Below are positions 1 through 64,000 of a DNA stretch of 64,000 bases, one piece after another. How positions within the stretch are numbered: position 1 is the stretch's first letter; each line of letters begins with the position of its first letter. The notes below the pieces were generated by a model. That model ran no database searches, had not been told where the DNA came from, and saw only the letters and a list, made by a program, of their open reading frames with translations. Both the position numbers and the translations under genes were made by a program. Source of the stretch: Anaerolineales bacterium (GTDB lineage: Bacteria > Chloroflexota > Anaerolineae > Anaerolineales > E44-bin32); assembly GCA_034430425.1 (NCBI GenBank), contig DAOUEK010000077.1:281-64280 (forward strand). Direction: 5' to 3'.

Positions 1-70
1 AAATCGAAATAACTAACAAGGAATTTGGTTAAGGTCGAAAAACTGAACGGGGAAATAAGGCGGATACCTC

Positions 71-2362
71 TTACTCTTCACTCGTCGTCACATCACCATA
101 GTCTAATACCTCGCGGGCCTTGGAACCCCCTTTTGCCGGTCCAATGATGCCGCGCTCCTCGAGTTGATCCACCAAGCGCGCCGAGCGAGTGTATCCGATG
201 CGCAGTCGTCTCTGTAACAAAGAAATCGAAGCCCGACGCATCTCGCGCACGATAGCCACTGCTTCGTCATACAGCGGATCAAGATCCTCATCCGCTGATT
301 GTTCCTCTTCCCACATGGGCACTTGTTTAAGCGGCACGCCTGAAGGGATGGCGTCGGCCGGTCCGATTGGTGAAGGTTGTGTCACATCCCCACCCAGAGC
401 AATATTCTTCCAGTAACGGATAAGCCGCGACAATTCAACCTCCGAGACAAAGGCCCCCTGCATTCTAATCGGAGCGACGGCATCCGGTGCCTGGAAAAGC
501 ATATCCCCTCGGCCAAGCAACCGCTCAGCCCCGGGTTGATCGAGGATCACGCGACTGTCCACCGATGAAGCGACGGCAAATGCTATTCGCGAAGGGAAAT
601 TCGCCTTGATCAACCCCGTGACCACATCAACCGATGGACGCTGCGTAGCGATAACCAGATGAATACCCGTGGCGCGGGCCAGCTGCGCCAGGCGGGTGAT
701 CACCCGCTCGGTCTCGTCCGGCGCCATGATCATTAAATCCGCCAACTCGTCGATCACCACGACCAGATAGGGTAGTTTCTTACCCTGGGTATCCTGCATA
801 CGCCGGTTGTAGTCGGCGATGTTGCGCATGCCCTCTTTCGAGAAGCTCTGATAGCGAGAATCCATTTCTCTCGAAATCCATTGCAATGCAGGCACCACGC
901 GCTCCAGGTCCACAATCACAGGCGCGAGCAAGTGGGGAATCCCGTTGTAGAAGGTCAACTCCACTCGTTTCGGATCGACCATCAGAAAGCGCAGTTGGTC
1001 CGGCGTATTCTGCAAGAGAAGGCATGTGATGATGGCATTGACGCACACCGACTTGCCCGATCCCGTCGTACCGGCGATGAGCAAATGCGGCATCCCGGTC
1101 AAATTGGCCACCACTGGATGACCGGAGACGTCTTTCCCCAGTCCCAGTCGCAAGCGCGACTTGATTTTATGGTATCGATCCGATTCCATGAGATCACGCA
1201 GCGCAACGAGAGTAACCTCCGTATTGGGAACCTCAATGCCGATGTATCCCTTGCCCGGCACAGGCGCCTCCACCCGAATCGATGGCGCCGCCAGCGCCAG
1301 CGCAAGGTCGTCTGCCAATGCGGAAATCTTACTCACCTTTACCTTGGTGCGGCGACCGCCCCGCCCTTCGATGAAATCCGGCTCTACACCGAACTGCGTG
1401 ATCGTGGGTCCACGATTGATCTCCACCACGCGCGCCGGCGCCCCGAAGGCATTAAGCGTTTCTTCGATCAAGCGTCCCCGTTCGCGATCGAAGGTCTCAT
1501 CGGCTTTGCCTTCCACTCCGACATCGAGAATCTCGGTCAGTTTGGGCAGCGACCAGGCCTTCTCGGCCGCAGTCTCCTCCCGCTGAAATTCCTCCTGCGC
1601 GGTCGGCTGCGCTCTTGCTGTTTCTCGCCGCACATTGACCTTCTCACGCACCTGTGGAGGCGAGCTGTCGACAACCGGTTGGTTGAGTATCGGTTCCGGT
1701 CGCGCCAAGATCTGTTCCTTCACCAGATCGGAGAGCCAACGCACGCCCTGCATGAATAAAGAAAACAATTCCGGAACCGAAAGGCCGGCGGTAAAAATCA
1801 CTCCGATCAGAAACCACGCCACCAACGCCACAGCGGCGCCGGCACCACCCAGCGCACTGATTAATACTGCCAGAAATACGGCACCAATCGCCCCACCACC
1901 TCGACCCAAGCGCGCTTCATCGATGCCCGTGTCAAAGTCCGTTATTCCAATTACAGCGTGGAGAAAAGTCAAGATCATCAAAAACAGCAGCACAACGCCG
2001 ATCACACGTTCCAATTCAAGCACGGGAAGTTGTTTGCCGAACGTACGCGCTACGAGCCAAATTCCACAGCCAAAACTGGCAAGCAGGGCAAGATACATCC
2101 CCCAGCCGAAGGTCCAACGCAGCACATCGAGCCAGGCTGCAGTGAAAACTCCCCGGCTGCTGGAAAAGAGCGCGATCACCGTGATCACACTCAAGACAAG
2201 CAGCAGCAATCCGAGCAAATCAAGCTTGCGATCCCGGGAAAGTGTCCATCCGTTCAACAACGCGCCGCGCGACGATTGCCGACGTGAAGAACTGCTCCGA
2301 GAAGCGCTTGTACTACTCGATTTTCGCTTGCGCCGAGAAGATGTTCGTCTCTTTTTCGCCAC
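71..2362 (-). CDS. ftsK: DNA translocase FtsK/SpoIIIE
   Basis: N-terminal TM helices, Walker A GTTGSGKSVCVNAI, Walker B VVVIDELADLM, C-terminal winged-helix gamma domain (ISLLQRRLRIGYTRSARLVDQLE). Start placed at the in-frame GTG at 2362 (VAKKRR...). The longer ATG at 2434 would interlock with the divergent ATG at 2433. Start uncertain. Confidence 0.9.
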   Translation of the reverse strand: MAKKRRTSSRRKRKSSSTSASRSSSSRRQSSRGALLNGWTLSRDRKLDLLGLLLLVLSVITVIALFSSSRGVFTAAWLDVLRWTFGWGMYLALLASFGCGIWLVARTFGKQLPVLELERVIGVVLLFLMILTFLHAVIGITDFDTGIDEARLGRGGGAIGAVFLAVLISALGGAGAAVALVAWFLIGVIFTAGLSVPELFSLFMQGVRWLSDLVKEQILARPEPILNQPVVDSSPPQVREKVNVRRETARAQPTAQEEFQREETAAEKAWSLPKLTEILDVGVEGKADETFDRERGRLIEETLNAFGAPARVVEINRGPTITQFGVEPDFIEGRGGRRTKVKVSKISALADDLALALAAPSIRVEAPVPGKGYIGIEVPNTEVTLVALRDLMESDRYHKIKSRLRLGLGKDVSGHPVVANLTGMPHLLIAGTTGSGKSVCVNAIITCLLLQNTPDQLRFLMVDPKRVELTFYNGIPHLLAPVIVDLERVVPALQWISREMDSRYQSFSKEGMRNIADYNRRMQDTQGKKLPYLVVVIDELADLMIMAPDETERVITRLAQLARATGIHLVIATQRPSVDVVTGLIKANFPSRIAFAVASSVDSRVILDQPGAERLLGRGDMLFQAPDAVAPIRMQGAFVSEVELSRLIRYWKNIALGGDVTQPSPIGPADAIPSGVPLKQVPMWEEEQSADEDLDPLYDEAVAIVREMRRASISLLQRRLRIGYTRSARLVDQLEERGIIGPAKGGSKAREVLDYGDVTTSEE

Positions 2363-2432
2363 CTGGAACTCCGCAGATCGGATTATAGCATGGCAGCGGC
2401 GACCTTCGCTTCCCCATGCTACAATTGCAGCC

Positions 2433-4100
2433 ATGGAGTTTTCATCCGCCCTCGATTTACTGACCAACACGCATTTCTTGCGGCAGGTTTCGGAAGACGA
2501 CTTGCGCGCAATCGCCGCCGGCCTTAAGCGGGAGGAATACCAGGCCGGTGAAGTGATCATCCACCAGGGCTCCCGGCCAAAAGCCATGTTCTTTATCGCA
2601 CAGGGCGAAGTGGAAGTCATTCATAAATATCCCGAACGAGACGACGATGTTCTCGCCAGATTGAAGCCAGGCGACACCTTTGGTGAAATCGAAATGATCT
2701 TTTCCCAGATTCGCATGGCAACGGTTCGTGCCCTTCAGGACACAATCGTCTACCGCTGGGAACGTCTCTTGATGACCGATTTTATGAAACATCATCCCGA
2801 AGCCCTTTCGAGCCTGCGGTTTGCCGCCCAGAGCCGTCGCCTCGCCCGGAAAGTCCGCTTCGATTGGCTGGCAGATGATGAGGTGATTTACGGCCTGGCA
2901 CGCAAACATAACGTGCTGCTGTTCCAATCTTTGACGTTGCCCATGATTCTTCTGGCTGCAGCGGCACTGCTCATCATCTACGGACTCGTTATGGAACAGG
3001 CGACGATCTCCTGGGTGGGCACAGGCATGTTTGTCGCTGGCCTGGCACTCACCGTCTGGCGTTGGGTCGATTGGAGCAACGATTACTACATCGTTACCAA
3101 TCGCAGGGCTGTCTGGTTGGAGAAAATCGTGGGGATCTATGACAGCCGCGTAGAAGCGCCCCTGCACATGCTGCTTTCCGTCAGCGTAAGCACAGAGATG
3201 GTTGGCCGTATGATGGATTACGGCGACGTAGTGATCCGCACATATACGGGTAAAGTCGTCTTTCGCAACGTGGAGAATCCCATCGCCATGGCCGCGATTA
3301 TCGAAGAACATTGGCAGCGTTTACGCGCCAAGCAGGAAGAAACCGATCGAGAGAGTTTACGTGAAGCTGTTAAGCAGCGGCTCGCTCCGGAACCTGAGAT
3401 GGAAACGCAGTTATCCCTTGAAGAAGAAATATTACCTATCCAGGAAGAGCAACAAGAAAAGCCGGGCCTCTTTCAGTTTTTCTTCAAGGTTCGATACGAG
3501 GATCAGGACGTCATCACCTACCGCAAACACTGGGCTGTTCTACTGCGCGAGATCGCTGCGCCCTCTCTACTCATCCTGATCACAGTGGGTCTAACTGTCG
3601 CCGGATGGGCCGGTCGGATCGAATGGATGCCCATTTCGACGCTTATCCCACTTACCGTCACGGCACTGATCGCGCTGGGTTTATGGTGGCTGTATCGCTA
3701 CGTGGATTGGTCCAATGATATCTACCAAATCACACCCGACCAGATCGTTGATATCTATAAAAAGCCGTTATCACGCGAAGTACGCAAAGTGGCACCGCTT
3801 GAAAACGTACTCAGCACCGAGGTGGATCGCAAGGGTGTTCTCGGCTATTTCATGAACTATGGCGACGTGATCACCAACATCGGCACGGCAATTTTTACAT
3901 TCGAAGGTGTGTTTGATCCTATCGGCGTGCAGCAGGATATCGTACATGCGCAGGAGGTTTTAATCCAGAGCAAACGGGAACTGGAACGCAAACAACGCCG
4001 GGATGAGATGGTAGAATTATTGGATATCTATCATGAAGAATATTCCAACGTGAAGAAACCTTTGCAATCCGAAGACGATCAAAACCATGGCCATCCGTGA
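2433..4100 (+). CDS. cyclic-nucleotide-binding domain protein with two membrane bPH_2 (YdbT-like) domains
   Basis: N-terminus MEFSS...FFIAQGEVEV...GDTFGEIE is a cNMP-binding beta-barrel signature. It is followed by two TM-hairpin plus bPH repeats (WVDWSNDYYIVTNRR... and YVDWSNDIYQITPDQ...). The upstream part of ORF 1635..4100 is antisense to ftsK and is discarded. Confidence 0.75.
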   Translation: MEFSSALDLLTNTHFLRQVSEDDLRAIAAGLKREEYQAGEVIIHQGSRPKAMFFIAQGEVEVIHKYPERDDDVLARLKPGDTFGEIEMIFSQIRMATVRALQDTIVYRWERLLMTDFMKHHPEALSSLRFAAQSRRLARKVRFDWLADDEVIYGLARKHNVLLFQSLTLPMILLAAAALLIIYGLVMEQATISWVGTGMFVAGLALTVWRWVDWSNDYYIVTNRRAVWLEKIVGIYDSRVEAPLHMLLSVSVSTEMVGRMMDYGDVVIRTYTGKVVFRNVENPIAMAAIIEEHWQRLRAKQEETDRESLREAVKQRLAPEPEMETQLSLEEEILPIQEEQQEKPGLFQFFFKVRYEDQDVITYRKHWAVLLREIAAPSLLILITVGLTVAGWAGRIEWMPISTLIPLTVTALIALGLWWLYRYVDWSNDIYQITPDQIVDIYKKPLSREVRKVAPLENVLSTEVDRKGVLGYFMNYGDVITNIGTAIFTFEGVFDPIGVQQDIVHAQEVLIQSKRELERKQRRDEMVELLDIYHEEYSNVKKPLQSEDDQNHGHP

Positions 4101-4611
4101 GATTGTTACCCCACCAAATACAACACTGCGCCAGCGCGCCAAGAAGGTGCGCAGCATAACACCAGCCATTGAAACGCTGATCAACGACATGATTGAAACC
4201 ATGCGCGCCGCCAGTGGTGTCGGATTGGCTGCACCGCAGGTGGATATTGGCCAGCGCGTGATCGTTATCGAGTACGGCGAGGGTCTGGAAGATCCCGAAG
4301 CAGAAAACAAACCGCTGAAGCTTTATCCTGTCGTTAACCCCGAAATTGTGCGCCATTCCAAGGACACGGTTTTAGGCAACGAGGCCTGTTTATCACTCCC
4401 CGGCTATTACGGCGAGGTCGTGCGCTACGAAACGGTCACGGTGAAAGGCCTCGATCGGCATGGAAACCCTTTTCGCTTGAAACCCAGGGGATGGTTGGCG
4501 AGAATATTTCAACATGAAATCGATCACCTCGATGGCGTCCTCTATATCGACCGTGCCAACGAAGTCTGGAAGATCGAAGAAGCCCAGATCGACGTCCCTC
4601 CGGTCGTGTAA
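4087..4611 (+). CDS. def: peptide deformylase
   Basis: Three canonical motifs: GVGLAAPQV, EACLSLPG, QHEIDHLDG. Overlaps the upstream gene by 14 nt. Confidence 0.95.
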   Translation: MAIREIVTPPNTTLRQRAKKVRSITPAIETLINDMIETMRAASGVGLAAPQVDIGQRVIVIEYGEGLEDPEAENKPLKLYPVVNPEIVRHSKDTVLGNEACLSLPGYYGEVVRYETVTVKGLDRHGNPFRLKPRGWLARIFQHEIDHLDGVLYIDRANEVWKIEEAQIDVPPVV

Positions 4612-4696
4612 ATAGCGGTCTCGATAGGTAGTGGTCCGCACTGTCATCAACGACGGATAATACGCTACACCATCCTATGCTACAATCCATGCGCCG

Positions 4697-5956
4697 ATGC
4701 AGCTGAATCACTTATCGCTTACTCACTTTCGCAATTTCACCCGTCTCGATTTCGCCCTGTCTAACGGCGTTGCCATCCTCGTGGGCGCCAACGCGCAAGG
4801 AAAGACGAGTCTGCTGGACGCCATCCACTACCTGACATCGGCACAATCCCCACACACGAGTAACGATCGTCACCTGATCCATTTCGACGCCCTTCAAGAC
4901 TCACCGCCTTTCGCCCGCATCGTTGCCGAAATCCAACGGAACAGAATCCCAAATACCCCCGACGAAAACCGGGATAACGACCTTACATCCAAACCGCTGC
5001 GCATCGAAATCCGCTTGATCATCAACAGCGTCGGCCCGAATAACGGCAAACGCCTGCGCAAAGAAATTCTCATCAACGGGGTAAAACGCAAGCTGCGCGA
5101 CCTGGCCGGGGCATTCAATGCGGTCATGTTCCTGCCCAAGGATATGCGCGTGGTTGAGGGCTCCCCATCGGACCGGCGCTACTTTCTCGATAATGCACTC
5201 TGCCAGTCCAACGCCCAATACGCTCATGCCCTATCGGATTACAGCGCTGTTCTCTCGCAGCGTAATGCGCTTCTCAAACAACTTCAAGAACGAACATCCG
5301 GCAAAGATGAAATCACATACTGGGATGAAAAACTCTGCGAGCATGCGGCCGCGCTGGTCGAAATCCGAATTCGCACACTTCAAGAAATCAATATAAGGGC
5401 ACAACCGATCCATCACGACCTCACCCGTGGTAAGGAAAACCTGCAGCTGGAATATCTCCCCTCTTTCATACTCACACCGCAAGCCGAAACCGCGAGAGGT
5501 GAAGTAGAAGGGGGTGCTATTGCAGAGATTCAAATCAACGCAAATGAAATCCGATCCACGATGATGACTACGCTTCAACGAAAACGAGCCGAAGAGATCG
5601 CACGCGGTACTACCACGGTGGGACCCCATCGAGACGACTTCCGCTTCCTGGCCAACGACATCGATCTTCGTTTTTACGGTTCGCGGGGACAGAATCGCAC
5701 GGCCATGCTGGCAACCCAGTTGGCCGAGGTGGATTGGTTGCGGCAAATGACGGGAGAATACCCTGTTTTGCTTTTAGATGAAGTGATGGCGGAGCTGGAT
5801 CCCATGCGTCGAGAAGATCTCCTCCAGCGTTTGAGCACGGCGCATCAAGCCATTCTCACCACCGCGGATCTAAATATGTTTAGCGAAGAATTTCGGCACC
5901 AGGCTGTTCTCTACCAGATCGAAAACGGAGTCATCTCCCCCTATCAAGAAAGCTGA
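4697..5956 (+). CDS. recF: DNA replication/repair protein RecF
   Basis: Walker A GANAQGKTSLLDAI, signature GSRGQNRTAMLA, Walker B VLLLDEVMAELD. About 50 aa longer than typical RecF because of an insertion after residue ~80. Confidence 0.9.
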   Translation: MQLNHLSLTHFRNFTRLDFALSNGVAILVGANAQGKTSLLDAIHYLTSAQSPHTSNDRHLIHFDALQDSPPFARIVAEIQRNRIPNTPDENRDNDLTSKPLRIEIRLIINSVGPNNGKRLRKEILINGVKRKLRDLAGAFNAVMFLPKDMRVVEGSPSDRRYFLDNALCQSNAQYAHALSDYSAVLSQRNALLKQLQERTSGKDEITYWDEKLCEHAAALVEIRIRTLQEINIRAQPIHHDLTRGKENLQLEYLPSFILTPQAETARGEVEGGAIAEIQINANEIRSTMMTTLQRKRAEEIARGTTTVGPHRDDFRFLANDIDLRFYGSRGQNRTAMLATQLAEVDWLRQMTGEYPVLLLDEVMAELDPMRREDLLQRLSTAHQAILTTADLNMFSEEFRHQAVLYQIENGVISPYQES

Positions 5957-5979
5957 GATACCGATCGACAGCCTGCCCT

Positions 5980-6702
5980 TTACCTCAGCGGACGTTTGGT
6001 TGGAATTCCGACTCTACGCGGGTATTTAAGGGGTGTCGCTGCAATTTTCTGGACGACGATGAGATATCTCGGTTCAACCACGCGTGGTAGTTCAACAGGA
6101 ATGATTTGTTCGAGCTTCCCGCCCAAAATGCGCAGCGCCTCCTCCGCGGCATGCGCCTCTGCAGGTCCGGTCTCACCCTTCTGGATCACAGCTACTCCAC
6201 CAACACGAAGCAAGGGGAGCAGGTATTCCACCAGAACCGGCATCGTGGCGACTGCGCGTGCCAGCGCCCAATCGTACAACTGGCGATGCTCTTCCTTGTG
6301 TCCAACGTTCTCCACACGATCATGGATCAGTTCGACACCGGTCAGATCGAGTGCTTCAATCACATGCCGACAAAATTCAACTTTCTTGCCCATCGATTCG
6401 ACCAGGGTCAATTTCATCTGGGGATAGAGGATCTTTAGGGGCAATCCCGGAAAACCCGCTCCCGTTCCTGCATCAACAACACGGGCCAAATTGGGAGCGC
6501 CCATCACCTGAAGACATGTCATCGAATCCAGAAAATGCTTGGTCTCGATATTGATGGGATCGGTAATGGCTGTCAAATTAAACCGTTCATTCCAGGAAAT
6601 CAACGCTTCGGAATAACGTTCAAATGCGGATTCCTGCTTCGGTGTCAGTTCAATCCGTAGCAGCGTACGGGCTGCCACACGTAACCCCGCGTAGCCACTC
6701 AC
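5980..6702 (-). CDS. rsmG: 16S rRNA (guanine527-N7)-methyltransferase RsmG
   Basis: NLTAITDP...KHFLDS and SAM motif VVDAGTGAGFPGLPLKI. GTG start overlaps the stop of the upstream gene. Confidence 0.9.
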   Translation of the reverse strand: MSGYAGLRVAARTLLRIELTPKQESAFERYSEALISWNERFNLTAITDPINIETKHFLDSMTCLQVMGAPNLARVVDAGTGAGFPGLPLKILYPQMKLTLVESMGKKVEFCRHVIEALDLTGVELIHDRVENVGHKEEHRQLYDWALARAVATMPVLVEYLLPLLRVGGVAVIQKGETGPAEAHAAEEALRILGGKLEQIIPVELPRVVEPRYLIVVQKIAATPLKYPRRVGIPTKRPLR

Positions 6703-7748
6703 GAGTTCTGCAGCACTCCTTGCATGAGGCGCACCTTCGGACGAAGTCCTCCGACGATTTGACCGCGATTATTCCTGACCACAGCAGTATCCTGGGCCAA
6801 TTCCGTATACGCCGCTGGGGTAAGCACATTCAACATACGCAGTACGGCCAAGCTTACCAGGGATCGGGCACGCCGCGCATAATCCCCATCCGCGATCTTG
6901 ATCGCCACGCCCAAACCGGGAGAATCTTGACCTAAACATCCCGGGCGAATTCCGATCGCCTGAAATCCTTCCGCACCCGATTTACTCACCACACGCCCTT
7001 CTGTGGCGCGCATGATGCGCGTGTCGAATCGATTGGAGCCTGCCACCAGTTGGGGATTTGCCGTCATCGCTGAAACCACGGATTCACAAGCCTGCTTTCT
7101 ACCAGAAGAAAACCCTCTTGGGTCCACCAGGTGAGCGAAAGCCGTTGATGCAGCGTACAGTGAAACCCCGAAGGTGGGCACCGTACAACCGTCGACACCA
7201 ATCTTCATTTCCGCTGCTTCGAGCCCGCTCATTTCGGCGATAATCCCCCGAATATGCTTCTGCACCGCGTGTTCGGGTTGCTCGTAATCCGCGATCGATT
7301 CTTGAAGTGTAAGCGCCGATGCCAGCATACCTGCATGTTTTCCAGAGCAGTTATTTCGAAGCGGAGACAATTTCTGACCCTCGAGCCGCAAGCGCTGGGC
7401 CGTTTCGCGATCGAAGGGTGGATGAACCCCGCAGTGCAGGTCTTTCTCCCGCAAACCGATACGATCCAGCAGCGACTCAACCACCTCCACATGCTCATCG
7501 GTTCCATCGTGGGAAGCACAGACGATGGCGAGGTGCTTGTCGGAGAGATTGAATTGTGTTTTCGCGCCTGATTCGATCAACATCAACGCCTGGAGAGGTT
7601 TCGCTGAGGAACGTAAAAAAGTCACGACACCCGGGTCCCCACACCAGGCTATCAATGCGCCGGAAGAATCGGAAACCGCAACGGCACCGTGATGCACGGA
7701 TTCCACAATCTCACCTCGAGTGACCTCCAGAACCGTTGCATACTCCAC
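6699..7748 (-). CDS. asparaginase II-family protein (Asparaginase_II-like)
   Basis: N-terminal EVTRGEIVESVHHGAVAV and CSGKHAGML resemble the L-asparaginase II (PF06089-type) family. Confidence 0.7.
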   Translation of the reverse strand: MEYATVLEVTRGEIVESVHHGAVAVSDSSGALIAWCGDPGVVTFLRSSAKPLQALMLIESGAKTQFNLSDKHLAIVCASHDGTDEHVEVVESLLDRIGLREKDLHCGVHPPFDRETAQRLRLEGQKLSPLRNNCSGKHAGMLASALTLQESIADYEQPEHAVQKHIRGIIAEMSGLEAAEMKIGVDGCTVPTFGVSLYAASTAFAHLVDPRGFSSGRKQACESVVSAMTANPQLVAGSNRFDTRIMRATEGRVVSKSGAEGFQAIGIRPGCLGQDSPGLGVAIKIADGDYARRARSLVSLAVLRMLNVLTPAAYTELAQDTAVVRNNRGQIVGGLRPKVRLMQGVLQNS

Positions 7749-7809
7749 TGAAAAACAACCCCTGGCTAGCTGCGTATGAATTGGGATAGTCGAAACCTTT
7801 TTGGATTTC

Positions 7810-8661
7810 TTAAATTTCGGTTGGATACAGATGGGAATGAAGATTGATCACGCTTGCTGTTAATCTCAGCATACAAATATCGGTCCGTGCAGATGGGATC
7901 TTTTTATAACTCGACATCAGATCCTTTGCATAATCATCCGCAAGCTCTGGCGAGGCGCCACGCTTGGAAAAATCCTGGATGCGATTCGGTATGCGCCGCA
8001 AGAAGCGCGCCATTGAATTGATATCATTTCGTTTTACCAATCCGTCCCGCCCGGAGACGATCTTGAAAGAAGCAAACCGTGTGTCCCGCAAATCATCAAG
8101 GCTTTCCAACCATTGATCGATATCCGCATTCCCAAGGTAAGGGGGTTCATTGATCGTTACGGCATCTCCGATAAAAACCACCTTCGCCTCGGGCAGGATC
8201 ATCCATATCGCTCCTGATGTTGGTCCGGGACGATGGAGAAAATGAAATTCTCGTTCTCCGAGATGTATTCGCATTTCATCTGAAAAGGTCAATTGCGGGA
8301 CCGCTCTCCGTACACCGGTGATTCGTTTCAATCGATCTGCATCTGCGCCGATCGGATTCGCTCTGCCCTTGAAACTGTCCGACCAGCCGCTCATGGCAAT
8401 ACGCGTCTGGTCATGTCCGATTGTCGGAATATTGAGCACTCTCGCGCCTAACACGCGATCGATATGAGAATCCATTAGCACCAGGTATCGAACTCGACCG
8501 AGATCGGAGAGGGTACCGATCCATGTACGAGTGTCATCCACTCGTAAGGGACTATCGACCGCGATTACACCCTCCTGGGTAACAATCGAACCAAGCATGA
8601 CAGCAGGGTATTCATCCTCGATAAAAATACCGGAAGCGATCTTTCGCATACCGTTCTCCAA
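7810..8661 (-). CDS. MBL-fold protein with degenerate metal-binding motifs
   Basis: Length and beta-lactamase-fold pattern fit. The HxHxDH position reads DSHIDR and the H.PGHT.G position reads HRPGPTSG. Lies 21 nt downstream of the kinase gene. Confidence 0.55.
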   Translation of the reverse strand: MENGMRKIASGIFIEDEYPAVMLGSIVTQEGVIAVDSPLRVDDTRTWIGTLSDLGRVRYLVLMDSHIDRVLGARVLNIPTIGHDQTRIAMSGWSDSFKGRANPIGADADRLKRITGVRRAVPQLTFSDEMRIHLGEREFHFLHRPGPTSGAIWMILPEAKVVFIGDAVTINEPPYLGNADIDQWLESLDDLRDTRFASFKIVSGRDGLVKRNDINSMARFLRRIPNRIQDFSKRGASPELADDYAKDLMSSYKKIPSARTDICMLRLTASVINLHSHLYPTEI

Positions 8662-8682
8662 GACCCGAATTTAACACTCTTA

Positions 8683-11265
8683 TTATAATGGAAGGGTGAA
8701 ATGAAAAGTGGAACCTTCGCCCTCGGAACTCTCAACCCAGATTTTTCCGGCGTGGGCCTCCACAGCGAGACGACAGAAAGCAAGACCAAGCCCCCTGCCC
8801 TTCGGCCTTCCTTCTCGGTGGATGCGTGCATACTTTTCGAAGATGCGTTTCTGATCTGCCGGAGGGATTCCGCCGCCGCTATCCTTTACACTGACGACAA
8901 TCTGCTTTTTCTCTTGTTTTGCAGAAATTCGGATGTTCCCGGCTGTACGCGTATATTTAATGGCATTCTCCAACAAGTTCGTTAATACTCTCAAGATCAA
9001 ATCGAAATCGATATCGGCCTCAGGTAATTGCGGTTTGATATTAACTTCCAGCGTATGCTCTTTAGCCTCGGCTATTGGTCGGACCTCTTCGACCGCATCT
9101 TTGATTAAATCCGAGATCGAGGTTTTCTGTTTATCAATGACAGCATCCCCCGCTTCGAGACGATCGAGATCGAGCAAGGATTCGATCAACCGCGAGGCGC
9201 GCCGACTTGATCGTTGGGCGATGGAGAGCACGGATTGAAAAGCCTCGTCTTCGTTCATTATCGACGATGTCTCCAAAACTTCGAGACTCGAAATTATGTT
9301 ACCGATCGGTGCACGCAAATCATGGAATATCATCGAGGTCAGATCAGAACGCAGCTGATCCAACTCAACGCGCTCCGAAACATCCCGCAGAATCCATTGG
9401 AATAATGGCTCTTTATCAATATCGATGCGTTTGACATGAATTTCAATGGGTAAAATCCGATCATCGCCCTGCACCGACGGGGTATCTGAGGCAAACGTCG
9501 CGCCAGGTTGAAGCTTTGCCAATTCTGTTTCAACTTGCTCCGCGTTGGGAATGTCCAAATCGAAAACCAATTTTTCCCGAAGTTCTTCCCGCGAGTGGCC
9601 GAGGAAACGTTCTGCGTGACGGTTTGCATCTTTAATGGAACCTTTCAAATCGGTGATTAACAAGGGATCGATACTGTCCTCAAATAAACTTGCGTAACGC
9701 TGCTGGGCGGACTGCGTCTCTGTGAAAAGCCGGGCGCGAAGAATTGCCGAACCTGCCAGGTACGCTATGCCCATGAGAAGATCGATTTGTTCCTCGCGAA
9801 AGAAATCACCTCGAGGATTGATCGCTTCCAGCACGCCGATTGTTTTCGACTCAGCCAGAATTGGAGCGGCGGCAATAATACGCGTTGTAAAACCCGTCTG
9901 TTTATCGATTTCAGGAAAGAAGCGTGAATCCTCTCTCACATCTTGAATCACGACCGGTTCATTATTTTCCACCACCCAACCTGCGATCCCCTGGCCGCGT
10001 TTCAATCGCAAACCGACCAAATGATCAGCCGCCTTTCCTCTCACGAATTTGAACTCCAGCGTGTCTGTGGCTTCGTCGAGTAAGGCGATCGAAGCCGCTT
10101 CTGCCTCCAGACTCGACAAGGTTCGCTGCAGAATTCGTTCAATCACTTCATCGATATTCAAACTTACGGTAACTTCCCGGGCAGTGTGCGCCAAAGCAGA
10201 AAGCGCCTGCACCCTGCGTTGACTCTCTGTGAATAGCTGCGTATTTGCCACCGCGGTTGCTGCCTGTTCCGCAAAAGCTGTGACCAGTTCCACCTCAGCG
10301 GGTCCAAATGCGCCGACGGTGTAGCTATCGACATTGATTACGCCTACAGCGCGATCACGGACAACCAACGGTGCGCCAATCCAACCCCGAATCTGTTCCG
10401 ATTCAGGATGATCGTCCCATCTTACCCAACGCTCGTCCAATTGTACATCGTCCAAACAGAGCGGTTCGATTGATTTCAGGACCGCCCCTGACAAACTGGC
10501 TGTCGTAATAGGCACCTTTAGACCGAGAACTGCATCTTCCTCCACAAACCCGCGGGTAGCAACAATTTTCAAACCATCCCCCTCAACCACAAAGATGCTG
10601 GCACTTTCGTAGGTGACAAGGCGTGCGAGTTGATCGAGAATCTGGGAGAAAACCTGTGCAGGATCGAGTGTCGCGTTGATCGTGCGTGCAATTTCTTGAA
10701 GCGTCGCTGCGAAACGCCGTCGTTCTTGTTCTGCGGCGAAAAGCCGAGCATTCTCAACCGCTATACTGGCCTGGTCGGCTATGGCTTGCAGCAAGGTCAA
10801 ATCATCCTCGCTGAAATAGCCTGTCTGGGAATGGACCATGGTTAATACGCCCACCACGCGGTCGCGCACAATCAAGGGGACACTGATCGCCGAGCGGCTT
10901 TCTTCATCCGCTTCAGCAGCGACTTGTTGCAGCCAACGCTTATCATCCAGGGTGCTTGAAACGAAGGCCGGCTCTCGATTCTCGAACACCCAACCGGCTA
11001 AACCTCGATCGAAGGGATCTTCAAGTAGTTCCGTTGAATGATCGATGACTTTTCCGTTGTAGAAGACTGCCCCTTCCGTCAAGTGACCACCTTCATCGAG
11101 CACGATGATGCTGCCACTGACTGCAGCCACTTTTTCGATCGTTAATTTTAAAATACGCTGCAAAAGTTCATCGAGATCCAGTTCCGATGTTAATTCGCGG
11201 CTAATGGAATATAAAAGCTCGAGAGAGGCTCGTGCTCGCTCTGTTGCAGGTAGTTTTGTTGTCAT
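8683..11265 (-). CDS. multi-GAF / PAS sensor histidine kinase
   Basis: Several GAF-like repeats and a PAS region. H-box MIFHDLRAPIGNI, N-box NLLENAIKYT, G-boxes DSGGGIPP and GRGLGLAFC. Confidence 0.9.
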   Translation of the reverse strand: MTTKLPATERARASLELLYSISRELTSELDLDELLQRILKLTIEKVAAVSGSIIVLDEGGHLTEGAVFYNGKVIDHSTELLEDPFDRGLAGWVFENREPAFVSSTLDDKRWLQQVAAEADEESRSAISVPLIVRDRVVGVLTMVHSQTGYFSEDDLTLLQAIADQASIAVENARLFAAEQERRRFAATLQEIARTINATLDPAQVFSQILDQLARLVTYESASIFVVEGDGLKIVATRGFVEEDAVLGLKVPITTASLSGAVLKSIEPLCLDDVQLDERWVRWDDHPESEQIRGWIGAPLVVRDRAVGVINVDSYTVGAFGPAEVELVTAFAEQAATAVANTQLFTESQRRVQALSALAHTAREVTVSLNIDEVIERILQRTLSSLEAEAASIALLDEATDTLEFKFVRGKAADHLVGLRLKRGQGIAGWVVENNEPVVIQDVREDSRFFPEIDKQTGFTTRIIAAAPILAESKTIGVLEAINPRGDFFREEQIDLLMGIAYLAGSAILRARLFTETQSAQQRYASLFEDSIDPLLITDLKGSIKDANRHAERFLGHSREELREKLVFDLDIPNAEQVETELAKLQPGATFASDTPSVQGDDRILPIEIHVKRIDIDKEPLFQWILRDVSERVELDQLRSDLTSMIFHDLRAPIGNIISSLEVLETSSIMNEDEAFQSVLSIAQRSSRRASRLIESLLDLDRLEAGDAVIDKQKTSISDLIKDAVEEVRPIAEAKEHTLEVNIKPQLPEADIDFDLILRVLTNLLENAIKYTRTAGNIRISAKQEKKQIVVSVKDSGGGIPPADQKRIFEKYARIHREGRPKGRGLGLAFCRLAVEAHAGKIWVESSEGEGSTFHFTLPL

Positions 11266-11572
11266 TCAGGCCACTTCAACCCTTCGGCAGCGGTTCCGGA
11301 CATTACCATTCTATACGCAGTCGATTGCGTTTACACCGTCGAGAAGGATTTGTGTACTTCTGCGAGTATAGCATAGGGATATATGCGGGCAAATAAAAAA
11401 ACCCCCATTTCTATAGTAAATAAGGCACAAGAAACAGGGGGGAAAGGGGGAATCGCAACCATTTTCAGACAATTATTTCGGGCAAATCCTTGAAACCCAT
11501 CCCGAAATATCTATCCGAAGTGAATCAGTTCAAAGCTAAAGCAGTCTGCCGAGAGTTGGAGAACAAAGGGCG

Positions 11573-11977
11573 TCATTCCCGTCTGCGCTCACGCTTGCTT
11601 TTCAGCTCTTCCCGGAAGACGAAGGATAAAATCAGGTTGACGATACCGACGACTAACGCGCCGAGAAACGCAGCCCACACCGAGTCGATGCTGTAGCCAA
11701 AACCCGGTGTGAAGGAATTTCCGATCCACCCTGTGAGCCAGAAGAGGAAGGTATTGATGATGAGTATGAACAACCCCATCGACAGTACGATTAACGAGCA
11801 ACTCAGCAATTTCAACAACGGGCTCAACACGTTATGTACCAGGGTGAAGACAAGCGCCATTCCCACGATCGCCAAACCGGTTGTATTCTCGGCATGGATA
11901 CCTGGAATCCATCCACTACCTACCGTCACGTAAAGCGCAACTATATTAATAGCCCAGCGCAGTGCAAAACGATTCAT
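11573..11977 (-). CDS. phage-holin-4_2 / YvlD-like small membrane protein
   Basis: 134 aa, four predicted TM segments. GWIGNSF...SVWAAFLGALVVGIVNLIL resembles the PF04020 (YvlD) family. Confidence 0.65.
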   Translation of the reverse strand: MNRFALRWAINIVALYVTVGSGWIPGIHAENTTGLAIVGMALVFTLVHNVLSPLLKLLSCSLIVLSMGLFILIINTFLFWLTGWIGNSFTPGFGYSIDSVWAAFLGALVVGIVNLILSFVFREELKSKRERRRE

Positions 11978-12061
11978 TCTTTTCTCCTCTACTTACAACC
12001 CCTCGGGCGCCCCGACTGCGATCGCATGTTCCGTATCGCTCGTACGGTGTTATTTGGGGAT

Positions 12062-12433
12062 TCACTCAATAAACAATTCAACGCGCTGCCCATCTTCCTC
12101 GTCCACGATATCCACAACCTTACCCATCAGGCCTTGATTCAAGGCATCGATCATCTCCTCCATGGCAACTTCTTGCTCGATGGAGGGCACGAAGCGCGCT
12201 CCCATCCGCAAACCCACATTGACCAGATCAATCGGCAGATTTACCTTGACGGATTCTTTGCCTGTTCGCAAATCGGTAATCCGAACGCGCAGCCAGCGCG
12301 CATCACCGGCCTGGATGGTCTGCTGCAATTTCTGTTTTACCAACGCAGAAAGCAGGCGCGCGCCTTCATCTGCGGAGATTTTCCCATCTTCAACCATCTT
12401 TAAGATTTTCATACGTTCATCTTTCGTAGCCAT
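12062..12433 (-). CDS. SHOCT-like domain protein (soluble paralog)
   Basis: N-terminal module DERMKILKMVEDGKISADEGARLLSAL. The C-terminal half is paralogous to the C-terminus of the next gene upstream. Good SD (AAGGAG) before the ATG. Confidence 0.65.
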   Translation of the reverse strand: MATKDERMKILKMVEDGKISADEGARLLSALVKQKLQQTIQAGDARWLRVRITDLRTGKESVKVNLPIDLVNVGLRMGARFVPSIEQEVAMEEMIDALNQGLMGKVVDIVDEEDGQRVELFIE

Positions 12434-12522
12434 AACTCACTCCTTACATGCATATCAACGGACCCATCAAATTTCCAATTCACGACTATTTTGCACGATT
12501 AGCAATTATATTCACCGATAAC

Positions 12523-13125
12523 TCAACCCATGTTGACTTCGATGTGCTCTCCGCTATCGCTATCCGTGATATCAACATAGATCGGAGGGCCTTGTGCCAG
12601 ATTGCTTTCCAATTCATCCAGCGCTAGCAGGATTTCATCGACATCGGTTCGATCGAGATGAGGCACATAGTGACCGAAATTTTTCAATCCCCATGTCGCC
12701 ATACGGATCGGGATCGGCAAGCCGATGGTGAACTTGTGCGAGCGGCTTACCTTATTATCGAAAATCCGTATCTGAGCCCAGGGAGACTGCATCGAAGCCA
12801 CACCCAGGAGGGCAAGCACAATCCCAGCCAACAGCAGCGGTCCTGCCAGCAACCACCACCATCCTCCCAATGTTGCCACACCCCAACCGAAGACCAGAAA
12901 TCCAAATCCGATGGCGAATAGAATCAACCACCAGGAACGAGTTCGCAGCTGATCTTCCGAAACAGACCAATCCGAATCCCTTTCCACGGGCGGAGTCTGT
13001 TCCATAAGCAGGCGCTCCGCCTCTTCAACATCGATTTGCCCCTGGTCCAGCTTTTGGAGGACATCCATCGCCTTTATCGACTCTCCTTCTGAATCCTTGT
13101 TGATCATTTCCTTATCGTTCGTCAT
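12523..13125 (-). CDS. SHOCT-like domain membrane protein (2 TM)
   Basis: N-terminal module VLQKLDQGQIDVEEAERLL, then two TM helices (WWLILFAIGFGFLVF, WWWLLAGPLLLAGIVLALL). The C-terminal domain is paralogous to 12062..12433. Confidence 0.65.
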   Translation of the reverse strand: MTNDKEMINKDSEGESIKAMDVLQKLDQGQIDVEEAERLLMEQTPPVERDSDWSVSEDQLRTRSWWLILFAIGFGFLVFGWGVATLGGWWWLLAGPLLLAGIVLALLGVASMQSPWAQIRIFDNKVSRSHKFTIGLPIPIRMATWGLKNFGHYVPHLDRTDVDEILLALDELESNLAQGPPIYVDITDSDSGEHIEVNMG

Positions 13126-13135
13126 TGTCTACTCC

Positions 13136-14407
13136 TCAATCTCCAGCAAGCATTTCTTGCGTTTGAACACTGCATCGTGCTTGCTGATTATTCTCTTGAA
13201 CTGAATGAATATTTTTAGCGGCCTTCAACATCCACCCCATGGCGATACCTGCGATGAGAACGATGGCACCAGCCAGCACAAACGTCTCCCGCAAACCAAC
13301 GGCTCCGGCAATCCATCCCGCCAAGCCCATTGAGATGAGATTCGTCAGCGAGGAGGCCATCTCCATAACCGATCCAGCTCGGCCCATGAGCCCTCGCGGG
13401 ATACCGCGCTGCAGCATTGTACTTAAACTTGCATTGAGGGGCGGCAGTGTAAATCCGACCAGCGGCATCGCCGCCACGATCAAACCCAGCGCCGGAGCCA
13501 TACCCGCCACTCCGATGCCCAAACCCAGTCCGATCATCGCCATGACAGCTATTCGCAGGGGTGACAAGCGCCTTCCCAGCGCGCCCATTAAAAGCGCACC
13601 GATCAGCATACCAACGCCCTGTACGGCCTCTATGCCGCCCAAACCAGCGGCTTTGACGTCAAATGCATCGCGAAGGTAGGGAACGAAGAGCACATTCACG
13701 GCACCAATCCCCAACATCGCAACGCCGATACCCAGCGTGATCCCTTGCAGCAAGCGGCTATTGAGTGCGAAGTGAAATCCTTCACGAAAATCCTGCCAGG
13801 TCGAATGTGAACTTTCCTGCGAACTCGCGACTCGCGTAACAACTCCACTGATTCCCAACAAGAGAAACGCGGAAACCAGGAAGCTCGCCGAATCGATCCA
13901 GAAGGCTGCCTGGGCACTCCACAATCCAATCACCAAACCTGCCAATGCTGGACCGGCGAGTCGGGCAATGGTGTTGCCCAACTGCATGGTGCCATTGGCG
14001 GACATGAGTTCATCATCCTCCACCAACGATGGAATTAATGCTGTACGGGCGGGGTAGAAGAAAACGCCAAATGAGGCCAGCAAGAATGCAGCCGCGATGG
14101 CGATGGGTAAATCCGCCGAAGATTGCAGCAGTAGATACGCCGGCGCAATCAGTGCGCGTGCGAGGTCGGATACAACCATCACCCGCTTTCGGTCCCAACG
14201 GTCCACCAGCGTTCCGGCAGCCAATCCCAGAAGCAATGTTGGCAGCGCATATGCAATCAGGACCAAACTCAACGCTTGCGCAGACTCACCCGGACTATTG
14301 GAAAGGTCATCGATGCGAATCGCGATTGCCAGGAAGCTGAAGGTATCACCAGCTGCTGAGATGACCTGAGCAAGCCAAAGTAGTTGAAAATTCTTCTTCC
14401 TAATCAT
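13136..14407 (-). CDS. MFS transporter
   Basis: 423 aa, about 12 TM segments, with an MFS-type N-terminus (LWLAQVISAAGDTFSFLAIAI) and a D-R-x-x-R-K-like loop (VDRWDRKRV). Confidence 0.85.
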   Translation of the reverse strand: MIRKKNFQLLWLAQVISAAGDTFSFLAIAIRIDDLSNSPGESAQALSLVLIAYALPTLLLGLAAGTLVDRWDRKRVMVVSDLARALIAPAYLLLQSSADLPIAIAAAFLLASFGVFFYPARTALIPSLVEDDELMSANGTMQLGNTIARLAGPALAGLVIGLWSAQAAFWIDSASFLVSAFLLLGISGVVTRVASSQESSHSTWQDFREGFHFALNSRLLQGITLGIGVAMLGIGAVNVLFVPYLRDAFDVKAAGLGGIEAVQGVGMLIGALLMGALGRRLSPLRIAVMAMIGLGLGIGVAGMAPALGLIVAAMPLVGFTLPPLNASLSTMLQRGIPRGLMGRAGSVMEMASSLTNLISMGLAGWIAGAVGLRETFVLAGAIVLIAGIAMGWMLKAAKNIHSVQENNQQARCSVQTQEMLAGD

Positions 14408-14470
14408 TCATTTCCTCTAATTTTTTTAAAACCCCTTGCATCCGATTTCAATACCGTTCAGAAAAAGCAT

Positions 14471-15472
14471 TCAAATATCCTTGATCGATGAGCCGTCTCG
14501 ATTTTTAAGTTCGCATTTCATCCAGGTCAAACAGCGCTTTTTCTTGAAACCCAAATCGATCAATTGGTTTTCTGCAACGCCGGATGGATATTCCAATTCG
14601 ATTCGCCCTCGGCGGATCGGAAGATCGGCCAACCCACAAACCAGCAAATCGCCTTCAATTTTTCCCTGCGCCTTCGGATCGACCACCAGCAGCATACGCC
14701 AGACATCGATTTCCGGGCTCCAGCGCAGGCTCAGGCTTCCCAGTAATTCGCCGTCCGCTTCCACGACCCAATGCCGATTTCCTCCCATGACGATCGAATC
14801 GAATAAACTGACTGCGCGGTATATGCTCGTTCCCAACGGATAAGGCCAGATCAATCCTTCCGGGTGAACGCGGCGCGCCAAACTCACTTGCGCCCGCCAC
14901 TCCTCCCGGGATCGCGGTCTGGCGAGGCCTTTTGAAACAGCGTGATACCTGCGTTTGTCGAATTGACCGACCCAAGTCGTGCGCGCTGCAATCGCTTCGA
15001 AACCAAGATCGGTGTACAGATCGTGCGCTCCCGGATTGCCGCTTTCCGTCTGCAGGAGCAGGACGCGACCTTTCTGCTCTTGCACGTAGGCGACACACGA
15101 CTGGACAAGCTGGCGGGCGATTCCCTGGCGCTGGAACTCCGGATGAACAGCAACGTTTACCATAATCCAACGACCCGGATGCCCGCCTACCGGCAACACA
15201 CTGGCATTGCCAACCAGGCGTCCTTCAGATTCCCAAACAAAACCATGCGGCCTGGCCGCAGGAGGCAACACGTAAAGACTCAGAAGCCAGCCAAACCAAC
15301 CCAATTGGCCGATTAACTTCATCCAACCCAGCATGCGTTTACTATCCGCTTCCAGGTTGCTGGAGAAGGCGACCTCGATCAACTCGGCCAGGGCGCGCAT
15401 ATCTCGCCTCGGATTCACCGGACGCAATCCGGTCGGTGAATTTGGAGATCGCCTTAGAATCGTTGCCGTCAC
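14471..15472 (-). CDS. GNAT-family N-acetyltransferase (two GNAT-like halves)
   Basis: Acetyl-CoA motif A VHPEFQRQGIARQLV. 4-nt overlap with the upstream gene. Confidence 0.75.
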   Translation of the reverse strand: MTATILRRSPNSPTGLRPVNPRRDMRALAELIEVAFSSNLEADSKRMLGWMKLIGQLGWFGWLLSLYVLPPAARPHGFVWESEGRLVGNASVLPVGGHPGRWIMVNVAVHPEFQRQGIARQLVQSCVAYVQEQKGRVLLLQTESGNPGAHDLYTDLGFEAIAARTTWVGQFDKRRYHAVSKGLARPRSREEWRAQVSLARRVHPEGLIWPYPLGTSIYRAVSLFDSIVMGGNRHWVVEADGELLGSLSLRWSPEIDVWRMLLVVDPKAQGKIEGDLLVCGLADLPIRRGRIELEYPSGVAENQLIDLGFKKKRCLTWMKCELKNRDGSSIKDI

Positions 15473-16581
15473 GCCTCACCCTCCAGGGCACTTAACAATT
15501 TTTCCGCTTCTTCAACATTGATTTTGCCTTGCTCGACCATCTGCAAAATCGTCATGCGCTCTTCTTCACTCACCACAACAGGCTTTGCCCCATACTTGCC
15601 AAGCGAAACGCGCACGTTTTTTCCATCAAAAGCGCTATTCAAGATAGCGCGCTTGCGCGCTTTTTCTGCTTTCTCACGAGCTTTGGAAACCGACTTGCGA
15701 ACACGCTCCCCGATTCGCTCGGCATCAAATGCAAAAGCCCCTTCCATGATAGCCCCTACACGAGCCTCCATTTCCGCTGCACTCGATTTTGCAGAACTCC
15801 TCATATCCGCAGCCCAATCATCCGCATAGCGCGTTTCGTACTGCCCAACGCTCAGCCACAAATCAGCTCCGGAGGTGAGTTCCACATCGCCTTGCCCATC
15901 TCCAAGTCGAAAGACGACTCCATCTTCAGCCTCTTCGAATTCTCCCGGCTCCACCAAAATCATCTCGCCACCCACGTTTGCACGCACATTCGCAGAGACG
16001 CCTTCCGGTATGTAGCATGAAAGGTCACCGCCAGTAACGACGCGTGAAACCACATCGGATTGGGGAACCACGGAAACGCTGGCATCGCCGCCAACCGAGG
16101 CATCCACGACACCCTTAACAGACTGGAGGAAAAGGTCGCCCCCAATCGCAGTGCAGCGCACCACCCCCTCCACCTTTTCAATGACTGCATCGCCACCTAC
16201 CTGCTCAACGTTGAGATCACCATCCATCTTTCGGACGGTTAGATCACCGCCCACCCACTGTATGTCCGCCTGACCAATCCGGCGTAATCCCAGATCACCC
16301 CCAACGCTCTGAATAACTACCGGTTCACACAAACCCGTCAGACGTGCATCCCCGCCGATTCGTTCGATTGTGACAGGGGTGGAAGCAGGCAGGTTGAGCA
16401 ACACCGCTGATCGTGCGGAAATCGAAATGATATCGCCATCCTGCACGACATTCAATTCACCATACTCGGGTGCTTGCGCTTCCAGATTCGATCCTTTCTG
16501 TCCGGAAATCCGCAAGTCTCCCCCAATCGATTCGATTTGTACGCTTGTATTCTCGCCAACATCCAGATTGATTTTTTCCAT
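15469..16581 (-). CDS. DUF4097/LiaX-YvlB-like beta-helix repeat protein with C-terminal SHOCT-like module
   Basis: Eight exact and two variant (I/V)GGDxxhxx repeats at about 17-20-aa spacing. C-terminus EERMTILQMVEQGKINVEEAEKLLSALEG. Confidence 0.7.
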   Translation of the reverse strand: MEKINLDVGENTSVQIESIGGDLRISGQKGSNLEAQAPEYGELNVVQDGDIISISARSAVLLNLPASTPVTIERIGGDARLTGLCEPVVIQSVGGDLGLRRIGQADIQWVGGDLTVRKMDGDLNVEQVGGDAVIEKVEGVVRCTAIGGDLFLQSVKGVVDASVGGDASVSVVPQSDVVSRVVTGGDLSCYIPEGVSANVRANVGGEMILVEPGEFEEAEDGVVFRLGDGQGDVELTSGADLWLSVGQYETRYADDWAADMRSSAKSSAAEMEARVGAIMEGAFAFDAERIGERVRKSVSKAREKAEKARKRAILNSAFDGKNVRVSLGKYGAKPVVVSEEERMTILQMVEQGKINVEEAEKLLSALEGEA

Positions 16582-16615
16582 CGCACTGTCCTCGATTTCT
16601 TGATCTTCAGAATTC

Positions 16616-16990
16616 TCAACTGCCTTCTAATAGCCGCATCGCATCCTCGGATGAGATTTGCCCATTCGCCAATTCATCCAAAATGCGATGACGCTCTTCA
16701 TCACTCAAGTGCTGCGGATCTGGCCCCACCGGAAATCCCATCGCGCGGATGACCTGCGTCAAGCGGCCACGCAAAGTTGGATAAGATAATCCCAACTCCT
16801 CCTCCATTCGGTTGAGTTTCCCCTCGCAACGAATGAAGGTCTCCACAAAAGACAACTCCTCCGCCGAAAGTCTCCCCAATCGCCCAACGCTGAAATGCCC
16901 TTCGATCGTTGTATCGCAGCTTCGGCAGTGATAACGTGTAATCGAAAGCGCTTCATTGCACACGGGGCATGTGGATAACATTGGGTTCAT
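16616..16990 (-). CDS. DUF2089-type zinc-ribbon/HTH putative regulator with C-terminal SHOCT-like module
   Basis: CPVCNEALSITRYHCRSCDTTIEGHF zinc ribbon plus an HTH (LGLSYPTLRGRL). C-terminus ERHRILDELANGQISSEDAMRLL. Start moved to the ATG at 16990, which has GGAGATGG upstream. Confidence 0.7.
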   Translation of the reverse strand: MNPMLSTCPVCNEALSITRYHCRSCDTTIEGHFSVGRLGRLSAEELSFVETFIRCEGKLNRMEEELGLSYPTLRGRLTQVIRAMGFPVGPDPQHLSDEERHRILDELANGQISSEDAMRLLEGS

Positions 16991-17087
16991 GGGTCCATCT
17001 CCATAGGATTCTTGTAACAACCGTTCGTTTTGCTCCCTTTCATCATCCGAGTTACATTGGATGATGAAAATCACGAAAAACTAAACG

Positions 17088-17194
17088 AAATATTGATATT
17101 TCTTATTCCTTATTCATAATTTCTCGGTTTATAACATAAATTTACGGTATATGTCAAGTCATATATTGATATTCTTTATATTTGCATCAATATT
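17088..17194. promoter_or_regulatory. AT-rich divergent promoter region with repeated TATTGATATT motif
   Basis: TATTGATATT occurs at 17091-17100 and 17164-17173 (73 bp apart). An inverted half TCAATATT lies at 17187-17194. The region sits between the DUF2089 regulator gene and the aminotransferase gene. Confidence 0.4.
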
Positions 17195-17298
17195 ATTGAA
17201 GTCGCGCTTTAACGTCGGGGAGAGTTGGCCGAATCTCCTATTTCTCCATGCATCTGTCTGATACAATCGGTCCCATCTTATGCGAGGGGAAAGAACGG

Positions 17299-18369
17299 AT
17301 GGCTAAATTATTCATTCCCGGCCCTACAACCGTTTCGGACGAAGTGCTCCAGGCGCAGTCGAAAGCCATGATCGGCCATCGCGGCCAGGAGTGTGCCGAT
17401 CTGATTGGACGCATTCAACCCGCGTTGAAAACCGTCTTCCAGACCATAAATCCTGTTTTCATCACCGCTTCCTCCGGAAGCGGGCTTCAGGAAGCGGCAC
17501 TGCGCAATTGCGTCGCCGAGCGGTTGTTAATCTGTGTTTGCGGCGCGTTTGGAGCGCGCTGGCATGCCGTAGCAGAGAGCAATGCCATTCCCGTCGACCG
17601 ACTCGACGCCACCTGGGGTGAACCCAACACCGCAGAGCAGGTTGTCGCGGCGCTGAAGCAGAAGAAATACGACGCGCTCGCCATTGTCCACAACGAGACA
17701 TCAACGGGCGTCGAGAATCCCATCGCAGAAATCGCCGCACAGGCGCGCGAAGTCAGCCCCGATCTGCTCATCCTGGTCGACGCCGTCTCGTCTGCCGCCG
17801 GCGTCGATATTCCTGTCGACGAATGGCAACTCGACGTGCTGCTGACATCCTCACAGAAATGTTTCGCTCTTCCGCCCGGGCTCGCCTTTGCGTCCGTCAG
17901 TGAGCAAGCATTCCAACGCGCCGAGACGATTCCGCATCGCGGCTGGTACTTCGATTTCCTGCTGCTCAAACGCTATTTGGAGCGCAACATGACACCCGCC
18001 ACGCCTGCGATTACCCTGCTCTATGCCCTCGAGACGCAGCTCGAGCGTATTTTCCAAGAAGGACTCCAGGCCCGGTTCGAACGCCATCTCCAGCTTGCAC
18101 AGCTGGCACAGTCCTGGGCGCAAGATCGCTTCGCCCTCTTCGCCAAGGAAGGCTACCGCTCGAAAACCGTCACAACGGTTCAAAACACACGCGGCATCGA
18201 CTTCAAGCAACTCAGCACTTTCCTGCAGGAACATGAAATGGTTCTCGCCAACGGCTATGGGGAACTCAAAGGCCAAACCTTCCGCATCGGGCACATGGGC
18301 GAAACGACAGTACCCGACCTGCAAGCACTGCTGGATCAGATTGACGCCTTTCTGACTTCACAGGCATGA
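17299..18369 (+). CDS. class V aminotransferase (alanine-glyoxylate / serine-pyruvate type)
   Basis: MAKLFIPGPTTV start with GAGGGGAAAG upstream. PLP-lysine context SSQKCFALPPGLAF. Confidence 0.85.
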   Translation: MAKLFIPGPTTVSDEVLQAQSKAMIGHRGQECADLIGRIQPALKTVFQTINPVFITASSGSGLQEAALRNCVAERLLICVCGAFGARWHAVAESNAIPVDRLDATWGEPNTAEQVVAALKQKKYDALAIVHNETSTGVENPIAEIAAQAREVSPDLLILVDAVSSAAGVDIPVDEWQLDVLLTSSQKCFALPPGLAFASVSEQAFQRAETIPHRGWYFDFLLLKRYLERNMTPATPAITLLYALETQLERIFQEGLQARFERHLQLAQLAQSWAQDRFALFAKEGYRSKTVTTVQNTRGIDFKQLSTFLQEHEMVLANGYGELKGQTFRIGHMGETTVPDLQALLDQIDAFLTSQA

Positions 18370-19592
18370 CCACAATCGAGATCGAACTGACCGGTAATGC
18401 CTATGGCGGTGAAGCTTTCGGACGCGACGAAGAAGGCAGAATGACCTTTGTGTCTTTCGCACTGCCCGGCGAGATTGTGCGCGCTGAGATCGTCGATGAA
18501 CGCAAACGCTGGGCACGCGCTCGACTTGTCGAAATCCTCGAACCATCCCCCGAACGAATCAATCCGCGCTGCCCACACTTCGCGGTCTGCGGCGGATGCC
18601 ACTACCAGCATGTCACCTACGAGACCCAAACAAACATCAAATCCGGAATTCTCCACGACCAACTTATGCGGATTGGCGGTTTCGAGACGCCTCTAGTCAA
18701 ACCCATCGTTCCATCGCCAACTCCCTGGAACACCCGCAATCATATTCAATTTTCCCTTGCCGAAGACGGTCGTTTGGGTTTCATGGCCGCAGGCACCAAC
18801 GACGTGGTGCCCATCACGGAATGTCACCTCCCGCTGCCTGAAATCGAAGAAATATGGCCTCGCATCGACACGGCGGAGCAGCTCGCTATCGATCGAATCA
18901 TCCTGCGTGCGGGAACGGACGGGGAAATCCTGATCGCTATGCAAAGCGAAAACGAACCCGATCTCGATATCCACATCGACCTGCCCGCATCGCTCGTATG
19001 GCTCGGTCCGCAAGGCGTGACCGTACTGGCCGGAAACCAACACATCGACAGCCAAGTGCTCGATCAGCACTTCCAGGTCTCGGCGCGTTCGTTCTTTCAA
19101 GTTAACCGCTATCTGCTCGACGATTTGACCCAGCTCGTAATCCAGGCGATCGACGCTCAACCGGGGCAGGTGATCTTCGATCTCTATGCCGGTGTGGGCT
19201 TGTTCAGCGCATTCATCGCGCGCAGCGGAGCGAGACTCACTGCGGTGGAGCAATCCCCCTGGTCCTGTGAAGATTTTGAGACCAACCTGCAGGCGTTTGA
19301 CGGTGTGACCTTGTACGAATCATCCGTGGAGATGGCTTTGCCGGCTATCCAGGAAAAACCGGATTCCATCCTCGTCGACCCGCCGCGTGAGGGCCTGAGT
19401 CAGGAAGTCCGGGATATGCTTGTCGAGTTGGCGCCATCGAAATTGGCATACCTCTCCTGCGATCCGGCCACACTCGCACGCGACGCCAAACGGCTTGTCC
19501 AGGCCGGTTTCACGCTGGACTCCGTCACCCCCATCGACCTCTTCCCGCAGACGTATCATATCGAGGCCCTGGCTATTTTCCATTTCGCTTGA
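18366..19592 (+). CDS. TRAM-domain 23S rRNA (uracil-C5)-methyltransferase (RlmD/RumA family)
   Basis: N-terminal TRAM, Fe-S cysteines CPHFAVCGGCHYQH, SAM motif DLYAGVGLFS, catalytic C in YLSCDPATLARD. ATGA overlap with the upstream gene. Confidence 0.85.
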   Translation: MTTIEIELTGNAYGGEAFGRDEEGRMTFVSFALPGEIVRAEIVDERKRWARARLVEILEPSPERINPRCPHFAVCGGCHYQHVTYETQTNIKSGILHDQLMRIGGFETPLVKPIVPSPTPWNTRNHIQFSLAEDGRLGFMAAGTNDVVPITECHLPLPEIEEIWPRIDTAEQLAIDRIILRAGTDGEILIAMQSENEPDLDIHIDLPASLVWLGPQGVTVLAGNQHIDSQVLDQHFQVSARSFFQVNRYLLDDLTQLVIQAIDAQPGQVIFDLYAGVGLFSAFIARSGARLTAVEQSPWSCEDFETNLQAFDGVTLYESSVEMALPAIQEKPDSILVDPPREGLSQEVRDMLVELAPSKLAYLSCDPATLARDAKRLVQAGFTLDSVTPIDLFPQTYHIEALAIFHFA

Positions 19593-19684
19593 AGACCAAT
19601 ATCACAAACACATATCCGGTTGATATTCCCAGAGAACATCCGATTTGGAGTTGATATCCCACCAAGAGAAGGTACAATCAGGCC

Positions 19685-20317
19685 ATGGACACCCTCGAAC
19701 ATCCCATCCTAATCGTGGAAGACTTCGACCACGTCCGTGAGTTATTGGAGGCAACACTGATCCACCGGGGGTATGTTGTCATCTCCGCGCGAGATGGAAT
19801 AGAAGCCCTCGAACGCATTAAAAAGCAAGAGCCGTCATTAATCCTGGCGGATATCATGATGCCCAACATGGATGGTTTCGCGCTGGCCCAAAAGGTCCGC
19901 TCCAATCCACAGACAGAACACATCCCCATCCTCTTCATCTCGGCGACCTTCATCACCCAGGAGGACATCGATTTCGCACTCAGCCTCGGCGCGGTTTCGT
20001 TCCTCGAAAAACCAATCGATGCACAAGAACTGGTGCTCACCGTGGGAGAGATCCTCACCGGCGCCCACATTGAATTTTCCGAACCACTTTCCGACGAGAG
20101 TTTCCATAAAGGTTATCGAAAGCGCCTCGAAGCGAAGTTGAAACAGAAGCATGATCAAATAGCCAGGGCACAGCGCCTCGTTGAGAACGTGCCTGAAAAA
20201 CAGCGCCCCGAATTTGAGGCGCTGCTACACCAGACAAAATCACAATATCGACAAATCACAAGGGAATTGGAAGCTCTAAATATGGAAAGAGGCTCCCGGA
20301 AAGAATCCTCCTCGTGA
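19685..20317 (+). CDS. response regulator, receiver domain plus coiled-coil tail, no recognisable output domain
   Basis: ILIVEDF...ILADIMMPNMDG...LEKP receiver signature. The C-terminal ~80 aa are charged and helical. Confidence 0.85.
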   Translation: MDTLEHPILIVEDFDHVRELLEATLIHRGYVVISARDGIEALERIKKQEPSLILADIMMPNMDGFALAQKVRSNPQTEHIPILFISATFITQEDIDFALSLGAVSFLEKPIDAQELVLTVGEILTGAHIEFSEPLSDESFHKGYRKRLEAKLKQKHDQIARAQRLVENVPEKQRPEFEALLHQTKSQYRQITRELEALNMERGSRKESSS

Positions 20318-21117
20318 CCATGGATAGATATTCTTTTGCCAAGGACCTGGCGCGAAAAGCAGGGGCAATTCTACTCGAAGGGTATGAAAATTCGGGAGAA
20401 GTCCATAAGAAGGGGGAGATCGACCTCGTTACGGAATATGACCTGCGTTCAGAACGCCGGGTGGTAGATGAAATCCAGCGAGTCTTCCCGGAAGACTCCA
20501 TCCTCGCCGAAGAGGGCGGCGAACACCAACAAGGCTCCGGCTTCTGGGTGTTGGACCCACTCGATGGAACCGTGAATTTCGCGCACGGCGTACCCATCTT
20601 CTGCGTCTCGCTTGCTTATCTGGAAAAAGGTCGTCCGCTGCTTGGCGTGATTTACGATCCGCTGCGGGACGATTTGTTTCACGCTCAACATGGTCAAGGT
20701 GCCTGGCTTGGAGATCGTAGGTTAAAGGTTTCAAAGGTGACAACACTCAACCAGAGTCTCCTGGTCACCGGCTTTGCATACGACATCCGCACCCGCAGCG
20801 ACAACAACCTCGATCATTTCACCAACCTGTCATTGCGAACACAGGGTGTACGCCGGCTGGGTTCGGCTGCCCTGGATCTCGCCTACGTTGCCGCCGGATA
20901 TTTCGACGGCTATTGGGAAATGCTAACCTATCCCTGGGATATCGCCGTGGGCGTTTTATTGGTTACCGAGGCGGGAGGGGTTGTGAGTTGCGCTGACGGC
21001 AGCCAACTTGACGTCAAGCGACCCACTTCGGTTGCAGCCACAAATGGGATAATACATGCCGAGTTGTTAGCCACCTTAGCCAACGGAGCTCTTCCGCCAC
21101 AAGAGCAAGACAACTGA
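20314..21117 (+). CDS. inositol monophosphatase family protein
   Basis: Motifs LAEEGG, WVLDPLDGTVNF, WDIAVG. The start may be the ATG at 20320. Confidence 0.85.
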   Translation: MTMDRYSFAKDLARKAGAILLEGYENSGEVHKKGEIDLVTEYDLRSERRVVDEIQRVFPEDSILAEEGGEHQQGSGFWVLDPLDGTVNFAHGVPIFCVSLAYLEKGRPLLGVIYDPLRDDLFHAQHGQGAWLGDRRLKVSKVTTLNQSLLVTGFAYDIRTRSDNNLDHFTNLSLRTQGVRRLGSAALDLAYVAAGYFDGYWEMLTYPWDIAVGVLLVTEAGGVVSCADGSQLDVKRPTSVAATNGIIHAELLATLANGALPPQEQDN

Positions 21118-21175
21118 TCAGGAACCGTAACCGTCAAGCGATTCCCTTCCGTGCACACGACCTATCTTGATGCAC

Positions 21176-21994
21176 TCAATCAGGAATACGCAGCGCATTC
21201 TCCAGCACCTGAAAGTCAACCTTCGCGGTTAAATCGAGGCTCAAAGGAGTAACTGCAACTTGCCGCAGCACGCGTAAGGCATGTGCGTCACTGCCGGGCT
21301 CAAAAGTTTCATGCGCTTGTGAAACCGTGTACCCCACACGTGACGGTTCACCCGCCTCGTTCTGGCTGTGGTCGATTGGCACGTAGTATTTCGCTCGCGT
21401 CAGGCGCGTCATTTTCCATGGGGTCGCTGTCGTAGCATCGCGGGGCACTTCCACCTTAAGCACGTCCATATCGGACATCCATTCCATCTGCAATGCGATC
21501 GCAGCGAATCTCTGCGTAAAAAAAGCTGCTGTGGTGAAATCCACCTCATCCGAATACGAAAGGTGCAGGCGCGGCTCTGCTTCAATCGACACTGCAAGGG
21601 AGGGTATTCCCAAAGCTGCGCCTTCCAAAGCCGCTCCCACCGTACCCGAGATCGTGACCCCCAATCCAACGTTCTCACCGTAGTTGATGCCTGCAACGAC
21701 GAGATCTGGTTTACGCGGTGCGATTTCGAGGACGCCGCGCTGGACAGCCTGGGCTGGCGAACCGCCCACCGCAAATACGTCCCACTTTTTCTCCCGTACA
21801 GTCACTTCCTCTTTAAGGATTAAACCATCGGATGAGTTGGGTAAACTGCGGCTAAAACCGGAACTCTGTTCGCGCGGCGCGGCGACAACCACAAAACCCA
21901 ATTCAGACAATGCATCTGCAGCCGCCCAAAGTCCCGGCGAGCGGATTCCATCATCGTTGGTCAGCAAGATTAAGGGTTTATCTTTTGCCAGCAT
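21176..21994 (-). CDS. surE: 5'/3'-nucleotidase SurE
   Basis: ILLTNDDGIRSPGL N-terminal signature and GINYGENVG. Confidence 0.9.
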   Translation of the reverse strand: MLAKDKPLILLTNDDGIRSPGLWAAADALSELGFVVVAAPREQSSGFSRSLPNSSDGLILKEEVTVREKKWDVFAVGGSPAQAVQRGVLEIAPRKPDLVVAGINYGENVGLGVTISGTVGAALEGAALGIPSLAVSIEAEPRLHLSYSDEVDFTTAAFFTQRFAAIALQMEWMSDMDVLKVEVPRDATTATPWKMTRLTRAKYYVPIDHSQNEAGEPSRVGYTVSQAHETFEPGSDAHALRVLRQVAVTPLSLDLTAKVDFQVLENALRIPD

Positions 21995-22096
21995 AGAAAA
22001 CCTTTACGCTATTATCTCTGTTCATGCATGGAATTAACGACTCATTCGAGAATCATTGGGCTGTACCTGCAAGGCTGCACGAAATCAGAACGCAGT

Positions 22097-22750
22097 TCAT
22101 GCGGTCGTTTTATCCGGAATAACACAACTTGCTTCAATGGCAAGTTGTTCGAAGAAATCCTCCACCAATTTATACCGCCGTTCGCCAATTGTGCGCGCCG
22201 GTTCCGTTAAAAGGCGATCTTTCACATAACGCAGCTTGCGCAGATGTTCGTGATATGCGCTGTGTGATTCTCCCGGTTCGGTCTCTCCTCCCTCGAGAAA
22301 TTTTTTCGACGGCGCCTGATAGATCGGCAATCCTGCTTGTACTGCATAGCCAATCGTGCGCGCAATTCCAAAAGCCCCGATCACGTCGAGTTTGTCGGCG
22401 TCGAAGAGTATTTTCGCCTCCAGTGTTTTCGGCTTCAGTTTGCTGCGATAGCGATGTGCCAGGATACAATGCAGCACAGAATCGATACGTTCCTTCGGCC
22501 AACCTTCTTTCTGCAGCACTTCTCGACCGAACTCCGCCGAAGCAACCTCATGCCGCTCACGGGAGATATCAGATTGCGGATGCGCGCCGGCTGCATCATG
22601 CAGCAGGGCGGCGGCACGCAATATTTCCGGATCGGCTCCGAGTTCCCGTCCCAGGTACTCCGCCATTTGCAGCACACGCTGCACATGATCAAATCCATGA
22701 ACCGGATCGGAGGGATCGTACCACTCCCTTGCTTCTTCGATAGTCGGCAT
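22097..22750 (-). CDS. HD-domain phosphohydrolase
   Basis: HGFDHVQRV ... LLHDAAG (H..HD motif). Start moved to the ATG at 22750 (MPTIEEAREWY). Confidence 0.8.
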   Translation of the reverse strand: MPTIEEAREWYDPSDPVHGFDHVQRVLQMAEYLGRELGADPEILRAAALLHDAAGAHPQSDISRERHEVASAEFGREVLQKEGWPKERIDSVLHCILAHRYRSKLKPKTLEAKILFDADKLDVIGAFGIARTIGYAVQAGLPIYQAPSKKFLEGGETEPGESHSAYHEHLRKLRYVKDRLLTEPARTIGERRYKLVEDFFEQLAIEASCVIPDKTTA

Positions 22751-22944
22751 GCATCGCTCCTTCAGATTAACGCCTCGAGACATCCTCCAAAACCATCCCC
22801 CAGGTTACCTCGCAAAGCATAACATACGTTGCGAAGTAAATGGATAATCTCAATCGTTGAAATACGAGTAGCCCGAGCAACTTGTGCTTCAGATCAACCC
22901 TAAAATGTGGCTTTTGTCTTAATCATACTGGGAGAATGTATACT

Positions 22945-22973
22945 TTGACGCCGGAGAACCAAGGTGTTACAAT
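22945..22973 (+). promoter_or_regulatory. sigma70-like promoter for the cold-shock gene
   Basis: TTGACG (22945-22950), 17-nt spacer, TACAAT (22968-22973). GGAGG at 22990-22994 lies 9 nt before the GTG start. Confidence 0.55.
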
Positions 22974-23003
22974 CCATAGGTTATTTTACGGAGGTTTTTA
23001 TAA

Positions 23004-23219
23004 GTGGCAAAACGCACAACCGGCATCGTTCGCTGGTTTGACGGCTCTAAAGGATATGGTTACATCGATGCCGAAGATGGAGAAGAGGTCTTCGTGCATT
23101 ACCTGGATATCGTGGACGAAAAAACGCCCTTCTTATCGCAAGGTGAGCAAGTCGCCTTCTTCCTCGAAAACACCATCACACATGGTGCTCAGGCAACGGA
23201 CGTAACCCGCCTCAACTAG
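23004..23219 (+). CDS. cold-shock protein (CspA family)
   Basis: GIVRWFDGSKGYGYI (RNP1-like) and VFVHY (RNP2-like). GTG start. Confidence 0.95.
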   Translation: MAKRTTGIVRWFDGSKGYGYIDAEDGEEVFVHYLDIVDEKTPFLSQGEQVAFFLENTITHGAQATDVTRLN

Positions 23220-23247
23220 ATGAATAAAATTCTAGTCAGCCCTTTTT

Positions 23248-23276
23248 ACCCCGCTTGGTAAAATACCAGACGGGGT
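23248..23276 (+). terminator. hairpin downstream of csp (weak U-tract)
   Basis: ACCCCG...CGGGGT outer stem with an inner TGGTA/TACCA stem, followed by CTTGTC. Confidence 0.4.
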
Positions 23277-23331
23277 CTTGTCATGTCCCCTCCCGAAAAA
23301 GAACAAAATTAGATATAAGGAAAGTAGAAAT

Positions 23332-24978
23332 ATGGCAAGTAAGAAATTAAGACTAATACCTCTTGGCGGATTAGGGGAAGTTGGGAAAAATATGATGGTC
23401 GTCGAGTACGGCGACAACATCCTCATTATCGACACCGGGGTTATGTTTCCGGAAAACGACATGCTGGGGATCGACTACATCATCCCCGACTTCGAGTATC
23501 TGCTCGACAAGAAAGACAAAGTACGTGGCATTATCGTCACCCACGGTCATGAAGACCACACTGGCGCCATCCGCCATGTGCTCGATGAAATCAATGCACC
23601 GATCTACGCCACCAAACTGACCCGCGGGCTATTGGAGATCAAACTCAAACGCGGCGGAAAAATCAATGCAGCCACATTGAACACCGTTCAGGCGGGCGAA
23701 GAAGTGCAAATCGGCCCGTTCGGTGTGGAATTTTTCCACGTCTGCCACTCCATACCCGACGCGGTTGGTTTGGGCATCACCACGCCCGCAGGGCTCATCG
23801 TACACTCGGGTGATTACAAATTCGATCACACACCCGTCGATGGCTGGCCGACAGACTTCGGCAAGCTGGCAGAATTTGGCTCGCGCGGCGTGTTAGCCCT
23901 TCTGGCAGACTCCACAAATGCGGACGAACCCGGTTGGACACCCTCGGAAGCGGTTATCAACCCGGCCTTCGATAAAGTATTCGAAACAGCAAAAGGCAGA
24001 ATCCTTATCGCCTCGTTCGCATCATTGATTTCCCGCATGCAGCAGGTAGCCAACGCGGCCATCCGCCATAGGCGTGTGATTTCCTTCGTGGGTACGAGTA
24101 TGGTTGAGAATGCCAAGATGGCCCGCAAACTGGGGTACCTCGATGTTCCCGATGAACTCATCGTGCCGTTGGACCAGGCCCTGAAAATGAAATCTCACAG
24201 GGTCGTATTGATGTGCACCGGCACACAAGGAGAGCCATCTTCCATTCTGGGGCGCCTATCCACCGGAAAAAATCGGCAATTTGGCTTGCATCCCAAGGAC
24301 ACCATCGTGCTCTCCTCTCACCCCATCCCCGGGAATGAGGAAATGATCAACCGAACGATTAACCGTCTACTCCAGAGCGGAGCGAATGTGATTTACGATC
24401 CTATCGCCCCTGTACATGTTTCTGGTCACGCCAAGCAAGAAGAGATGAAACTCCTCATCCAGCTGGTACGGCCGGAATATCTGATCCCGGTGCATGGCGA
24501 ATTGCGGCATCTCAAACAGCACGCTGCACTGGCCTGTGAACTTGGGATCCCGGAAGAGAATATCGCCGTCATCGAGAATGGTACGATCGTCGAATTCCAG
24601 AAGGGTAAAATGAATGTGGGTGATCGCATTCCCGGAGGCTATGTTTTCGTCGACGGGAGCGGTGTTGGAGACATCGGACCCAGCGTGATGCGCGAGAGAG
24701 AAGCTTTGGCGCGAGACGGCTTCGTTCTCGTACATATCGCCATCGACTGCAAAACGAGAAAACTGCATGGCCAGCCCACCTTAATCACCAAAGGCTTTGT
24801 GTTCGTGCGCGATGCCGAAGAATTAATAGATGATGCACGCAATCGTATTGCACAACTGGTCGCCGACGAAAAGGCGGAAGAGATCGAAGGTAAGATCCAA
24901 AAAACCCTGGAAAACTACTTCTATTCGGCAACCAAAAGGCGGCCAATGGTCTTCGTCTGTACATCTGAGATTGACTAG
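23332..24978 (+). CDS. rnj: ribonuclease J
   Basis: LRLIPLGGLGEVGKNM start, HGHEDHTGAI beta-lactamase motif, beta-CASP and C-terminal domain length. Start moved to the ATG at 23332. Confidence 0.95.
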   Translation: MASKKLRLIPLGGLGEVGKNMMVVEYGDNILIIDTGVMFPENDMLGIDYIIPDFEYLLDKKDKVRGIIVTHGHEDHTGAIRHVLDEINAPIYATKLTRGLLEIKLKRGGKINAATLNTVQAGEEVQIGPFGVEFFHVCHSIPDAVGLGITTPAGLIVHSGDYKFDHTPVDGWPTDFGKLAEFGSRGVLALLADSTNADEPGWTPSEAVINPAFDKVFETAKGRILIASFASLISRMQQVANAAIRHRRVISFVGTSMVENAKMARKLGYLDVPDELIVPLDQALKMKSHRVVLMCTGTQGEPSSILGRLSTGKNRQFGLHPKDTIVLSSHPIPGNEEMINRTINRLLQSGANVIYDPIAPVHVSGHAKQEEMKLLIQLVRPEYLIPVHGELRHLKQHAALACELGIPEENIAVIENGTIVEFQKGKMNVGDRIPGGYVFVDGSGVGDIGPSVMREREALARDGFVLVHIAIDCKTRKLHGQPTLITKGFVFVRDAEELIDDARNRIAQLVADEKAEEIEGKIQKTLENYFYSATKRRPMVFVCTSEID

Positions 24979-25130
24979 CGAATGAGAGCACGTTTGTCTC
25001 ATACCAACGAAGCCGATCGTACTCCAATCAGATGAGCTGAAGGATTCCTCGCAAACGTTCTTATAATCTGACTGACCGCTTGAACCCCCACTTCGGGATC
25101 AGTGTTGCATTCGACCCTACGCAGAGTATA

Positions 25131-26039
25131 ATGCCAACGATGAACAGAGAATATCGATTCCTGACGATAATCCTTTCGACTTGCACGGTTGCGCTGGCAG
25201 GATGCAGCTTGATTGGTGGTGCACTCCCGACCGCCACATTGACGCCAGATCCTCCGACGGCAACTCCCGAGCCCGCAGCTGCGAGGGTGAACGGCGAAGC
25301 GATTCTGATCGTGGATTTCGAAGAAGAGCTTCGGCGCTACGAAGCTGCAAAACAAGAGATTGGCATCGACCTTGCAACCCTGGATGCGTATGAAAATCAA
25401 GTGCTGCAGGCACTCATCGACCGCAAACTGCTAGCCCAGGGCGCCCGCCAGAGTGGCCTTGAAATCGAAACGAGCATCCTCAACACAGCAATGCAAGAAC
25501 TGGCGACGGAATTGGGCGGCAATGAAGCTATGGGGGCTTGGCTGGCCGAAACAGGGTATACATTGGATAGTTTTAAACTGGCCCTCGAAGAGGACATGCT
25601 CGCGGCAAACATGGTTGACTTGATTCTTCAAGATCTTCCTGAAAACGTAGAGCAAGTCCACGCCCGAATCATCCTCCTGGCAAGTGAAACCGATGCGTCA
25701 TTCGTATTGGAACAACTCGCTGCCAATGCGGACTTCGGAAGATTGGCCAATCTGTACTCCCGTGATGCGAGCACGAAGCCGGATGGCGGAGACCTGGGTT
25801 GGTTCCCTCGTGGGGGTCTGCTTTTCCCTGAGGTCGAATCCGTCGCTTTCGAACTCCAACCCGGCGAGGTCAGCGGTATTGTGGCAAGTGATTTGGGGTA
25901 CCATATCATCGAGACCCTTGAGAAGGCGGAGCGTCCACTTTCGCCAAACGACTTGCGAAACCAGCAAGAGCAGGCGGTGGAGGATTGGATCGCCGCGCAG
26001 CGCGAGTCCGCTAACATTGAACTCATGATCACACCGTAA
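25131..26039 (+). CDS. parvulin-type peptidyl-prolyl isomerase lipoprotein (SurA/PrsA-like)
   Basis: Lipobox VALAGC. PpiC domain GGDLGWFPRG...GYHIIE. The start could be 25131 or 25140. Confidence 0.85.
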   Translation: MPTMNREYRFLTIILSTCTVALAGCSLIGGALPTATLTPDPPTATPEPAAARVNGEAILIVDFEEELRRYEAAKQEIGIDLATLDAYENQVLQALIDRKLLAQGARQSGLEIETSILNTAMQELATELGGNEAMGAWLAETGYTLDSFKLALEEDMLAANMVDLILQDLPENVEQVHARIILLASETDASFVLEQLAANADFGRLANLYSRDASTKPDGGDLGWFPRGGLLFPEVESVAFELQPGEVSGIVASDLGYHIIETLEKAERPLSPNDLRNQQEQAVEDWIAAQRESANIELMITP

Positions 26040-26060
26040 ACCGGTGCGAGGAGGCAAGCC

Positions 26061-26786
26061 ATGATGGAAAACGACTACGAGCGAAGCCCCGGGTTTAGTT
26101 TTTCGGGCTGCAAACGCATCGTTTTCAATATCCTCACCGTCATCGTGTTGTTAACGACGGTGTTTGTGGGCATCGTACTGGTTGTCGTTTTTGTTAATCC
26201 CCAGATCTCGATCAATCCTTTCCCACCACCCACAATGCTGCCTACGCTGGGATCTCCGACGCCCACGCAAACACCGGCAATCACCTTGCCTCCAGTCTGG
26301 ACGCCGACACAAACAGAAGAGGCGGGTACAGAACCAGAAGCCACGCCCTCCCCCACCAAGGAACCACCAACAGCAACTGTCACGGAAACACCGGAGGAGG
26401 TAGCGGAATACCCCTTCGTCTTGCAAGTCGGCAGCCCGGCGCTGATTGAAAACTTCATCAACGGATCAGGATGCGAATTCATGGGTGTTTTCGGCCAGGT
26501 TTTCAACCAGGACAATCAACCCATTCTTGAATTGACGGTGCACCTTGGGGGGGAACTCGAGGGGATAGGGGAAATCGATCTATACTCACTTACAGGAAGC
26601 GAGCTGGACGCCGGCCCGGGCGGGTACCTCTTTAATGTGGCTACAGCACCGATCGCCAGCGCCGGTACGTTGTGGATCCAATTGGAAGATGGCAGTGGAA
26701 ATCCGATTTCCGAACAAGTCTACCTGGATACGAGTGATTCCTGCAGTGAGAATCTAATCCTGGTCAATTGGCGACAGGTGCGATAA
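26061..26786 (+). CDS. hypothetical single-pass membrane protein with Pro/Thr-rich linker
   Basis: TM helix IVFNILTVIVLLTTVFVGIVLVVVFV, then a PT-rich linker and a ~130-aa beta-rich domain. No recognisable family. Confidence 0.6.
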   Translation: MMENDYERSPGFSFSGCKRIVFNILTVIVLLTTVFVGIVLVVVFVNPQISINPFPPPTMLPTLGSPTPTQTPAITLPPVWTPTQTEEAGTEPEATPSPTKEPPTATVTETPEEVAEYPFVLQVGSPALIENFINGSGCEFMGVFGQVFNQDNQPILELTVHLGGELEGIGEIDLYSLTGSELDAGPGGYLFNVATAPIASAGTLWIQLEDGSGNPISEQVYLDTSDSCSENLILVNWRQVR

Positions 26787-26814
26787 GTCTCACCCGGCAA
26801 TGGATGCTAATCTG

Positions 26815-26855
26815 CCCCCCGATGCGAATTCACATCGGGGGGTGGTTTGTTATTT
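26815..26855 (+). terminator. rho-independent terminator
   Basis: CCCCCCGATG (26815-26824) pairs with CATCGGGGGG (26833-26842), 8-nt loop, followed by TGGTTTGTTATTTT. Confidence 0.8.
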
Positions 26856-26861
26856 TCGTTA

Positions 26862-27118
26862 GCGCCGGATATGTATCCGCAATTATCCATAAAATAATGG
26901 TAACTGGAGAGAAGATATAAACCCATTTGTCGTTTTGGTGGATTACGTAGCGAAGATGGGCAGATACACATCTGCCCAATACCGGTTGCGGATGAATATC
27001 CGCAACCAACATCCAAGATTGTTGGCGTCGGATGTGTATCCGGTGCCAATATTTTGCGGATTTTAATCCGCAGGTGTTTTAGCATGTAGGTTGGGTTTCG
27101 TTCCTCAACCCAACCTAC
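26862..27118. repeat. array of five related palindromes (core GAT-N4-ATC) plus a 12-bp perfect hairpin
   Basis: Unit arms: CGGAT/ATCCG at 26866-26879, GGGCAGAT/ATCTGCCC at 26958-26977, GGTTGCGGAT/ATCCGCAACC at 26984-27007, CGGAT/ATCCG at 27029-27042 and TGCGGAT/ATCCGCA at 27055-27072. A hairpin GTAGGTTGGGTT/AACCCAACCTAC lies at 27086-27118. Confidence 0.8.
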
Positions 27119-27128
27119 GGACTGCCTA

Positions 27129-28325
27129 CTATCCGTTAATATTCTTCTGCAACGCTTCACAAACCCGATCGACCTCTCCCTCGGTCATGATCGTCGAGAA
27201 CGGCAGCGCCAAACTTCGCTTTCCCAGATCTTCCGTCACCGGGAAGTCGCCGGGACGATACTCGAAGCGCTCGATGAAGTAGGGCTGTGTGTGAATGGGC
27301 ACGAAGTAAGGTCGGGAAGGAATCCCCGCCGCAGTCAATCGTTCAACCAGGGCACTTCGATCGACATCCCCGGCCAAACGAACCACGTAAACGAACCAGC
27401 TGACCCGGGTAGTGTTCGGATCTATACGCGGTGCATCTACGCCTGAAATGTCCGCCAGGCGTTCTCCATACCAGTCAGCCACACGCCTGCGCTTATCCAG
27501 CAACTCATCCAGCCGACCCATTTGTACGCGCCCCAAAGCCGCACTCATTTCATCCAAACGATAGTTGTAGCCCAGATGCGTGTGGTCGAGCCAGGTATCT
27601 CCCGGTGCACGACCCTGGTTGCGTAACGCACGGAAGGAATCCGCCCATGATTCGTCTTGCGTAACGATGATTCCCCCTTCACCGGTGGTGATTTGTTTGT
27701 TGGGATAGAAGGCAAACACGCCAGCATCCGCCAACATTCCGGCCGGGCGTCCCTTGTAGCTGGCGCCGAGCGCCTCACACGAATCCTCGATTACGACCAG
27801 GTCATTCTCATTCGCAATCGCATTCAGCGCGTCAAAATCGGCCGGCTGTCCAAACACGTCTACAGGCAGGATGGCCTTCAAGCGACCACTTTCTTGCGCG
27901 CCCTTTCTCGGAAGCCGGCGAGCCGCCGCCTGGCCACCGCGCAGCAGATCCTGCACGGCCTGTCCCACTTGCTCGGGATCGATGTTGCCCGTACTTGAGT
28001 CGATATCGACGAACACCGGCGTTGCTCGCTCGTAGAGAATCACATTGGCCGAGGAAATGAATGAAAAAGGCGTGGTGATGACCCAATCGCCATCCGTAAT
28101 ACCCGCAGCTCGAACGCAAAGATGCAGCCCCGCCGTTCCAGAGCTTACGGCAACGGCATATTCGGCGCCGATATAGTCTGCCACAATGTTTTCAAACGCC
28201 TCGATCTGCGGCCCCATACTCAATCTCGGCGTACGAAGCACCTCCAGCACCGCATCCCGCTCCGCATCCGTTAGGTCCGGCGAAGACATATTGATGGAAA
28301 CCGGTTGTTCGCCATCCTTGGTCAA
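27129..28325 (-). CDS. DegT/DnrJ/EryC1/StrS-family PLP aminotransferase (NDP-keto-sugar aminotransferase)
   Basis: Family pattern EVLRTPRLSMGPQIEAFE...AVAVSSGTAGLHL...NYRLDEMSAALG. Confidence 0.9.
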   Translation of the reverse strand: MTKDGEQPVSINMSSPDLTDAERDAVLEVLRTPRLSMGPQIEAFENIVADYIGAEYAVAVSSGTAGLHLCVRAAGITDGDWVITTPFSFISSANVILYERATPVFVDIDSSTGNIDPEQVGQAVQDLLRGGQAAARRLPRKGAQESGRLKAILPVDVFGQPADFDALNAIANENDLVVIEDSCEALGASYKGRPAGMLADAGVFAFYPNKQITTGEGGIIVTQDESWADSFRALRNQGRAPGDTWLDHTHLGYNYRLDEMSAALGRVQMGRLDELLDKRRRVADWYGERLADISGVDAPRIDPNTTRVSWFVYVVRLAGDVDRSALVERLTAAGIPSRPYFVPIHTQPYFIERFEYRPGDFPVTEDLGKRSLALPFSTIMTEGEVDRVCEALQKNING

Positions 28326-28363
28326 GCCTTTATCCTCCGTTCAGCAATAATGCTATCCCCATA

Positions 28364-29467
28364 TCAATCACGCTTGCTCGATTCCGGCCAGACTGCTCCA
28401 GCCCGCACGATACCGTTTGCGGGCACATCGGCTTTAACCACCGCACTATTCCCTACCCTCGCCCCGGCACCGATCGAAACGCCTAAATTAATCGTGGCTC
28501 CCATACCGATCAGTGTGCCCGCACCTATTTCGACACTGCCCGCCAGCAGGGCTCCCGGTGCGACATTTGCATACTCGGCAATGCGGCAATCGTGTGAAAC
28601 CACCGCGGCTGTGTTCACGATCGCGCCAAACCCAATCGCCACGTCGCTTCCAACGTAGGCATGCGGAAATACTTGAACGCCCTCCGCCAACTCTGCGCTT
28701 TCCTCGATATAAGCTGTCGGGTGAACCAGTGTTGGAAAGGCATAACCAGCCTCGCGCAGCATCTCGAAAACGCGCACCCGACTCTGCATGTCACCGATAC
28801 CCCCTACAGCGTTGACTGCGTTTTCCACACCACGCTGCTTAAGTGTTTCCAGGATTTCGGTACCGCCCAAAATCGAAACGTCCATCACCTGACTTCCCGA
28901 GGCGAGGCCGTCATCCAACACCCCGATGACCGTATACGTGCCAAGCGTACGGATCAAGTCGATCAACGCTTTCCCGTGTCCGCCGCCGCCGTAGACGATG
29001 AGCGCCTGCGAATCGAATTCCCCTTCCGGGATTTCAAGCAGTCTGGCGCGCTGCGCATGTTTGCGCACCACATCCTCTGTGATCCAGATATCTCGCGGCA
29101 GCAACTTCAAATCCACACCCAACTCTTCGGCCAGGGCGAGGGCCGGCTCGGTGATACGCTTATCGAGATCGACCTGTTTAATATTCGAGGCCGCTTTCGT
29201 CTTCTTGGGCGGTTTCCATTTCCGATCGTCAGCCAACCAGCAAAACACCTCTCCCGCCACAAGGCGATCGCCCACGTCCGCCTGGATGCCAGCAACATAG
29301 CCGCTCTGTTCGGCCACTACATCGGCCGTTGATTTCGTGGTCTCCAAGGTGCAGATCAGATCACCCGCCGAGATCGAGGCGCCTTCCGAAACATGGACCG
29401 CCACGAGCTGCGCTTCACGTTCGTTGGGATTCAACAACGGCACGCGCACCTCAACTGCAGTAGACAT
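28364..29467 (-). CDS. chimeric lipoyl-domain / peripheral-subunit-binding-domain / PglD-NeuD-type sugar N-acyltransferase
   Basis: Residues 4-79 form a lipoyl/biotinyl fold with LETTKST (K45). Residues 80-100 form a K/P/A linker. Residues 103-137 are E3_binding-like (ITEPALALAEELGVDLKLLP...ITEDVV). Residues 155-360 are NeuD/PglD-like (LIVYGGGGHGKALIDLI, catalytic-His context VVSHDCRI, hexapeptide repeats). Confidence 0.8.
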   Translation of the reverse strand: MSTAVEVRVPLLNPNEREAQLVAVHVSEGASISAGDLICTLETTKSTADVVAEQSGYVAGIQADVGDRLVAGEVFCWLADDRKWKPPKKTKAASNIKQVDLDKRITEPALALAEELGVDLKLLPRDIWITEDVVRKHAQRARLLEIPEGEFDSQALIVYGGGGHGKALIDLIRTLGTYTVIGVLDDGLASGSQVMDVSILGGTEILETLKQRGVENAVNAVGGIGDMQSRVRVFEMLREAGYAFPTLVHPTAYIEESAELAEGVQVFPHAYVGSDVAIGFGAIVNTAAVVSHDCRIAEYANVAPGALLAGSVEIGAGTLIGMGATINLGVSIGAGARVGNSAVVKADVPANGIVRAGAVWPESSKRD

Positions 29468-29530
29468 CGTTTTGATCTCTCCATAATGCGAAAAAAGCCA
29501 TGACGTTTCCCGTTTCCCCTGTTCGAAGCC

Positions 29531-30529
29531 TCAAGCGACCAACGCCAGCGCCATATTCATGATCTTCTCGACCGAGGGCAGCACCGCCGCCTCAAGCCGG
29601 ATTGCGGCGGGGATGGGCATCTCGAGTGCACCAATGCGGCCGACCTTTATATTGGACGGTATGTCCTCATGCAGTCGCGCCGACACTTCCGCTCCCCATC
29701 CCATCGTTTGCGAGCCTTCTTCAATTACAAGCACTCGTTTGGTCTGAGATGCGCTCTCATATACCGACTCCAGCTTGAATGGGCTGATCTGTGTCGGTAC
29801 GATCAACTCACAAAATATTTCCTTCTCGTACGCCAAATTACGCATGGCTTCACGTGCAAGCTCCGCCATGTAGCCATAGGCCACCAACGTCAGGTTCGGT
29901 TTCGGTGACCTGTGTAATTGTAGTTGATAATCGGGATAGCCGTTGCCGCGCCGTACGATGCCGAAATCTCCCCTTCCACCCAATGGCAGAATCGCGCTCG
30001 GGTAGAGCAGTTTGTGTTCCACAAACAACACCGGGTCGTCGTCCTCCAGCACCGCGTTGCAGAGCAAGGCACCGGGATCATCCAGAGATGAAACAGCGAC
30101 CACACGCAAGCCGGCCGCCCCCAAGAAGTGCTTTTCCAAACTCTGGCTGTGTGTCGGACCATAACCACGACCGCCACCCATGGGAGTACGCACCACGAGA
30201 GGAAGGCGAGTCGCCTCGCCGCTCATCCAACGGATTTTTGCTGCGTGATTGATCAATTGATCGGCCGCCAGGATAATGAAATCCCCGAACATGATTTCAA
30301 CCACAGGGCGCAATCCCCGCAGTGCCATTCCGATCCCCACACCCACAATACCCGCTTCCGAGACCGGCGTCGTAATCACGCGATCTGAGAACTGCGTCGA
30401 CAACCCATTCGCCACCTTGAAGGCACCGCCGTAGGGATCGAGTATATCCTCACCTAAAAAGTAGACCTCAGGCGACTCCTGTAAGCAAGCGACGAGTGCC
30501 TCGTTCAAGGATTCCCGCACAGTCGTCAT
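29531..30529 (-). CDS. 2-oxoacid dehydrogenase E1 component beta subunit (transketolase-like)
   Basis: Typical E1-beta layout: N-terminal pyrimidine-binding domain (FLGEDILDPYGGAFKV, PVSEAGIVGVGIGMAL) and a C-terminal transketolase domain. Confidence 0.9.
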   Translation of the reverse strand: MTTVRESLNEALVACLQESPEVYFLGEDILDPYGGAFKVANGLSTQFSDRVITTPVSEAGIVGVGIGMALRGLRPVVEIMFGDFIILAADQLINHAAKIRWMSGEATRLPLVVRTPMGGGRGYGPTHSQSLEKHFLGAAGLRVVAVSSLDDPGALLCNAVLEDDDPVLFVEHKLLYPSAILPLGGRGDFGIVRRGNGYPDYQLQLHRSPKPNLTLVAYGYMAELAREAMRNLAYEKEIFCELIVPTQISPFKLESVYESASQTKRVLVIEEGSQTMGWGAEVSARLHEDIPSNIKVGRIGALEMPIPAAIRLEAAVLPSVEKIMNMALALVA

Positions 30530-31452
30530 GAGGCACCACCCAATGGGAAGGTCAGGGATTGCGGATCGGCTTGTGGATCGCTCTGCGCGTTTGCGTAGGC
30601 CTCGGCGATTTCCTCCGCTACTGCTTTTTCGATATGCTGCCGCTCCTCGTTTTCAATCCCCGCAGCAAGTAATTGCAATGGATCCTGCGCACGGTACTGC
30701 TCGATTTCCTTTGGATCGCGCCCGTCATCCCCTTTCGAATGCGGCGCGAAGCGGTAGGTGTGCAGGATCAATGCGCGCGGTCCTTCGCCAGTGCGGATCG
30801 AGGTCGTATTCTCACGAGCGCACTGCATGATATTAAACACATCACGTGCTTCCAGCTCCATCGCCGAAATTCCAAATGCCTCAAAACGTGCACACATATC
30901 TCCTGCCAAATTTAATTCCACAGGCGTACTTTGTGCATAACGGTTGTTTTCGACGATGAAAAATAATGGCAGATTCCAGAGGGAAGCCATATTTAGAGAT
31001 TCATAAACCACACCTTCACCAAGCGTGCCGTCACCGATGAAGGTGAATACCACAGAATTTCGCCGCTTCGCGGTCTCAGCAAAAGCCATACCAACCGCGA
31101 TCGGCACCGTACCGCCGAGGATGCCGTTGGCAAAAAAGTCCTGCCATTTGATATGCTGACTCCCCCCCCTGCCGCCGCATATCCCCGTCTCGCGACCGAG
31201 CAGTTCTGCGGCCAATGCGTGCATCGAACCACCGTAGGCCAGAAAATGCCCATGGCAGCGATGGTTGCTGACAACGAGGTCCCCTTCTTGCATGGCCGTC
31301 AGGACACCCACGGCATTGGCCTCTTGACCGATGTAAGTGTGTGTCGTTCCGTAAATCTGACCACTTGGAAATAAATCAAGCAGCCTTTCTTCGAAAAGGC
31401 GGATGCGCAGCATCTTTCGATACAGGTCAACGTGGTTTGGGGAGGGTTCCAT
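30526..31452 (-). CDS. TPP-dependent 2-oxoacid dehydrogenase E1 component alpha subunit
   Basis: NHRCHGHFLA, GRGGSQH, TPP motif GDGTLGEG...ENNRYAQST, YRFAPHSKGDD. ATGA overlap with E1 beta. Confidence 0.9.
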   Translation of the reverse strand: MEPSPNHVDLYRKMLRIRLFEERLLDLFPSGQIYGTTHTYIGQEANAVGVLTAMQEGDLVVSNHRCHGHFLAYGGSMHALAAELLGRETGICGGRGGSQHIKWQDFFANGILGGTVPIAVGMAFAETAKRRNSVVFTFIGDGTLGEGVVYESLNMASLWNLPLFFIVENNRYAQSTPVELNLAGDMCARFEAFGISAMELEARDVFNIMQCARENTTSIRTGEGPRALILHTYRFAPHSKGDDGRDPKEIEQYRAQDPLQLLAAGIENEERQHIEKAVAEEIAEAYANAQSDPQADPQSLTFPLGGAS

Positions 31453-31478
31453 TATTCAAAAGCGCTTCTTTCCAGTCT

Positions 31479-31519
31479 GTGTTACTCTGGACGGATCGGG
31501 ACCAGAGACATGATAACAC
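31479..31519 (-). promoter_or_regulatory. interrupted inverted repeat in the leader of the E1 operon
   Basis: GTGTTA-CTCTGG (31479-31490) against CCAGAG-(ACATGA)-TAACAC (31502-31519). It lies between the upstream terminator and the E1-alpha start. Confidence 0.3.
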
Positions 31520-31532
31520 AAGCTCTTGTTGG

Positions 31533-31568
31533 AAAAAACAATAAGCCGCCCAAGTAAATGGACGGCTT
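31533..31568 (-). terminator. rho-independent terminator after the small basic protein gene
   Basis: On the minus strand, AAGCCG-loop-CGGCTT is followed by ATTGTTTTTT. Confidence 0.75.
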
Positions 31569-31601
31569 CGAAAATGATATTCTCAACGCCGATGAAAAGA
31601 C

Positions 31602-31784
31602 TTACATATTCATCTTTCCGAAATCTGCTTTAACAATACGCCAGGCTTCGTGGCTTCCCCCGGGAGCACGAGCAACTGCGAAATAGCGTGTCTTGCCTTT
31701 GGACTCCTTGGCCTCGATCCTCCAGTCTGCGCTTGTGAACTTCGACTTCGCCTTGATATCATAAAACTCAAGTGGTTCCTTCAC
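31602..31784 (-). CDS. small (60 aa) basic hypothetical protein
   Basis: GTG start at 31784 lies 6 nt after a strong SD, GAGGAGG. Sequence VKEPLEFYDIKAKSKFTSADWRIEAKESKGKTRYFAVARAPGGSHEAWRIVKADFGKMNM is Lys/Arg-rich and looks beta-rich. It has its own terminator. Confidence 0.55.
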   Translation of the reverse strand: MKEPLEFYDIKAKSKFTSADWRIEAKESKGKTRYFAVARAPGGSHEAWRIVKADFGKMNM

Positions 31785-31963
31785 TGTCCGCCTCCTCTGC
31801 AGAATGATTGTGCCGAAAATGCCCGCACACAGTCCTATCTTATCCTCTCTACGCTTACCCCACAAGTCAGACTTTTGTACGCCTATATCTACAACCAACT
31901 ATCAGGCACTATTTTACCTGCTTAATGGCTTACTGTGAGATAGGCCAACAATGGTGTTTAACA

Positions 31964-32599
31964 TCATCCGCCATCCTGCTTTCCCATGAATTCCTCTGCG
32001 GTTGCATGCCCAGGTTGGCTGATCCCTTCACGTTTGATCACTTTCCAGAAATTAAGCAGCAGGATCTTCATGTCAAGCCGCAGCGACCAATGATCCACGT
32101 ACCAGACATCACGTTCAAATTTCTCCGCCCAGGAAATCACGTTACGTCCACCAATCTGTGCCCAACCGGTGATCCCCGGAAGCACATCATGCCTGCGCGC
32201 TTGTTCCGGAGAATAACGCTCGAGGTACTTCATTAATAACGGCCGAGGACCAACGAGACTCATCTCGCCGCGCAAAACGTTGAATAGCCCGGGCAATTCA
32301 TCGATGCTGGATGAACGCAGGAAACGTCCCAATTTGGTGAGTCTGTCTTCATCGGGCAGAAGCGTGCCATTGGCGTCACGCCTATCGATCATCGTCCTGA
32401 ACTTATAGATTTCGAATGGTGCTGCCCGATAGCCCGGTCGTAATTGTCGAAAGAGCACCGGTTTCCCCAATTGCATCCGGATCAACAGCGCCGAAAGCGC
32501 CATAAACGGGCTGATCAGAACCAGGCCAGGCACAGCCAATACCAAGTCGAATATCCGCTTCCGCAATGGGATTCCAGGAATGAACAACGGCATCTTCAT
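31964..32599 (-). CDS. small monotopic polyprenyl-phosphate sugar-phosphate transferase (PglC/WbaP-C-terminal type)
   Basis: Bacterial sugar transferase signature KRIFDLVLA...LFRQLRPG...FEIYKFRTM...IDELPGLFNVLRGEMSLVGPRP. Confidence 0.9.
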   Translation of the reverse strand: MKMPLFIPGIPLRKRIFDLVLAVPGLVLISPFMALSALLIRMQLGKPVLFRQLRPGYRAAPFEIYKFRTMIDRRDANGTLLPDEDRLTKLGRFLRSSSIDELPGLFNVLRGEMSLVGPRPLLMKYLERYSPEQARRHDVLPGITGWAQIGGRNVISWAEKFERDVWYVDHWSLRLDMKILLLNFWKVIKREGISQPGHATAEEFMGKQDGG

Positions 32600-32665
32600 A
32601 CAGGAATTAACCCCGCAGCCAAACACAAAGAATCGAGCACACACCCGTACGGCACTGGCTGGTAT

Positions 32666-33895
32666 TTATTTATCAATTTGATCTGCAACCTGGATAAGTT
32701 CTTCCATTACCGCTTGCATCCTGCCGGCCAGAATATTTCGATCGAATCGTTCCACGGCACATTTACGTCCAGCGCTGCCCATGCGCGCACACAGATCCGG
32801 GTCGGTTTGAAGGATTTTCACAGCCCCTGCCAGTGCTTGTGGGTATCCCGGTCGCACGAAAATCCCGGCACCTGCTTCTTCCACCACAGACCTTATCACG
32901 CCATCAATGACCAGCAAGATCGGACGTCCGGCGGCCAAATAATCGAAGACCTTGTTGGGATAGGTGGTTTTATATGCCGCGATGGGTTTTAGGATGGCGA
33001 TGCATGCATCCGCAGCAGCCAGCGCCATGGCGATATTGTTCTTCGACGTCGGTGGCAGAAAATAGACATTGGAAAGCTTCAACGCCGCCGTTTTCCTCAT
33101 CAGTGCACTTTTTTCTTTTCCATCACCGATCAAAACGAAGGCCAGTTTCTTTTGATCCCGCAAACGGTCAGCCGCCTCGATGACCACACCGAGATCGTTG
33201 GACATGCCATGCGCTCCCGCATACATCACTACGAATACTCCCTCGAGATCATGTGCCTGACGGAACGCTGCGCCCTTATCCGTCGGATCAAACATGGACA
33301 CGTCCACACCGTTAGGAACCAGGGCAACACGGCGTGCCCCTCGCTCGCGGACATGGCCTTCATAACCCGGCGAGTTGATCACCACTAGATCTGCGGCGAA
33401 ATACAAAAACCGCTCAAACCATCGGGCCAGCTGAATCAACACCCGATTCCGCAGTACACCTACTGCAACCGCAAAATAAGGCCATAAATCACGCACTTCA
33501 AATAGAAACGGCTTTCTCTTCAAACGCGCCAAAGCCCACGCCGCCAAACCCTGAAAGATGGGTGGTGAAGTCCCCCAAACCAGATCCACCTCACGAACAC
33601 GCAATCCGATGAAAAACGATGAGATCGTGAAGCTGAGGAAACTCAGGATGCGGTGAAAAAAGGAGCGGTGCCAGGCCGCATAGGTATAGCAGCGATAAAT
33701 CACGACACCGTGATCATCTGTTTCCGTTTTTACCCAGCCGCTCGCGGTACGTTCTCCGGTGAGGTAATTGACCTGCCCGGTAATCACGGTAACGCGGTGT
33801 CCCTGGGATGCCAGATAGCGCGCCATTTCATGGTGGCGCGTCCCGCCTGGCTCACCCAGCGCGGCGAATACTTGATGGATCAGCAGAATATGCAT
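32666..33895 (-). CDS. glycosyltransferase family 4 (WbuB-like)
   Basis: MHILLIHQVFAALGEPGGTRHHEMARYL N-terminus is typical of WbuB-type GT4. Start moved to the ATG at 33895. Overlaps the upstream gene by 44 nt. Confidence 0.85.
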   Translation of the reverse strand: MHILLIHQVFAALGEPGGTRHHEMARYLASQGHRVTVITGQVNYLTGERTASGWVKTETDDHGVVIYRCYTYAAWHRSFFHRILSFLSFTISSFFIGLRVREVDLVWGTSPPIFQGLAAWALARLKRKPFLFEVRDLWPYFAVAVGVLRNRVLIQLARWFERFLYFAADLVVINSPGYEGHVRERGARRVALVPNGVDVSMFDPTDKGAAFRQAHDLEGVFVVMYAGAHGMSNDLGVVIEAADRLRDQKKLAFVLIGDGKEKSALMRKTAALKLSNVYFLPPTSKNNIAMALAAADACIAILKPIAAYKTTYPNKVFDYLAAGRPILLVIDGVIRSVVEEAGAGIFVRPGYPQALAGAVKILQTDPDLCARMGSAGRKCAVERFDRNILAGRMQAVMEELIQVADQIDK

Positions 33896-36092
33896 TGTTA
33901 ATTTCCAGGTATTGTCTCTGCCACCGAAGAGAAGAAACGGGTGTGAGTGCTTGCCCGGGATCGCTCCACTCGATCTCCACTTCATCTTTGTTAACACCGG
34001 CCAATTGCCACCAGGTGCATCGGCGGACCGGTAAAGTTGCCTCACTTCGAGTTACATAGCGAAGGCAGGGCGCTTTAACTCCATATTTATTCGAGCGCCA
34101 ACCGACGATCTCAGGATCAGGAACGACTTCATCGCCGTACTCCAATACGCCGGCTCGATAAAGTCCGACTCGCCCAACACTCCCTTCCAGTCTCATCTCG
34201 ATATTGGACGCACCCATTTCAAGCGAGAGACCGGTATCCATTGGTTTCCACGCATAATCGGGCATCGTCCAGCCAATGGATGTGTTGTGTACACCCTCTC
34301 CAAGCAGATCATCCACGACCAGCCACAAATCCTCTCCCAGCCTGGCTACCGAACGACGATGGATCACACCAAGCGACCGGTAGCCATAATGCTCTCCCGT
34401 GAGCATCTCGATTTCACCATTTTGCGTACACCAGCGCCCCAGGAGTCTACCCTGCGCCCAGTCGACCCATAAAAATCTGCCCGCTCGATGCATGGGATCC
34501 TGGTCGTCGATCAGGACGGTGTTGTGAAACGCAGCTCCGACCCAGGGATTATCCCAGGGTGGTTTCCCATTATACAGGTACGTACCCGGATCACAGGCAA
34601 TGTTATTCCCTTGCCACCACAGATCGAAATGCAGTTGATCCGAGTGCCCCGGCCGGGATCGAAAATGGGCGCAGCGCAGTATCCCCCAGGTCTTTTCCCC
34701 GCAAAGGAGATAAAATCCGCTGTCTGAAAAGTGATCGCGGGATTCAACATCCTGCTTATAACTCTCAGCTTCCTTCTTCTGACGAGTCGCTCTTTGTTCT
34801 CGAGTAGTGTCCCCTGATACTCCGGGACTCACACCAAACCAGAGCAGTTCTTCATCCCGGGGACCACTCGGGAAAGGCCTGGTTTCTCCGAAAACCAACG
34901 CGGCCGCCTGACCCGTCGGACGGTGGTCTTCGAACGCACAAGTGCTCAGTGGAAAGATCAGCGCGCCGTCATTCGGACCCATGTTGGGTACTTCTCCGCA
35001 TTCCCGATCGATCATTGCGGTGTACCAGCGGGTGCAGTGGCGCAGCGCCTGAAACGACGCAGGGGATAATGGTTCGCCATTGACCTGCGCCAACCGGGCA
35101 GACCACAGCGCCGTTTGAAGTGCCAGGCGATGGTAATTGGTCGAATGCTGCACGTAACCACCGTCGGTGAAGATTTGATGGCGCAGGGATTTTTCCAGCC
35201 AACGCCGGCCCACCCGGCGCCAAACTTTCGCTTTGCGGAATTCCGGGAACAACAAACCCACACTATAAAGCCCCACCGCCTCGACCAGCAAATGATTGTT
35301 CCCCTGTGATCGAGCGTAGAGCAGCGTCGGCGGAATCCGCGCCGCGTGTACGGCGATCAACTGTGCGATCTCACACAGCTTTTCTGGCGAGTCGGCAACT
35401 CGATGAAAAGTAATCTGCAAAGCAAAAATCATCGCCAGTATGCGAATCGCCACTTCTTGCGCCGAAATCCAATGCGGCCCGGTGTTGGGCGGGTTGCTCT
35501 TTCGCCAGGAATTAATCAAGTGCCAAATGGCATCGGCGTAACGCACATCGTCGGTTAAAACGTACGCCCTGGCCAGCGGGAACACCCATCCGAAACGTGC
35601 CGGTTCCCACAGCAGTTTAATATCTTGCGGATAATCCTTCTCGTTGCAGGCTGTCCAATGTGTACCCAGAGAAACGGAAGCGCTTGCCGGATTGCCTGGT
35701 GAGGATGCAAACTTCTCCCAATCCGGCGGAAACCCCAAATCGTAGTTATCCGTGCCGAACAATCGAAATCGACCTGCCAGAATCGCATCCGCCTGTGCAA
35801 TAACTGCTTCTTCCTGCTGCCCGATGATCTCCTTCAACACCCGAGCGAACTCAGGATCAGGGTCGAGGAAAAAAAGCTTTCCGCTCCGTTTGCGAATTTC
35901 CAGGTAGTCATCGGGATCACCCGAAGTACCCGGCTGAAGCCAGGAGGCAAGAGGGACATCCTGCCAGGCCTGTTGCGGCGTCCGCCAGCGAAACCATCCC
36001 AAACGCAAGAGTACTTGGTAGATCCCATAGAGGATCATGGACCTGGGGCCAAGTTCACCAACCGCACGCAGAATGGTTTTTATCGATGCCAT
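33852..36092 (-). CDS. heparinase II/III-like (polysaccharide-lyase fold) protein
   Basis: 746 aa. The central region with NHLLVEAVGLY...GGYVQHSTNYHRLAL and the C-terminal HSDQLHFDLWWQG match the heparinase II/III / alginate-lyase family pattern. Confidence 0.75.
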   Translation of the reverse strand: MASIKTILRAVGELGPRSMILYGIYQVLLRLGWFRWRTPQQAWQDVPLASWLQPGTSGDPDDYLEIRKRSGKLFFLDPDPEFARVLKEIIGQQEEAVIAQADAILAGRFRLFGTDNYDLGFPPDWEKFASSPGNPASASVSLGTHWTACNEKDYPQDIKLLWEPARFGWVFPLARAYVLTDDVRYADAIWHLINSWRKSNPPNTGPHWISAQEVAIRILAMIFALQITFHRVADSPEKLCEIAQLIAVHAARIPPTLLYARSQGNNHLLVEAVGLYSVGLLFPEFRKAKVWRRVGRRWLEKSLRHQIFTDGGYVQHSTNYHRLALQTALWSARLAQVNGEPLSPASFQALRHCTRWYTAMIDRECGEVPNMGPNDGALIFPLSTCAFEDHRPTGQAAALVFGETRPFPSGPRDEELLWFGVSPGVSGDTTREQRATRQKKEAESYKQDVESRDHFSDSGFYLLCGEKTWGILRCAHFRSRPGHSDQLHFDLWWQGNNIACDPGTYLYNGKPPWDNPWVGAAFHNTVLIDDQDPMHRAGRFLWVDWAQGRLLGRWCTQNGEIEMLTGEHYGYRSLGVIHRRSVARLGEDLWLVVDDLLGEGVHNTSIGWTMPDYAWKPMDTGLSLEMGASNIEMRLEGSVGRVGLYRAGVLEYGDEVVPDPEIVGWRSNKYGVKAPCLRYVTRSEATLPVRRCTWWQLAGVNKDEVEIEWSDPGQALTPVSSLRWQRQYLEINNAYSADPSSIRRAG

Positions 36093-36100
36093 TACGATCT

Positions 36101-38272
36101 TTAGAGAGAATCGATCTTCACAGGTTTGCGCGTACGAAGTGCCTCCACAGCGGCAATCGAACTAAGGCTGACACCGACCAGATGCTCGTACGGAATCGGC
36201 GGCGGACCACTTTCTTCAAGCGCCTTTGTAAACGCTTCCCATTCCTGACGATGGCCCTTATCCTGGCGCAGCCGGGCGCGGTGCACTTTTCGCTTTCCGT
36301 TTTGAATGCGCACTAGCCGCCGGAAATCATCGAGAACGGCCACGCGACCGCCGCCAATGATTTCGACCCGCTCTTTGGGAAAGGCGCGGTCGCCAGCAGC
36401 CAGGTAACTCAGTGTCCCAACTGATCTGTCCGTAAATTCGAGCGTGATAATCACGTTGTCTTCGCGATAACGGGATGCGTCCGGTAAACCCAGCGCAGAG
36501 ACCTGCACAGGTGCAGCGCCGTTGATAAACGTGAGAAAATCGATGAAATGACAGGCTTCCCCGATGATGCGGCCGCCGCCCTGCTGCTCATCATGCAGCC
36601 AATGATCCAGGGGTAGATACCCGGCGTTGACGCGATAGTGCATTGCCAGCGGCTCGTTAACCGCATCGAAGAAAGTCTTCAGACGAACGGCGAAGGGTGA
36701 AAAGCGCCGGTTGAACCCCACGGTCAACATGCGATCGCTTTGTCCCAGCACCTGCATGATCTCGTCCAGTTCGTCCCGCTGCAGGGCCAGCGGTTTCTCG
36801 CAGAAGACATGCTTGCCGGCTTTCAACGCCGCGATCACCTGGGCGGCGTGGAGATGATGCCGCGTGAGTACGGCAACGGTGTTGATGCCTTCGTCGTTGA
36901 GAATCTCGTTTACATCCGTAGTGGCGTAGCGGAAGCCGAAACGCTTTCCAACCTGCGCGCTCTTCAGTCCACTCGCGGTAACCAATCCAACCCGCTCGAC
37001 CCCCTTTACCTTCCGCAAGGCAGGAAAGAGAATCGCCGTGGCGAAATTCCCCGCACCGATCGCTCCCAGTCGAACGCCAGCGGCAGGGGATATCTTGCGA
37101 TGCTCCAGGCCGACCCGTCGATCTTCTTCGGCAAGCTGTTCTTTCTCCTGCGGGTACGTAAGCAGCACAGCCAAAAAGGATTCATTGGTCTTTCCTGTGA
37201 TCAAATCGTACGCTGCGCTGGCGTGTTCGATGTCGAAGCGATGGCTGATCAACGAAGCGACGTCAAAACCACCCCCAGCTAACGTCTCCAAAAAAGCACC
37301 CAGGTTGCGTCCTTCGGTCCAACGTACATACCCGGGTGGATAGTCGATCCCGGCTTCTTCGTACAACGGATCATAGCGTCCCGGTCCATAGGAGCGCGAG
37401 ACGATGAAATGCAGTTCCTTGTGGTAATACGAACGCCGGGGGATGTCCATGCCCACTGCACCGACAGCCACGACTCTCGCCCGATCGCGTGCGATCGCCC
37501 CTGAAAGTTCGACCGGATCGTTGGACAGCGTATCGGCACAGATCAAGACGACATCGCATCCCAGACCGTTGCTGAAGGCTGCAGCCGCCTGTTCGGCGTC
37601 CGCATTTGTGACCGCTGTGGCGCCCAGGTCCTTCGCCCGTTCGACTCGCTCGGGGTCGAGATCGACTCCAAAAACGGAACAGCCTGCGGCGCGGGCGATC
37701 CCTACGGAAAGCAATCCCAACAGCCCCAGTCCAATAACCGCCACACGCTCGCCGAGCTGCGGTTCGGCCAGTCGAAAACCGTGCAGGGCGATAGCGCCCA
37801 GCGTGGCAAAAGCCCCCGCCTCGAAATCTACTTCATCGGGTAAATGCGCGAGTAAGTTTTGAGGCACGACGGCATATTCGGCATGAACCGCATAGCCACC
37901 ACCGGCGCAAGCCACTCGATCCCCCGCGCGGAAACCGTGCAAACCATCTCCCACGGACACAACCGTCCCTGCGGAGGCGTATCCCAGGGGCATGGGCTCA
38001 TCGAGCCGGTTCCGCACCGCCTCGAAAGTCGTCAGCAGCCCTTCACGCCGGACTTTATCCAGGACCTGGCGTACTAAATCGGGCCGTGAGCGGGCCTTGC
38101 CCAGCAAGGATTTCCCGGCGAACTCGACCACGCTTCGTTCGGTCCCTGCAGAGACGAGCGAAGCAGCGGTACGCACCAGGGCCATCCCCGGTCCCGGAAC
38201 GGGCACGGGAACGTCGATCACGCTGGTCTCGCCGGAGCGAACGTCTTGAATGACTTGTTTCATCGAATTCAT
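36101..38272 (-). CDS. bi-domain oxidoreductase: MDR alcohol-dehydrogenase-like N-half plus Gfo/Idh/MocA C-half
   Basis: The N-half has a GroES-like fold plus Rossmann motif VAVIGLGLLG. The C-half has LGAIGAGNFA...EKPLAL (Gfo/Idh/MocA). The MDR zinc-ligand positions are not conserved (SLVSAGTERS). The start may be 38263. Confidence 0.8.
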   Translation of the reverse strand: MNSMKQVIQDVRSGETSVIDVPVPVPGPGMALVRTAASLVSAGTERSVVEFAGKSLLGKARSRPDLVRQVLDKVRREGLLTTFEAVRNRLDEPMPLGYASAGTVVSVGDGLHGFRAGDRVACAGGGYAVHAEYAVVPQNLLAHLPDEVDFEAGAFATLGAIALHGFRLAEPQLGERVAVIGLGLLGLLSVGIARAAGCSVFGVDLDPERVERAKDLGATAVTNADAEQAAAAFSNGLGCDVVLICADTLSNDPVELSGAIARDRARVVAVGAVGMDIPRRSYYHKELHFIVSRSYGPGRYDPLYEEAGIDYPPGYVRWTEGRNLGAFLETLAGGGFDVASLISHRFDIEHASAAYDLITGKTNESFLAVLLTYPQEKEQLAEEDRRVGLEHRKISPAAGVRLGAIGAGNFATAILFPALRKVKGVERVGLVTASGLKSAQVGKRFGFRYATTDVNEILNDEGINTVAVLTRHHLHAAQVIAALKAGKHVFCEKPLALQRDELDEIMQVLGQSDRMLTVGFNRRFSPFAVRLKTFFDAVNEPLAMHYRVNAGYLPLDHWLHDEQQGGGRIIGEACHFIDFLTFINGAAPVQVSALGLPDASRYREDNVIITLEFTDRSVGTLSYLAAGDRAFPKERVEIIGGGRVAVLDDFRRLVRIQNGKRKVHRARLRQDKGHRQEWEAFTKALEESGPPPIPYEHLVGVSLSSIAAVEALRTRKPVKIDSL

Positions 38273-38399
38273 TGAACGGGATTATGCGGCCCATAAAACC
38301 CGTTCGAGCCTCCTAAAATCATCATTTCTCGGGGGATTATAGCATCAGGAAGCAATGTGAGACATCAACGCAGGAACGTCACATCCTGGCAAAAATAAT

Positions 38400-39416
38400 T
38401 CAACGATCAGCTTGTTTGAGTACCCGCAGCGCCCGCAGCGTCACCCATTTGTTCGGCTTTTTCCTGGCACCGAAATCCAGCCAAGTCTTGCCGGTGTAAT
38501 CGTACTCGAGCGCCCAGCGCCCTTGCTCGTCCTGTTTCGCGCGGATGAGATCCAGCGCATTTTCCAAGCGCGGGTCTTCCCTATAACCGAGCAGCGAAAG
38601 GACATCCACAACCTGCAACACATCACTCACATAAAAGACAGGAAATCCAAATTTCCACCAGTTCCCGCTCGGCTTATCCGCATAGCCATGCGGGTATTCC
38701 GCCGAGGCGGGATCGACGCTGAAGAGGAAATCCACCCCGCGCTCGATCGCCTGCTCGATGAACGGCGTCCGCTTTTCCACCGGCAGCTTGGTAAACGCCA
38801 GTATGACTTTTACCGCGCCCCAGGCGCAGGCCAGCTTGTTGTTCGCCCCACAGAGGAAGTCTGGACCACATTTGCCGGCATAATACCGCAGCTCTGCGTT
38901 TTTTTCGCTCTGCGGCGCCACGCCCTCGCCGGTCACGCTGCGCACCATCCACTCGTAGGCTGCATCGAGCCGTTCGTCCTCCCAACCCAGATCGACCAGC
39001 GCGGCGCACATGTTACCCTGCAGGCAATCCACCGTTCCGGAGGGTGGGCCCGTGACCGAAAAACGACCACCGTCGGCAAGCAAGTTTGCCAGCGCGTACT
39101 CACACGCCCGCCCGATGCGATCGTCGATCTCGACGGAGGCGCCCATTTGCGCCAGGGTGATCAACGACCAGACCGTGCCCCGATATTTGGGATAGTAACC
39201 CGTTCCCGGTTCAACCCAGCAGCCATCGGAATGCATTTCGGCAAGCACCGCTGCGATGGGACCGTTCTTGTGTGCCGCTTCACGAGCAGAATTTAACGTC
39301 GCCGAAGCGGACGGCTCGTCCGCCAAATCACGCAGCGCTAGATAACGCACACCAGGCGAATCCGGTTCCAACAACCAGGGGAGCGAATCCCCCTTCAATT
39401 GGTCTTTCCATGTCAT
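38400..39416 (-). CDS. hypothetical protein, possible alpha/alpha-toroid (prenyltransferase/terpene-cyclase-like repeat) fold
   Basis: 338 aa, with periodic aromatic/Gly-rich helical-hairpin repeats (DGCW, DGGRF, QGRW). The family assignment is weak. Confidence 0.4.
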   Translation of the reverse strand: MTWKDQLKGDSLPWLLEPDSPGVRYLALRDLADEPSASATLNSAREAAHKNGPIAAVLAEMHSDGCWVEPGTGYYPKYRGTVWSLITLAQMGASVEIDDRIGRACEYALANLLADGGRFSVTGPPSGTVDCLQGNMCAALVDLGWEDERLDAAYEWMVRSVTGEGVAPQSEKNAELRYYAGKCGPDFLCGANNKLACAWGAVKVILAFTKLPVEKRTPFIEQAIERGVDFLFSVDPASAEYPHGYADKPSGNWWKFGFPVFYVSDVLQVVDVLSLLGYREDPRLENALDLIRAKQDEQGRWALEYDYTGKTWLDFGARKKPNKWVTLRALRVLKQADR

Positions 39417-39487
39417 CCTGTCACCTCAATTAGCGTCTTACACGCCCAGAAACATCGATCTACTTCCTCCTGAAGCAGCCATGCCGC

Positions 39488-40705
39488 TTATGACATAAAG
39501 GATCGGTAAAACTCGACGGCCTTGGTCATAACCTTGTGGTATGATGCACGTTCTTCAATCAAAGTTAGATTGCGATTCGCAGAACGTAAGCGTAGATCCA
39601 CATCATAAAGCGCTCGATTAATGGCATCAGCAAGTGCCAAGGGATCATCCGGCTCGATTAATAACCCATTCTGGCCATCGACGATCCACTCGCGGATCGA
39701 CTCAAGATCGCCCGCCACCGGGAAACAACCACAGGCCATGGCCTCCAAGAGCGTGTTCGGAGTCCCGTCGTGCTCGCTGATCGACACGGTCACCTGCGAG
39801 CGTTGATATATCCTGGCCATTTCTGCACGGGTCAGGTGAGGCAGCAGACACACAGCATGGCCGATGTGCAGACGAGAGACCCATTCTTCAGCCGTCCTCT
39901 CACCTGCCATTGTCGGACAAAGAAATATCGTATCCGGATGTACATCCAATATTCCCGGGATCGACCGGAAGAAAGTATCGTTGCGCACATAACGTCGAAA
40001 GCCGCGTGGATTTACCACCACCGGCGTGTCTGCAGAGATCATCCCGGTTAAATACGATAATGCACCCGACCAATCGTTAACACGCGTCTCTGCAGGATGA
40101 AATTCTTCTCTGTGAATGCCGCCGCTTGCAGGCAAGACAATTGACGGCCGATCTTGCGGGAATCCCCACTCGCAGGCCAGTTCTTGATCCCGCCGACAAT
40201 CCGTCAGCAGGCCATCGATATGAGTGAGTGTCTTGCGTGTGGCGCGGGCCATCAGCGGCGTAGACGGGGCATGCAGGGTGAAATCGTTGCCCCAGATTGT
40301 GAGCAAGAGCGGCACTTTTGGATCGGCCCTCGCGGCGAGCATGCCCTCATAGGGGATGCGCATGGCGTGAATCAGGTCGGGCTCGATCCGATGGATATAA
40401 TCTGCAACTTGTTCCGCAGCCCGTGATAACGTCAACGGTCCGAGCCAGTGACGAACCCATGTACGCAGTCGAATCCAGCGCGCTCCGCGCCAGAATCTTC
40501 GGCGATTGGTTTCAAGCGACATCAATGCCGGATTTCCGGCAAAGCCGCTGAAGGCCACCGGCACGAAATTAAGCGAAGTCAAATCCAGGACCGGATCGCA
40601 TACAAAGGTCGACAGTAAATGCACTTCGTCCTGCGCCTCGACGAAATGCCGCATCCAGGTGAGTGCAGTTGGGCTACGCCCGTCGGCGATAAAGAGCAAA
40701 CGCAT
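39488..40705 (-). CDS. glycosyltransferase (GT-B, GT4/GT1 type)
   Basis: C-terminal E-x7-E region SISEHDGTPNTLLEAMACGCFPVAGD. Confidence 0.8.
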   Translation of the reverse strand: MRLLFIADGRSPTALTWMRHFVEAQDEVHLLSTFVCDPVLDLTSLNFVPVAFSGFAGNPALMSLETNRRRFWRGARWIRLRTWVRHWLGPLTLSRAAEQVADYIHRIEPDLIHAMRIPYEGMLAARADPKVPLLLTIWGNDFTLHAPSTPLMARATRKTLTHIDGLLTDCRRDQELACEWGFPQDRPSIVLPASGGIHREEFHPAETRVNDWSGALSYLTGMISADTPVVVNPRGFRRYVRNDTFFRSIPGILDVHPDTIFLCPTMAGERTAEEWVSRLHIGHAVCLLPHLTRAEMARIYQRSQVTVSISEHDGTPNTLLEAMACGCFPVAGDLESIREWIVDGQNGLLIEPDDPLALADAINRALYDVDLRLRSANRNLTLIEERASYHKVMTKAVEFYRSFMS

Positions 40706-40706
40706 C

Positions 40707-41825
40707 TCAACGCTCCCGGGTGACCATGTTCAGCGCCTGAACGAAAACCGAGGCCATGGTTTCGATATTGAAACGTTCGCGTGCCAGGCGATGCGATTCC
40801 TGCCCCATCGACTGTAAACGCGCAGGATCCGACAACGCCTCCTGCAGCGTTTTCACCAGCGCCTGGATATTGCCAGGCGGCACCAGCCATCCGTTTTGTG
40901 GAGTCGCCAGATCATTCTGCGTGCCGTCTCCTTCGGCCACGATCACCGCTAATCCATGTGCCATAGCCTGCTGTACAGCCAACCCACCCGTGCCGGGCAG
41001 CACGAATAGATCCGCAGCCCGGAAATACTCGTCCAGCGCTTCCTCCTGCTGCGCGCCGACGAATCGCGCCTGCGGATAGATCTCCCGGGCAAACGCTTCC
41101 AAATCGCTTCGAGCCGGTCCGTCCCCGACGATGGTCAAGGCGGGTTTTTTTTCCAGCGATGCACAAGCTTGGAGCAAGTTGTCCACGCGCTTGCGCGCCT
41201 GCAAACGACCGACGAAGAGCACACTGCGTTCCTCCTGCGGTTTCACTTTTCGAGATGCGAAAGGCGGCGGGATTGGGGCGACGGCGTTGGGCGCCACGAA
41301 AACACGATCATCACGAACCCCCAACTTGCGGTATTGGTCAGCCCCCTCCGTACTGTAGGCGATCAGCGCATCGAAGCCGTTAAGAAATCGTTGCCGATAG
41401 GCGATGCGGATTCCCGCGAAAACACCTTTTGGAGCAGGTGCACCCAAACCCCAGCCGATGACCGGTCGGTTTTTTTGCCGCATCCAGCGCAGCGCTGCCC
41501 AGTTGGCGATATAGCGCGGGTTGGCTTCCAGGATCAAGGCCAGCGGATCCCAATCCCCCAGCCATTCCAACAGCTTCTGCTGGTAACAGAAATACAGGGG
41601 GCCACCCAAAATGTGGCGATTTCTCCCCGAATAAAACAAATCCCTTTCCAGCTCACCTGCAGCAAGGATGCCTTCGGTTTGTCGTGGTTCGCCGGCGAAT
41701 ACTCTCAGACCGCCTTCGCAAACCGCGGCCAGCTGCTTGAAGAATGGAAGGCGATAGGCAGGCACAACACGCTGCTGTAGACCCAGGCGGCCTGCATAGG
41801 TGCTCCTCTGCTGATCCCCCATCAC
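40707..41825 (-). CDS. glycosyltransferase family 4
   Basis: LFVGRLQARKRVDNLL...LFVLPGTGGLAVQQAMAHGLAVIV. Starts 1 nt after the next gene's end region, so it is tightly packed. Confidence 0.8.
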   Translation of the reverse strand: MMGDQQRSTYAGRLGLQQRVVPAYRLPFFKQLAAVCEGGLRVFAGEPRQTEGILAAGELERDLFYSGRNRHILGGPLYFCYQQKLLEWLGDWDPLALILEANPRYIANWAALRWMRQKNRPVIGWGLGAPAPKGVFAGIRIAYRQRFLNGFDALIAYSTEGADQYRKLGVRDDRVFVAPNAVAPIPPPFASRKVKPQEERSVLFVGRLQARKRVDNLLQACASLEKKPALTIVGDGPARSDLEAFAREIYPQARFVGAQQEEALDEYFRAADLFVLPGTGGLAVQQAMAHGLAVIVAEGDGTQNDLATPQNGWLVPPGNIQALVKTLQEALSDPARLQSMGQESHRLARERFNIETMASVFVQALNMVTRER

Positions 41826-42859
41826 AACGCTTCCTCGATCGCGGCGAGATATCCATCGATCATCTTGTGCAGGTCAAAGGCTTGCTCCGCCCGCTTGCGA
41901 GCAGCGATACGGAAACGAGCCTGGTTTTCCAGAATCTCCTGCGTGGCGCGCGCCAGTCCGGGGATATCCGCCGGCTCGAGTTTCCAGGGATCGCCGCCAT
42001 AATCCGCCAGGCGGCCGGCATCTCCGCTGACCAACTCGGGCAAAGCCCCCGTAATAAAAGCCGCCACCGGCAAGCCACAAGCCAGGGCTTCGATCACCGC
42101 GTTCGGACAGGCGGGGTGCAAATCCGCAGAAAAGAGTACGTGTGCGGAACGATCGATCTCCGCAATGCGTTCTGCGGGCACCTTGCCCGACCAGATAATC
42201 GGAACTCGCGCACTTTGATTTGCCTGTTTCCGCAGGGAATCCGCCACGCGGCCGACCACCATCAATTCGACAGAGCGCTTCACGCTACCGGAGAGCTGTT
42301 CCACCAGTCCGATGGCGTGTTCCAATCCCATTTCATATCCGCCACCCAGTGTCCCTTCCACGAGCAGGATCCGAAAGCTGTTTTCAGGCAGTGAGCCCGG
42401 CCCCTCAGGTGTATAGTGGTTCAGATCAACGCCATTAAGTACGACGCTGTTGTGGATTTTGGTTGCACCGTAGGTTCGTTCCCACCAAGCGCGCACGAAT
42501 TCGCTTTGATAAACGATGCCGTTCGCCAGGCGGGCACGGATGATGGAGAGCACCCAGTTACCCCACTCAGCACGCAGGAAATGACGGGCACCGGTACGCA
42601 GCTTTCTGTGCAGCCAATTGAATCCGTCCAGCCGCTGGATGATTGGAATTCCCCGTTTTCGAGCGCGCCATAGGCCGGCCAACTGGCGAGTCCCCCCGAT
42701 GACCAACACCGCATCGTAGGGTTCGTCGGTCAGATCAGTGGATATGCCAATGCCTCGAGACTGCAGGCCGGCGATAAATTTTGCACGGAAAGACACCATG
42801 CCGCCCACACCGGACATCCTCGGCAAGATGCAGATTCGTCTGAGCTTGCTCGCTGTCAT
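41822..42859 (-). CDS. glycosyltransferase family 4
   Basis: LFSADLHPACPNAVIEALACGLPVAAF. Start moved to the ATG at 42859, giving an ATGA overlap with the upstream gene. Confidence 0.8.
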   Translation of the reverse strand: MTASKLRRICILPRMSGVGGMVSFRAKFIAGLQSRGIGISTDLTDEPYDAVLVIGGTRQLAGLWRARKRGIPIIQRLDGFNWLHRKLRTGARHFLRAEWGNWVLSIIRARLANGIVYQSEFVRAWWERTYGATKIHNSVVLNGVDLNHYTPEGPGSLPENSFRILLVEGTLGGGYEMGLEHAIGLVEQLSGSVKRSVELMVVGRVADSLRKQANQSARVPIIWSGKVPAERIAEIDRSAHVLFSADLHPACPNAVIEALACGLPVAAFITGALPELVSGDAGRLADYGGDPWKLEPADIPGLARATQEILENQARFRIAARKRAEQAFDLHKMIDGYLAAIEEAL

Positions 42860-43308
42860 TGCATATCTTCCCGCACACCGACACACTTTGCCGGAACACC
42901 GGCCCAGATCTCGCACTCACCCGTCGATTGCAGCAATACGGCATTCGCCGCTACGATCGTGCCCCGCGCCACGCGCAGTTCCCCCGTTTTTCCCAGCACT
43001 TTCGAGCCAGACGCGAGCAGCACATCATCTTCAATGAAGATACGTTCGAAGGCGGAGACATGCGCGGGCAGATGCACATCCGCCCGTCCAAGTGTCACAC
43101 CGGGATAGAGCTTCACTCGACTCCCGATCACCGTGTGCGGGTGCACCACTACACCAAAGCCGCCGTGTTCGAGCAGCAGGTTATCGCCGATCTGAACCGA
43201 GCGTGGAATTTCCACACCCAGCAGTTTCAATAGATAATACGCAAATCGTCCCAGGACAGGTAAACGACGCGTGTAGACGAGTGTGGTATAGAAATCTTTA
43301 TGCGGCAT
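42856..43308 (-). CDS. hexapeptide-repeat O-acetyltransferase (serine acetyltransferase-like)
   Basis: Left-handed beta-helix repeats GFGVVVHPHTVIGSRVKLYPGVTLG...DDVLLASGSKVLG. Confidence 0.8.
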   Translation of the reverse strand: MPHKDFYTTLVYTRRLPVLGRFAYYLLKLLGVEIPRSVQIGDNLLLEHGGFGVVVHPHTVIGSRVKLYPGVTLGRADVHLPAHVSAFERIFIEDDVLLASGSKVLGKTGELRVARGTIVAANAVLLQSTGECEIWAGVPAKCVGVREDMQ

Positions 43309-43336
43309 ACGATATCTACACTTTCATGAATGGCGA

Positions 43337-44458
43337 TCAGCTTGCGTCCAACAACGCCTGCACGATACGCTCCGCAGCATGTCCGTCACCGAATGGATTA
43401 ACCGCGCGAGCCATTCTTGTATAAGCATCCCGATTATCTAACAATCTTTGGGTTTCCGAGACGATGCGGTCCGTGTCAACGCCCACCAGACACGCTGTGC
43501 CGGATGCAATCGCTTCCGGCCTTTCGGTGACCTCTCGCATCACCAACACAGGAGTCCCCAGCGCAGGGGCTTCCTCCTGCAGCCCTCCCGAATCGGTCAG
43601 GACCAGATAAGCATGTTTGATTGCCTGCACCATAGGCAGATATTCCAACGGATCGATGAGCGAAATATTGGGAACATCGCCGAGGATTTCATTTGCCGGT
43701 TCGCGAACGTTTGGATTGAGATGGACCGGGTAGAGCAAATGTACGTCATCTGCATTCTCTTCGGCGATGCGACGCATCGCCGTAAACATCTGGACCAACG
43801 GCTGCCCGAAATTTTCACGTCGGTGTGCGGTGACGAGGATCACACGGCGGTCCCAGGGAATTTGCCTCAACGGACCGCTGTCGAAATCGTACTCACGAGC
43901 AGCGACGCTTTGTAATGCATCGATCACGGGATTGCCCGTGATTACGATCCGCTCAGAAGGCACACCTTCCTGAAGCAGATTGGTGCGGGAGGTCTCCGTG
44001 GGCGCGAAGTGCAAATCCGTGACTGTGCTAACCACACGGCGGTTAATCTCCTCGGGAAACGGCTGCCACTTATCTCCCGTACGCAATCCCGCCTCGACAT
44101 GACCCACACTGGCCCGATAATAATAAGCCAGCAGGGAGGCCGCCATAACGGTTGTGGTATCCCCCTGCAGTATCACCCAATCAGGAGCCACTTCCTGCAT
44201 CACCGACTCTAATCCCGTAAATATCGCCGCGGTCAGCGCGCTGAGCGACTGATCCGGGCGCATTAGATCGAGGTCGTAATCCGGCGCAATCTCGAAAAGG
44301 TCAAGCACCTGATCGAGCATTTCACGATGTTGTGCGGTAACACACACCTTAGAATCGATCGCCGCCTCTTCACGCATGCAGGCGATGACCGGTGCCATTT
44401 TGACTGCTTCCGGTCGTGTACCAAAGATCGAAAGAACGCTCAGCTGCGATTTACCCAT
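43337..44458 (-). CDS. wecB: UDP-N-acetylglucosamine 2-epimerase (non-hydrolysing)
   Basis: LSIFGTRPEAVKMAPV, HVEAGLRT, DSGGLQEEAP. ATG at 44458 with GGAG upstream. 8-nt overlap with wecC. Confidence 0.9.
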   Translation of the reverse strand: MGKSQLSVLSIFGTRPEAVKMAPVIACMREEAAIDSKVCVTAQHREMLDQVLDLFEIAPDYDLDLMRPDQSLSALTAAIFTGLESVMQEVAPDWVILQGDTTTVMAASLLAYYYRASVGHVEAGLRTGDKWQPFPEEINRRVVSTVTDLHFAPTETSRTNLLQEGVPSERIVITGNPVIDALQSVAAREYDFDSGPLRQIPWDRRVILVTAHRRENFGQPLVQMFTAMRRIAEENADDVHLLYPVHLNPNVREPANEILGDVPNISLIDPLEYLPMVQAIKHAYLVLTDSGGLQEEAPALGTPVLVMREVTERPEAIASGTACLVGVDTDRIVSETQRLLDNRDAYTRMARAVNPFGDGHAAERIVQALLDAS

Positions 44459-45734
44459 CCCGAGCTCCAACACCAATCACACGCAGTTTAACTCCGGCCT
44501 GTTCCCACGCAGCACGATCCCAGATGCCTCGGGTATCGACGGCCAACTTGCCTGCCATCAATTCGGCGACAGCTGTTGGGTTTAAGCTGCGGAACATCTC
44601 ATGGTCAACGAGCAAGACGACTATATCGGCGCCTTGCAATGCCGCATCGAGAGATTGGGATGATTCAGCGCCAGCTACTGCAGCGCCTAATAAATAGGGC
44701 TCGTAGGTCACAACTTCCGCACCCGCATCCACCAACAAACGCACGACTTCGATCGCCGGACTCTCGCGCAGGTCATCGACATCCGGCTTGTACGCCAACC
44801 CCAACGCCGCGATCCGTTTGCCCCTCAAGCTGCCAGCGGCCGAGTCGATGATGCCGAGGACGTAGGCGGGCTGCGAGTCGTTAACCAGACGGGCCTGGCG
44901 GATCAACTGCGATTGGTCCGGTGCCGCTTCGACCAGAAACCAGGGGTCCACGCTTATGCAGTGCCCACCCACGCCGGGACCTGGTTTGAGAATCGATATG
45001 CGCGGATGCAGGTTGGCAAAGCGGATTGCTTCCCAGATATCGACGCCAAATTCTTCCGCCTGACGGGCAAACTCGTTGGCGATGGCAATGTTCACATCAC
45101 GGAATGTGTTTTCCATCAACTTGACCATCTCGGCGGTGGTTGCATCCGTGAGGGCAATCTCGCCGCGTACGAAAACACGATAGAGATCACGGCAGGCCTC
45201 CGCAGAAGCCCGATCGATGCCGCCCATTACCCGCGCATTCTCGATCAATTCAGAGAGGATCTTGCCTGGCAAGACCCGTTCCGCAGAATACGCCAGATGG
45301 AAATCCACGCCTGCAGTCAAGCCGGAGTGCTCGAGAATCGGTTTGACCACATCCAGAGTCGTACGCGGCGGCGATGTGGATTCCAACACAACCAGATTTC
45401 CCTTTTTTAGACAGGGAACGATCGATTCGCCAGCTGCGACGACGTAACTCAGGTCTGCAGTTTTATCCTCCTGGATGGGTGTGGGAACGGCGATGATGAA
45501 CGCATCGGCTTCTTCCGGCGCTTCACTCACACGCAGATTCCCCGAGCGGAATGCTGCCTGTACCAGAGTGCGCAGTCCCGGTTCGTGGATGTGCACCTCG
45601 CCATTGTGCAGCACTTCCACCACACGCTTGTTGACATCCACACCGACAACGCGCACGCCATGCGTGGCAAATGTACTCGCCGTAGGCAATCCGATGTAAC
45701 CCAATCCGAGAACGCATATGGTTTCAAAATCCAC
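44451..45734 (-). CDS. wecC: UDP-N-acetyl-D-mannosamine dehydrogenase
   Basis: ICVLGLGYIGLPTA, ESTSPP, GPGVGGHCISVDPWF, DDLRESPA. Start set to the GTG at 45734, 6 nt after GGAGG. Confidence 0.85.
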   Translation of the reverse strand: MDFETICVLGLGYIGLPTASTFATHGVRVVGVDVNKRVVEVLHNGEVHIHEPGLRTLVQAAFRSGNLRVSEAPEEADAFIIAVPTPIQEDKTADLSYVVAAGESIVPCLKKGNLVVLESTSPPRTTLDVVKPILEHSGLTAGVDFHLAYSAERVLPGKILSELIENARVMGGIDRASAEACRDLYRVFVRGEIALTDATTAEMVKLMENTFRDVNIAIANEFARQAEEFGVDIWEAIRFANLHPRISILKPGPGVGGHCISVDPWFLVEAAPDQSQLIRQARLVNDSQPAYVLGIIDSAAGSLRGKRIAALGLAYKPDVDDLRESPAIEVVRLLVDAGAEVVTYEPYLLGAAVAGAESSQSLDAALQGADIVVLLVDHEMFRSLNPTAVAELMAGKLAVDTRGIWDRAAWEQAGVKLRVIGVGARDG

Positions 45735-45980
45735 CTGTCCGCCTCCATGAACGCCCTTTATTATCCCATAAACGATGCACTGGGGCTGAAGCAGTGCTTG
45801 AAAATCGATCAATCGAAAGAATTGAAATCATATAATACATACTACGAACTCGTCTTCATGCAAAGAAGAAAACCATCCCGGGAAAAAAAGAGCTATGATT
45901 AAGCTAATAAGGTAGAATCTCCAACAACGTACGCAGCTCTTTATGGGGGAACCATACATCTCTTATCTGTGAGGAAGAAT

Positions 45981-47492
45981 ATGACTGACGCAATGGACAA
46001 GTTGAAGAATCTCTTGGGTGAAGTCGCGGACCTCGGTTCGGCGATCGCCGTCCTTCACTGGGATCAGCAGACATACATGCCATCCGGCGGGGCGGCTGAG
46101 CGCGCCATGCAGATTGCCACGCTCAGCCGTATGGCCCATGAACTGGCCACCAGCGAGGAGATGGGCACTGCCATCGAAGCTGTAAAAGCTGAAGTCGGTG
46201 ACCTGGACGCTCCTTCCAACGAAGCCCGCCTGATCCGCAAGACGGATCGAGATTACACCAAAGAGAAAAAAGTGCCCTCAACGTGGGTGACGGAATTCCG
46301 ACGAACCACGGCCCTGGCCCACAGGACATGGGCCAAAGCCCGCCAGGAATCAGATTTCTCGCAGTTCCAATCGATCCTGGAAAAGATCATCGACCTGCGC
46401 CGACAATATGCCGAGTTCTTTACCCCTTTCGACCACCCCTACGACCCCCTGCTCGACGATTACGAACCCGGGATGAAAACCGCAGAAGTGAAATCGGTCT
46501 TCGAAAACCTGCGTCCACAACAAGTGGAACTGGTTCACGCCATCAGCGAAGTGAGTGATCGCGTTGATGATGCCCCAATTCATCTAACCTATGACGAGAA
46601 ACGTCAATGGGACTTCGGCGTGGAAGTCATTAAAGCGTTTGGATTCGATTTTGATCGCGGCAGGCAGGACAAGACCATTCATCCCTTCACGACAGACTTC
46701 GGAATCGGGGATGTGCGCATCACCACACGCTTCGATCCGCAGTATTTCAACACGGGCGTTTTCAGCACGCTGCATGAAGCCGGTCATGCCATGTACGAAC
46801 AAGGTGTGGATCCGAAATTTTCGCGCACACCGCTTGCCGGGGGCACTTCGCTGGGGATTCACGAATCCCAATCTCGCATGTGGGAAAACCTCGTCGGACG
46901 CAGTAAACCTTTCTGGGTTGCCTTCTACCCCAGGCTGAAGGAGTATTTCCCCGCCCAATTAAGCAACGTCGATGTAGAGGCATTTTATAAGGCTGTCAAT
47001 AAAGTCGAACCATCTCTCATTCGTGTCGAAGCCGACGAAGCCACCTACAACCTGCATGTCATGCTGCGTTTCGAGATCGAAACGGCGCTCCTTGAAGGAA
47101 AGATCGAGGCCGCCGATCTGCCTGATGTGTGGAACACGAAAATGCAGGAGTATTTGGGTATCACGCCACCGGATGATGCCCAGGGCGTGCTGCAGGACGT
47201 TCATTGGTCAGAAGGCTTGCTGGGCTACTTCCCGACCTATGCCCTTGGCAATCTGGTCGCCTCCCAACTCTGGGAAAAAATCGAAGAAGACATTCCCGAC
47301 CTTTCACATCAAATTGAAAATGCACAATTCGATTCCTTACTGGGATGGCTGCGCGAAAACGTACACCAGTACGGCGCCAAGTTTGACCCGATGGAGTTGC
47401 TGCAACGAATTACCGGCTCCGGGCTTTCTGCAGAACCCTATCTGCGTTATCTCCGTTCGAAGTTCGGGGAAATCTACGGCCTCGACGGATAG
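45981..47492 (+). CDS. M32 carboxypeptidase (Taq-type)
   Basis: HEAGHAMYE zinc motif, HESQSR, and M32 family length. ATG at 45981 after GAGGAAG. Confidence 0.9.
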   Translation: MTDAMDKLKNLLGEVADLGSAIAVLHWDQQTYMPSGGAAERAMQIATLSRMAHELATSEEMGTAIEAVKAEVGDLDAPSNEARLIRKTDRDYTKEKKVPSTWVTEFRRTTALAHRTWAKARQESDFSQFQSILEKIIDLRRQYAEFFTPFDHPYDPLLDDYEPGMKTAEVKSVFENLRPQQVELVHAISEVSDRVDDAPIHLTYDEKRQWDFGVEVIKAFGFDFDRGRQDKTIHPFTTDFGIGDVRITTRFDPQYFNTGVFSTLHEAGHAMYEQGVDPKFSRTPLAGGTSLGIHESQSRMWENLVGRSKPFWVAFYPRLKEYFPAQLSNVDVEAFYKAVNKVEPSLIRVEADEATYNLHVMLRFEIETALLEGKIEAADLPDVWNTKMQEYLGITPPDDAQGVLQDVHWSEGLLGYFPTYALGNLVASQLWEKIEEDIPDLSHQIENAQFDSLLGWLRENVHQYGAKFDPMELLQRITGSGLSAEPYLRYLRSKFGEIYGLDG

Positions 47493-47707
47493 TCCGGGAT
47501 AGACCATAACCCAACAAAAGAGATCCAGCCAGGAGGAACCCGACAGGTTGATCCGGATGGGTCTCTTTCTATTCTTTTCCGATGTCTGCTGCTGCGACGA
47601 CTTCAAACCATGCACCATCGCCGCTGCGGAATCAGCTTGAAAGAACGTTCAATGCTAGAATAGACCGGCTTGTTCCCGGAGAAAAGGGAGTGGCCAGAGG
47701 AAGCTAA

Positions 47708-48637
47708 GTGAAACGCGTCTGCCTTCTTACAATCATGCTTGCGGGATTCGTATCGCTCTCCATGGGTGCCTGTGGTGCATTTACCACAGCACAGACTGAG
47801 ATCGCCCATCCAGTCATGACTACCGCCGAGCCAACTCAACTTCTCACGGAAACGCCGCTTCACCAGCCTGCCGACATGCCGGAACCGTTCACCGAAATCA
47901 CCTCTGCCATCGTCATTGAGTCGGTGGAAGACCTGCAGACACCGACACCCCTGCCAGCGCTGGTTAACATGCCGTTGGAACAAATCGCCATCTACGATCC
48001 TGGGCCGGGATCACAGGTCACCAGTGGATTTCGTGTAAACGGATGGGGCGGACCCAGCTTCGAAGATCGTGTACTCATTCGCTTGCTTGGTGAAGACGGC
48101 ACGGTCCTTTCGAAAGGCTGGCGTTACCTAAGTGTCTTCTCCGGCAATCCGGGCCGCTTCAACGCGACGATCAATTTCAATATCGAGCATGTTGCAGAAG
48201 AAGCCCGCCTGGAAATCAGCATGCAAAGCTGGCGAGACCGACAGACAACGCACATTTCAACTGTGAATCTGACCTTGCTTTCAACGGGCTCAGCTCGGAT
48301 TCATCCTGCCAGGCGAGGCGCGGAAAAACTGGCCCTCCTCAGCCCGCGTGAAGGAGAGGTTGTCAGCGGAGGCGTCGCACTCGTTGAGGGCGCCGGTTGG
48401 GTCGATTCCGATACACCATTAAATGTCGAAATCATCAACAATCAAGGAGAATCATTGGGCTCGGCCCAGGTCGAACTCGATTCGCCGGCTGTTGGACAAC
48501 TCGGTACTTTCTCGGTCCAAGTCCCCTACCAAATCCCTTTTCAGCAATGGGTGCACATCACCGTTTATGAACCCAGTACAGGAAACATTCCGGGCATCAT
48601 CCACCTTACTTCTGTCGAGGTGTGGATCATCCAATAA
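47708..48637 (+). CDS. lipoprotein with two Gmad2-like immunoglobulin-like domains
   Basis: GTG start. Lipobox SMGAC. Two repeats resemble Gmad2 (VTSGFRVNGWGGPSFEDRVLIRLLGEDG ; VVSGGVALVEGAGWV...LNVEIINNQG). Confidence 0.65.
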   Translation: MKRVCLLTIMLAGFVSLSMGACGAFTTAQTEIAHPVMTTAEPTQLLTETPLHQPADMPEPFTEITSAIVIESVEDLQTPTPLPALVNMPLEQIAIYDPGPGSQVTSGFRVNGWGGPSFEDRVLIRLLGEDGTVLSKGWRYLSVFSGNPGRFNATINFNIEHVAEEARLEISMQSWRDRQTTHISTVNLTLLSTGSARIHPARRGAEKLALLSPREGEVVSGGVALVEGAGWVDSDTPLNVEIINNQGESLGSAQVELDSPAVGQLGTFSVQVPYQIPFQQWVHITVYEPSTGNIPGIIHLTSVEVWIIQ

Positions 48638-48707
48638 CCAGGGCTGTCGTTGATAAGCGAATGCACGCCCACACGCGAATTCGTTCAACCCGAAATGGGG
48701 AGGGCCT

Positions 48708-49424
48708 ATGATCGTATTTCAATACCATACAGAGATCATCGAACGCTATCCGAATATCGTTGGCGGCGTGATCCATGTTGAGAATATCGAAAATGGGGCA
48801 TCATCTCCCGAGCTACGATCCCGGTACGAAGAAGAACAGAAACGCACACTCGAGCGCATCGGTGAGACCCCGTTGAGTGAAATTGAGTCCATCGCTGCCT
48901 GGCGCAAGGTCTTTAGCGATTTCGGTGTCAAACCCACGCAATACCGCAACGCCGCGGAGTCACTGCTGCGTCGTTTAACGAAGCACGGCGATATCCCATC
49001 CATCAACACCTTTGTCGACCTGGCCAATCTGGTCAGCATTCGCTACGCGCTGCCCATTGCTGTTTTCGACACCCGCCGGCTCACGCTTCCCATCACAGTT
49101 CACTTTGCCGAAGGAAACGAGAAATTTCTCCCCTTGGGAGTTCCCGAACCTGAAAACCCCCAAACCGGGGAGGTGGTCTTTTCAGATCAGGAGAAACGAG
49201 TGGTCGCCCGACGCTGGTGCTGGCGCCAGAGCGACGACAGCGCCGCGCGCCAGGGAGCATCGCGGGTGTTAATTACTGTTGAGGGCCACCATTCATCGGC
49301 TGAAGCCGAGATCAAGACTGCGCTGCAGGACCTGGAATCCCTCCTGCACGAGTTTTGCGACGGCATACTCACGACGAGCATCCTTTCATCCACACAACCA
49401 GGCATGCAATTATCCTCGACGTGA
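48708..49424 (+). CDS. B3/B4 tRNA-binding-domain protein
   Basis: KPTQYRNAAESLLRRL...GDIPSINTFVDLANLVSIRYALPIAVFD matches the B3_4 domain pattern of PheT-related proteins. Confidence 0.75.
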   Translation: MIVFQYHTEIIERYPNIVGGVIHVENIENGASSPELRSRYEEEQKRTLERIGETPLSEIESIAAWRKVFSDFGVKPTQYRNAAESLLRRLTKHGDIPSINTFVDLANLVSIRYALPIAVFDTRRLTLPITVHFAEGNEKFLPLGVPEPENPQTGEVVFSDQEKRVVARRWCWRQSDDSAARQGASRVLITVEGHHSSAEAEIKTALQDLESLLHEFCDGILTTSILSSTQPGMQLSST

Positions 49425-49480
49425 GGAAAATTGACGAACAACAAGCCGAAATACAATGGTGGTGGAATCGCACCCGCTAC

Positions 49481-49510
49481 CCCGACGATCGCCGGTCGTC
49501 GGGATTTTCG
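49481..49510 (+). terminator. rho-independent terminator
   Basis: CCCGACGA (49481-49488), 7-nt loop, TCGTCGGG (49496-49503), then ATTTTCG. Confidence 0.7.
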
Positions 49511-49546
49511 AATGATATAATTGCTGATTGAGTACAAGTTGCGCCC

Positions 49547-51400
49547 ATGGAATCACTACGAACGCTGGCGAATTCCCAATCGAAACAACGCATCTGGATC
49601 ACGCGCGCCGCGCAAGTGGCGTTCATGGCCTGTGTGGCGTTATTCATCAGCAGTTTTACTTTCCTGTTTGCCGTTCGCCTCTTCTACATCGGCCGGGCAC
49701 TTCCGGGTGTCCATGCTGCAGGCGTCAACCTGAGCGGTATGAATCAATCCCAGATCGAAGCGGCGCTCAAAGAGACATTGACCTATCCCCAAAGCGGTAT
49801 GATCGTCCTGCGTGACGGAGATAATATCTGGAGCGCCAATCCAATCGAACTTGGGGTTGTGATCGATTTCCCCGCCATGGCACGTCGGGCGTTGGAAGTT
49901 GGACGCCAGGGATCGCTGGCCGACCAATTTCAAGAACAGATCGAGGCCTGGCGGCAGAGTCGAAAAATCCCCGCGATTATTCTGTTCGATCATGTGGTTG
50001 GGGAATACTATTTGAACGGCATTTCCCAGGAGATCGAACTCCCCACCATCGAAGCCAGCCTGTCTGTACAGGGTTTGGATGTCACCGCCAGTCCCGGCCA
50101 GATCGGTCGGCAGGTCGACATCGAAGCCACACTTGAGGCGCTTTCTGTGCCGATCAGCAATTTCCACGATGCCGACCTGGAACTTGTCATCGAGGAGCTG
50201 TCTCCTAAAGTGCTCGACGCCTCGGAACAAGCAGCAGTCGCCAAAGCACTGCTCAGCGAAGCATTACATTTGACGGCGGAGGGCGCCGATCCATTGACTT
50301 TTGCGCCGCAAGAACTGGCTGATATGCTCCGCTTCGAGATCGTCGAAAACGAAGACTCCGCCGCTTACGCGCTCATGCTCGACGGAGGCAAAATAACAGC
50401 CGTTCTCGACCCGCTGATCCTCGAACTCGATCGCGACCCGCAAAACGCACGCTTCATCTTCAACGACGACACCGGTGAACTCGATTTGATCGCTCCGGCC
50501 ATCATCGGTCGTACGCTGGATGTCAATGAAACGCTATCCTCCATCCACAACGACATCAATCTTGGGAAACATGAAACACCGCTTGTTTTTGTATATGAAG
50601 ATCCACAAATCGGAGACGATGCGACGGCGGAAGAGCTGGGCATCAGCGGGCCAGTGAGTGTCGTTTCGACATACTTCTCCGGCTCAAGCAGTTCGAGAAT
50701 ACAAAACATCAAAACCGCGTCGAGTGCCTTTCATGGCCTCCTGATCGCGCCAGGGGAAACCCTCTCGATGTCCGAAGTGCTTGGGGATATCAGCCTGGAC
50801 AGCGGTTACGCGGAAGCGCTGATTATTTACGGCGACCGGACGATAAAAGGCGTCGGCGGCGGTGTGTGCCAGGTCAGCACGACCCTGTTCCGCGCCGTAT
50901 TCTTCGGCGGCTATCCCATCGTCGAGCGCCATCCCCACGCTTATCGTGTGGGTTATTATGAAAGTGGATCGGGATCTCCAGGGCCCGGCCTTGACGCCAC
51001 TGTCTTCGTACCGGTTGTCGACTTTAAATTCACCAACGATTCGGAGAACTGGCTCCTGCTCGAAACCTATGTCTACAACAACGAGAAAAAGCTGGAATGG
51101 AAATTCTACTCGACGTCGGACGGCCGCGAGGTTAATTATTACAGTGATATAACTGACGAAATCGAAGCCCCGAAGGATCTCTACAAGTTGAACGAAGATC
51201 TCGACAAAGGGAAGATCGAGCAGATCGATTGGAGCGCCGATGGGATGACGGTGACGGTATATCGAACGGTTACCAGAGCTGGGGAAGTGCTCTACCAGGA
51301 CACCATCCGCACACGCTATTTGCCCTGGCAGGCCATCTACGAATATGGCCCCGGCACCAAACTCCCGGATGACGTCATCGTCGAAGACGAAGATGATTGA
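49547..51400 (+). CDS. VanW-family protein
   Basis: N-terminal TM anchor. VanW core GGGVCQVSTTLFRAVFFGGYPIVERHPHAYRVGYYE. Confidence 0.9.
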   Translation: MESLRTLANSQSKQRIWITRAAQVAFMACVALFISSFTFLFAVRLFYIGRALPGVHAAGVNLSGMNQSQIEAALKETLTYPQSGMIVLRDGDNIWSANPIELGVVIDFPAMARRALEVGRQGSLADQFQEQIEAWRQSRKIPAIILFDHVVGEYYLNGISQEIELPTIEASLSVQGLDVTASPGQIGRQVDIEATLEALSVPISNFHDADLELVIEELSPKVLDASEQAAVAKALLSEALHLTAEGADPLTFAPQELADMLRFEIVENEDSAAYALMLDGGKITAVLDPLILELDRDPQNARFIFNDDTGELDLIAPAIIGRTLDVNETLSSIHNDINLGKHETPLVFVYEDPQIGDDATAEELGISGPVSVVSTYFSGSSSSRIQNIKTASSAFHGLLIAPGETLSMSEVLGDISLDSGYAEALIIYGDRTIKGVGGGVCQVSTTLFRAVFFGGYPIVERHPHAYRVGYYESGSGSPGPGLDATVFVPVVDFKFTNDSENWLLLETYVYNNEKKLEWKFYSTSDGREVNYYSDITDEIEAPKDLYKLNEDLDKGKIEQIDWSADGMTVTVYRTVTRAGEVLYQDTIRTRYLPWQAIYEYGPGTKLPDDVIVEDEDD

Positions 51401-51461
51401 TTCGATTCACTCGTCTTCAGCGCATGACCAATGGTAAAATCAAGCCGTTCAGGAGAGCGAT

Positions 51462-51686
51462 ATGATCAACCAAGATTTGCTAGAGATTTTACGCTGCCCG
51501 GCATGCGTTCGCGAGAAAGAAGGCAACCTCAAATTGGTAAAAGACGTCTGGCTTGTATGCCAGGAGCCTGGCTGCAACCGCAAGTACCCCATTAAAGACG
51601 ACATTCCGGTCATGCTTATCGATGAGGGCGATAAATGGACCGAAACGGCAGTCGAAGATCTCCCCGTACCCCCGCCAGGGGATTAA
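51462..51686 (+). CDS. Trm112-family protein
   Basis: LLEILRCPAC...YPIKDDIPVMLIDE. Confidence 0.85.
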   Translation: MINQDLLEILRCPACVREKEGNLKLVKDVWLVCQEPGCNRKYPIKDDIPVMLIDEGDKWTETAVEDLPVPPPGD

Positions 51687-51737
51687 TGGGGACATTTCAA
51701 ATCACATCTCATCTCAAGCACCAAAGTTTACAATTGA

Positions 51738-51974
51738 TCGATCCCCCAACTGATTGAAATCCTTCAGGATGCCGACCGGCTCCTCACGTGCCTGGCTGCT
51801 GACACACTCGTTGCGATCGGCAACCCGGCCATCACCGCATTGATCGAGGCGATGCGATCATCGAGAGCCGGCGTTCGAATCGAAGCGGCACGTACGCTCG
51901 CCAGCATGCACAACGACCTGGCCATACATTGTCTATTCTCCGCGCTCGATGACCCTTCGCACCGGGTTACCTGA
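51738..51974 (+). pseudogene. HEAT/PBS-lyase-like repeat fragment without a canonical start codon
   Basis: The stop-to-stop frame reads ILQDADRLLTCLAADTLVAIGNPAITALIEAMRSSRAGVRIEAARTLASMHNDLAIHCLFSALDDPSHRV, which is two HEAT-like repeats. There is no ATG, GTG or TTG upstream of the first repeat. Confidence 0.35.
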
Positions 51975-52026
51975 TGGGCTGAAGAGGGCTTACGAAACAC
52001 GGGAGAGGAAATGCTGTTTTTTAAAC

Positions 52027-52515
52027 TTAGCCGGAGATGACCCAGAAAACCCAGGTAGCCACCATACCCAAACCAAGCAGTAGTTTAATCCCAAGCGAAG
52101 CGCCACATCCCAACCCGGCTCCGATCATTGCCTGCGAGGCGCTTTCGACGTCTCTTTTCCGAATGTACTCCACGATGAAAACACCAAGCAGCAATGCGAT
52201 CACAGCACCAACAGGTCCAGCTGTAAAAAAAACCACAACAGCCAAGATGGCACCGAGTAAAATCGCGCCCCCCGACGCACCGCCTTTTTTGGCGCCGATG
52301 CCGCTGACCCAGAATTCGGCAGCCAGACCCGCCAATCCCAAGACAGTTATCACGGCAAAAAAGATCAGCCCGTGCTGGCCCCAATCGATGATCAATCCAT
52401 AACCCAAGGCAGAAGCCCAGATGAGAATCAAATCCGGAATGACAGGAAAGACAATCCCGACCAGGCCCATTACCATCAACACGACACATCCTATAATGAG
52501 CAAGAATTCAGGCAT
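52027..52515 (-). CDS. DUF456-family membrane protein
   Basis: [33 protein letters not shown] start and four TM segments. Start moved to 52515, giving an 8-nt overlap with the serS stop. Confidence 0.7.
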
Positions 52516-53803
52516 GATCCTCTCTTTTGGCGATGATTTCCACGCCACCCATCCAGGGGCGCAGCACTTCCGGCACGACGACGCTGCCATCCGCTTGCTG
52601 GTAATTTTCCAGAACGGCGATCAGCGTTCTCGGCAATGCCAGCCCCGAACCATTGAGCGTGTGGACGAATTCGGGCTTAGCATCCGGCGAAGGACGATAA
52701 CGAATCATCGCTCGGCGGGCCTGGAATGACTCACAATTCGAGCACGAACTGGCCTCAAGCCATTCGCCACAACCCGGCGCCCAAATTTCGATGTCGTATT
52801 TCTTCGCCGCCGTAAAACCCAGATCGGCGGTCACCATCTGGACCACACGGTAAGGGATCTCGAGAGCGCGACAGATGTCCTCCGCATCGCCGACCAACGC
52901 TTCCAGTTCCTCGTAGGAATTTTCGGGTCTGCAGAATTTAAGCATTTCCACTTTATCGAACTGATGTCCCCGCTTGATTCCTCGTACGTCGCGCCCCGCC
53001 GAGAATTTCTCACGGCGAAAACAAGCCGAATACGCCACGTATTTCTTCGGCATTTCGTCCGCGGGGAGAATCTCATCTCGATGTAAATTCGTCACCGGGA
53101 TTTCCGCTGTGCCGATCAGCCACAAATCATCCTCGATGTCACGGTAGATATTGTCGCTGAATTTTGGCAACTGGCCTGCGCCCCACATACATTCTTCTCG
53201 CACCAGATATGGCGGGTAGACCTCTGTATAGCCATGCCGCTCGACGTGGTAACTGACCATCCACTGAATCAAGGCGTGCTGCAAGCGTGCCCCGGCACCC
53301 AAAAGAACGTAAAAACGACTTCCGGAGAGTTTAACCCCGCGTTCGAAATCAATGATCCCCAGGTTGGGGCCCAACTCCCAATGCGCTAACGGCGTAAAAC
53401 CCATTTGCGCTTCGCTTTTGGGCTCGCCTTCTTGCCGCACCACGATGTTTTCACTCTCATCCTTCCCCACCGGCACACTTTCGTGCGGCAGGTTGGGAAC
53501 CTGGTACATGGCTTCTTCCAACTTTTGTTCGGTTTCGCGCAGGCGTTCTTCGAGATCGGAAATTGTTGCATTCACCTCGCGCATCTCCTCGATCAGCGGT
53601 TGGCGTTCTTCCTGTTCTTTCATTTTCCCGATCTGTGTCGAGGTTTCGTTGCGTTTTTGCCGTAGCGTTTCGACTTCTTGAAGGATTTCTCGTCTACCGC
53701 TATCGAGTGAAAGAATATCGTCGATGGGTGCCTCGGCCTGCAATTTACCCAAAGCTTCCTTCACCTCGTCAGGATGTTCGCGAATGAAGTGAATATCAAT
53801 CAT
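52508..53803 (-). CDS. serS: serine--tRNA ligase
   Basis: [18 protein letters not shown] start, coiled-coil arm, class II motifs (FRRE..., [18 protein letters not shown]). ATG at 53803 after GAGGAGG. Confidence 0.95.
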
Positions 53804-54083
53804 GTCTTCCTCCTCGCACACAGAATACGCCCCCTCCTCCGCAGGACGAGGGGGCGCCCGTGGTACCACCTGCATTCACCGCCGCAGCGGCCTCAAAGCT
53901 GTAACGGGCGATCCCGGCTCCTTTACGGCAGTGTCCTGCCCCTCCAGGAGCGACGGTTCCCTGGGGGAACGACGGAGGGGATTCACCCTGAGGCCTCATC
54001 GTCTTTCACCCTGTGACGACTCTCTGAAGAAGCCCTGCCGGCTACTGGTCTCCGTGCACGTCGTAAAAATGTGACTTATCCTT
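53804..54083 (-). promoter_or_regulatory. T-box riboswitch leader (serine specifier) of serS
   Basis: Minus-strand elements, listed with plus-strand coordinates: AGTA, AGAGA (54021-54025), GGTGAAAG (54003-54010), GAA-UCC specifier (UCC at 53979-53981), F-box CCGTTA (53902-53907), T-box GGTGGTACCACGG (53858-53870), and a GC-rich terminator stem (53828-53856). Confidence 0.85.
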
Positions 54084-54089
54084 CGATCG

Positions 54090-54117
54090 ATTATACAATC
54101 CCAAGTAGCTATGTCAA
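54090..54117 (-). promoter_or_regulatory. consensus sigma70-like promoter for the T-box/serS transcript
   Basis: Minus strand: TTGACA (54117-54112), 16-nt spacer, TATAAT (54095-54090). Confidence 0.6.
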
Positions 54118-54390
54118 GAAATCACATCACCGCAAACCAACGTGATTTGAATGAGGGCTTGATTGGCATTATTGCATGGTTTCGAATTCTTAATTCAATA
54201 GAATTGACATTCTGGTAATCTGCATTTATCCTCTCGATGTGAACGCGTGGTTAAACGCTTCACTGGCACTCGTATAAAGCTTGGGATTCACGGAAACAAC
54301 TTCCGTAAGCCACCACCAACGAGAATAACGACAAAACCCGATGGGTGTTATGCCCTCCAAGGGAATGCGTCGCCAGGAAAGGACATCGTA

Positions 54391-55572
54391 ATGGACATCT
54401 TCGAGAAATGTCGCGAATATACCATAGCGCGTGAAATGAAAGCCAAAGGGCTATATCCATACTTCTTGCCGCTTGAAGATACAGAAGGTACCGAGGTTGT
54501 CATCGATGGGCGCAAGATCCTGATGATCGGCTCGAATAATTATCTCGGGTTGACCACCGACCCCCGTGTGCGTAAAGCAGCTATAGACGCTATAGAGCGC
54601 TACGGAACCAGCTGCACGGGATCTCGTTTTCTGAACGGCACGTTAGCCCTTCACCAGGAATGTGAACAACGCCTGGCGAATTTTGTTGGTAAAGAAGCAG
54701 CGTTGGTGTTCAGCACCGGCTACCAGGTCAATGTGGGTACGATCTCTTGTTTGGTCGGGCGCGAGGACGTAGTTGTTACCGATAAAGACGATCACGCCAG
54801 TATTGTCGATGGCTGCATGATGGCGCTGGGCGATATGCGGCGCTATAACCATAACGACCTTGAGCATCTCGAGCGGGTATTAAGCAAAATCGATGAAAAT
54901 ACTGCGCGTATGGTGGTTGTCGATGGTGTCTACAGCATGGGTGGGGATCTGGCACCTCTGCCGGAGATGATCCCGATCTGTCAAAAATACGGCGCCCGCT
55001 TGATGGTCGACGACGCGCACAGTGTGGGCGTCATGGGTGGGGGTCGGGGCACGCCTGCGCACTTCGGCGTAACCGACCAGGTCGATCTGATCATGGGCAC
55101 CTTCAGCAAATCCTTTGCCTCACTCGGCGGCTTTATAGCAGGCGATGAAAACACCATTCATTACATCCAGCACAACGCCCGCTCCCTGATCTTCAGCGCA
55201 TCGATGCCTGCATCGACTGTTGCCGCCGTGTTGGCAGCTTTGGATATCATGGAGACCGAGCCCGAACACAACGAACGACTCTGGGAAGTCACCAACCGCA
55301 TGCGCGATGGTTTAACGGCTATGGGCTACAACACGGAACCCAGCGTTACGCCGATCATTCCCATTCACATCGGCGGCATGCCCGAGACGTTCATGGCCTG
55401 GAAGATGTGCTTGGAAGCCGGTCTCTACACCAACCCCGTCGTCTCTCCGGCCGTTCCTCCGGATCAATGCATGCTGCGCACGAGCTACATGGCCACCCAC
55501 ACCGACGAACAAATCGACCGTGCGCTCAATATCCTGGGCGAAGTTGGCCGTGAATTGGGTTTGATTGACTGA
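54391..55572 (+). CDS. alpha-oxoamine synthase, serine-palmitoyltransferase-like
   Basis: GSNNYLGL, CTGSRFLNGTL, DDAHSVG, PLP-lysine context GTFSKSFASLGGF. These are closer to the SPT pattern than to BioF or Kbl. ATG at 54391 after AGGAAAGGA. Confidence 0.8.
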   Translation: MDIFEKCREYTIAREMKAKGLYPYFLPLEDTEGTEVVIDGRKILMIGSNNYLGLTTDPRVRKAAIDAIERYGTSCTGSRFLNGTLALHQECEQRLANFVGKEAALVFSTGYQVNVGTISCLVGREDVVVTDKDDHASIVDGCMMALGDMRRYNHNDLEHLERVLSKIDENTARMVVVDGVYSMGGDLAPLPEMIPICQKYGARLMVDDAHSVGVMGGGRGTPAHFGVTDQVDLIMGTFSKSFASLGGFIAGDENTIHYIQHNARSLIFSASMPASTVAAVLAALDIMETEPEHNERLWEVTNRMRDGLTAMGYNTEPSVTPIIPIHIGGMPETFMAWKMCLEAGLYTNPVVSPAVPPDQCMLRTSYMATHTDEQIDRALNILGEVGRELGLID

Positions 55573-56548
55573 AAGGGTTCTCGTTACCGGGGCGACAGGC
55601 TTTATCGGGTCGTCCTTATGCCAAGCTTTGATTTCACACGGATATGAAGTCCGTGTGCTGCACCGTCAATCCTCTTCTTTGCGCGCCCTGCAAGATCTAC
55701 CTGTCGAACGCCACATCGGTGATATCCTGCAAGCGAATACCCTCGTTCAACCACTCCAGGACGTCGATCTTGTCTTCCACGCGGCCGCACAGTCTGCCTA
55801 CTGGCGCCAACCCGAACTGGTACGCCAGGCGGCTGTGGATGGCACGAAAAACGTGCTTAAAACCGCAGTTGGATGCGGTGTCAAACGGGTGGTGCTCACC
55901 AGTTCCTTAGCCGCCCTGGGGGTTCCCCGGAAAGACGAACTGCTTACGGAAGAACACACTTTCAACCTGCCTGCGAAACGATTCCCGTATGGCTACGCCA
56001 AGCGAGAATCCGAATTGGAAGCGCTCAAGTACTCCGATCGCGGAGTGGAGATTGTAATCGTCAATCCCAGCGTGGTGATTGGTCCAGGCGACCTCAACCA
56101 GATCAGTGGCGCAATGGTCATCGAAGCTGCGCGTGGCTGGGGGTTCTTCTGGATGGAGGGCGGGGTTAACGTGGTACACATCGATGACGTCGTCGCCGGC
56201 CACCTTGCCGCGGCCCGTCTTGGTCGTTCGGGCGAACGCTACATCCTTGGCGGCGAGAATCTGTCGCACTATCAAGTCTTCCGTACCCTGACGGAAATCG
56301 CCGGGCGACGTGCACCGTGGTTGAAAATCCCCACTCGAGCGATCGAACCCACCGCCTGGCTTTGCGACGTTCTTGGAAAATGGCTTCCACTGCCATTTAA
56401 CGGCGCACAACTGCGCATGACACGTGAATATCTCTACTGTGACACATCGAAGTCGATAAACGAATTGAACTTATCGAATCCAAAGCCTTTCCGCCAGGCT
56501 GCGCAAGAAGCCTACGATTGGTACCGCCAACACGGATACCTCAAATAG
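55565..56548 (+). CDS. NAD(P)-dependent epimerase/dehydratase-family SDR
   Basis: VLVTGATGFIGS Rossmann motif and catalytic YGYAK. The TTG start overlaps the upstream stop. Confidence 0.85.
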   Translation: MTERVLVTGATGFIGSSLCQALISHGYEVRVLHRQSSSLRALQDLPVERHIGDILQANTLVQPLQDVDLVFHAAAQSAYWRQPELVRQAAVDGTKNVLKTAVGCGVKRVVLTSSLAALGVPRKDELLTEEHTFNLPAKRFPYGYAKRESELEALKYSDRGVEIVIVNPSVVIGPGDLNQISGAMVIEAARGWGFFWMEGGVNVVHIDDVVAGHLAAARLGRSGERYILGGENLSHYQVFRTLTEIAGRRAPWLKIPTRAIEPTAWLCDVLGKWLPLPFNGAQLRMTREYLYCDTSKSINELNLSNPKPFRQAAQEAYDWYRQHGYLK

Positions 56549-56569
56549 AACCAACATCCATCCAGGAGG

Positions 56570-57451
56570 ATGTGGATGCCGGCATTGCATGTTGAAAACT
56601 TCACCGTACGATTTTACGAGTGTGATGCCTACGGCCACTTGAATAACGCCAATTATTTACGCTTCATGCAGGAAGCTGCTTTCGGGGCGACTGCGGCCGT
56701 GGGGCTGGATTACGCCGCCTATCAGGAGATGGGGAATTTGTGGCTTATCCGCGAAAGCGAAATCGAGTACCTTCATCCCATCCATGCCAACGATCTAATC
56801 AATGTACACACCTGGGTCGTCGATGCTCGTCGCGTCATCTCGCGCAGGGTGTACCACTTCGTCAAACCCGACAGTGAGAAGATCCTTGCGAAAGGTTACA
56901 GCGATTGGGTCTTTCTCCAGCGTGACAGCCTCAAACCTGCCACCATTCCAGCCGAAGTGATCGAAGCCTACATCCCTGAAGGCGGAACGGGGGAACGTAT
57001 ATCCCGCCAGCCCTTCCCAAGCCCGCCTCCAGCACCGGCTGGTGCTTTCTCACTCAAGCGATGGATCGATTGGCGCGATTTGGATGGCATGCGTCATCTC
57101 ACCAACGCCGCCTATCTATCGTATGCCGAGGACTGTGCCATGCGGCTGGCCTCCTCGTATGGCTGGCCTTTCTCCCGCTGGCAAGAAGAAGGCATCGGCT
57201 TCGTCGCACGCAGGAACCACATTAAATACCATCAAGCGGCGCGATTCGATGACGAATTGGAGATCCAAACCTGGCTCTACAATCTGCGCGCAGCTTCGGC
57301 CAAACGCTACTACGCCTTCTCACGCGCCAAAGATGGCGCACTCCTGGCACAGCTTCAAACCGACTGGGTGTTGGTTGATATCAACACAGGGAAACCGACA
57401 CGTTTCCCCGCGCACTTTCACAAGGTGCTCGGCCCCAATATTGCCAGATAA
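56570..57451 (+). CDS. tandem hotdog-fold acyl-CoA/ACP thioesterase
   Basis: Two 4HBT/YbgC-like halves (FTVRFYECDAYGHLNNANYLRFMQEA and WRDLDGMRHLTNAAYLSYAED). The start may be the ATG at 56576. Confidence 0.75.
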   Translation: MWMPALHVENFTVRFYECDAYGHLNNANYLRFMQEAAFGATAAVGLDYAAYQEMGNLWLIRESEIEYLHPIHANDLINVHTWVVDARRVISRRVYHFVKPDSEKILAKGYSDWVFLQRDSLKPATIPAEVIEAYIPEGGTGERISRQPFPSPPPAPAGAFSLKRWIDWRDLDGMRHLTNAAYLSYAEDCAMRLASSYGWPFSRWQEEGIGFVARRNHIKYHQAARFDDELEIQTWLYNLRAASAKRYYAFSRAKDGALLAQLQTDWVLVDINTGKPTRFPAHFHKVLGPNIAR

Positions 57452-57564
57452 AACCGCAATCGACTGATACACATCTCCGGCGTGTCACAAATTCAATGCG
57501 CTCATCGTTTCAGAGGATGAAGCCATAGTCATTCATGTCTTCATTAGTGAACAGGGAGACGGAC

Positions 57565-57801
57565 ATGTCGATGCAAAACGTTCAAGCGATCATCATCCGC
57601 GCTGTGATGGATCGTGAATATCGCGAGTTATTCTTCCATAATCGCACTCGAGCTCTTGAAGACTACGACCTGGCAATCATAGAAACGATCTGGCTTCATC
57701 GACTGAACAGGAAAGAGTTCGATGCATTCGCGCCGGAAGTACGCAGCAGCCTCGCCCAGGGCGGCAGACCAACCCCGATCGCGCAGCGTATCTATATATA
57801 A
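57565..57801 (+). CDS. small helical protein resembling NHLP/Nif11-clan leader-type peptides
   Basis: 78 aa from the ATG at 57565 (GGGAG lies 6 nt upstream). VQAIIIRAVMDREYRELFFHNRTRALEDYDL...EFDAF pattern. C-terminal ...AQGG followed by RPTPIAQRIYI. Confidence 0.4.
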   Translation: MSMQNVQAIIIRAVMDREYRELFFHNRTRALEDYDLAIIETIWLHRLNRKEFDAFAPEVRSSLAQGGRPTPIAQRIYI

Positions 57802-57838
57802 AAAAAAACTCCCCGCAATTCATCATGCGGGGAGTTGG
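57801..57838 (-). terminator. bidirectional rho-independent terminator (strong for nifJ)
   Basis: CTCCCCGCA (57809-57817) pairs with TGCGGGGAG (57826-57834). A 9-nt A-run on the plus strand gives a U-tract for the minus-strand transcript. Confidence 0.85.
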
Positions 57839-57860
57839 GAATACCGGACTTCGCCTCGTT

Positions 57861-60800
57861 TTAGAGATCGAGGTTCGCCATTTGCTCGTAGAATTTCCAG
57901 CGGGCAATCACGTCTTCACGTAATAACTTCAGCAACATTTCTGCCCGATCCGGATCCGCGGCGCGCAAGGAGCGGAAACGGTTTTGCTTGTATGCGAACT
58001 CCTCGATGTCCTCTCTCGGCGGTTTGGAGTCAAGCTGCAGAGGATTCTTGCCCTGCTCGGTAAGCATCGGATTGAAGCGGAAGAGCGGCCAGAATCCACT
58101 CGCTTCTGCGTCCTTGTGCAGGTCGGTCGCAGTGGTCATATTAATGCCATGGTTGATGCAGTGACTGTAAGCAATAATCAGCGAAGGACCGTTGTACTCC
58201 TCCGCCTCCTGGAAGGCTTTGATCAACTGCGTCATATTCGCTCCATAGGCGACCTGAGCTACGTAGATGTTGCCGTAACTCATGGCGATTGATCCCATAT
58301 CCTTCTTGGGCATATCTTTTCCTGCGGCGGCGAACTTTGCAACTGCGCCACGCGGCGTCGCTTTGGAGGACTGCCCACCTGTGTTGGAATACACACCCGT
58401 GTCCAGCACAAGTACGTTCACATTTCGGCCGGATGCCAGGACATGATCCAGGCCACCGTAGCCGATGTCGTACGCCCAACCATCGCCTCCCAGAATCCAT
58501 ACGGATTTCGGGACCAGGTAATCCGCCACATTGAGCAGATTGCGTGCTTCGGGTTCCTCACGGCCTTCAAGAACCGCCTTCAACGCATCCACGCGCGTTC
58601 GCTGGGCTTCGATGGCCTCCGGCGTACTCACATCTGCCGATTTTATTTCTGCGACCAAATCGGCCCTATCCGACAAATCGACTTTATCCAGCAAACCTTG
58701 AGCGATATCCGCCAGCTTATCCACGGTCAAACGCATCCCAAAGCCAAACTCTGCGTTGTCCTCGAAGAGCGAGTTCGACCAGGTCGGCCCGCGTCCATCA
58801 TCTCGCGCCGAGTACGGCGTCGTGGGCAGGTTTCCACCGAAAATCGATGAGCAACCCGTGGCATTGGCGATGATCAGCCGATCGCCAAAGAGCTGCGTCA
58901 ACAGTTTGACATACGGCGTCTCACCGCATCCGGCACAGGCACCGGAGAACTCGAACAACGGGTGCATAAACTGCGATCCTTTGGTTGTGAAACGGTTGAA
59001 CAGCGTGGGATCCGGATCCGGAATGGAGAGGAAGTAATTCCATTTCGCCACTTCTTGTTCGCGGATGGGGGGTTGTGGTGCCATGCTGATGGCTTTTCGA
59101 TCCGTCTTCTTGCCCGATTCGTCTTTGGCGAAAGCGGGGCATACATGTACGCATGCGCCACAGCCCGTGCAGTCTTCCGGTGAGACTTGCAATGTGTACA
59201 TCATATTTTCAAACCCGCGGCCCTTGGCGGCTACGGCTTGCCAACCTTCCGGAGCATCGCCGTCTGCATACGCAGCGTCGTAAACCTTGGGTCGAATCGT
59301 GGCATGCGGACACACCAGCGCACACTGGTTGCACTGGATACAAACCTCAGTATCCCAAACCGGAATCTCCAGCGCGATGTTGCGTTTTTCATAGCGCGTG
59401 GTTCCCACGGGATATGTGCCATCGTTCGGCAGCAAGGAAACGGGGATCTTCTCACCGCGGCGAGCGATCATCTCACCCGTCACTTTCTGTACAAATTCAG
59501 GCGCATCCGCCGGTACCGGAGGACGCATATATATCTCAGAAGTAGCCTTCTTGGGCACATCTACCTGGTGGATACGCTCACGGGCGAGGCCTGCAGATTT
59601 GATGTTCATCTCTACAATGGCTTTACCCTTCCTCCCATAGGTGTCCTCAACCGCCATTTCCATCATCTTCATCGCTTTGTCCTCAGGCAGTACACCCGAG
59701 ATAGCGAAGAAGGCGGACTGCATGATCACGTTGATGCGCGCGCCCAATCCCAGCGAATCCGCCAGCGAATAAGCATCTATTAGATAAAACTTGGCTTCCT
59801 TGTCGATTAATGCCTGTTGTACTTCGCGCGGCAACTTGTCCCAGACTTCGTCCGCAGGATATTGGCTGTTGAGCAGGAAGGTGCCGCCCGGCTTTAGATT
59901 GCCGATAATATCCACCCGCTCGAGAAACTGGAATGCGTGACAGGCCAGGAACTCCGCCTGCTGGATCAGGTATGTGCTGCGAATCGGATTGGGGCTGAAG
60001 CGCAGATGGGAGATCGTCATCGATCCCGACTTTTTAGAATCGTAGACGAAGTGCCCCTGGGCGTAATTGTCGGTTGCCTTGCCGATAATCTTGATCGAGT
60101 TCTTGTTGGCACCAACCGTGCCATCGCCGCCCAGGCCGTAGAACATCGCCTGGTGTACGCCTTCCGGCAACGACGAGAAAGTATCATCCCACGGTAAATT
60201 GCTGTGGGTCAAGTTATCATCGATACCCACGGTAAAGTGATTCCGCGGCGTCTCCTCTGCCAGATTATCGAACACCGATTTTGCCATGCCGGCGTTGAAC
60301 TCGCGCGAGCCCAATCCGTAGCGGCCACCCACTACCAGCGGCATATCATCACGGCTGATGCGACCATCTGTCATGGCTTCGACAATTGTGTTTTGAACGT
60401 CCAGGTAGAGCGGCTCGCCTTCGGCTCCCGGCTCTTTGGTGCGGTCCAGAACGGCAATGTTGCGTACTGTTTTGGGTAAAGCGGCGACAAACGCCTCCCC
60501 GTCAAAGGGACGGTAGAGACGCACTTTGATCAAACCAACCTTCTCACCCTTCGCGTTGAGGTGCTCAACGACCTCGTGCATGGTTTCCGCACCGGAACCC
60601 ATCATCACGATCACGCGTTCGGCATCCGCAGCGCCGACGTATTCAAACAGGTGATATTGTCGGCCAACGACTTTGGCGAAGCGGTCCATCGCTCCCTGAA
60701 CGATCTGGGGAGTCTTTTCATAGAAAGCATTGACCGTTTCCCGTGCGGCAAAGAAAACGTCAGGATTTTGTGCCGTTCCACGGATTGTGGGATGATCCGG

Positions 60801-61442
60801 CGATAGCGCGCGCTGACGATGTCGAATGACCCATTCATCGTCGATCATCGCCCGCATGTCATCATGAGTTAACTCTTCGATTTTCTGGATTTCGTGTGAG
60901 GTGCGGAAACCATCGAAAAAGTGCAGGAACGGGATACTGGATTCCAATGCGGCAGCTTGCGAGATCAGCGCGAAATCCATCACTTCCTGCGGGCTGTTGG
61001 ATGAGAGCAGGCCCCATCCAGTTGATCGAGCAGTCATCACATCGCTGTGATCGGCGAAAATCGAAAGGGCCTGCGCCGCCACGGAGCGTGCCGCGATGTG
61101 AAAAACGGCCGGCGTGAGTTCGCCAGCGATTTTAAACATATTGGGGATCATTAACAACAGTCCTTGAGAGGCCGTGAACGTCGTCGTCAACGCGCCTGTC
61201 GTCAAGGCACCATGAACTGCACCGGCAGCTCCGCCTTCCGCTTGCATTTCGACGACATTGGGGACTGTTCCCCAGATATTGTGCTCATCATTGGCAGCTT
61301 TCGCATCGGCAATCTCACCCATTGGGGAGGATGGTGTGATGGGGTAGATCGCAATCACCTCATTCGTCGCATAGGCCACATGAGCCGCAGCGGCGTTGCC
61401 ATCATATGGAACAAACTTTCGCTCAACTTTCTTTTTGGGCAT
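57861..61442 (-). CDS. nifJ: pyruvate:ferredoxin (flavodoxin) oxidoreductase
   Basis: 1193 aa single-chain PFOR. Two 4Fe-4S motifs (CIQCNQCALVCPH, CTGCGACVHVCP) and TPP domain GGDGWAYDIGYGGLDH. Confidence 0.97.
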   Translation of the reverse strand: MPKKKVERKFVPYDGNAAAAHVAYATNEVIAIYPITPSSPMGEIADAKAANDEHNIWGTVPNVVEMQAEGGAAGAVHGALTTGALTTTFTASQGLLLMIPNMFKIAGELTPAVFHIAARSVAAQALSIFADHSDVMTARSTGWGLLSSNSPQEVMDFALISQAAALESSIPFLHFFDGFRTSHEIQKIEELTHDDMRAMIDDEWVIRHRQRALSPDHPTIRGTAQNPDVFFAARETVNAFYEKTPQIVQGAMDRFAKVVGRQYHLFEYVGAADAERVIVMMGSGAETMHEVVEHLNAKGEKVGLIKVRLYRPFDGEAFVAALPKTVRNIAVLDRTKEPGAEGEPLYLDVQNTIVEAMTDGRISRDDMPLVVGGRYGLGSREFNAGMAKSVFDNLAEETPRNHFTVGIDDNLTHSNLPWDDTFSSLPEGVHQAMFYGLGGDGTVGANKNSIKIIGKATDNYAQGHFVYDSKKSGSMTISHLRFSPNPIRSTYLIQQAEFLACHAFQFLERVDIIGNLKPGGTFLLNSQYPADEVWDKLPREVQQALIDKEAKFYLIDAYSLADSLGLGARINVIMQSAFFAISGVLPEDKAMKMMEMAVEDTYGRKGKAIVEMNIKSAGLARERIHQVDVPKKATSEIYMRPPVPADAPEFVQKVTGEMIARRGEKIPVSLLPNDGTYPVGTTRYEKRNIALEIPVWDTEVCIQCNQCALVCPHATIRPKVYDAAYADGDAPEGWQAVAAKGRGFENMMYTLQVSPEDCTGCGACVHVCPAFAKDESGKKTDRKAISMAPQPPIREQEVAKWNYFLSIPDPDPTLFNRFTTKGSQFMHPLFEFSGACAGCGETPYVKLLTQLFGDRLIIANATGCSSIFGGNLPTTPYSARDDGRGPTWSNSLFEDNAEFGFGMRLTVDKLADIAQGLLDKVDLSDRADLVAEIKSADVSTPEAIEAQRTRVDALKAVLEGREEPEARNLLNVADYLVPKSVWILGGDGWAYDIGYGGLDHVLASGRNVNVLVLDTGVYSNTGGQSSKATPRGAVAKFAAAGKDMPKKDMGSIAMSYGNIYVAQVAYGANMTQLIKAFQEAEEYNGPSLIIAYSHCINHGINMTTATDLHKDAEASGFWPLFRFNPMLTEQGKNPLQLDSKPPREDIEEFAYKQNRFRSLRAADPDRAEMLLKLLREDVIARWKFYEQMANLDL

Positions 61443-61459
61443 CTATAACTCCTTCATAT

Positions 61460-61497
61460 CGAACGGAAATACGTTCGTTTAATATCGCATTAATGCG
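61460..61497. promoter_or_regulatory. two palindromes in the nifJ / DHOD-like divergent promoter region
   Basis: CGAACG-N6-CGTTCG (61460-61477) and the perfect 12-bp palindrome CGCATTAATGCG (61486-61497). Confidence 0.35.
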
Positions 61498-61663
61498 CGT
61501 AAAAACGGCATGGATAAACCATCCTATACGGTATTCTCCTTTGGGCTTTTGTAACAGTGTAAAAGAACATTGTAAAGTGCAGGACACCTATCACTATTCC
61601 AGATGTGATGTTTATTTGTTATGCTTTAATAGAGAAATTAGAGAAAATTTGAGAGGAGATGAA

Positions 61664-62650
61664 ATGGCTGATATTAAAACGACGTACATGGGAATCAAAC
61701 TCGAGACTCCGCTTCTCGTAGCTGCAAGCTCGATCTCCAGCTACATCGATCGCATCAAAGACGCCGAGAAAGCTGGTGCCGGTGCGCTGGTGATCCGCTC
61801 GCTCTTCGAAGAACAAATCCTTTTCGAAGCGTTACGCATGGAAGAGGAATTATCCGTTGGCTCAGAATCCTTTCCGGAAGCGCTTTCTTATTTCCCCGAG
61901 ATTAAACACGGTGACGCCAGCGAACATTTAATGTGGATCGAAAAAACACGCGCAGAGATAAAAATGCCCTTGATCGCAAGCCTGAATGCGGTCAACCCGG
62001 GTTCCTGGACCAAATATGCCAAGCAGCTCGAGGAAACCGGTGTCGACGCGCTCGAGTTGAATGTCTACGCCGTCGTGACCAACATCGACAAGACCTCCAC
62101 CGAAGTTGAGCAGTCGTTGTACGAGACTGTAGAATCTGTGTTGAGCGAGGTCAAGATCCCCGTTTCGGTCAAACTCAGTCCTTTTTACACCGCCACAGCC
62201 AACGTGGCCGCCCAGCTCGACAAACGCGGCGTTCGCGGGCTCGTGCTCTTCAACCGCTTCCTGCAGCCGGACATCGACACGCAAAACGAAACCTTGATCA
62301 ACGAAATGATTTTCAGTTCATCGGCGGAGTTAAGATTGCCCTTGCGATGGGTGGCGCTTCTATACAAACGAATCAAGGCGGATTTGGCACTCAATACAGG
62401 CGTACACTACGGTGTGGATGCAGCCAAGGCGTTTCTGGCGGGCGCAAGCGTCGTGCAAACGGCATCCGCACTGCTGCAAAATGGCACACCCTACCTGTCG
62501 ACCATGCTGCGAGAGTTGGAAGGTTGGATGGACGAGTATGGTTACAAGAATCTAGATGATTTCCGCGGCAAGCTGAGTCAGAGTGAAGTCGACGATCCCT
62601 TTGCTTTTGAACGGGCACAATATGTGAAGTTGCTGCTTGGGCAGAAATAA
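61664..62650 (+). CDS. dihydroorotate dehydrogenase-like (class 1 DHOD fold) protein
   Basis: MADIKTTYMGIKLETPLLVAASS start after GAGAGGAG. TIM-barrel flavoprotein pattern (LELNVY..., KLSPF..., LFNRF). The upstream extension of ORF 61406 overlaps nifJ and is rejected. Confidence 0.75.
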   Translation: MADIKTTYMGIKLETPLLVAASSISSYIDRIKDAEKAGAGALVIRSLFEEQILFEALRMEEELSVGSESFPEALSYFPEIKHGDASEHLMWIEKTRAEIKMPLIASLNAVNPGSWTKYAKQLEETGVDALELNVYAVVTNIDKTSTEVEQSLYETVESVLSEVKIPVSVKLSPFYTATANVAAQLDKRGVRGLVLFNRFLQPDIDTQNETLINEMIFSSSAELRLPLRWVALLYKRIKADLALNTGVHYGVDAAKAFLAGASVVQTASALLQNGTPYLSTMLRELEGWMDEYGYKNLDDFRGKLSQSEVDDPFAFERAQYVKLLLGQK

Positions 62651-62702
62651 ACCGGCTGGTAAAAGCGATCACTTCTAAAGTTACAATTCAAGTCCAACGA
62701 AC

Positions 62703-62735
62703 ATGAAGACGCCCACCCAGGGCGTCTTCATGTTT
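62703..62735 (+). terminator. rho-independent terminator
   Basis: ATGAAGACGCCC (62703-62714), loop ACCCA, GGGCGTCTTCAT (62720-62731), then GTTT. Confidence 0.75.
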
Positions 62736-62911
62736 CCCGGAATCGTACCAACACATTCATTTCCTTTTGTCTTCAGATATCGATAACCCGAAGTGATGTA
62801 TGCAAAGACGAAACGGTGCTCGAGCTTCAAACCCGGGCTCAAGCACCGTCAAACCTTCAATAATGCAGTCGGTTGTAAATTTGAACCTCTATTACACCCG
62901 TTATTCCAAAG

Positions 62912-63655
62912 CTAATCCCAACGGAAGATCCGTACGGCTGCTACAGTACTTACTACAAACACACCCAACAAGACAAGCACTTCCACGATATGCTGACCCC
63001 ATCCATCACCAAACCATAAACCACGCAGCAAGTCCACTACGTAGGTGAGTGGAAGAAAGTCGGCTACACCCTGGATGGATTCGGGCAGGATTTCATGTGG
63101 AATGGCCGCACCGGAGAGGAACATCATTGGGTAGAAAATTACCATCCCGATCACCTGCGCAGCCCGCGCACCTGGCGCCAGGGTTCCGATCAAGTATCCG
63201 AATGCAAACATCGCCAACCCGCACCAGACGACACCCAGCACGAAACTGAGCACATTGCCCTCGAAGCGCACATCGTGCAAAAGCCAACCGGTGGATACGA
63301 GAAGCACGATACCGAGTAACAGCATCAGCATGTTGGCGATCACGTCAGCGGTAATAAAAACGCGCGGACGCAACGCTGATGCTTGATAGCGGCGCAGCAC
63401 ACCCAGCTCACGATAGTTGCCGATAGTGATCGGAATGTTCATGAACCCAACCGTACTGAGAATAATCGCCGTGTAGCCGGACATACTCACGTCCATCGAT
63501 CCATACCCGCCAAACATCGGCGAGGGATCGTTGCCGTAGATCGCCCCGAACAGCAATATCAACAGCGGTGGAAAAGCCAGCGTAAAGAAAGTGCCTATGG
63601 GCTCACGAATGTACAATTTTAGATTGATCCAAGTGAGTTCTTTTAAACCTCGCAT
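62912..63655 (-). CDS. ABC-2 type transporter permease
   Basis: 247 aa, six TM segments, ABC-2 membrane pattern. Start lies 1 nt after the ATPase gene stop. Confidence 0.8.
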   Translation of the reverse strand: MRGLKELTWINLKLYIREPIGTFFTLAFPPLLILLFGAIYGNDPSPMFGGYGSMDVSMSGYTAIILSTVGFMNIPITIGNYRELGVLRRYQASALRPRVFITADVIANMLMLLLGIVLLVSTGWLLHDVRFEGNVLSFVLGVVWCGLAMFAFGYLIGTLAPGARAAQVIGMVIFYPMMFLSGAAIPHEILPESIQGVADFLPLTYVVDLLRGLWFGDGWGQHIVEVLVLLGVFVVSTVAAVRIFRWD

Positions 63656-63656
63656 C

Positions 63657-64000
63657 TTAGCCCTCCCGAATTTCCTTGCCCGTCAACGAGAGAAAAACAT
63701 CCTCCAGCGTGGGATCCTGCGTACGCAGATCCCGAAAATCAGCGCCAGATGTCTCCAAACCATGGACGACCGTACTTGCAAAACGTTCACCACTTCCATA
63801 AACCATCACACGCTCTCCAATTTGTTCCACACGATCGACATCGTTTAATTCCAGCAGCGATTGAGAATCCCAGTGATTCTCCACGATGAAGACCAGGCGA
63901 CGTTCCACACCCAGCGAACGGATCAACGCTTCGGGTGTATCCAGGGCGACGATTTTGCCTTCGTCCATGATAAGCACTCTATCGCAGAGACGCTCCGCCT
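63657..64000 (-). CDS. ABC transporter ATP-binding protein (C-terminal part, truncated by the window edge)
   Basis: The frame stays open to the window end and reads ...AERLCDRVLIMDEGKIVALDTPEALI. This is the region after the H-loop of an ABC ATPase plus a C-terminal domain. Confidence 0.8.
   Translation of the reverse strand, partial: AERLCDRVLIMDEGKIVALDTPEALIRSLGVERRLVFIVENHWDSQSLLELNDVDRVEQIGERVMVYGSGERFASTVVHGLETSGADFRDLRTQDPTLEDVFLSLTGKEIREG

Follow-up and report, generated by a model that had tools for sequence, protein, structure and literature searches.

The genes for the two subunits of a 2-oxoacid dehydrogenase E1 component were found directly upstream of a chimera gene in a 64-kb window, the whole stretch of DNA that was analyzed. 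In the chimera, a lipoyl domain and a PSBD-like domain are fused to a sugar N-acyltransferase of the PglD/NeuD type. This E1-chimera pairing suggests an undescribed acylation route, by which acyl groups from 2-oxoacids would reach bacterial surface sugars without acyl-CoA. The chimera belongs to a large family spread over at least five phyla, which existing annotation describes only as "NeuD/PglB/VioB acetyltransferase", and no earlier description of the E1 plus lipoyl-PglD system was found in the literature.

Four co-directional genes on the minus strand make up the unit: E1 alpha, E1 beta, the lipoyl-PSBD-PglD/NeuD chimera (28364-29467) and a DegT aminotransferase (Table 1). The window ORFs and their Pfam matches agree exactly with the gene order and coordinates given in the initial annotation, as well as with its ATGA overlap, in which the E1 beta start meets the E1 alpha stop in the sequence. 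Pfam scans of the window ORFs also confirmed that there is an 18.6-kb glycan locus here, at 27129-45812.

Table 1. Features of the E1-chimera unit and its surroundings in the 64-kb window
Feature	Position	Strand	Basis
DegT-family PLP sugar aminotransferase, 398 aa	27129..28325	-	PF01041, 5.5e-114
PglD_N nucleotide-sugar-binding domain (chimera residues 155-240) and left-handed beta-helix acyltransferase domain (241-360)	28388..29005	-	TIGR03570
PSBD-like two-helix domain, chimera residues about 101-141	29045..29167	-	Family linker profile and AF2
Lipoyl domain, chimera residues 1-80	29228..29467	-	PF00364, 2e-12
E1 beta, 332 aa	29531..30529	-	Transket_pyr and Transketolase_C
E1 alpha, 308 aa, thiamine-diphosphate-dependent 2-oxoacid dehydrogenase component	30526..31452	-	PF00676, 6e-60
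Leader, 90 nt, from terminator to E1 alpha start codon	31453..31542	-	Sequence read
Intrinsic terminator; ends a small upstream ORF and precedes the E1 alpha leader	31543..31568	-	Terminator scan: 10-bp stem and U-tract
60-aa basic ORF between PGT and the E1 operon	31602..31784	-	Translation
PglC-like small phosphoglycosyl transferase (PGT)	31964..32644	-	PF02397, 3.5e-62
12-bp perfect hairpin 3' of the DegT stop	27086..27118	-	Sequence read; no U-tract

The chimera has the layout of an E2 (lipoyl domain, tether, PSBD, short linker, catalytic domain), with PglD_N and a beta-helix as its core. Pfam places Biotin_lipoyl at residues 6-75 and PglD_N at 156-237, together with Hexapep, and the protein scores 180.7 bits against NCBIfam NeuD_NnaD (TIGR03570), above the cutoff of 160.8. 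The lipoyl domain resembles the PDH E2 lipoyl domain 3CRK_C in fold (TM 0.83). The AF2 model puts the predicted lipoyl-lysine, K45 (codon 29333-29335, in the motif ETTKST), at the tip of a beta-hairpin and predicts helices at 101-141 behind a disordered tether (93-100, pLDDT < 50). The PSBD claimed by the initial annotation was recovered at the level of the family, since the family linker profile matches the solved PSBDs 1W4I (2.8e-8), 1W4J, 2EQ9_C and 6ZZL with a 3-residue loop deletion. However, the window's own copy falls under the Pfam thresholds (E3_binding, E = 0.28), which 12 of 48 family members match. The top PDB matches of the acyltransferase part are PerB (4EA7, 2e-27) and Neisseria PglB-ATD (4M98). 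Foldseek aligns this part with PerB, PglB-ATD, VioB and PglD at TM 0.86-0.91, the beta-helix has about 33% identity and an rmsd of 1.5 Å to PerB, and the predicted catalytic residue H292 (N285 to H292, 28615-28592, in NTAAVVSHDC) aligns with PerB H141.

Both E1 subunits resemble PDH-type enzymes. The top PDB match of E1 alpha is human PDH E1 alpha (9e-45), and that of E1 beta is the Thermus 2-oxoacid dehydrogenase beta subunit (1UM9_B, 1.7e-50). E1 alpha retains the GDG...ENN motif and a loop His (FAPHSKGDDG) that aligns with human alpha-His263, and E1 beta retains the His of HSQS. Among the family sequences, the loop His is present in 44/44 and the HSQ His in 57/57; we take these to be the residues implicated in lipoyl reductive acylation in the PDH E1 literature. 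Neither subunit reaches the NCBIfam PDH cutoffs, with E1 alpha scoring 273.6 bits against TIGR03182 (cutoff 393.85). Because of these scores, and because pyruvate:ferredoxin oxidoreductase (PFOR) is encoded within the same window, the E1 does not appear to be a housekeeping enzyme. The presence of PFOR also means that E1ab is not the sole route of pyruvate oxidation, a possibility that the initial annotation had raised against its own proposal.

The comparative genomics that the initial annotation called for supports the linkage between E1 and the chimera, which is nearly obligate. All 27 Chloroflexota loci with enough flank and 53 of 55 other full-length chimeras (80/82 overall) have E1 alpha/beta genes immediately upstream in the same orientation. 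Armatimonadota, Omnitrophota, Gemmatimonadota and Bacteroidota share this arrangement. By comparison, the roughly 19 plain-PglD loci all lack an E1 within 8 kb. The two exceptions (L105 and L136) encode a chimera without a nearby E1, and in 23 loci a single-ORF E1 alpha-beta fusion abuts the chimera. Syntenic Anaerolineaceae loci, which share a context of adenosine deaminase, SDR, Mpg, ..., PglD, bactofilin, CAAX protease, ProRS and DegT, contain either E1 with a 360-aa chimera or a plain PglD of 226-244 aa with no E1. At this orthologous site, E1 is thus gained and lost in step with the lipoyl-PSBD extension. Of the proposed cassette of E1ab, lipoyl-NeuD fusion and DegT, the conserved core is E1 plus chimera; DegT and PGT are frequent but not universal neighbors.

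Conservation extends to the residues that each proposed step would need: the Lys of the lipoyl domain, the His of each E1 subunit and the catalytic His of PglD type. No substitution of E42 or K45 occurs among 103 sequences with 26-92% identity to the window protein, in which conservation of H292 and D293 is 90% or more. The sugar-site motifs GxGGH and N-x6-HD are kept in 66/74 and 68/74 members, respectively. The divergences of E1 beta, lipoyl domain and beta-helix correlate across 70 loci (Mantel r = 0.86-0.90, p <= 0.001), as shared species phylogeny alone would also cause them to do.

The neighboring genes place the chimera in a sugar pathway. DegT, which has a TTG start and a GGAGGA ribosome-binding site, matches GDP-perosamine synthase best in the PDB (3BN1, 4.7e-70) and scores under the cutoffs of the PseC and LegC models; it probably acts at C-4. 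Since a 4,6-dehydratase is missing from the window, its substrate is not defined locally. The PGT matches a diNAcBac-1-P transferase (8G1N, 5e-65); a PGT gene precedes E1 alpha in most of the Anaerolineae loci and in an Armatimonadota locus (L139). In legionaminic-type clusters (L052, L053/L054), which hold dehydratase, DegT, PtmE, NeuB, epimerase and CMP-synthetase genes, the chimera is the sole LegH/PglD candidate.

On balance, we lean towards the reading that the lipoyl arm receives an acyl group from E1 and that the beta-helix domain passes this group to an NDP-4-amino sugar. E1 alpha/beta and the chimera would then form a dedicated two-component acyl-delivery module, modeled on the E1/E2 pair of 2-oxoacid dehydrogenases, in which the E2 core that normally transfers acyl groups to CoA has been swapped for a trimeric sugar N-acyltransferase of the PglD/PerB type. 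E1 would decarboxylate a small 2-oxoacid on thiamine diphosphate, with pyruvate as the default guess, and reductively acylate lipoyl-K45 in the N-terminal domain of the chimera. The acyl group may be other than acetyl. The PSBD-like domain would keep E1 near, and it may also, or instead, recruit an E3. Through the flexible tether, the S-acyl-dihydrolipoyl arm would reach the beta-helix active site. The substrate there would be an NDP-4-amino-4,6-dideoxyhexose supplied by the neighboring DegT; H292 would take a proton from its 4-amino group, and N4 would receive the acyl group. In the window, the PglC-like PGT would transfer the resulting diNAcBac-like or N-acyl-perosamine-like sugar to a lipid carrier to start the glycan. 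The dihydrolipoyl arm would be re-oxidized by an enzyme encoded elsewhere.

Each half of the module has known counterparts. The chimera shares with the E2 of PDH, BCKDH and acetoin dehydrogenase the order of a lipoyl domain with Lys at a hairpin tip, linker, PSBD, linker and trimer-forming catalytic domain. As in those complexes, the partner is a heterotetramer-type (alpha2beta2) E1 alpha/beta that keeps the TPP motif and both His, encoded here directly upstream. Unlike E2, the chimera has no CAT-like 2-oxoacid_dh core (DHRxxDG), its PSBD loop is 3 residues shorter, its lipoyl motif reads ET[TS]K where that of E2 reads E[ST]DKA, its loci have no linked E3, and its presumed acceptor is a sugar amine instead of CoA. 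With the NeuD-family NDP-4-amino-sugar N-acetyltransferases (PglD, PerB, PglB-ATD, VioB and LegH) it has the domain pair, fold and catalytic His-Asp in common, and it takes the same genomic position, beside DegT and a PglC-like PGT or within Leg clusters. Those transferases are about 200 aa and use free acetyl-CoA, whereas the chimera adds a 150-aa lipoyl-PSBD extension and the near-obligate E1 partner. LpxA and LpxD, which match the chimera weakly in sequence, provide a precedent for a left-handed beta-helix trimer that takes an acyl group from a carrier-protein thioester to a UDP-sugar. Their carrier is a separate phosphopantetheine ACP supplied by fatty-acid synthesis; in the chimera, a lipoyl domain within the same polypeptide would play this role, with a TPP enzyme loading it. 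Lipoyl domains can move to other subunits, as in alpha-proteobacterial E1 beta, Neisseria E3 and E3BP/protein X, and the window's lipoyl domain matched NF008854 E1 beta and 5U25 E3, but those fusions all operate in complexes with a canonical E2 core.

The beta-helix can hardly be told apart from that of the acetyl-CoA-dependent PerB, PglB-ATD and PglD, and a comparison of fused and plain forms revealed no clear loss of the CoA site in the chimera; fused forms carry basic residues less often at just two C-terminal positions, 345 and 353, a difference confounded by phylogeny. The lipoyl-bound acyl group could therefore pass to bound CoA, as in an E2. Either this active site or a neighboring plain PglD, such as the 205-aa protein that adjoins the module in an Omnitrophota locus (L056), could then use the acyl-CoA to N-acylate the sugar. 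The module would then be a local acyl-CoA generator. We regard this as rather unlikely: a second acyltransferase is missing from most loci, a route through free CoA would bring no gain over the cellular pool because PFOR is present, and the fusion in cis points toward channeling. It is also conceivable, but distinctly improbable, that the beta-helix is the non-canonical E2 core of an alternative 2-oxoacid dehydrogenase complex, which makes acyl-CoA for general metabolism and is only secondarily linked to sugar genes. This would best fit a soil/peat lineage (L093, L098, L099, L102, L116, L121, L123, L130 and L134), in which the E1 alpha-E1 beta-chimera operon stands alone, has no sugar genes within 8 kb and is a few genes distant from those for malate dehydrogenase and citrate synthase, as well as Gemmatimonadota and Dokdonia, where the module is isolated or next to an NRPS gene. 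However, GxGGH, N-x6-HD and the PglD_N domain are kept in exactly those stand-alone lineages, and opposite-strand genes separate malate dehydrogenase and citrate synthase from the operon. A linked E3 occurs in none of the loci examined, and the chimera is both the positional orthologue of plain PglD in Anaerolineaceae and the only LegH candidate in the Leg clusters.

Two further explanations dispense with a working lipoyl domain. PDH-type E1 alpha/beta pairs are known from sugar clusters, where AviB1/AviB2 and Plm8/Plm9 use pyruvate as the source of a C2 branch (PMC4802897). The E1 in the window, which also lies in a glycan locus beside enzymes that handle ketosugars, could likewise attach a branch to an NDP-ketosugar, with a lipoyl domain that is irrelevant or just structural. 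This is very improbable, since those systems form a C-C bond with no lipoyl partner, while here E1 is accompanied by a lipoyl carrier and an N-acyltransferase, is co-gained and co-lost with the lipoyl-PSBD extension, and universally keeps the E1 alpha loop His and E1 beta HSQ His, and the lipoyl Lys is invariant. Finally, the genes could be coincidental neighbors, with E1ab serving a canonical E2/E3 elsewhere and the lipoyl domain a non-functional relic. The resemblance to PDH E1 and the lack of a nearby E3 or lipoylation gene would fit, but this explanation is strongly disfavored and hardly credible given the linkage across phyla and its absence from plain PglD, the invariant E42 and K45, the E1 fusion ORFs that abut the chimera, and PFOR.

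Turnover of the module would depend on partners from elsewhere, because no E3, other disulfide oxidoreductase or lipoylation gene was found nearby. Pfam scans of ORFs of at least 180 aa and six-frame motif scans of the 64 kb detected no 2-oxoacid_dh, Pyr_redox or LplA/LipB, in line with the initial annotation, which had reported neither an E2 core nor an E3. Neither an E3 or other disulfide oxidoreductase nor a lipoate ligase or synthase was found in the window, in the first 57 related loci by signature-motif scans, or in the 86 non-Chloroflexota loci by ORF-family clustering. As an anaerobe with PFOR already has acetyl-CoA, the benefit of a CoA-free acetyl donor is not obvious.

The flanking elements bear on how the unit is transcribed. 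The perfect hairpin after DegT is present as first described (-22.5 kcal/mol, z = -4.2), but it lacks the U-tract of a canonical intrinsic terminator. The 60-aa ORF has neither a Pfam nor a PDB match, is missing from loci in which PGT abuts E1 alpha, and is probably outside the system. To the initial annotation the genes looked like an independent transcription unit. The upstream terminator on which this partly relied is well supported (-17.9 kcal/mol, z = -5.1; none of 200 shuffles was equally stable), but the leader that follows it yielded no sigma-70-like promoter when scanned and no match in Rfam. In most relatives the PGT gene abuts E1 alpha directly, and there the E1-chimera unit is probably not transcriptionally independent.

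An initial annotation of the window had described a unit of four co-directional minus-strand genes, and all four were recovered as open reading frames with exactly the same coordinates, as seen in the table. The E1 beta start codon and the E1 alpha stop codon overlap in the sequence ATGA, and the DegT gene starts with TTG, 8 nt past a GGAGGA ribosome-binding site. A rho-independent terminator upstream of the unit had also been proposed. It holds up, with a 10-bp stem and a U-tract (-17.9 kcal/mol, z = -5.1), and it comes after a 60-aa ORF of no assigned function. The hairpin noted downstream of the unit is a stable 12-bp perfect stem (-22.5 kcal/mol, z = -4.2), but it lacks the U-tract that a terminator call requires. 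An Rfam search around the operon returned neither a riboswitch nor any other RNA. The contig is most closely related to Anaerolineales MAGs. The 60-aa ORF, which is basic (VKEPLEFYDIKAKSKF...), lies between the gene for the PglC-like phosphoglycosyl transferase (PGT) and E1 alpha, and has a GAGGAGG ribosome-binding site as well as an intrinsic terminator of its own. Pfam and PDB searches found no relatives of it. A PGT-E1 alpha gap of matching size (~517 nt) occurs only in the three closest relatives; in other Anaerolineae, the PGT gene abuts E1 alpha.

Coordinates of features in the window (nt) and of domains in the chimera (aa)
Feature	Position	Strand	Evidence or content
DegT-family aminotransferase	27129-28325	-	PF01041 5.5e-114, over full length
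Lipoyl-PSBD-PglD/NeuD chimera, 367 aa	28364-29467	-	Biotin/lipoyl 6-75, PglD_N 156-237, hexapeptide repeats
E1 beta	29531-30529	-	Transket_pyr PF02779 1.6e-30; Transketolase_C PF02780 4.9e-19; PRK09212 205.1 vs cutoff 321
E1 alpha	30526-31452	-	PF00676 6e-60; TIGR03182 273.6 bits vs cutoff 393.85
Downstream hairpin	27118-27086		
Upstream terminator	31568-31543		
60-aa ORF	31602-31784	-	
Heparinase II/III-like protein, 746 aa	33852-36092	-	
Zn-ADH-like domain fused to GFO/IDH/MocA oxidoreductase	36101-38272 (with 43337-45812)	-	
Three-gene set	54247-57451	+	Kbl-like class I/II aminotransferase, SDR epimerase/dehydratase-family protein, double hot-dog thioesterase
PFOR, full length, 1193 aa	57861-61442	-	
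Chimera, lipoyl domain	aa 1-80		Beta-barrel, K45 at hairpin tip; AlphaFold2
Chimera, tether	aa 93-100		Disordered; AlphaFold2
Chimera, linker	aa 101-141		Short helices; AlphaFold2
Chimera, PglD_N domain	aa 155-240		Rossmann-like; AlphaFold2
Chimera, C-terminal domain	aa 241-360		Left-handed beta-helix; AlphaFold2

The chimera was modeled with AlphaFold2 from 103 homologues (pLDDT 92.8). Foldseek placed its N-terminal domain on the PDH E2 lipoyl domain (3CRK_C, TM 0.83) and its C-terminal half on PerB, Neisseria PglB-ATD, VioB, and PglD (TM 0.86-0.91, rmsd ~1.5-2.3 Å), with TM 0.9 to PerB 4EA7. The lipoyl domain is also detected by PF00364 (2e-12). E42 and K45 do not vary among the 103 members aligned, and K45 is the predicted lipoyl-lysine. 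Conservation is 90% or higher at H292 and D293. H292 belongs to the motif SHDC and lines up with PerB His141, which is mutated in the PDB entries 4EAA and 4EAB. With a PglD_N domain, a beta-helix, the catalytic His, and a score above the cutoff of the NCBIfam NeuD/PglB/VioB model TIGR03570 (180.7 vs 160.8), the protein falls within the NeuD/PglD/PerB class.

The PSBD assigned to the helical region stands at the level of the family. A profile of 48 helical linkers matches solved PSBDs (1W4I at 2.8e-8, also 1W4J, 2EQ9_C, 6ZZL, and others), and the sole difference from a canonical PSBD is a 3-residue deletion at 'GTG'. The window's own copy, however, is sub-threshold (Pfam E3_binding E = 0.28). 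No PF00198 2-oxoacid_dh core was matched in the chimera, and the DHRxxDG motif is absent from every reading frame of the window and of the 57 loci scanned. Since a lipoyl fold, PSBD homology, and a PglD/PerB-type C-terminal half are combined in one protein, the chimera appears to have the complete layout of an E2 (lipoyl, linker, PSBD-like domain, linker, trimeric catalytic domain), with the core exchanged for a sugar N-acyltransferase.

The identity of the two upstream genes as a TPP-dependent 2-oxoacid E1 alpha/beta pair was confirmed by the presence of the E1_dh, Transket_pyr, and Transketolase_C domains. For E1 alpha, the best match is human PDH E1 alpha (9e-45), ahead of the E1 alphas of Thermus 2-oxoacid dehydrogenase, Geobacillus PDH, and BCKDH; the protein retains the GDG...ENN motif and a loop His aligned with human alpha-His263. 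E1 beta, nearest to Thermus 1UM9_B (1.7e-50), has kept the HSQS His. We take the loop His and the HSQ His to be the residues to which PDH E1 is considered to owe its reductive acylation of the lipoyl arm. Both signatures are universal in the module formed by E1 alpha, E1 beta, and the chimera: YR-x3-HSKGD was found in 44/44 alpha and GPTHSQS in 57/57 beta sequences. Neither subunit reaches its NCBIfam PDH equivalog cutoff, and judged by sequence the pair is a divergent E1 subfamily, with pyruvate as the default guess for its substrate. The subunits are separate genes in the window and in Anaerolineae. In many lineages they form a single ORF of 640-685 aa, as in L053, L055, L056, L057, L139, and 23 of the 53 E1-linked non-Chloroflexota loci.

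The window was scanned with Pfam on every ORF of at least 180 aa and for signature motifs in six frames across the 64 kb. Both scans agree with the earlier statement that it encodes no E2 catalytic core and no E3, and neither found a lipoate ligase or synthase. Signature motifs for the E2 core, E3, LplA, and LipB were likewise missing from the 57 loci, and motif scans and ORF-family clustering linked no E3 or lipoylation gene to the module in any neighborhood examined. Gaps of 1-1.4 kb between E1 beta and the chimera in three Anaerolineae loci were considered as sites for E3 or LplA; they contain either an NHL-repeat-like membrane protein or a secreted protein instead. The window does encode a pyruvate:ferredoxin oxidoreductase (PFOR), which indicates that the organism has a route from pyruvate to acetyl-CoA that does not need the E1 pair. 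Thus, the pair is not the sole pyruvate-oxidizing enzyme of this organism, which counts against one of the refuting cases that the initial annotation had named.

More than 120 clusters (90% identity) are 53-100% identical to the window protein and have its complete domain architecture. In an exhaustive search of 1.84 billion representatives, the best 150 matches are mostly full-length chimeras, down to ~29% identity, nearly all with the motif E-[TS]-[TS]-K at about position 41. The named members belong to Chloroflexota, Armatimonadota, Gemmatimonadota, Omnitrophota, and Bacteroidota (Dokdonia, Polaribacter), and all are annotated just as 'NeuD/PglB/VioB family sugar acetyltransferase'. Linkage to E1 was examined in a set of 51 genome loci, all from Anaerolineae, and a second set of 86 loci from other lineages. 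The conserved linkage that the initial annotation had put forward for comparative checking was found: in 27/27 lipoyl-bearing Anaerolineae loci with enough flank, E1 alpha and beta lie directly upstream on the same strand. No E1 was present within 8 kb of a plain PglD (~210 aa), the same acyltransferase without the lipoyl-PSBD extension, at any of ~19 loci. Beyond Anaerolineae, 55 full-length chimeras had 1.1 kb or more of sequence on their upstream side, and E1 lies directly upstream in 53 of them. The two without an adjoining E1 are L105, where the chimera sits between SMC and ThyX, and L136, which has a sulfotransferase upstream. When all neighboring ORFs were clustered, E1 was the only family present in more than ~12 of the 86 loci; therefore, the conserved core is E1 plus the chimera. 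Distances for E1 beta, the lipoyl domain, and the beta-helix correlate (r = 0.86-0.90, Mantel p <= 0.001, 70 loci), which fits co-inheritance without being specific to it. Long antisense ORFs (430-455 aa) recur over the beta-helix repeat region (L070, L106, L115, and other loci); this ORF family is almost certainly an artifact of the repetitive hexapeptide coding sequence.

In Anaerolineaceae, the module occupies one of two states of a shared chromosomal backbone (adenosine deaminase, SDR epimerase/dehydratase, Mpg glycosylase, [...], PglD, bactofilin, CAAX protease, ProRS, DegT, bPH, DUF92). Four loci carry both E1 genes and a chimera of 360 aa; four others have no E1 and a plain PglD of 226-244 aa. 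Thus, the E1 genes and the lipoyl-PSBD extension were gained or lost as one unit, and by position the chimera is orthologous to a PglD of the ordinary, acetyl-CoA-dependent kind. One backbone family, considered as a PGT, proved by Pfam to be a methylpurine-DNA glycosylase, and the backbone consists of housekeeping genes.

The neighbors of the module in the window and in legionaminic-acid-type clusters point to amino-sugar pathways. The PGT of the window is closely homologous to the diNAcBac-1-phosphate transferase PglC (8G1N, 5e-65). The closest solved structure to the DegT protein is the GDP-perosamine synthase 3BN1, a C-4 aminotransferase (4.7e-70), and the protein falls below the PseC and LegC equivalog cutoffs. 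Since the PGT is near PglC, the DegT protein near a C-4 aminotransferase, and the beta-helix similar to PerB/PglD, these comparisons point to N4-acylation of an NDP-4-amino-4,6-dideoxyhexose. A gene for a 4,6-dehydratase is absent from the 64 kb. A WbpA/B/E/D/I-type 2,3-diacetamido-uronic acid route was also considered for the module. It is not favored, because the beta-helix and DegT proteins are nearest to the C-4 enzymes PerB and Per, and the PGT is closest to PglC, with WlbB a marginal match. An Armatimonadota contig repeats the window cassette (PGT, E1 alpha-beta, chimera, DegT). Members only ~33% identical sit in legionaminic-acid-type clusters, with the order dehydratase, DegT, PtmE-like NTP-transferase, E1, chimera, NeuB, hydrolyzing 2-epimerase, and CMP-synthetase; there, the LegH/PglD step has no candidate other than the chimera. 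The motifs GxGGH and N-x6-HD are kept in 66/74 and 68/74 members, respectively, and presumably correspond to PglD His15, Asn118, and His125, residues that handle the sugar amine. In one nonulosonic-acid cluster from Omnitrophota (L056, 7082-14546), the module occurs together with a plain 205-aa PglD and two DegT aminotransferases, suggesting that the chimera and the plain PglD do different jobs there.

Some neighborhoods contain other genes. In the legionaminic-type cluster of locus L053, homologues of LuxE (acyl-protein synthetase) and LuxC (acyl-CoA reductase) lie next to DegT and the module (815-3120), and a sulfotransferase further downstream adds to an unusual set of tailoring genes. In L055, from an uncultured Dokdonia sp. 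(1-10110), a fused E1 alpha-beta (685 aa) and the chimera directly follow an NRPS (C-A-T modules) and a TonB-dependent receptor. As the module lies beside an NRPS there and not beside sugar genes, the acceptor in this locus could be something other than a nucleotide sugar.

We classify the system as a 2-oxoacid-dehydrogenase-type E1/E2 pair whose E2 core is swapped for a sugar N-acyltransferase. In the mechanism that we propose, E1 would decarboxylate a 2-oxoacid and reductively acylate the lipoyl group predicted on K45, while the PSBD-like domain would keep E1 (and/or E3) docked. The tether would then bring the S-acyl-dihydrolipoyl arm to the beta-helix active site, where H292 would activate the sugar 4-amine for acyl transfer directly from the arm; the arm would afterwards need to be re-oxidized. 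Beta-helix acyltransferases that use a carrier-tethered thioester have a precedent in LpxA and LpxD, whose donor is acyl-ACP. Every comparative test that we ran supported this interpretation, which was that of the initial annotation, and we lean toward the mechanism as a whole as the most economical reading. Its weak points are that the beta-helix domain shows no clear loss of the CoA site and that E3 and lipoylation genes are unlinked in the neighborhoods examined. Also, the need for a CoA-free acetyl donor in a PFOR-bearing anaerobe is not obvious.

The acyl group might instead be relayed through CoA at the beta-helix site. We consider such a relay improbable, and direct transfer and relay are not separable by sequence. 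Between 278 fused and 21 plain beta-helix domains, basic-residue frequency differs only at positions 345 and 353, a difference too weak, and too confounded by phylogeny, to be read as loss of CoA binding. The chimera could also be a non-canonical E2 core that makes acyl-CoA, which would suit the isolated modules of Gemmatimonadota and Dokdonia and a soil/peat lineage of nine metagenome loci. These nine have a stand-alone E1 alpha, E1 beta, and chimera operon with no sugar genes within 8 kb and a conserved housekeeping neighborhood (malate dehydrogenase, citrate synthase, a methylglyoxal-synthase-like protein, a LysM protein). A metabolic role based on the malate dehydrogenase and citrate synthase genes was rejected, because opposite-strand genes separate them from the operon and the sugar-site motifs GxGGH and N-x6-HD are retained in exactly these stand-alone and isolated lineages. 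We therefore regard an acyl-CoA-forming E2 as a poor candidate.

Two further explanations dispense with transfer from the lipoyl arm to the sugar. E1 could catalyze C2 branching of the AviB/Plm type (PMC4802897). In contrast to AviB1/B2, where E1 occurs in a sugar cluster without a lipoyl carrier, the E1 of this module is obligatorily linked to one, and branching leaves this invariant carrier unexplained, making it very unlikely. That E1 and the chimera are neighbors by chance is scarcely credible, as it is excluded by the linkage statistics.

If transfer from the lipoyl arm is correct, nucleotide-sugar N-acylation would have a new acyl-donor logic, from 2-oxoacid to lipoyl carrier to amine. 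To our knowledge, few systems use lipoate as their cofactor (PDH, OGDH, BCKDH, acetoin dehydrogenase, and glycine cleavage), each of them in central metabolism, and this chemistry would add a member to that very short list. Swinging-arm chemistry would then also have been recruited to tailor cell-surface glycans, with the product going to a sugar amine and not to CoA. Full-text literature searches returned no description of an E1 plus lipoyl-NeuD/PglD system. One candidate for a prior description, PMC4875605, uses 'lipoylation' loosely for fatty acylation. Exchange of the E2 core for an unrelated trimeric acyltransferase matters for the evolution and engineering of multienzyme complexes. The reading, if right, would also flag hundreds of proteins, spread over at least five phyla, that currently carry no annotation beyond 'NeuD/PglB/VioB acetyltransferase'.

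A non-acetyl acyl group is a live possibility, because the organism is a PFOR-bearing anaerobe and L056 has the module alongside a plain PglD and two DegT proteins. We offer as a tentative idea, possible but not probable, that this E1/pseudo-E2 machine is a sixth lipoate-dependent system in which the 2-oxoacid specificity of E1, and not the acyl-CoA pool, sets the sugar acyl group. If so, E1 variants could install, for instance, glycolyl, propionyl, or formyl groups, derived from hydroxypyruvate, 2-oxobutyrate, and glyoxylate, respectively. The module would then be a testable candidate origin of unusual N-acyls on bacillosamine-type and nonulosonic-acid sugars, and could give a genetic basis for some of those on bacillosamine, perosamine, legionaminic, and pseudaminic acid derivatives. 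According to work on Tannerella nonulosonic acids, the genetic basis of non-acetyl N-acyl substituents is still unknown (PMC5378307).

The operon lies at the end of a glycan locus that extends to 45812 and includes a UDP-sugar dehydrogenase, an Epimerase_2 protein, four GT4 genes, a Zn-ADH/GFO-IDH-MocA fusion, a heparinase II/III-like protein, and the PglC-like PGT. The fusion, the dehydrogenase, and the Epimerase_2 protein together resemble part of a WbpA/WbpB/WbpI-type diacetamido-uronic acid route; therefore, the locus may make more than one amino sugar. The three-gene set on the plus strand has, as far as we have seen, no visible relation to the E1-chimera finding. About 190 nt of the heparinase-like ORF lie over the start annotated for the downstream GT4 gene, so this GT4 probably starts later than listed.

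Follow-up and report, generated by a model that had tools for sequence, protein, structure and literature searches.

What serves as acyl donor for a predicted amino-sugar N-acyltransferase that carries a lipoyl-type arm of its own? This question is raised by a gene at positions 28364..29467 of the window (i.e., the whole 64-kb stretch of DNA analyzed), located on the (-) strand, as are all features considered below, and encoding a 367-residue fusion of a lipoyl domain, a linker, a shortened peripheral-subunit-binding domain (PSBD) and a PglD/PerB-type N-acyltransferase. The ORF is intact, with an ATG start codon at 29467 and a stop codon at 28364-28366, and a Shine-Dalgarno sequence, GGAGAG, is found 5' of it. 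A frameshift or an artefactual join in the assembly was rejected as the source of the fusion, given the intact ORF and the repeated appearance of the same architecture in hundreds of independent assemblies.

The profile searches proposed in an earlier, sequence-only reading of this DNA yielded matches to Biotin_lipoyl, PglD_N, Hexapep and TIGR03570. Specifically, Pfam Biotin_lipoyl matched residues 6-75 (E=2.1e-12) and Pfam PglD_N matched residues 156-237 (E=1.7e-11), with Hexapep also being detected, while NCBIfam TIGR03570 (NeuD/PglB/VioB) matched residues 156-354 with a score of 180.7 bits, relative to a cut-off of 160.8. The N-terminal portion of the protein (residues 5-117) matched NCBIfam NF011457, corresponding to acetoin-type AcoC (6e-8). 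The 2-oxoacid_dh (CAT-like) catalytic core is absent, with no E2 model in Pfam or NCBIfam extending beyond residue ~117. Structure prediction using 114 homologues as input (mean pLDDT 92.2) yielded a beta-barrel (residues 4-79), a disordered stretch (residues 93-99), two helices (residues 107-116 and 131-140), a Rossmann-like subdomain and a beta-helix. In Foldseek comparisons, the predicted fusion matched PerB with TM values of 0.91-0.92 and an rmsd of 1.9 Å, with the values for PerB, PglB and VioB considered together being 0.87-0.92 and ~1.9 Å; LpxA and LpxD were weaker matches in terms of both structure and sequence. As such, the four-part architecture and the positions put forward in the sequence-only reading proved right in every detail upon ORF, profile and structure checks, including the presence of a NeuD/PglD beta-helix in place of the usual 2-oxoacid_dh core. 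In public annotation, members of the family appear as NeuD/PglB/VioB acetyltransferase or EpsM.

The lipoyl-type barrel-sandwich domain (residues 4-79; 29231..29458; pLDDT 87-98) superimposed upon lipoyl domains, such as human PDC L2, with an rmsd of ~1.6 Å in Foldseek. The predicted lipoyl-lysine, K45 (codon 29333..29335), is found within the motif E-T-T-K-S and, in the predicted structure, in the hairpin turn between strands 37-42 and 47-51. When 117 diverse fusion proteins sharing 25-49% identity with the query were compared, K45 was present in all and E42, at position -3, in 116. A Glu at -3 and a Gly at +11 form a signature common to lipoyl and biotinyl domains and so have no discriminating value. 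Lipoylation of K45 is inferred, in the absence of biochemical data.

The barrel is followed by a flexible Lys/Pro/Ala-rich linker (residues 80-102; 29162..29230; DDRKWKPPKKTKAAS...), of a length that differs among family members and with residues 93-99 presenting pLDDT values below 50, and then by the shortened PSBD (residues 103-141; 29045..29161), which includes both predicted helices. The earlier identification of this segment as a PSBD was borne out at the level of the family and not for the single sequence, which matched Pfam E3_binding below threshold (E=0.1-0.17). A narrow profile, built from 19 close homologues, reached only E=0.011 against the PDB and gave weak Pfam matches, with significance being attained only upon iterative widening of the family profile. 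The resulting profile of 68 family linkers returned E2 PSBDs as top PDB matches (2eq9_C, 5.7e-6; 1w4i, 6.6e-6), together with many PDH, BCKDH and OGDH PSBDs, and also matched a PSBD-like segment of a solved alpha/beta-hydrolase, 7qjm_A. Pfam E3_binding itself matched 26 of these 68 family members (best 3.9e-5). The PSBD motif was found in 115 of 118 family linkers, with a loop three residues shorter than the canonical version.

Directly upstream of the fusion gene, as part of the same operon, lies a sequence encoding an E1 beta subunit (332 aa; Transket_pyr and Transketolase_C; 29531..30529), the start of which is overlapped by 4 nt by the stop of a sequence encoding a ThDP-binding E1 alpha subunit (308 aa; E1_dh; 30526..31452). 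A survey of genomes for the fusion and its neighbors, as had been suggested, revealed that both the fusion and its association with E1 alpha/beta recur. The fusion was detected in 327 species genomes, with more than 120 full-length homologues, and accounted for 128 of the best-scoring 150 cluster representatives (50% identity). Named carriers belong to the Chloroflexota, Bacteroidota, Armatimonadota, Omnitrophota and Gemmatimonadota, with Dokdonia pacifica (WP_089371281.1), in which the locus is found at about 612.7-615.8 kb of FZNY01000002.1, being a cultured example. E1 alpha/beta genes were found immediately upstream and on the same strand in 77 of 80 loci (72 of 73 loci with sufficient upstream DNA), the E1 beta and fusion genes being separated by a median of 62 nt, and adjoined the fusion in all nine other family members for which contigs were examined individually; in some loci, E1 alpha and E1 beta form a single fused chain. 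The adjacency of the fusion to its dedicated E1 pair is obligate. This adjacency is the strongest evidence obtained, and was absent from the sequence-only reading. The partner E1 appears to be catalytically competent, judging by its motifs, with GDG...ENN and the His of PHS in E1 alpha being conserved in 52-54 of 54 partners and with the partner E1 beta proteins retaining the Glu58 and His127 motifs. The closest solved relative of E1 alpha is human PDH E1 alpha (1e-44), while E1 beta is about equally close to its BCKDH and PDH counterparts.

The surrounding genes place this module within amino-sugar metabolism. Downstream of the fusion gene, as in 52 of the 80 loci, is a sequence encoding a DegT-family sugar aminotransferase (27129..28325; Pfam DegT 5.5e-114), the closest solved relative of which is perosamine synthetase (3bn1, 5e-70) and which is the predicted maker of the amino-sugar acceptor. 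Upstream, as in 50 of the 80 loci, is a sequence encoding a PglC-like monotopic phosphoglycosyltransferase (31964..32644; Bac_transf 3.5e-62), most closely related among solved proteins to the diNAcBac-1-P transferase PglC (8g1n, 5e-65). The PglC-like enzyme would attach the completed sugar to a lipid carrier. TIGR03570 enzymes present a similar neighborhood logic, namely a PglC-like enzyme, an acyltransferase and an aminotransferase, an order also seen in the epsL-M-N operon. Distant members of the family are found beside a 4,6-dehydratase and a DegT protein or within a NeuB/CMP-transferase nonulosonic-acid cluster, where the fusion sits at the place expected of LegH or PseH; some members are found in NRPS clusters. 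The amino-sugar pathways that include the module otherwise lack an N-acyltransferase. No genes encoding an E3, LplA, LipB or LipA (i.e., lipoate ligase) or a PglF-type 4,6-dehydratase were found in the 64-kb window, nor were these recurrent neighbors among the 80 loci.

Within the acyltransferase portion of the protein, the Rossmann-like nucleotide-sugar-binding PglD_N subdomain (residues 155-239; 28751..29005; including YGGGGH, D185 and R230) precedes the left-handed beta-helix domain (residues 245-361; 28385..28735), with its clade-specific tail ...VRAGAVWP. Alignment with VioB H135 and PerB H141 identified H292 as the catalytic general base, with both its codon (28592..28594) and that of K45 being found where the sequence-only reading had placed them. 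Indeed, VioB G8, G11, D32, R72, N128, H135 and G153 all have identical counterparts in the fusion, respectively, G160, G163, D185 and R230 of the sugar site, N285, H292 and the oxyanion glycine G310, each of which is conserved in 106-117 of the 117 fusion proteins (R230 in 117; H292 in 116). The fusion thus has in common with the type I beta-helix amino-sugar N-acetyltransferases of TIGR03570 (PglD, PerB, VioB, the Neisseria PglB acetyltransferase domain, LegH and EpsM) a two-subdomain fold, a catalytic His, an oxyanion Gly and a nucleotide-sugar site, in addition to its profile score.

By contrast, the acetyl-CoA site typical of TIGR03570 enzymes (basic ligands, G-x-G turn, G-x-P turn) is not found in the fusion. 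In VioB, the CoA phosphates are bound by R170, R189 and K206, the cysteamine nitrogen is bound by E171, and the pantothenate/adenine of CoA is bound by the G182-M183-G184 turn, with G199 and P201 also being conserved (PMC9271549). The position of VioB R170 is occupied by Asn in the query and by Tyr, Phe, Asn or Leu across the fusions, never by a basic residue, and that of E171 by Leu in the query and by hydrophobic residues across the fusions, while K206 has no equivalent in the query. The G-M-G turn reads G-N-S in the query and x-N-G in the family, with the Asn in question, N340 (codon 28448..28450), appearing in all 117 fusions, whereas Ala, Met or Val is found here in all CoA-dependent controls. 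Likewise, the G-x-P-A-K/R tail is found in only 1 of 117 fusions, as compared to 98 of 120 PerB-clade proteins. As such, relative to TIGR03570 enzymes, the fusion has had its CoA-phosphate ligands, G-x-G pantothenate turn and tail replaced and has gained an invariant Asn, and includes an additional N-terminal lipoyl domain, linker and PSBD, as well as an E1 alpha/beta pairing. The sequence-only reading had called for inspection of whether the acetyl-CoA pocket is intact or remodeled; on comparing residues with those of VioB, PerB and PglB, it is remodeled, and systematically so across the fusions.

The reading preferred here, to which a probability of about 0.7 is assigned, is that E1 loads an acyl group derived from a 2-oxoacid onto lipoyl-K45, from where the beta-helix domain passes the acyl to an NDP-4-amino sugar. 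With similar likelihood, three proteins would together form a 2-oxoacid:amino-sugar N-acyltransferase, with the fusion as the subunit that both carries and transfers the acyl group. The layout would be like that of a small 2-oxoacid dehydrogenase complex, with a trimeric beta-helix enzyme of the PglD/PerB type as its E2 core. In the proposed series of events, K45 would bear lipoate, and the co-transcribed ThDP-dependent E1 alpha/beta, docked via the shortened PSBD, would decarboxylate a 2-oxoacid, most likely pyruvate, given the similarity of E1 alpha, although the 2-oxoacid has not been assigned and the identity of the acyl group remains inferred. E1 would then reductively acylate the lipoyl arm, a step which is also inferred. 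The S-acyl-dihydrolipoyl arm would next enter the inter-subunit cleft, i.e., the site occupied by the pantetheine arm of acetyl-CoA in PglD, PerB and VioB, where H292 would deprotonate the C4-amine of the NDP-4-amino-4,6-dideoxy-hexose generated by DegT, such that the amine could attack the thioester to yield an N-acyl sugar; this arm-to-sugar transfer is, again, inferred. The PglC-like enzyme would transfer the N-acyl sugar to undecaprenyl phosphate, and the dihydrolipoyl arm would be re-oxidized, an inferred step for which a housekeeping E3, encoded at another locus, is presumed. The sequence-only reading had already suggested that the acyl group is donated by the acyl-dihydrolipoyl arm of the protein itself, and the suggestion is now supported by the E1 pair, the conservation of K45, H292 and the sugar site, the remodeled donor site and the PSBD, with the transfer itself remaining unproven. 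Counting against it are the lack of biochemical data for the fusion system, the absence of E3 and lipoate ligase genes from the window and from the recurrent neighbors, the non-canonical residues flanking K45, the sub-threshold PSBD match of the single sequence and, were the acyl group a plain acetyl, the unclear advantage over acetyl-CoA.

Of the alternatives, the one that survives best, although unlikely, is that the fusion is a conventional acetyl-CoA-dependent PglD/EpsM-type N-acetyltransferase, with the lipoyl domain, PSBD and E1 serving in tethering to a dehydrogenase complex, in regulation or in metabolite sensing. The score above the TIGR03570 cut-off, the public annotation as a NeuD/EpsM acetyltransferase and a fold superimposable on those of CoA-bound PerB, PglB and VioB are all in line with this possibility. 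Moreover, the loss of side-chain contacts described above does not imply loss of CoA use, because CoA binding in this fold largely involves backbone amides and because bona fide enzymes vary at the contacts. For example, CoA-dependent PerB presents Ile at the position of R170, with an Arg two residues earlier. The stand-alone control set was also narrow, comprising a Caulobacter-like PerB clade, VioB and PglB (PDB fragments) and two tandem-domain proteins. Still, a conventional enzyme would leave unexplained the invariance of K45, the obligate presence across phyla of an adjoining and catalytically intact E1, and the joint loss of the basic CoA-phosphate ligands, the G-x-G turn and the G-x-P-A-K/R tail, together with the gain of N340.

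Less likely still is that the protein is an unconventional E2, in which a beta-helix trimer has replaced the chloramphenicol-acetyltransferase-like core and transfers the lipoyl-bound acyl to CoA, thereby creating a novel pyruvate or acetoin dehydrogenase that feeds acyl-CoA to the pathway. The E2-like layout of lipoyl domain, linker, PSBD and trimeric acyltransferase core, along with an E1 of its own, would fit such an assignment, and the AcoC-type proteins of NF011457 (with a different C-terminal fold) and 7qjm_A with its PSBD-like segment offer precedents. It is, however, difficult to reconcile with the strict retention of the sugar-binding residues G160, G163, D185 and R230 and of the amine-activating His in the face of lost CoA ligands, or with the placing of the module in amino-sugar pathways that have no other N-acyltransferase. 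Finally, that the barrel is biotinylated or unmodified and that E1 alpha/beta acts on a keto-sugar in a non-oxidative ThDP reaction that forms a two-carbon branch, as reported for E1-like pairs in branched-sugar antibiotic pathways, is highly improbable, since, despite the single fold shared by lipoyl and biotinyl domains, the biotin carriers among the Foldseek and NCBIfam matches and the K45-flanking residues, which are neither the canonical lipoyl T-D-K-A nor the biotinyl A-M-K-M, the residue preceding K45 is Ser or Thr in 114 of 117 fusions and Met in only one, the best PDB sequence match is the lipoyl domain 1gjx (6e-8, vs. 1.5e-3 for biotin carriers), PSBDs serve no function in biotin enzymes, the neighborhood offers no carboxylase partner, and the aminotransferase and N-acyltransferase domain imply N-acylation chemistry. 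A biotinyl rather than a lipoyl barrel is thus unlikely, yet cannot be excluded by sequence.

How, then, does a lipoyl-armed N-acyltransferase, as preferred here, compare with known systems? With canonical 2-oxoacid dehydrogenase E2 proteins, the fusion has in common a lipoyl domain with a hairpin-tip Lys that could be modified, a flexible linker, a PSBD (at the family level), a trimer-forming acyltransferase core and an adjoining cognate heterodimeric E1 alpha/beta. It differs in lacking a CAT-like core, in the shorter PSBD loop, in the absence of an E3 gene from the operon and in its predicted acceptor, namely the amine of a sugar instead of the thiol of CoA. AcoC-type acetoin dehydrogenase E2 proteins similarly contain a lipoyl domain and a PSBD and partner with an alpha/beta E1, and their C-terminal domain is an alpha/beta-hydrolase-fold acyltransferase that acts on CoA. 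In the QncN/QncL/QncM-type system (also SclQ1-4), a ThDP E1-like enzyme reportedly loads a lipoyl arm that delivers to a non-CoA acceptor, generating glycolicacyl-ACP for non-ribosomal peptides (PMC6335953). Such delivery is a precedent for that predicted in the fusion system, some members of which are found in NRPS clusters; the Qnc system, however, relies on a canonical E2-type catalytic domain and an ACP-thiol acceptor, rather than on a PglD-type beta-helix and a predicted amine acceptor. A further precedent is provided by LpxA and LpxD, in which a beta-helix acyltransferase takes its acyl group from a carrier protein-bound thioester and not from free acyl-CoA. In these cases, the carrier is a phosphopantetheine-bearing ACP that is a protein apart, whereas the carrier of the fusion system belongs to the same chain and is predicted to bear lipoate charged by a decarboxylase. 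To our knowledge, characterized amino-sugar N-acyltransferases employ acyl-CoA or acyl-ACP as donor, with N-formyltransferases using a folate donor, and hardly any lipoyl arms are known outside the 2-oxoacid dehydrogenases, the glycine cleavage system and a small number of secondary-metabolite systems. No description of a lipoyl-armed sugar N-acyltransferase system was found in the literature considered (full-text open-access papers and bioRxiv only), in agreement with the sequence-only reading, which knew of no characterized example.

Beyond this locus, the evidence tips somewhat toward a phylum-spanning system in which a lipoyl arm, and not CoA or ACP, delivers acyl groups for the N-acylation of biosynthetic intermediates. 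Here, a dedicated ThDP E1 would generate an enzyme-bound thioester straight from a 2-oxoacid, with the PglD-type core passing the acyl to an amine. The acceptors proposed are NDP-4-amino sugars of the O-antigen, S-layer and nonulosonic-acid pathways, perhaps along with amine intermediates of NRPS clusters in flavobacteria. In a stronger form of this proposal, the system would install acyl groups for which there is no cellular acyl-CoA pool, e.g., glycolyl, propionyl or hydroxyacyl groups, and, if true, would explain some of the N-acyl variety of bacterial glycans that has so far lacked an explanation. The always-adjoining E1 suggests an undescribed, CoA-independent acylation of bacterial surface sugars directly from 2-oxoacids. 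If so, this would constitute a third class of acyl donor in glycan tailoring and a path leading directly, and without ATP or CoA, from central 2-oxoacids to the decoration of surface glycans, and would reveal that an unrelated trimeric transferase can take over as the core of the E2 scaffold. Likewise, the labels 'NeuD/PglB/VioB acetyltransferase' and 'EpsM', at present the only ones given to a large family, would be corrected, and the gene trio encoding E1 alpha, E1 beta and lipoyl-PglD would serve to predict where sugars of the bacillosamine, perosamine and legionaminic/pseudaminic types bear unusual N-acyl groups.

The fusion gene (28364-29467, minus strand) is an intact ORF encoding 367 aa, as the sequence-only reading had it, and the codons of K45 and H292 lie where that reading placed them. 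A GGAGAG ribosome-binding site is found 5' of its ATG. In Pfam, residues 6-75 of the product matched Biotin_lipoyl (E=2.1e-12), residues 156-237 matched PglD_N (E=1.7e-11) and the C-terminal part matched Hexapep repeats. Among the NCBIfam models, TIGR03570 (NeuD/PglB/VioB) was matched by residues 156-354 with 180.7 bits, as compared to a cut-off of 160.8, and several E2 models were matched by the N-terminus, including those of 2-oxoglutarate dehydrogenase E2 (7e-9) and acetoin dehydrogenase E2 (6e-8). No 2-oxoacid_dh core was found in the protein by these Pfam and NCBIfam profile searches, and the proposal that the usual core is replaced by a NeuD/PglD-type C-terminus was upheld. Of the sequences in the PDB, the C-terminal half matched PerB (2e-27), as well as the Neisseria PglB acetyltransferase domain, VioB and PglD. 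For the N-terminus, predicted to be a lipoyl/biotinyl-attachment domain, lipoyl domains of E2 and E3BP (1gjx, 6e-8) outscored biotin carriers (1.5e-3) by a wide margin.

The same fusion was found upon surveying other genomes. The identical architecture is present in more than 120 full-length homologues, at 53-92% identity. When one genome per species was scanned, 327 genomes were seen to contain relatives, and the top-ranking 80 are almost all annotated as Chloroflexota/Anaerolineae MAGs. In an exhaustive HMM search over 1.84 billion cluster representatives, a sub-domain HMM detected an N-terminal lipoyl domain in 128 of the 150 best-scoring matches. The named members belong to Armatimonadota, Omnitrophota, Gemmatimonadota and Bacteroidota (Polaribacter, Dokdonia), with Dokdonia pacifica (WP_089371281.1) being a cultured carrier, and none has an annotation other than NeuD/PglB/VioB, EpsM or 'hypothetical'. 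Given the intact ORF, the full-length homologues and the 327 genomes, a frameshift or assembly artefact can be ruled out.

Several members of the wider set merit separate description. A contig labelled as a Methanosarcinales archaeon MAG (L011, JAIWHF010000009.1) contains a PglC-E1-fusion-DegT locus as in Anaerolineales MAGs, at similar identity, and probably reflects contamination during binning, not presence of the locus in an archaeon. Two proteins, P0146 (865 aa) and P0264 (638 aa), comprise three or four tandem stand-alone PglD-like domains, each ending in a canonical G-x-P-A-R tail, an unusual architecture for the family. A third, P0145 (235 aa; positions 139-846 of the 3-kb contig L084, adjoining DegT), is an armless stand-alone transferase domain with the fusion-clade tail ...VRAGTIWP; it has a stop codon upstream and is preceded by unrelated AT-rich sequence, and may have arisen by decay or rearrangement.

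Examination of the region upstream of the fusion gene revealed an immediately adjacent E1 beta gene (29531-30529; Transket_pyr and Transketolase_C) and, overlapping it by 4 nt, an E1 alpha gene (30526-31452; E1_dh, 6e-60), neither of which was mentioned in the sequence-only reading. Across 80 related loci, E1 beta is found directly upstream and on the same strand in 77 and E1 alpha upstream in 67; where more than 1.2 kb of upstream DNA is available, E1 beta is so placed in 72 of 73 loci (median gap 62 nt; the exception is locus L048). Likewise, the contigs of nine other members, eight of them distant, were examined individually, and in all nine the fusion is directly preceded by E1 alpha/beta or by E1 alpha-beta as a single chain. 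The GDG...ENN motif and PHS-loop His of E1 alpha are kept in 52-54 of 54 partners, and the SEAG Glu and THSQ His of E1 beta in 63-64 of 67. Judging from sequence, the E1 partner thus appears to be catalytically functional, with the conserved His residues of the PHS loop and THSQ presumably acting in reductive acylation of lipoamide. The nearest solved relative of E1 alpha is PDH E1 alpha (1e-44, the other E1 alphas of known structure scoring about 1e-24 to 1e-27), while E1 beta is equally near BCKDH and PDH. In several lineages, E1 alpha-beta is a single polypeptide of about 645-670 aa (L042, 2242-4206; L083, 1056-2993; L086, 1907-3847), and in L082 and L085, E1 beta is split into two pieces; the E1 genes have therefore been rearranged repeatedly yet remain beside the lipoyl-PglD gene. 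The trio of E1 alpha, E1 beta and lipoyl-PglD fusion genes is real, conserved and widespread.

A peripheral-subunit-binding domain (PSBD) had also been called, at residues 103-137. For this protein sequence alone and for a close-homologue profile, the signal is weak (Thermus E2 PSBD, E=0.011; Pfam E3_binding, 0.03-0.17), but the call holds at the family level, since the wider family shows the motif clearly. Iterative profile searching placed it in 115 of 118 family linkers (consensus RITKKALALAEEHGIDLSDLPGDGLVTEKDVRAYL), and a 68-sequence family profile retrieved from the PDB, as its top matches, the E2 PSBDs 2eq9_C (5.7e-6), 1w4i (6.6e-6), 1w4j, 2eq8_C and 6zzl, followed by PSBDs of BCKDH, OGDH and PDH E2s. 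Pfam E3_binding was matched by 26 of the 68 members (best 3.9e-5). In alignments, the family loop is 3 residues shorter than the canonical one, making this a shortened variant. A clear PSBD-like segment was also noted at residues 39-72 of 7qjm_A, deposited as 'alpha/beta-hydrolase (202)' (E=1.7e-5 to the family PSBD profile), in keeping with E2-like proteins built around a core of non-canonical fold.

An AlphaFold2 model of the fusion protein built from 25 homologues gave a pLDDT of 73.8, and one built from 114 diverse homologues gave 92.2 (pTM 0.68). The latter comprises a beta-barrel (residues 4-79) with K45 in the turn joining strands 37-42 and 47-51, a sole disordered stretch (93-99), two helices (107-116 and 131-140), a Rossmann-like subdomain (155-239) and a beta-helix (about 245-361). 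By Foldseek, the C-terminal half superimposed onto PerB, PglB and VioB (TM 0.87-0.92, rmsd 1.7-2.3 A), and the 25-homologue model matched human PDC lipoyl domains (rmsd about 1.6 A) as well as full-length E2 models.

Residue conservation was considered in 117 fusion proteins, 25-49% identical to the present one. K45 is present in all 117 and E42 (at -3) in 116; before K45, 114 have S or T and one has Met. In the transferase half, R230 is found in 117, H292 in 116, and G160, G163 and D185 in 106-111. In VioB, the phosphates of acetyl-CoA are bound by K206, R170 and R189, the cysteamine nitrogen by E171, and pantothenate and adenine by the G182-M183-G184 turn, and type I enzymes also share a conserved G199 and P201 (PMC9271549). 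Equivalent positions were read from two alignments: one to VioB without gaps, in which adding 157 to the VioB number gives the query residue, and an HMM-based one shared with the controls. At the R170 position, the fusions have Y, F, N or L, never a basic residue, whereas Arg is found in VioB, PglB and 6 of 7 aligned tandem domains; PerB has I, with an Arg two residues earlier. E171 is replaced by a hydrophobic residue (E, Q, D or P in CoA-dependent controls), Gly is found at G182 in only 32 of 117 (nearly all controls), and M183 is Asn in all 117 (A, M or V in controls). The C-terminal G-x-P-A-K/R strand occurs in 1 of 117 fusions, as opposed to 98 of 120 PerB-clade proteins; the window clade ends in ...VRAGAVWP, and most other members end about 8 residues past the DVP motif. 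This pattern suggests that the arm matters and that the donor site has changed, with the sugar site and catalytic base, but not the CoA site, being kept. It is not conclusive, because much CoA binding in this fold involves backbone atoms, and for the same reason conventional use of acetyl-CoA, with the arm as an accessory, persists as an improbable alternative.

A reading that fares somewhat worse, in which the beta-helix would serve as an E2 core producing acyl-CoA, is doubtful. That the barrel is biotinyl or unmodified, with E1 performing C-C branching, is the least likely, given the strong preference of the N-terminus for lipoyl domains over biotin carriers, but cannot be excluded from sequence. 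We instead propose, with a probability of roughly 0.7, that the fusion and E1 form a 2-oxoacid:amine N-acyltransferase 'mini-complex', the lipoylation, acyl transfers, acyl identity and E3 step of which are inferred. Here, E1 would decarboxylate a 2-oxoacid and reductively acylate lipoyl-K45, the arm would bring the thioester into the beta-helix cleft, H292 would activate the sugar amine, and the reduced arm would be recycled by an E3 encoded elsewhere. Pyruvate, giving acetyl, is a default guess based on the similarity of E1 alpha to PDH E1 alpha; a non-acetyl group remains a live possibility, since it is hard to see why plain acetyl should call for so elaborate a route.

As to the acceptor, the transferase domain is nearest to enzymes acylating the C4-amine of 4-amino-4,6-dideoxyhexoses. 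A DegT aminotransferase (27129-28325) lies downstream of the fusion gene and a PglC-like phosphoglycosyltransferase (31964-32644) upstream, beyond the E1 genes, as they do in 52 and 50, respectively, of the 80 loci compared. The PglC-like protein is nearest to diNAcBac-1-phosphate transferase (8g1n, 5e-65) and DegT to perosamine synthetase (3bn1, 5e-70), with DegT scoring under the cut-offs of the NCBIfam PseC and LegC models. The 27-46 kb region is a glycan cluster also containing a UDP-sugar dehydrogenase, a 2-epimerase, four GT4 glycosyltransferases, a GFO/IDH/MocA-containing oxidoreductase and a heparinase II/III-like protein. One distant member sits beside a 4,6-dehydratase and DegT in a Wzt-type O-antigen cluster, and another beside DegT and a dehydratase. 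A further distant member lies within a legionaminic/pseudaminic-type nonulosonic-acid cluster (L082, 2661-13509; dehydratase, DegT, NTP-transferase with CBS domain, NeuB, hydrolysing 2-epimerase, CMP-transferase and HisF/HisH-like genes), where E1 and the fusion sit exactly where a LegH/PseH acetyltransferase would be expected. In two flavobacterial genomes, a single-chain E1 alpha-beta and the fusion (L087, 7990-11113; L088, 8053-11107, Dokdonia pacifica GCA_900188275.1, FZNY01000002.1) are found at the end not of glycan but of NRPS clusters, with condensation, adenylation, PCP and thioesterase domains, a PPTase and a TonB receptor. As such, the module may also serve non-sugar acceptors.

Other ORFs in the neighborhood were noted. 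Between the PglC-like and E1 alpha genes, a small ORF (31602-31784, minus strand; about 60 aa, GTG start, GAGGAGG ribosome-binding site, VKEPLEFYDIKAKSKF...RYFAVARAPGG...), followed by a terminator-like hairpin (31543-31568, minus strand), matches no Pfam or NCBIfam model, while its protein sequence is conserved in at least 21 related loci. The 746-aa heparinase II/III-like protein (33852-36092, minus strand) adjoins a 723-aa protein (36101-38272, minus strand) in which a zinc-ADH-like domain is joined to a GFO/IDH/MocA oxidoreductase, with a weak match to UDP-GlcNAc 3-dehydrogenase; about 17 related loci keep the pair on the upstream side of the module, and it may make a second keto- or amino-sugar. 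As listed, a GT4 ORF (32666-34045, minus strand) begins with the GTG at 34045 and shares 194 nt with the end of the heparinase-like ORF; its true start probably lies further downstream. Finally, a 241-aa ORF on the opposite strand (26061-26786, plus strand), without a Pfam or NCBIfam match, converges on the operon end and is conserved in the vicinity of the module in about 24 related loci.

When considered as a member of the PglD/PerB/VioB family, the fusion protein meets the profile, fold, catalytic-residue and sugar-site tests but fails the CoA-site test; as an E2 protein, it has the lipoyl domain, PSBD and cognate E1, but lacks the defining catalytic core. The nearest functional precedents include LpxA and LpxD, beta-helix transferases that depend on acyl-ACP, and acetoin-type E2, which would have a non-canonical core. 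The QncN/QncL/QncM system, in which a glycolyl unit is handed by a lipoyl arm to ACP (PMC6335953), is likewise among the nearest. No description of an E1 and lipoyl-PglD system was found in the literature searched, subscription-only papers being outside its scope. The fusion protein is an E2 scaffold whose core has been exchanged for a PglD-type transferase, and the trio most likely embodies an undescribed way of donating acyl groups in glycan tailoring.
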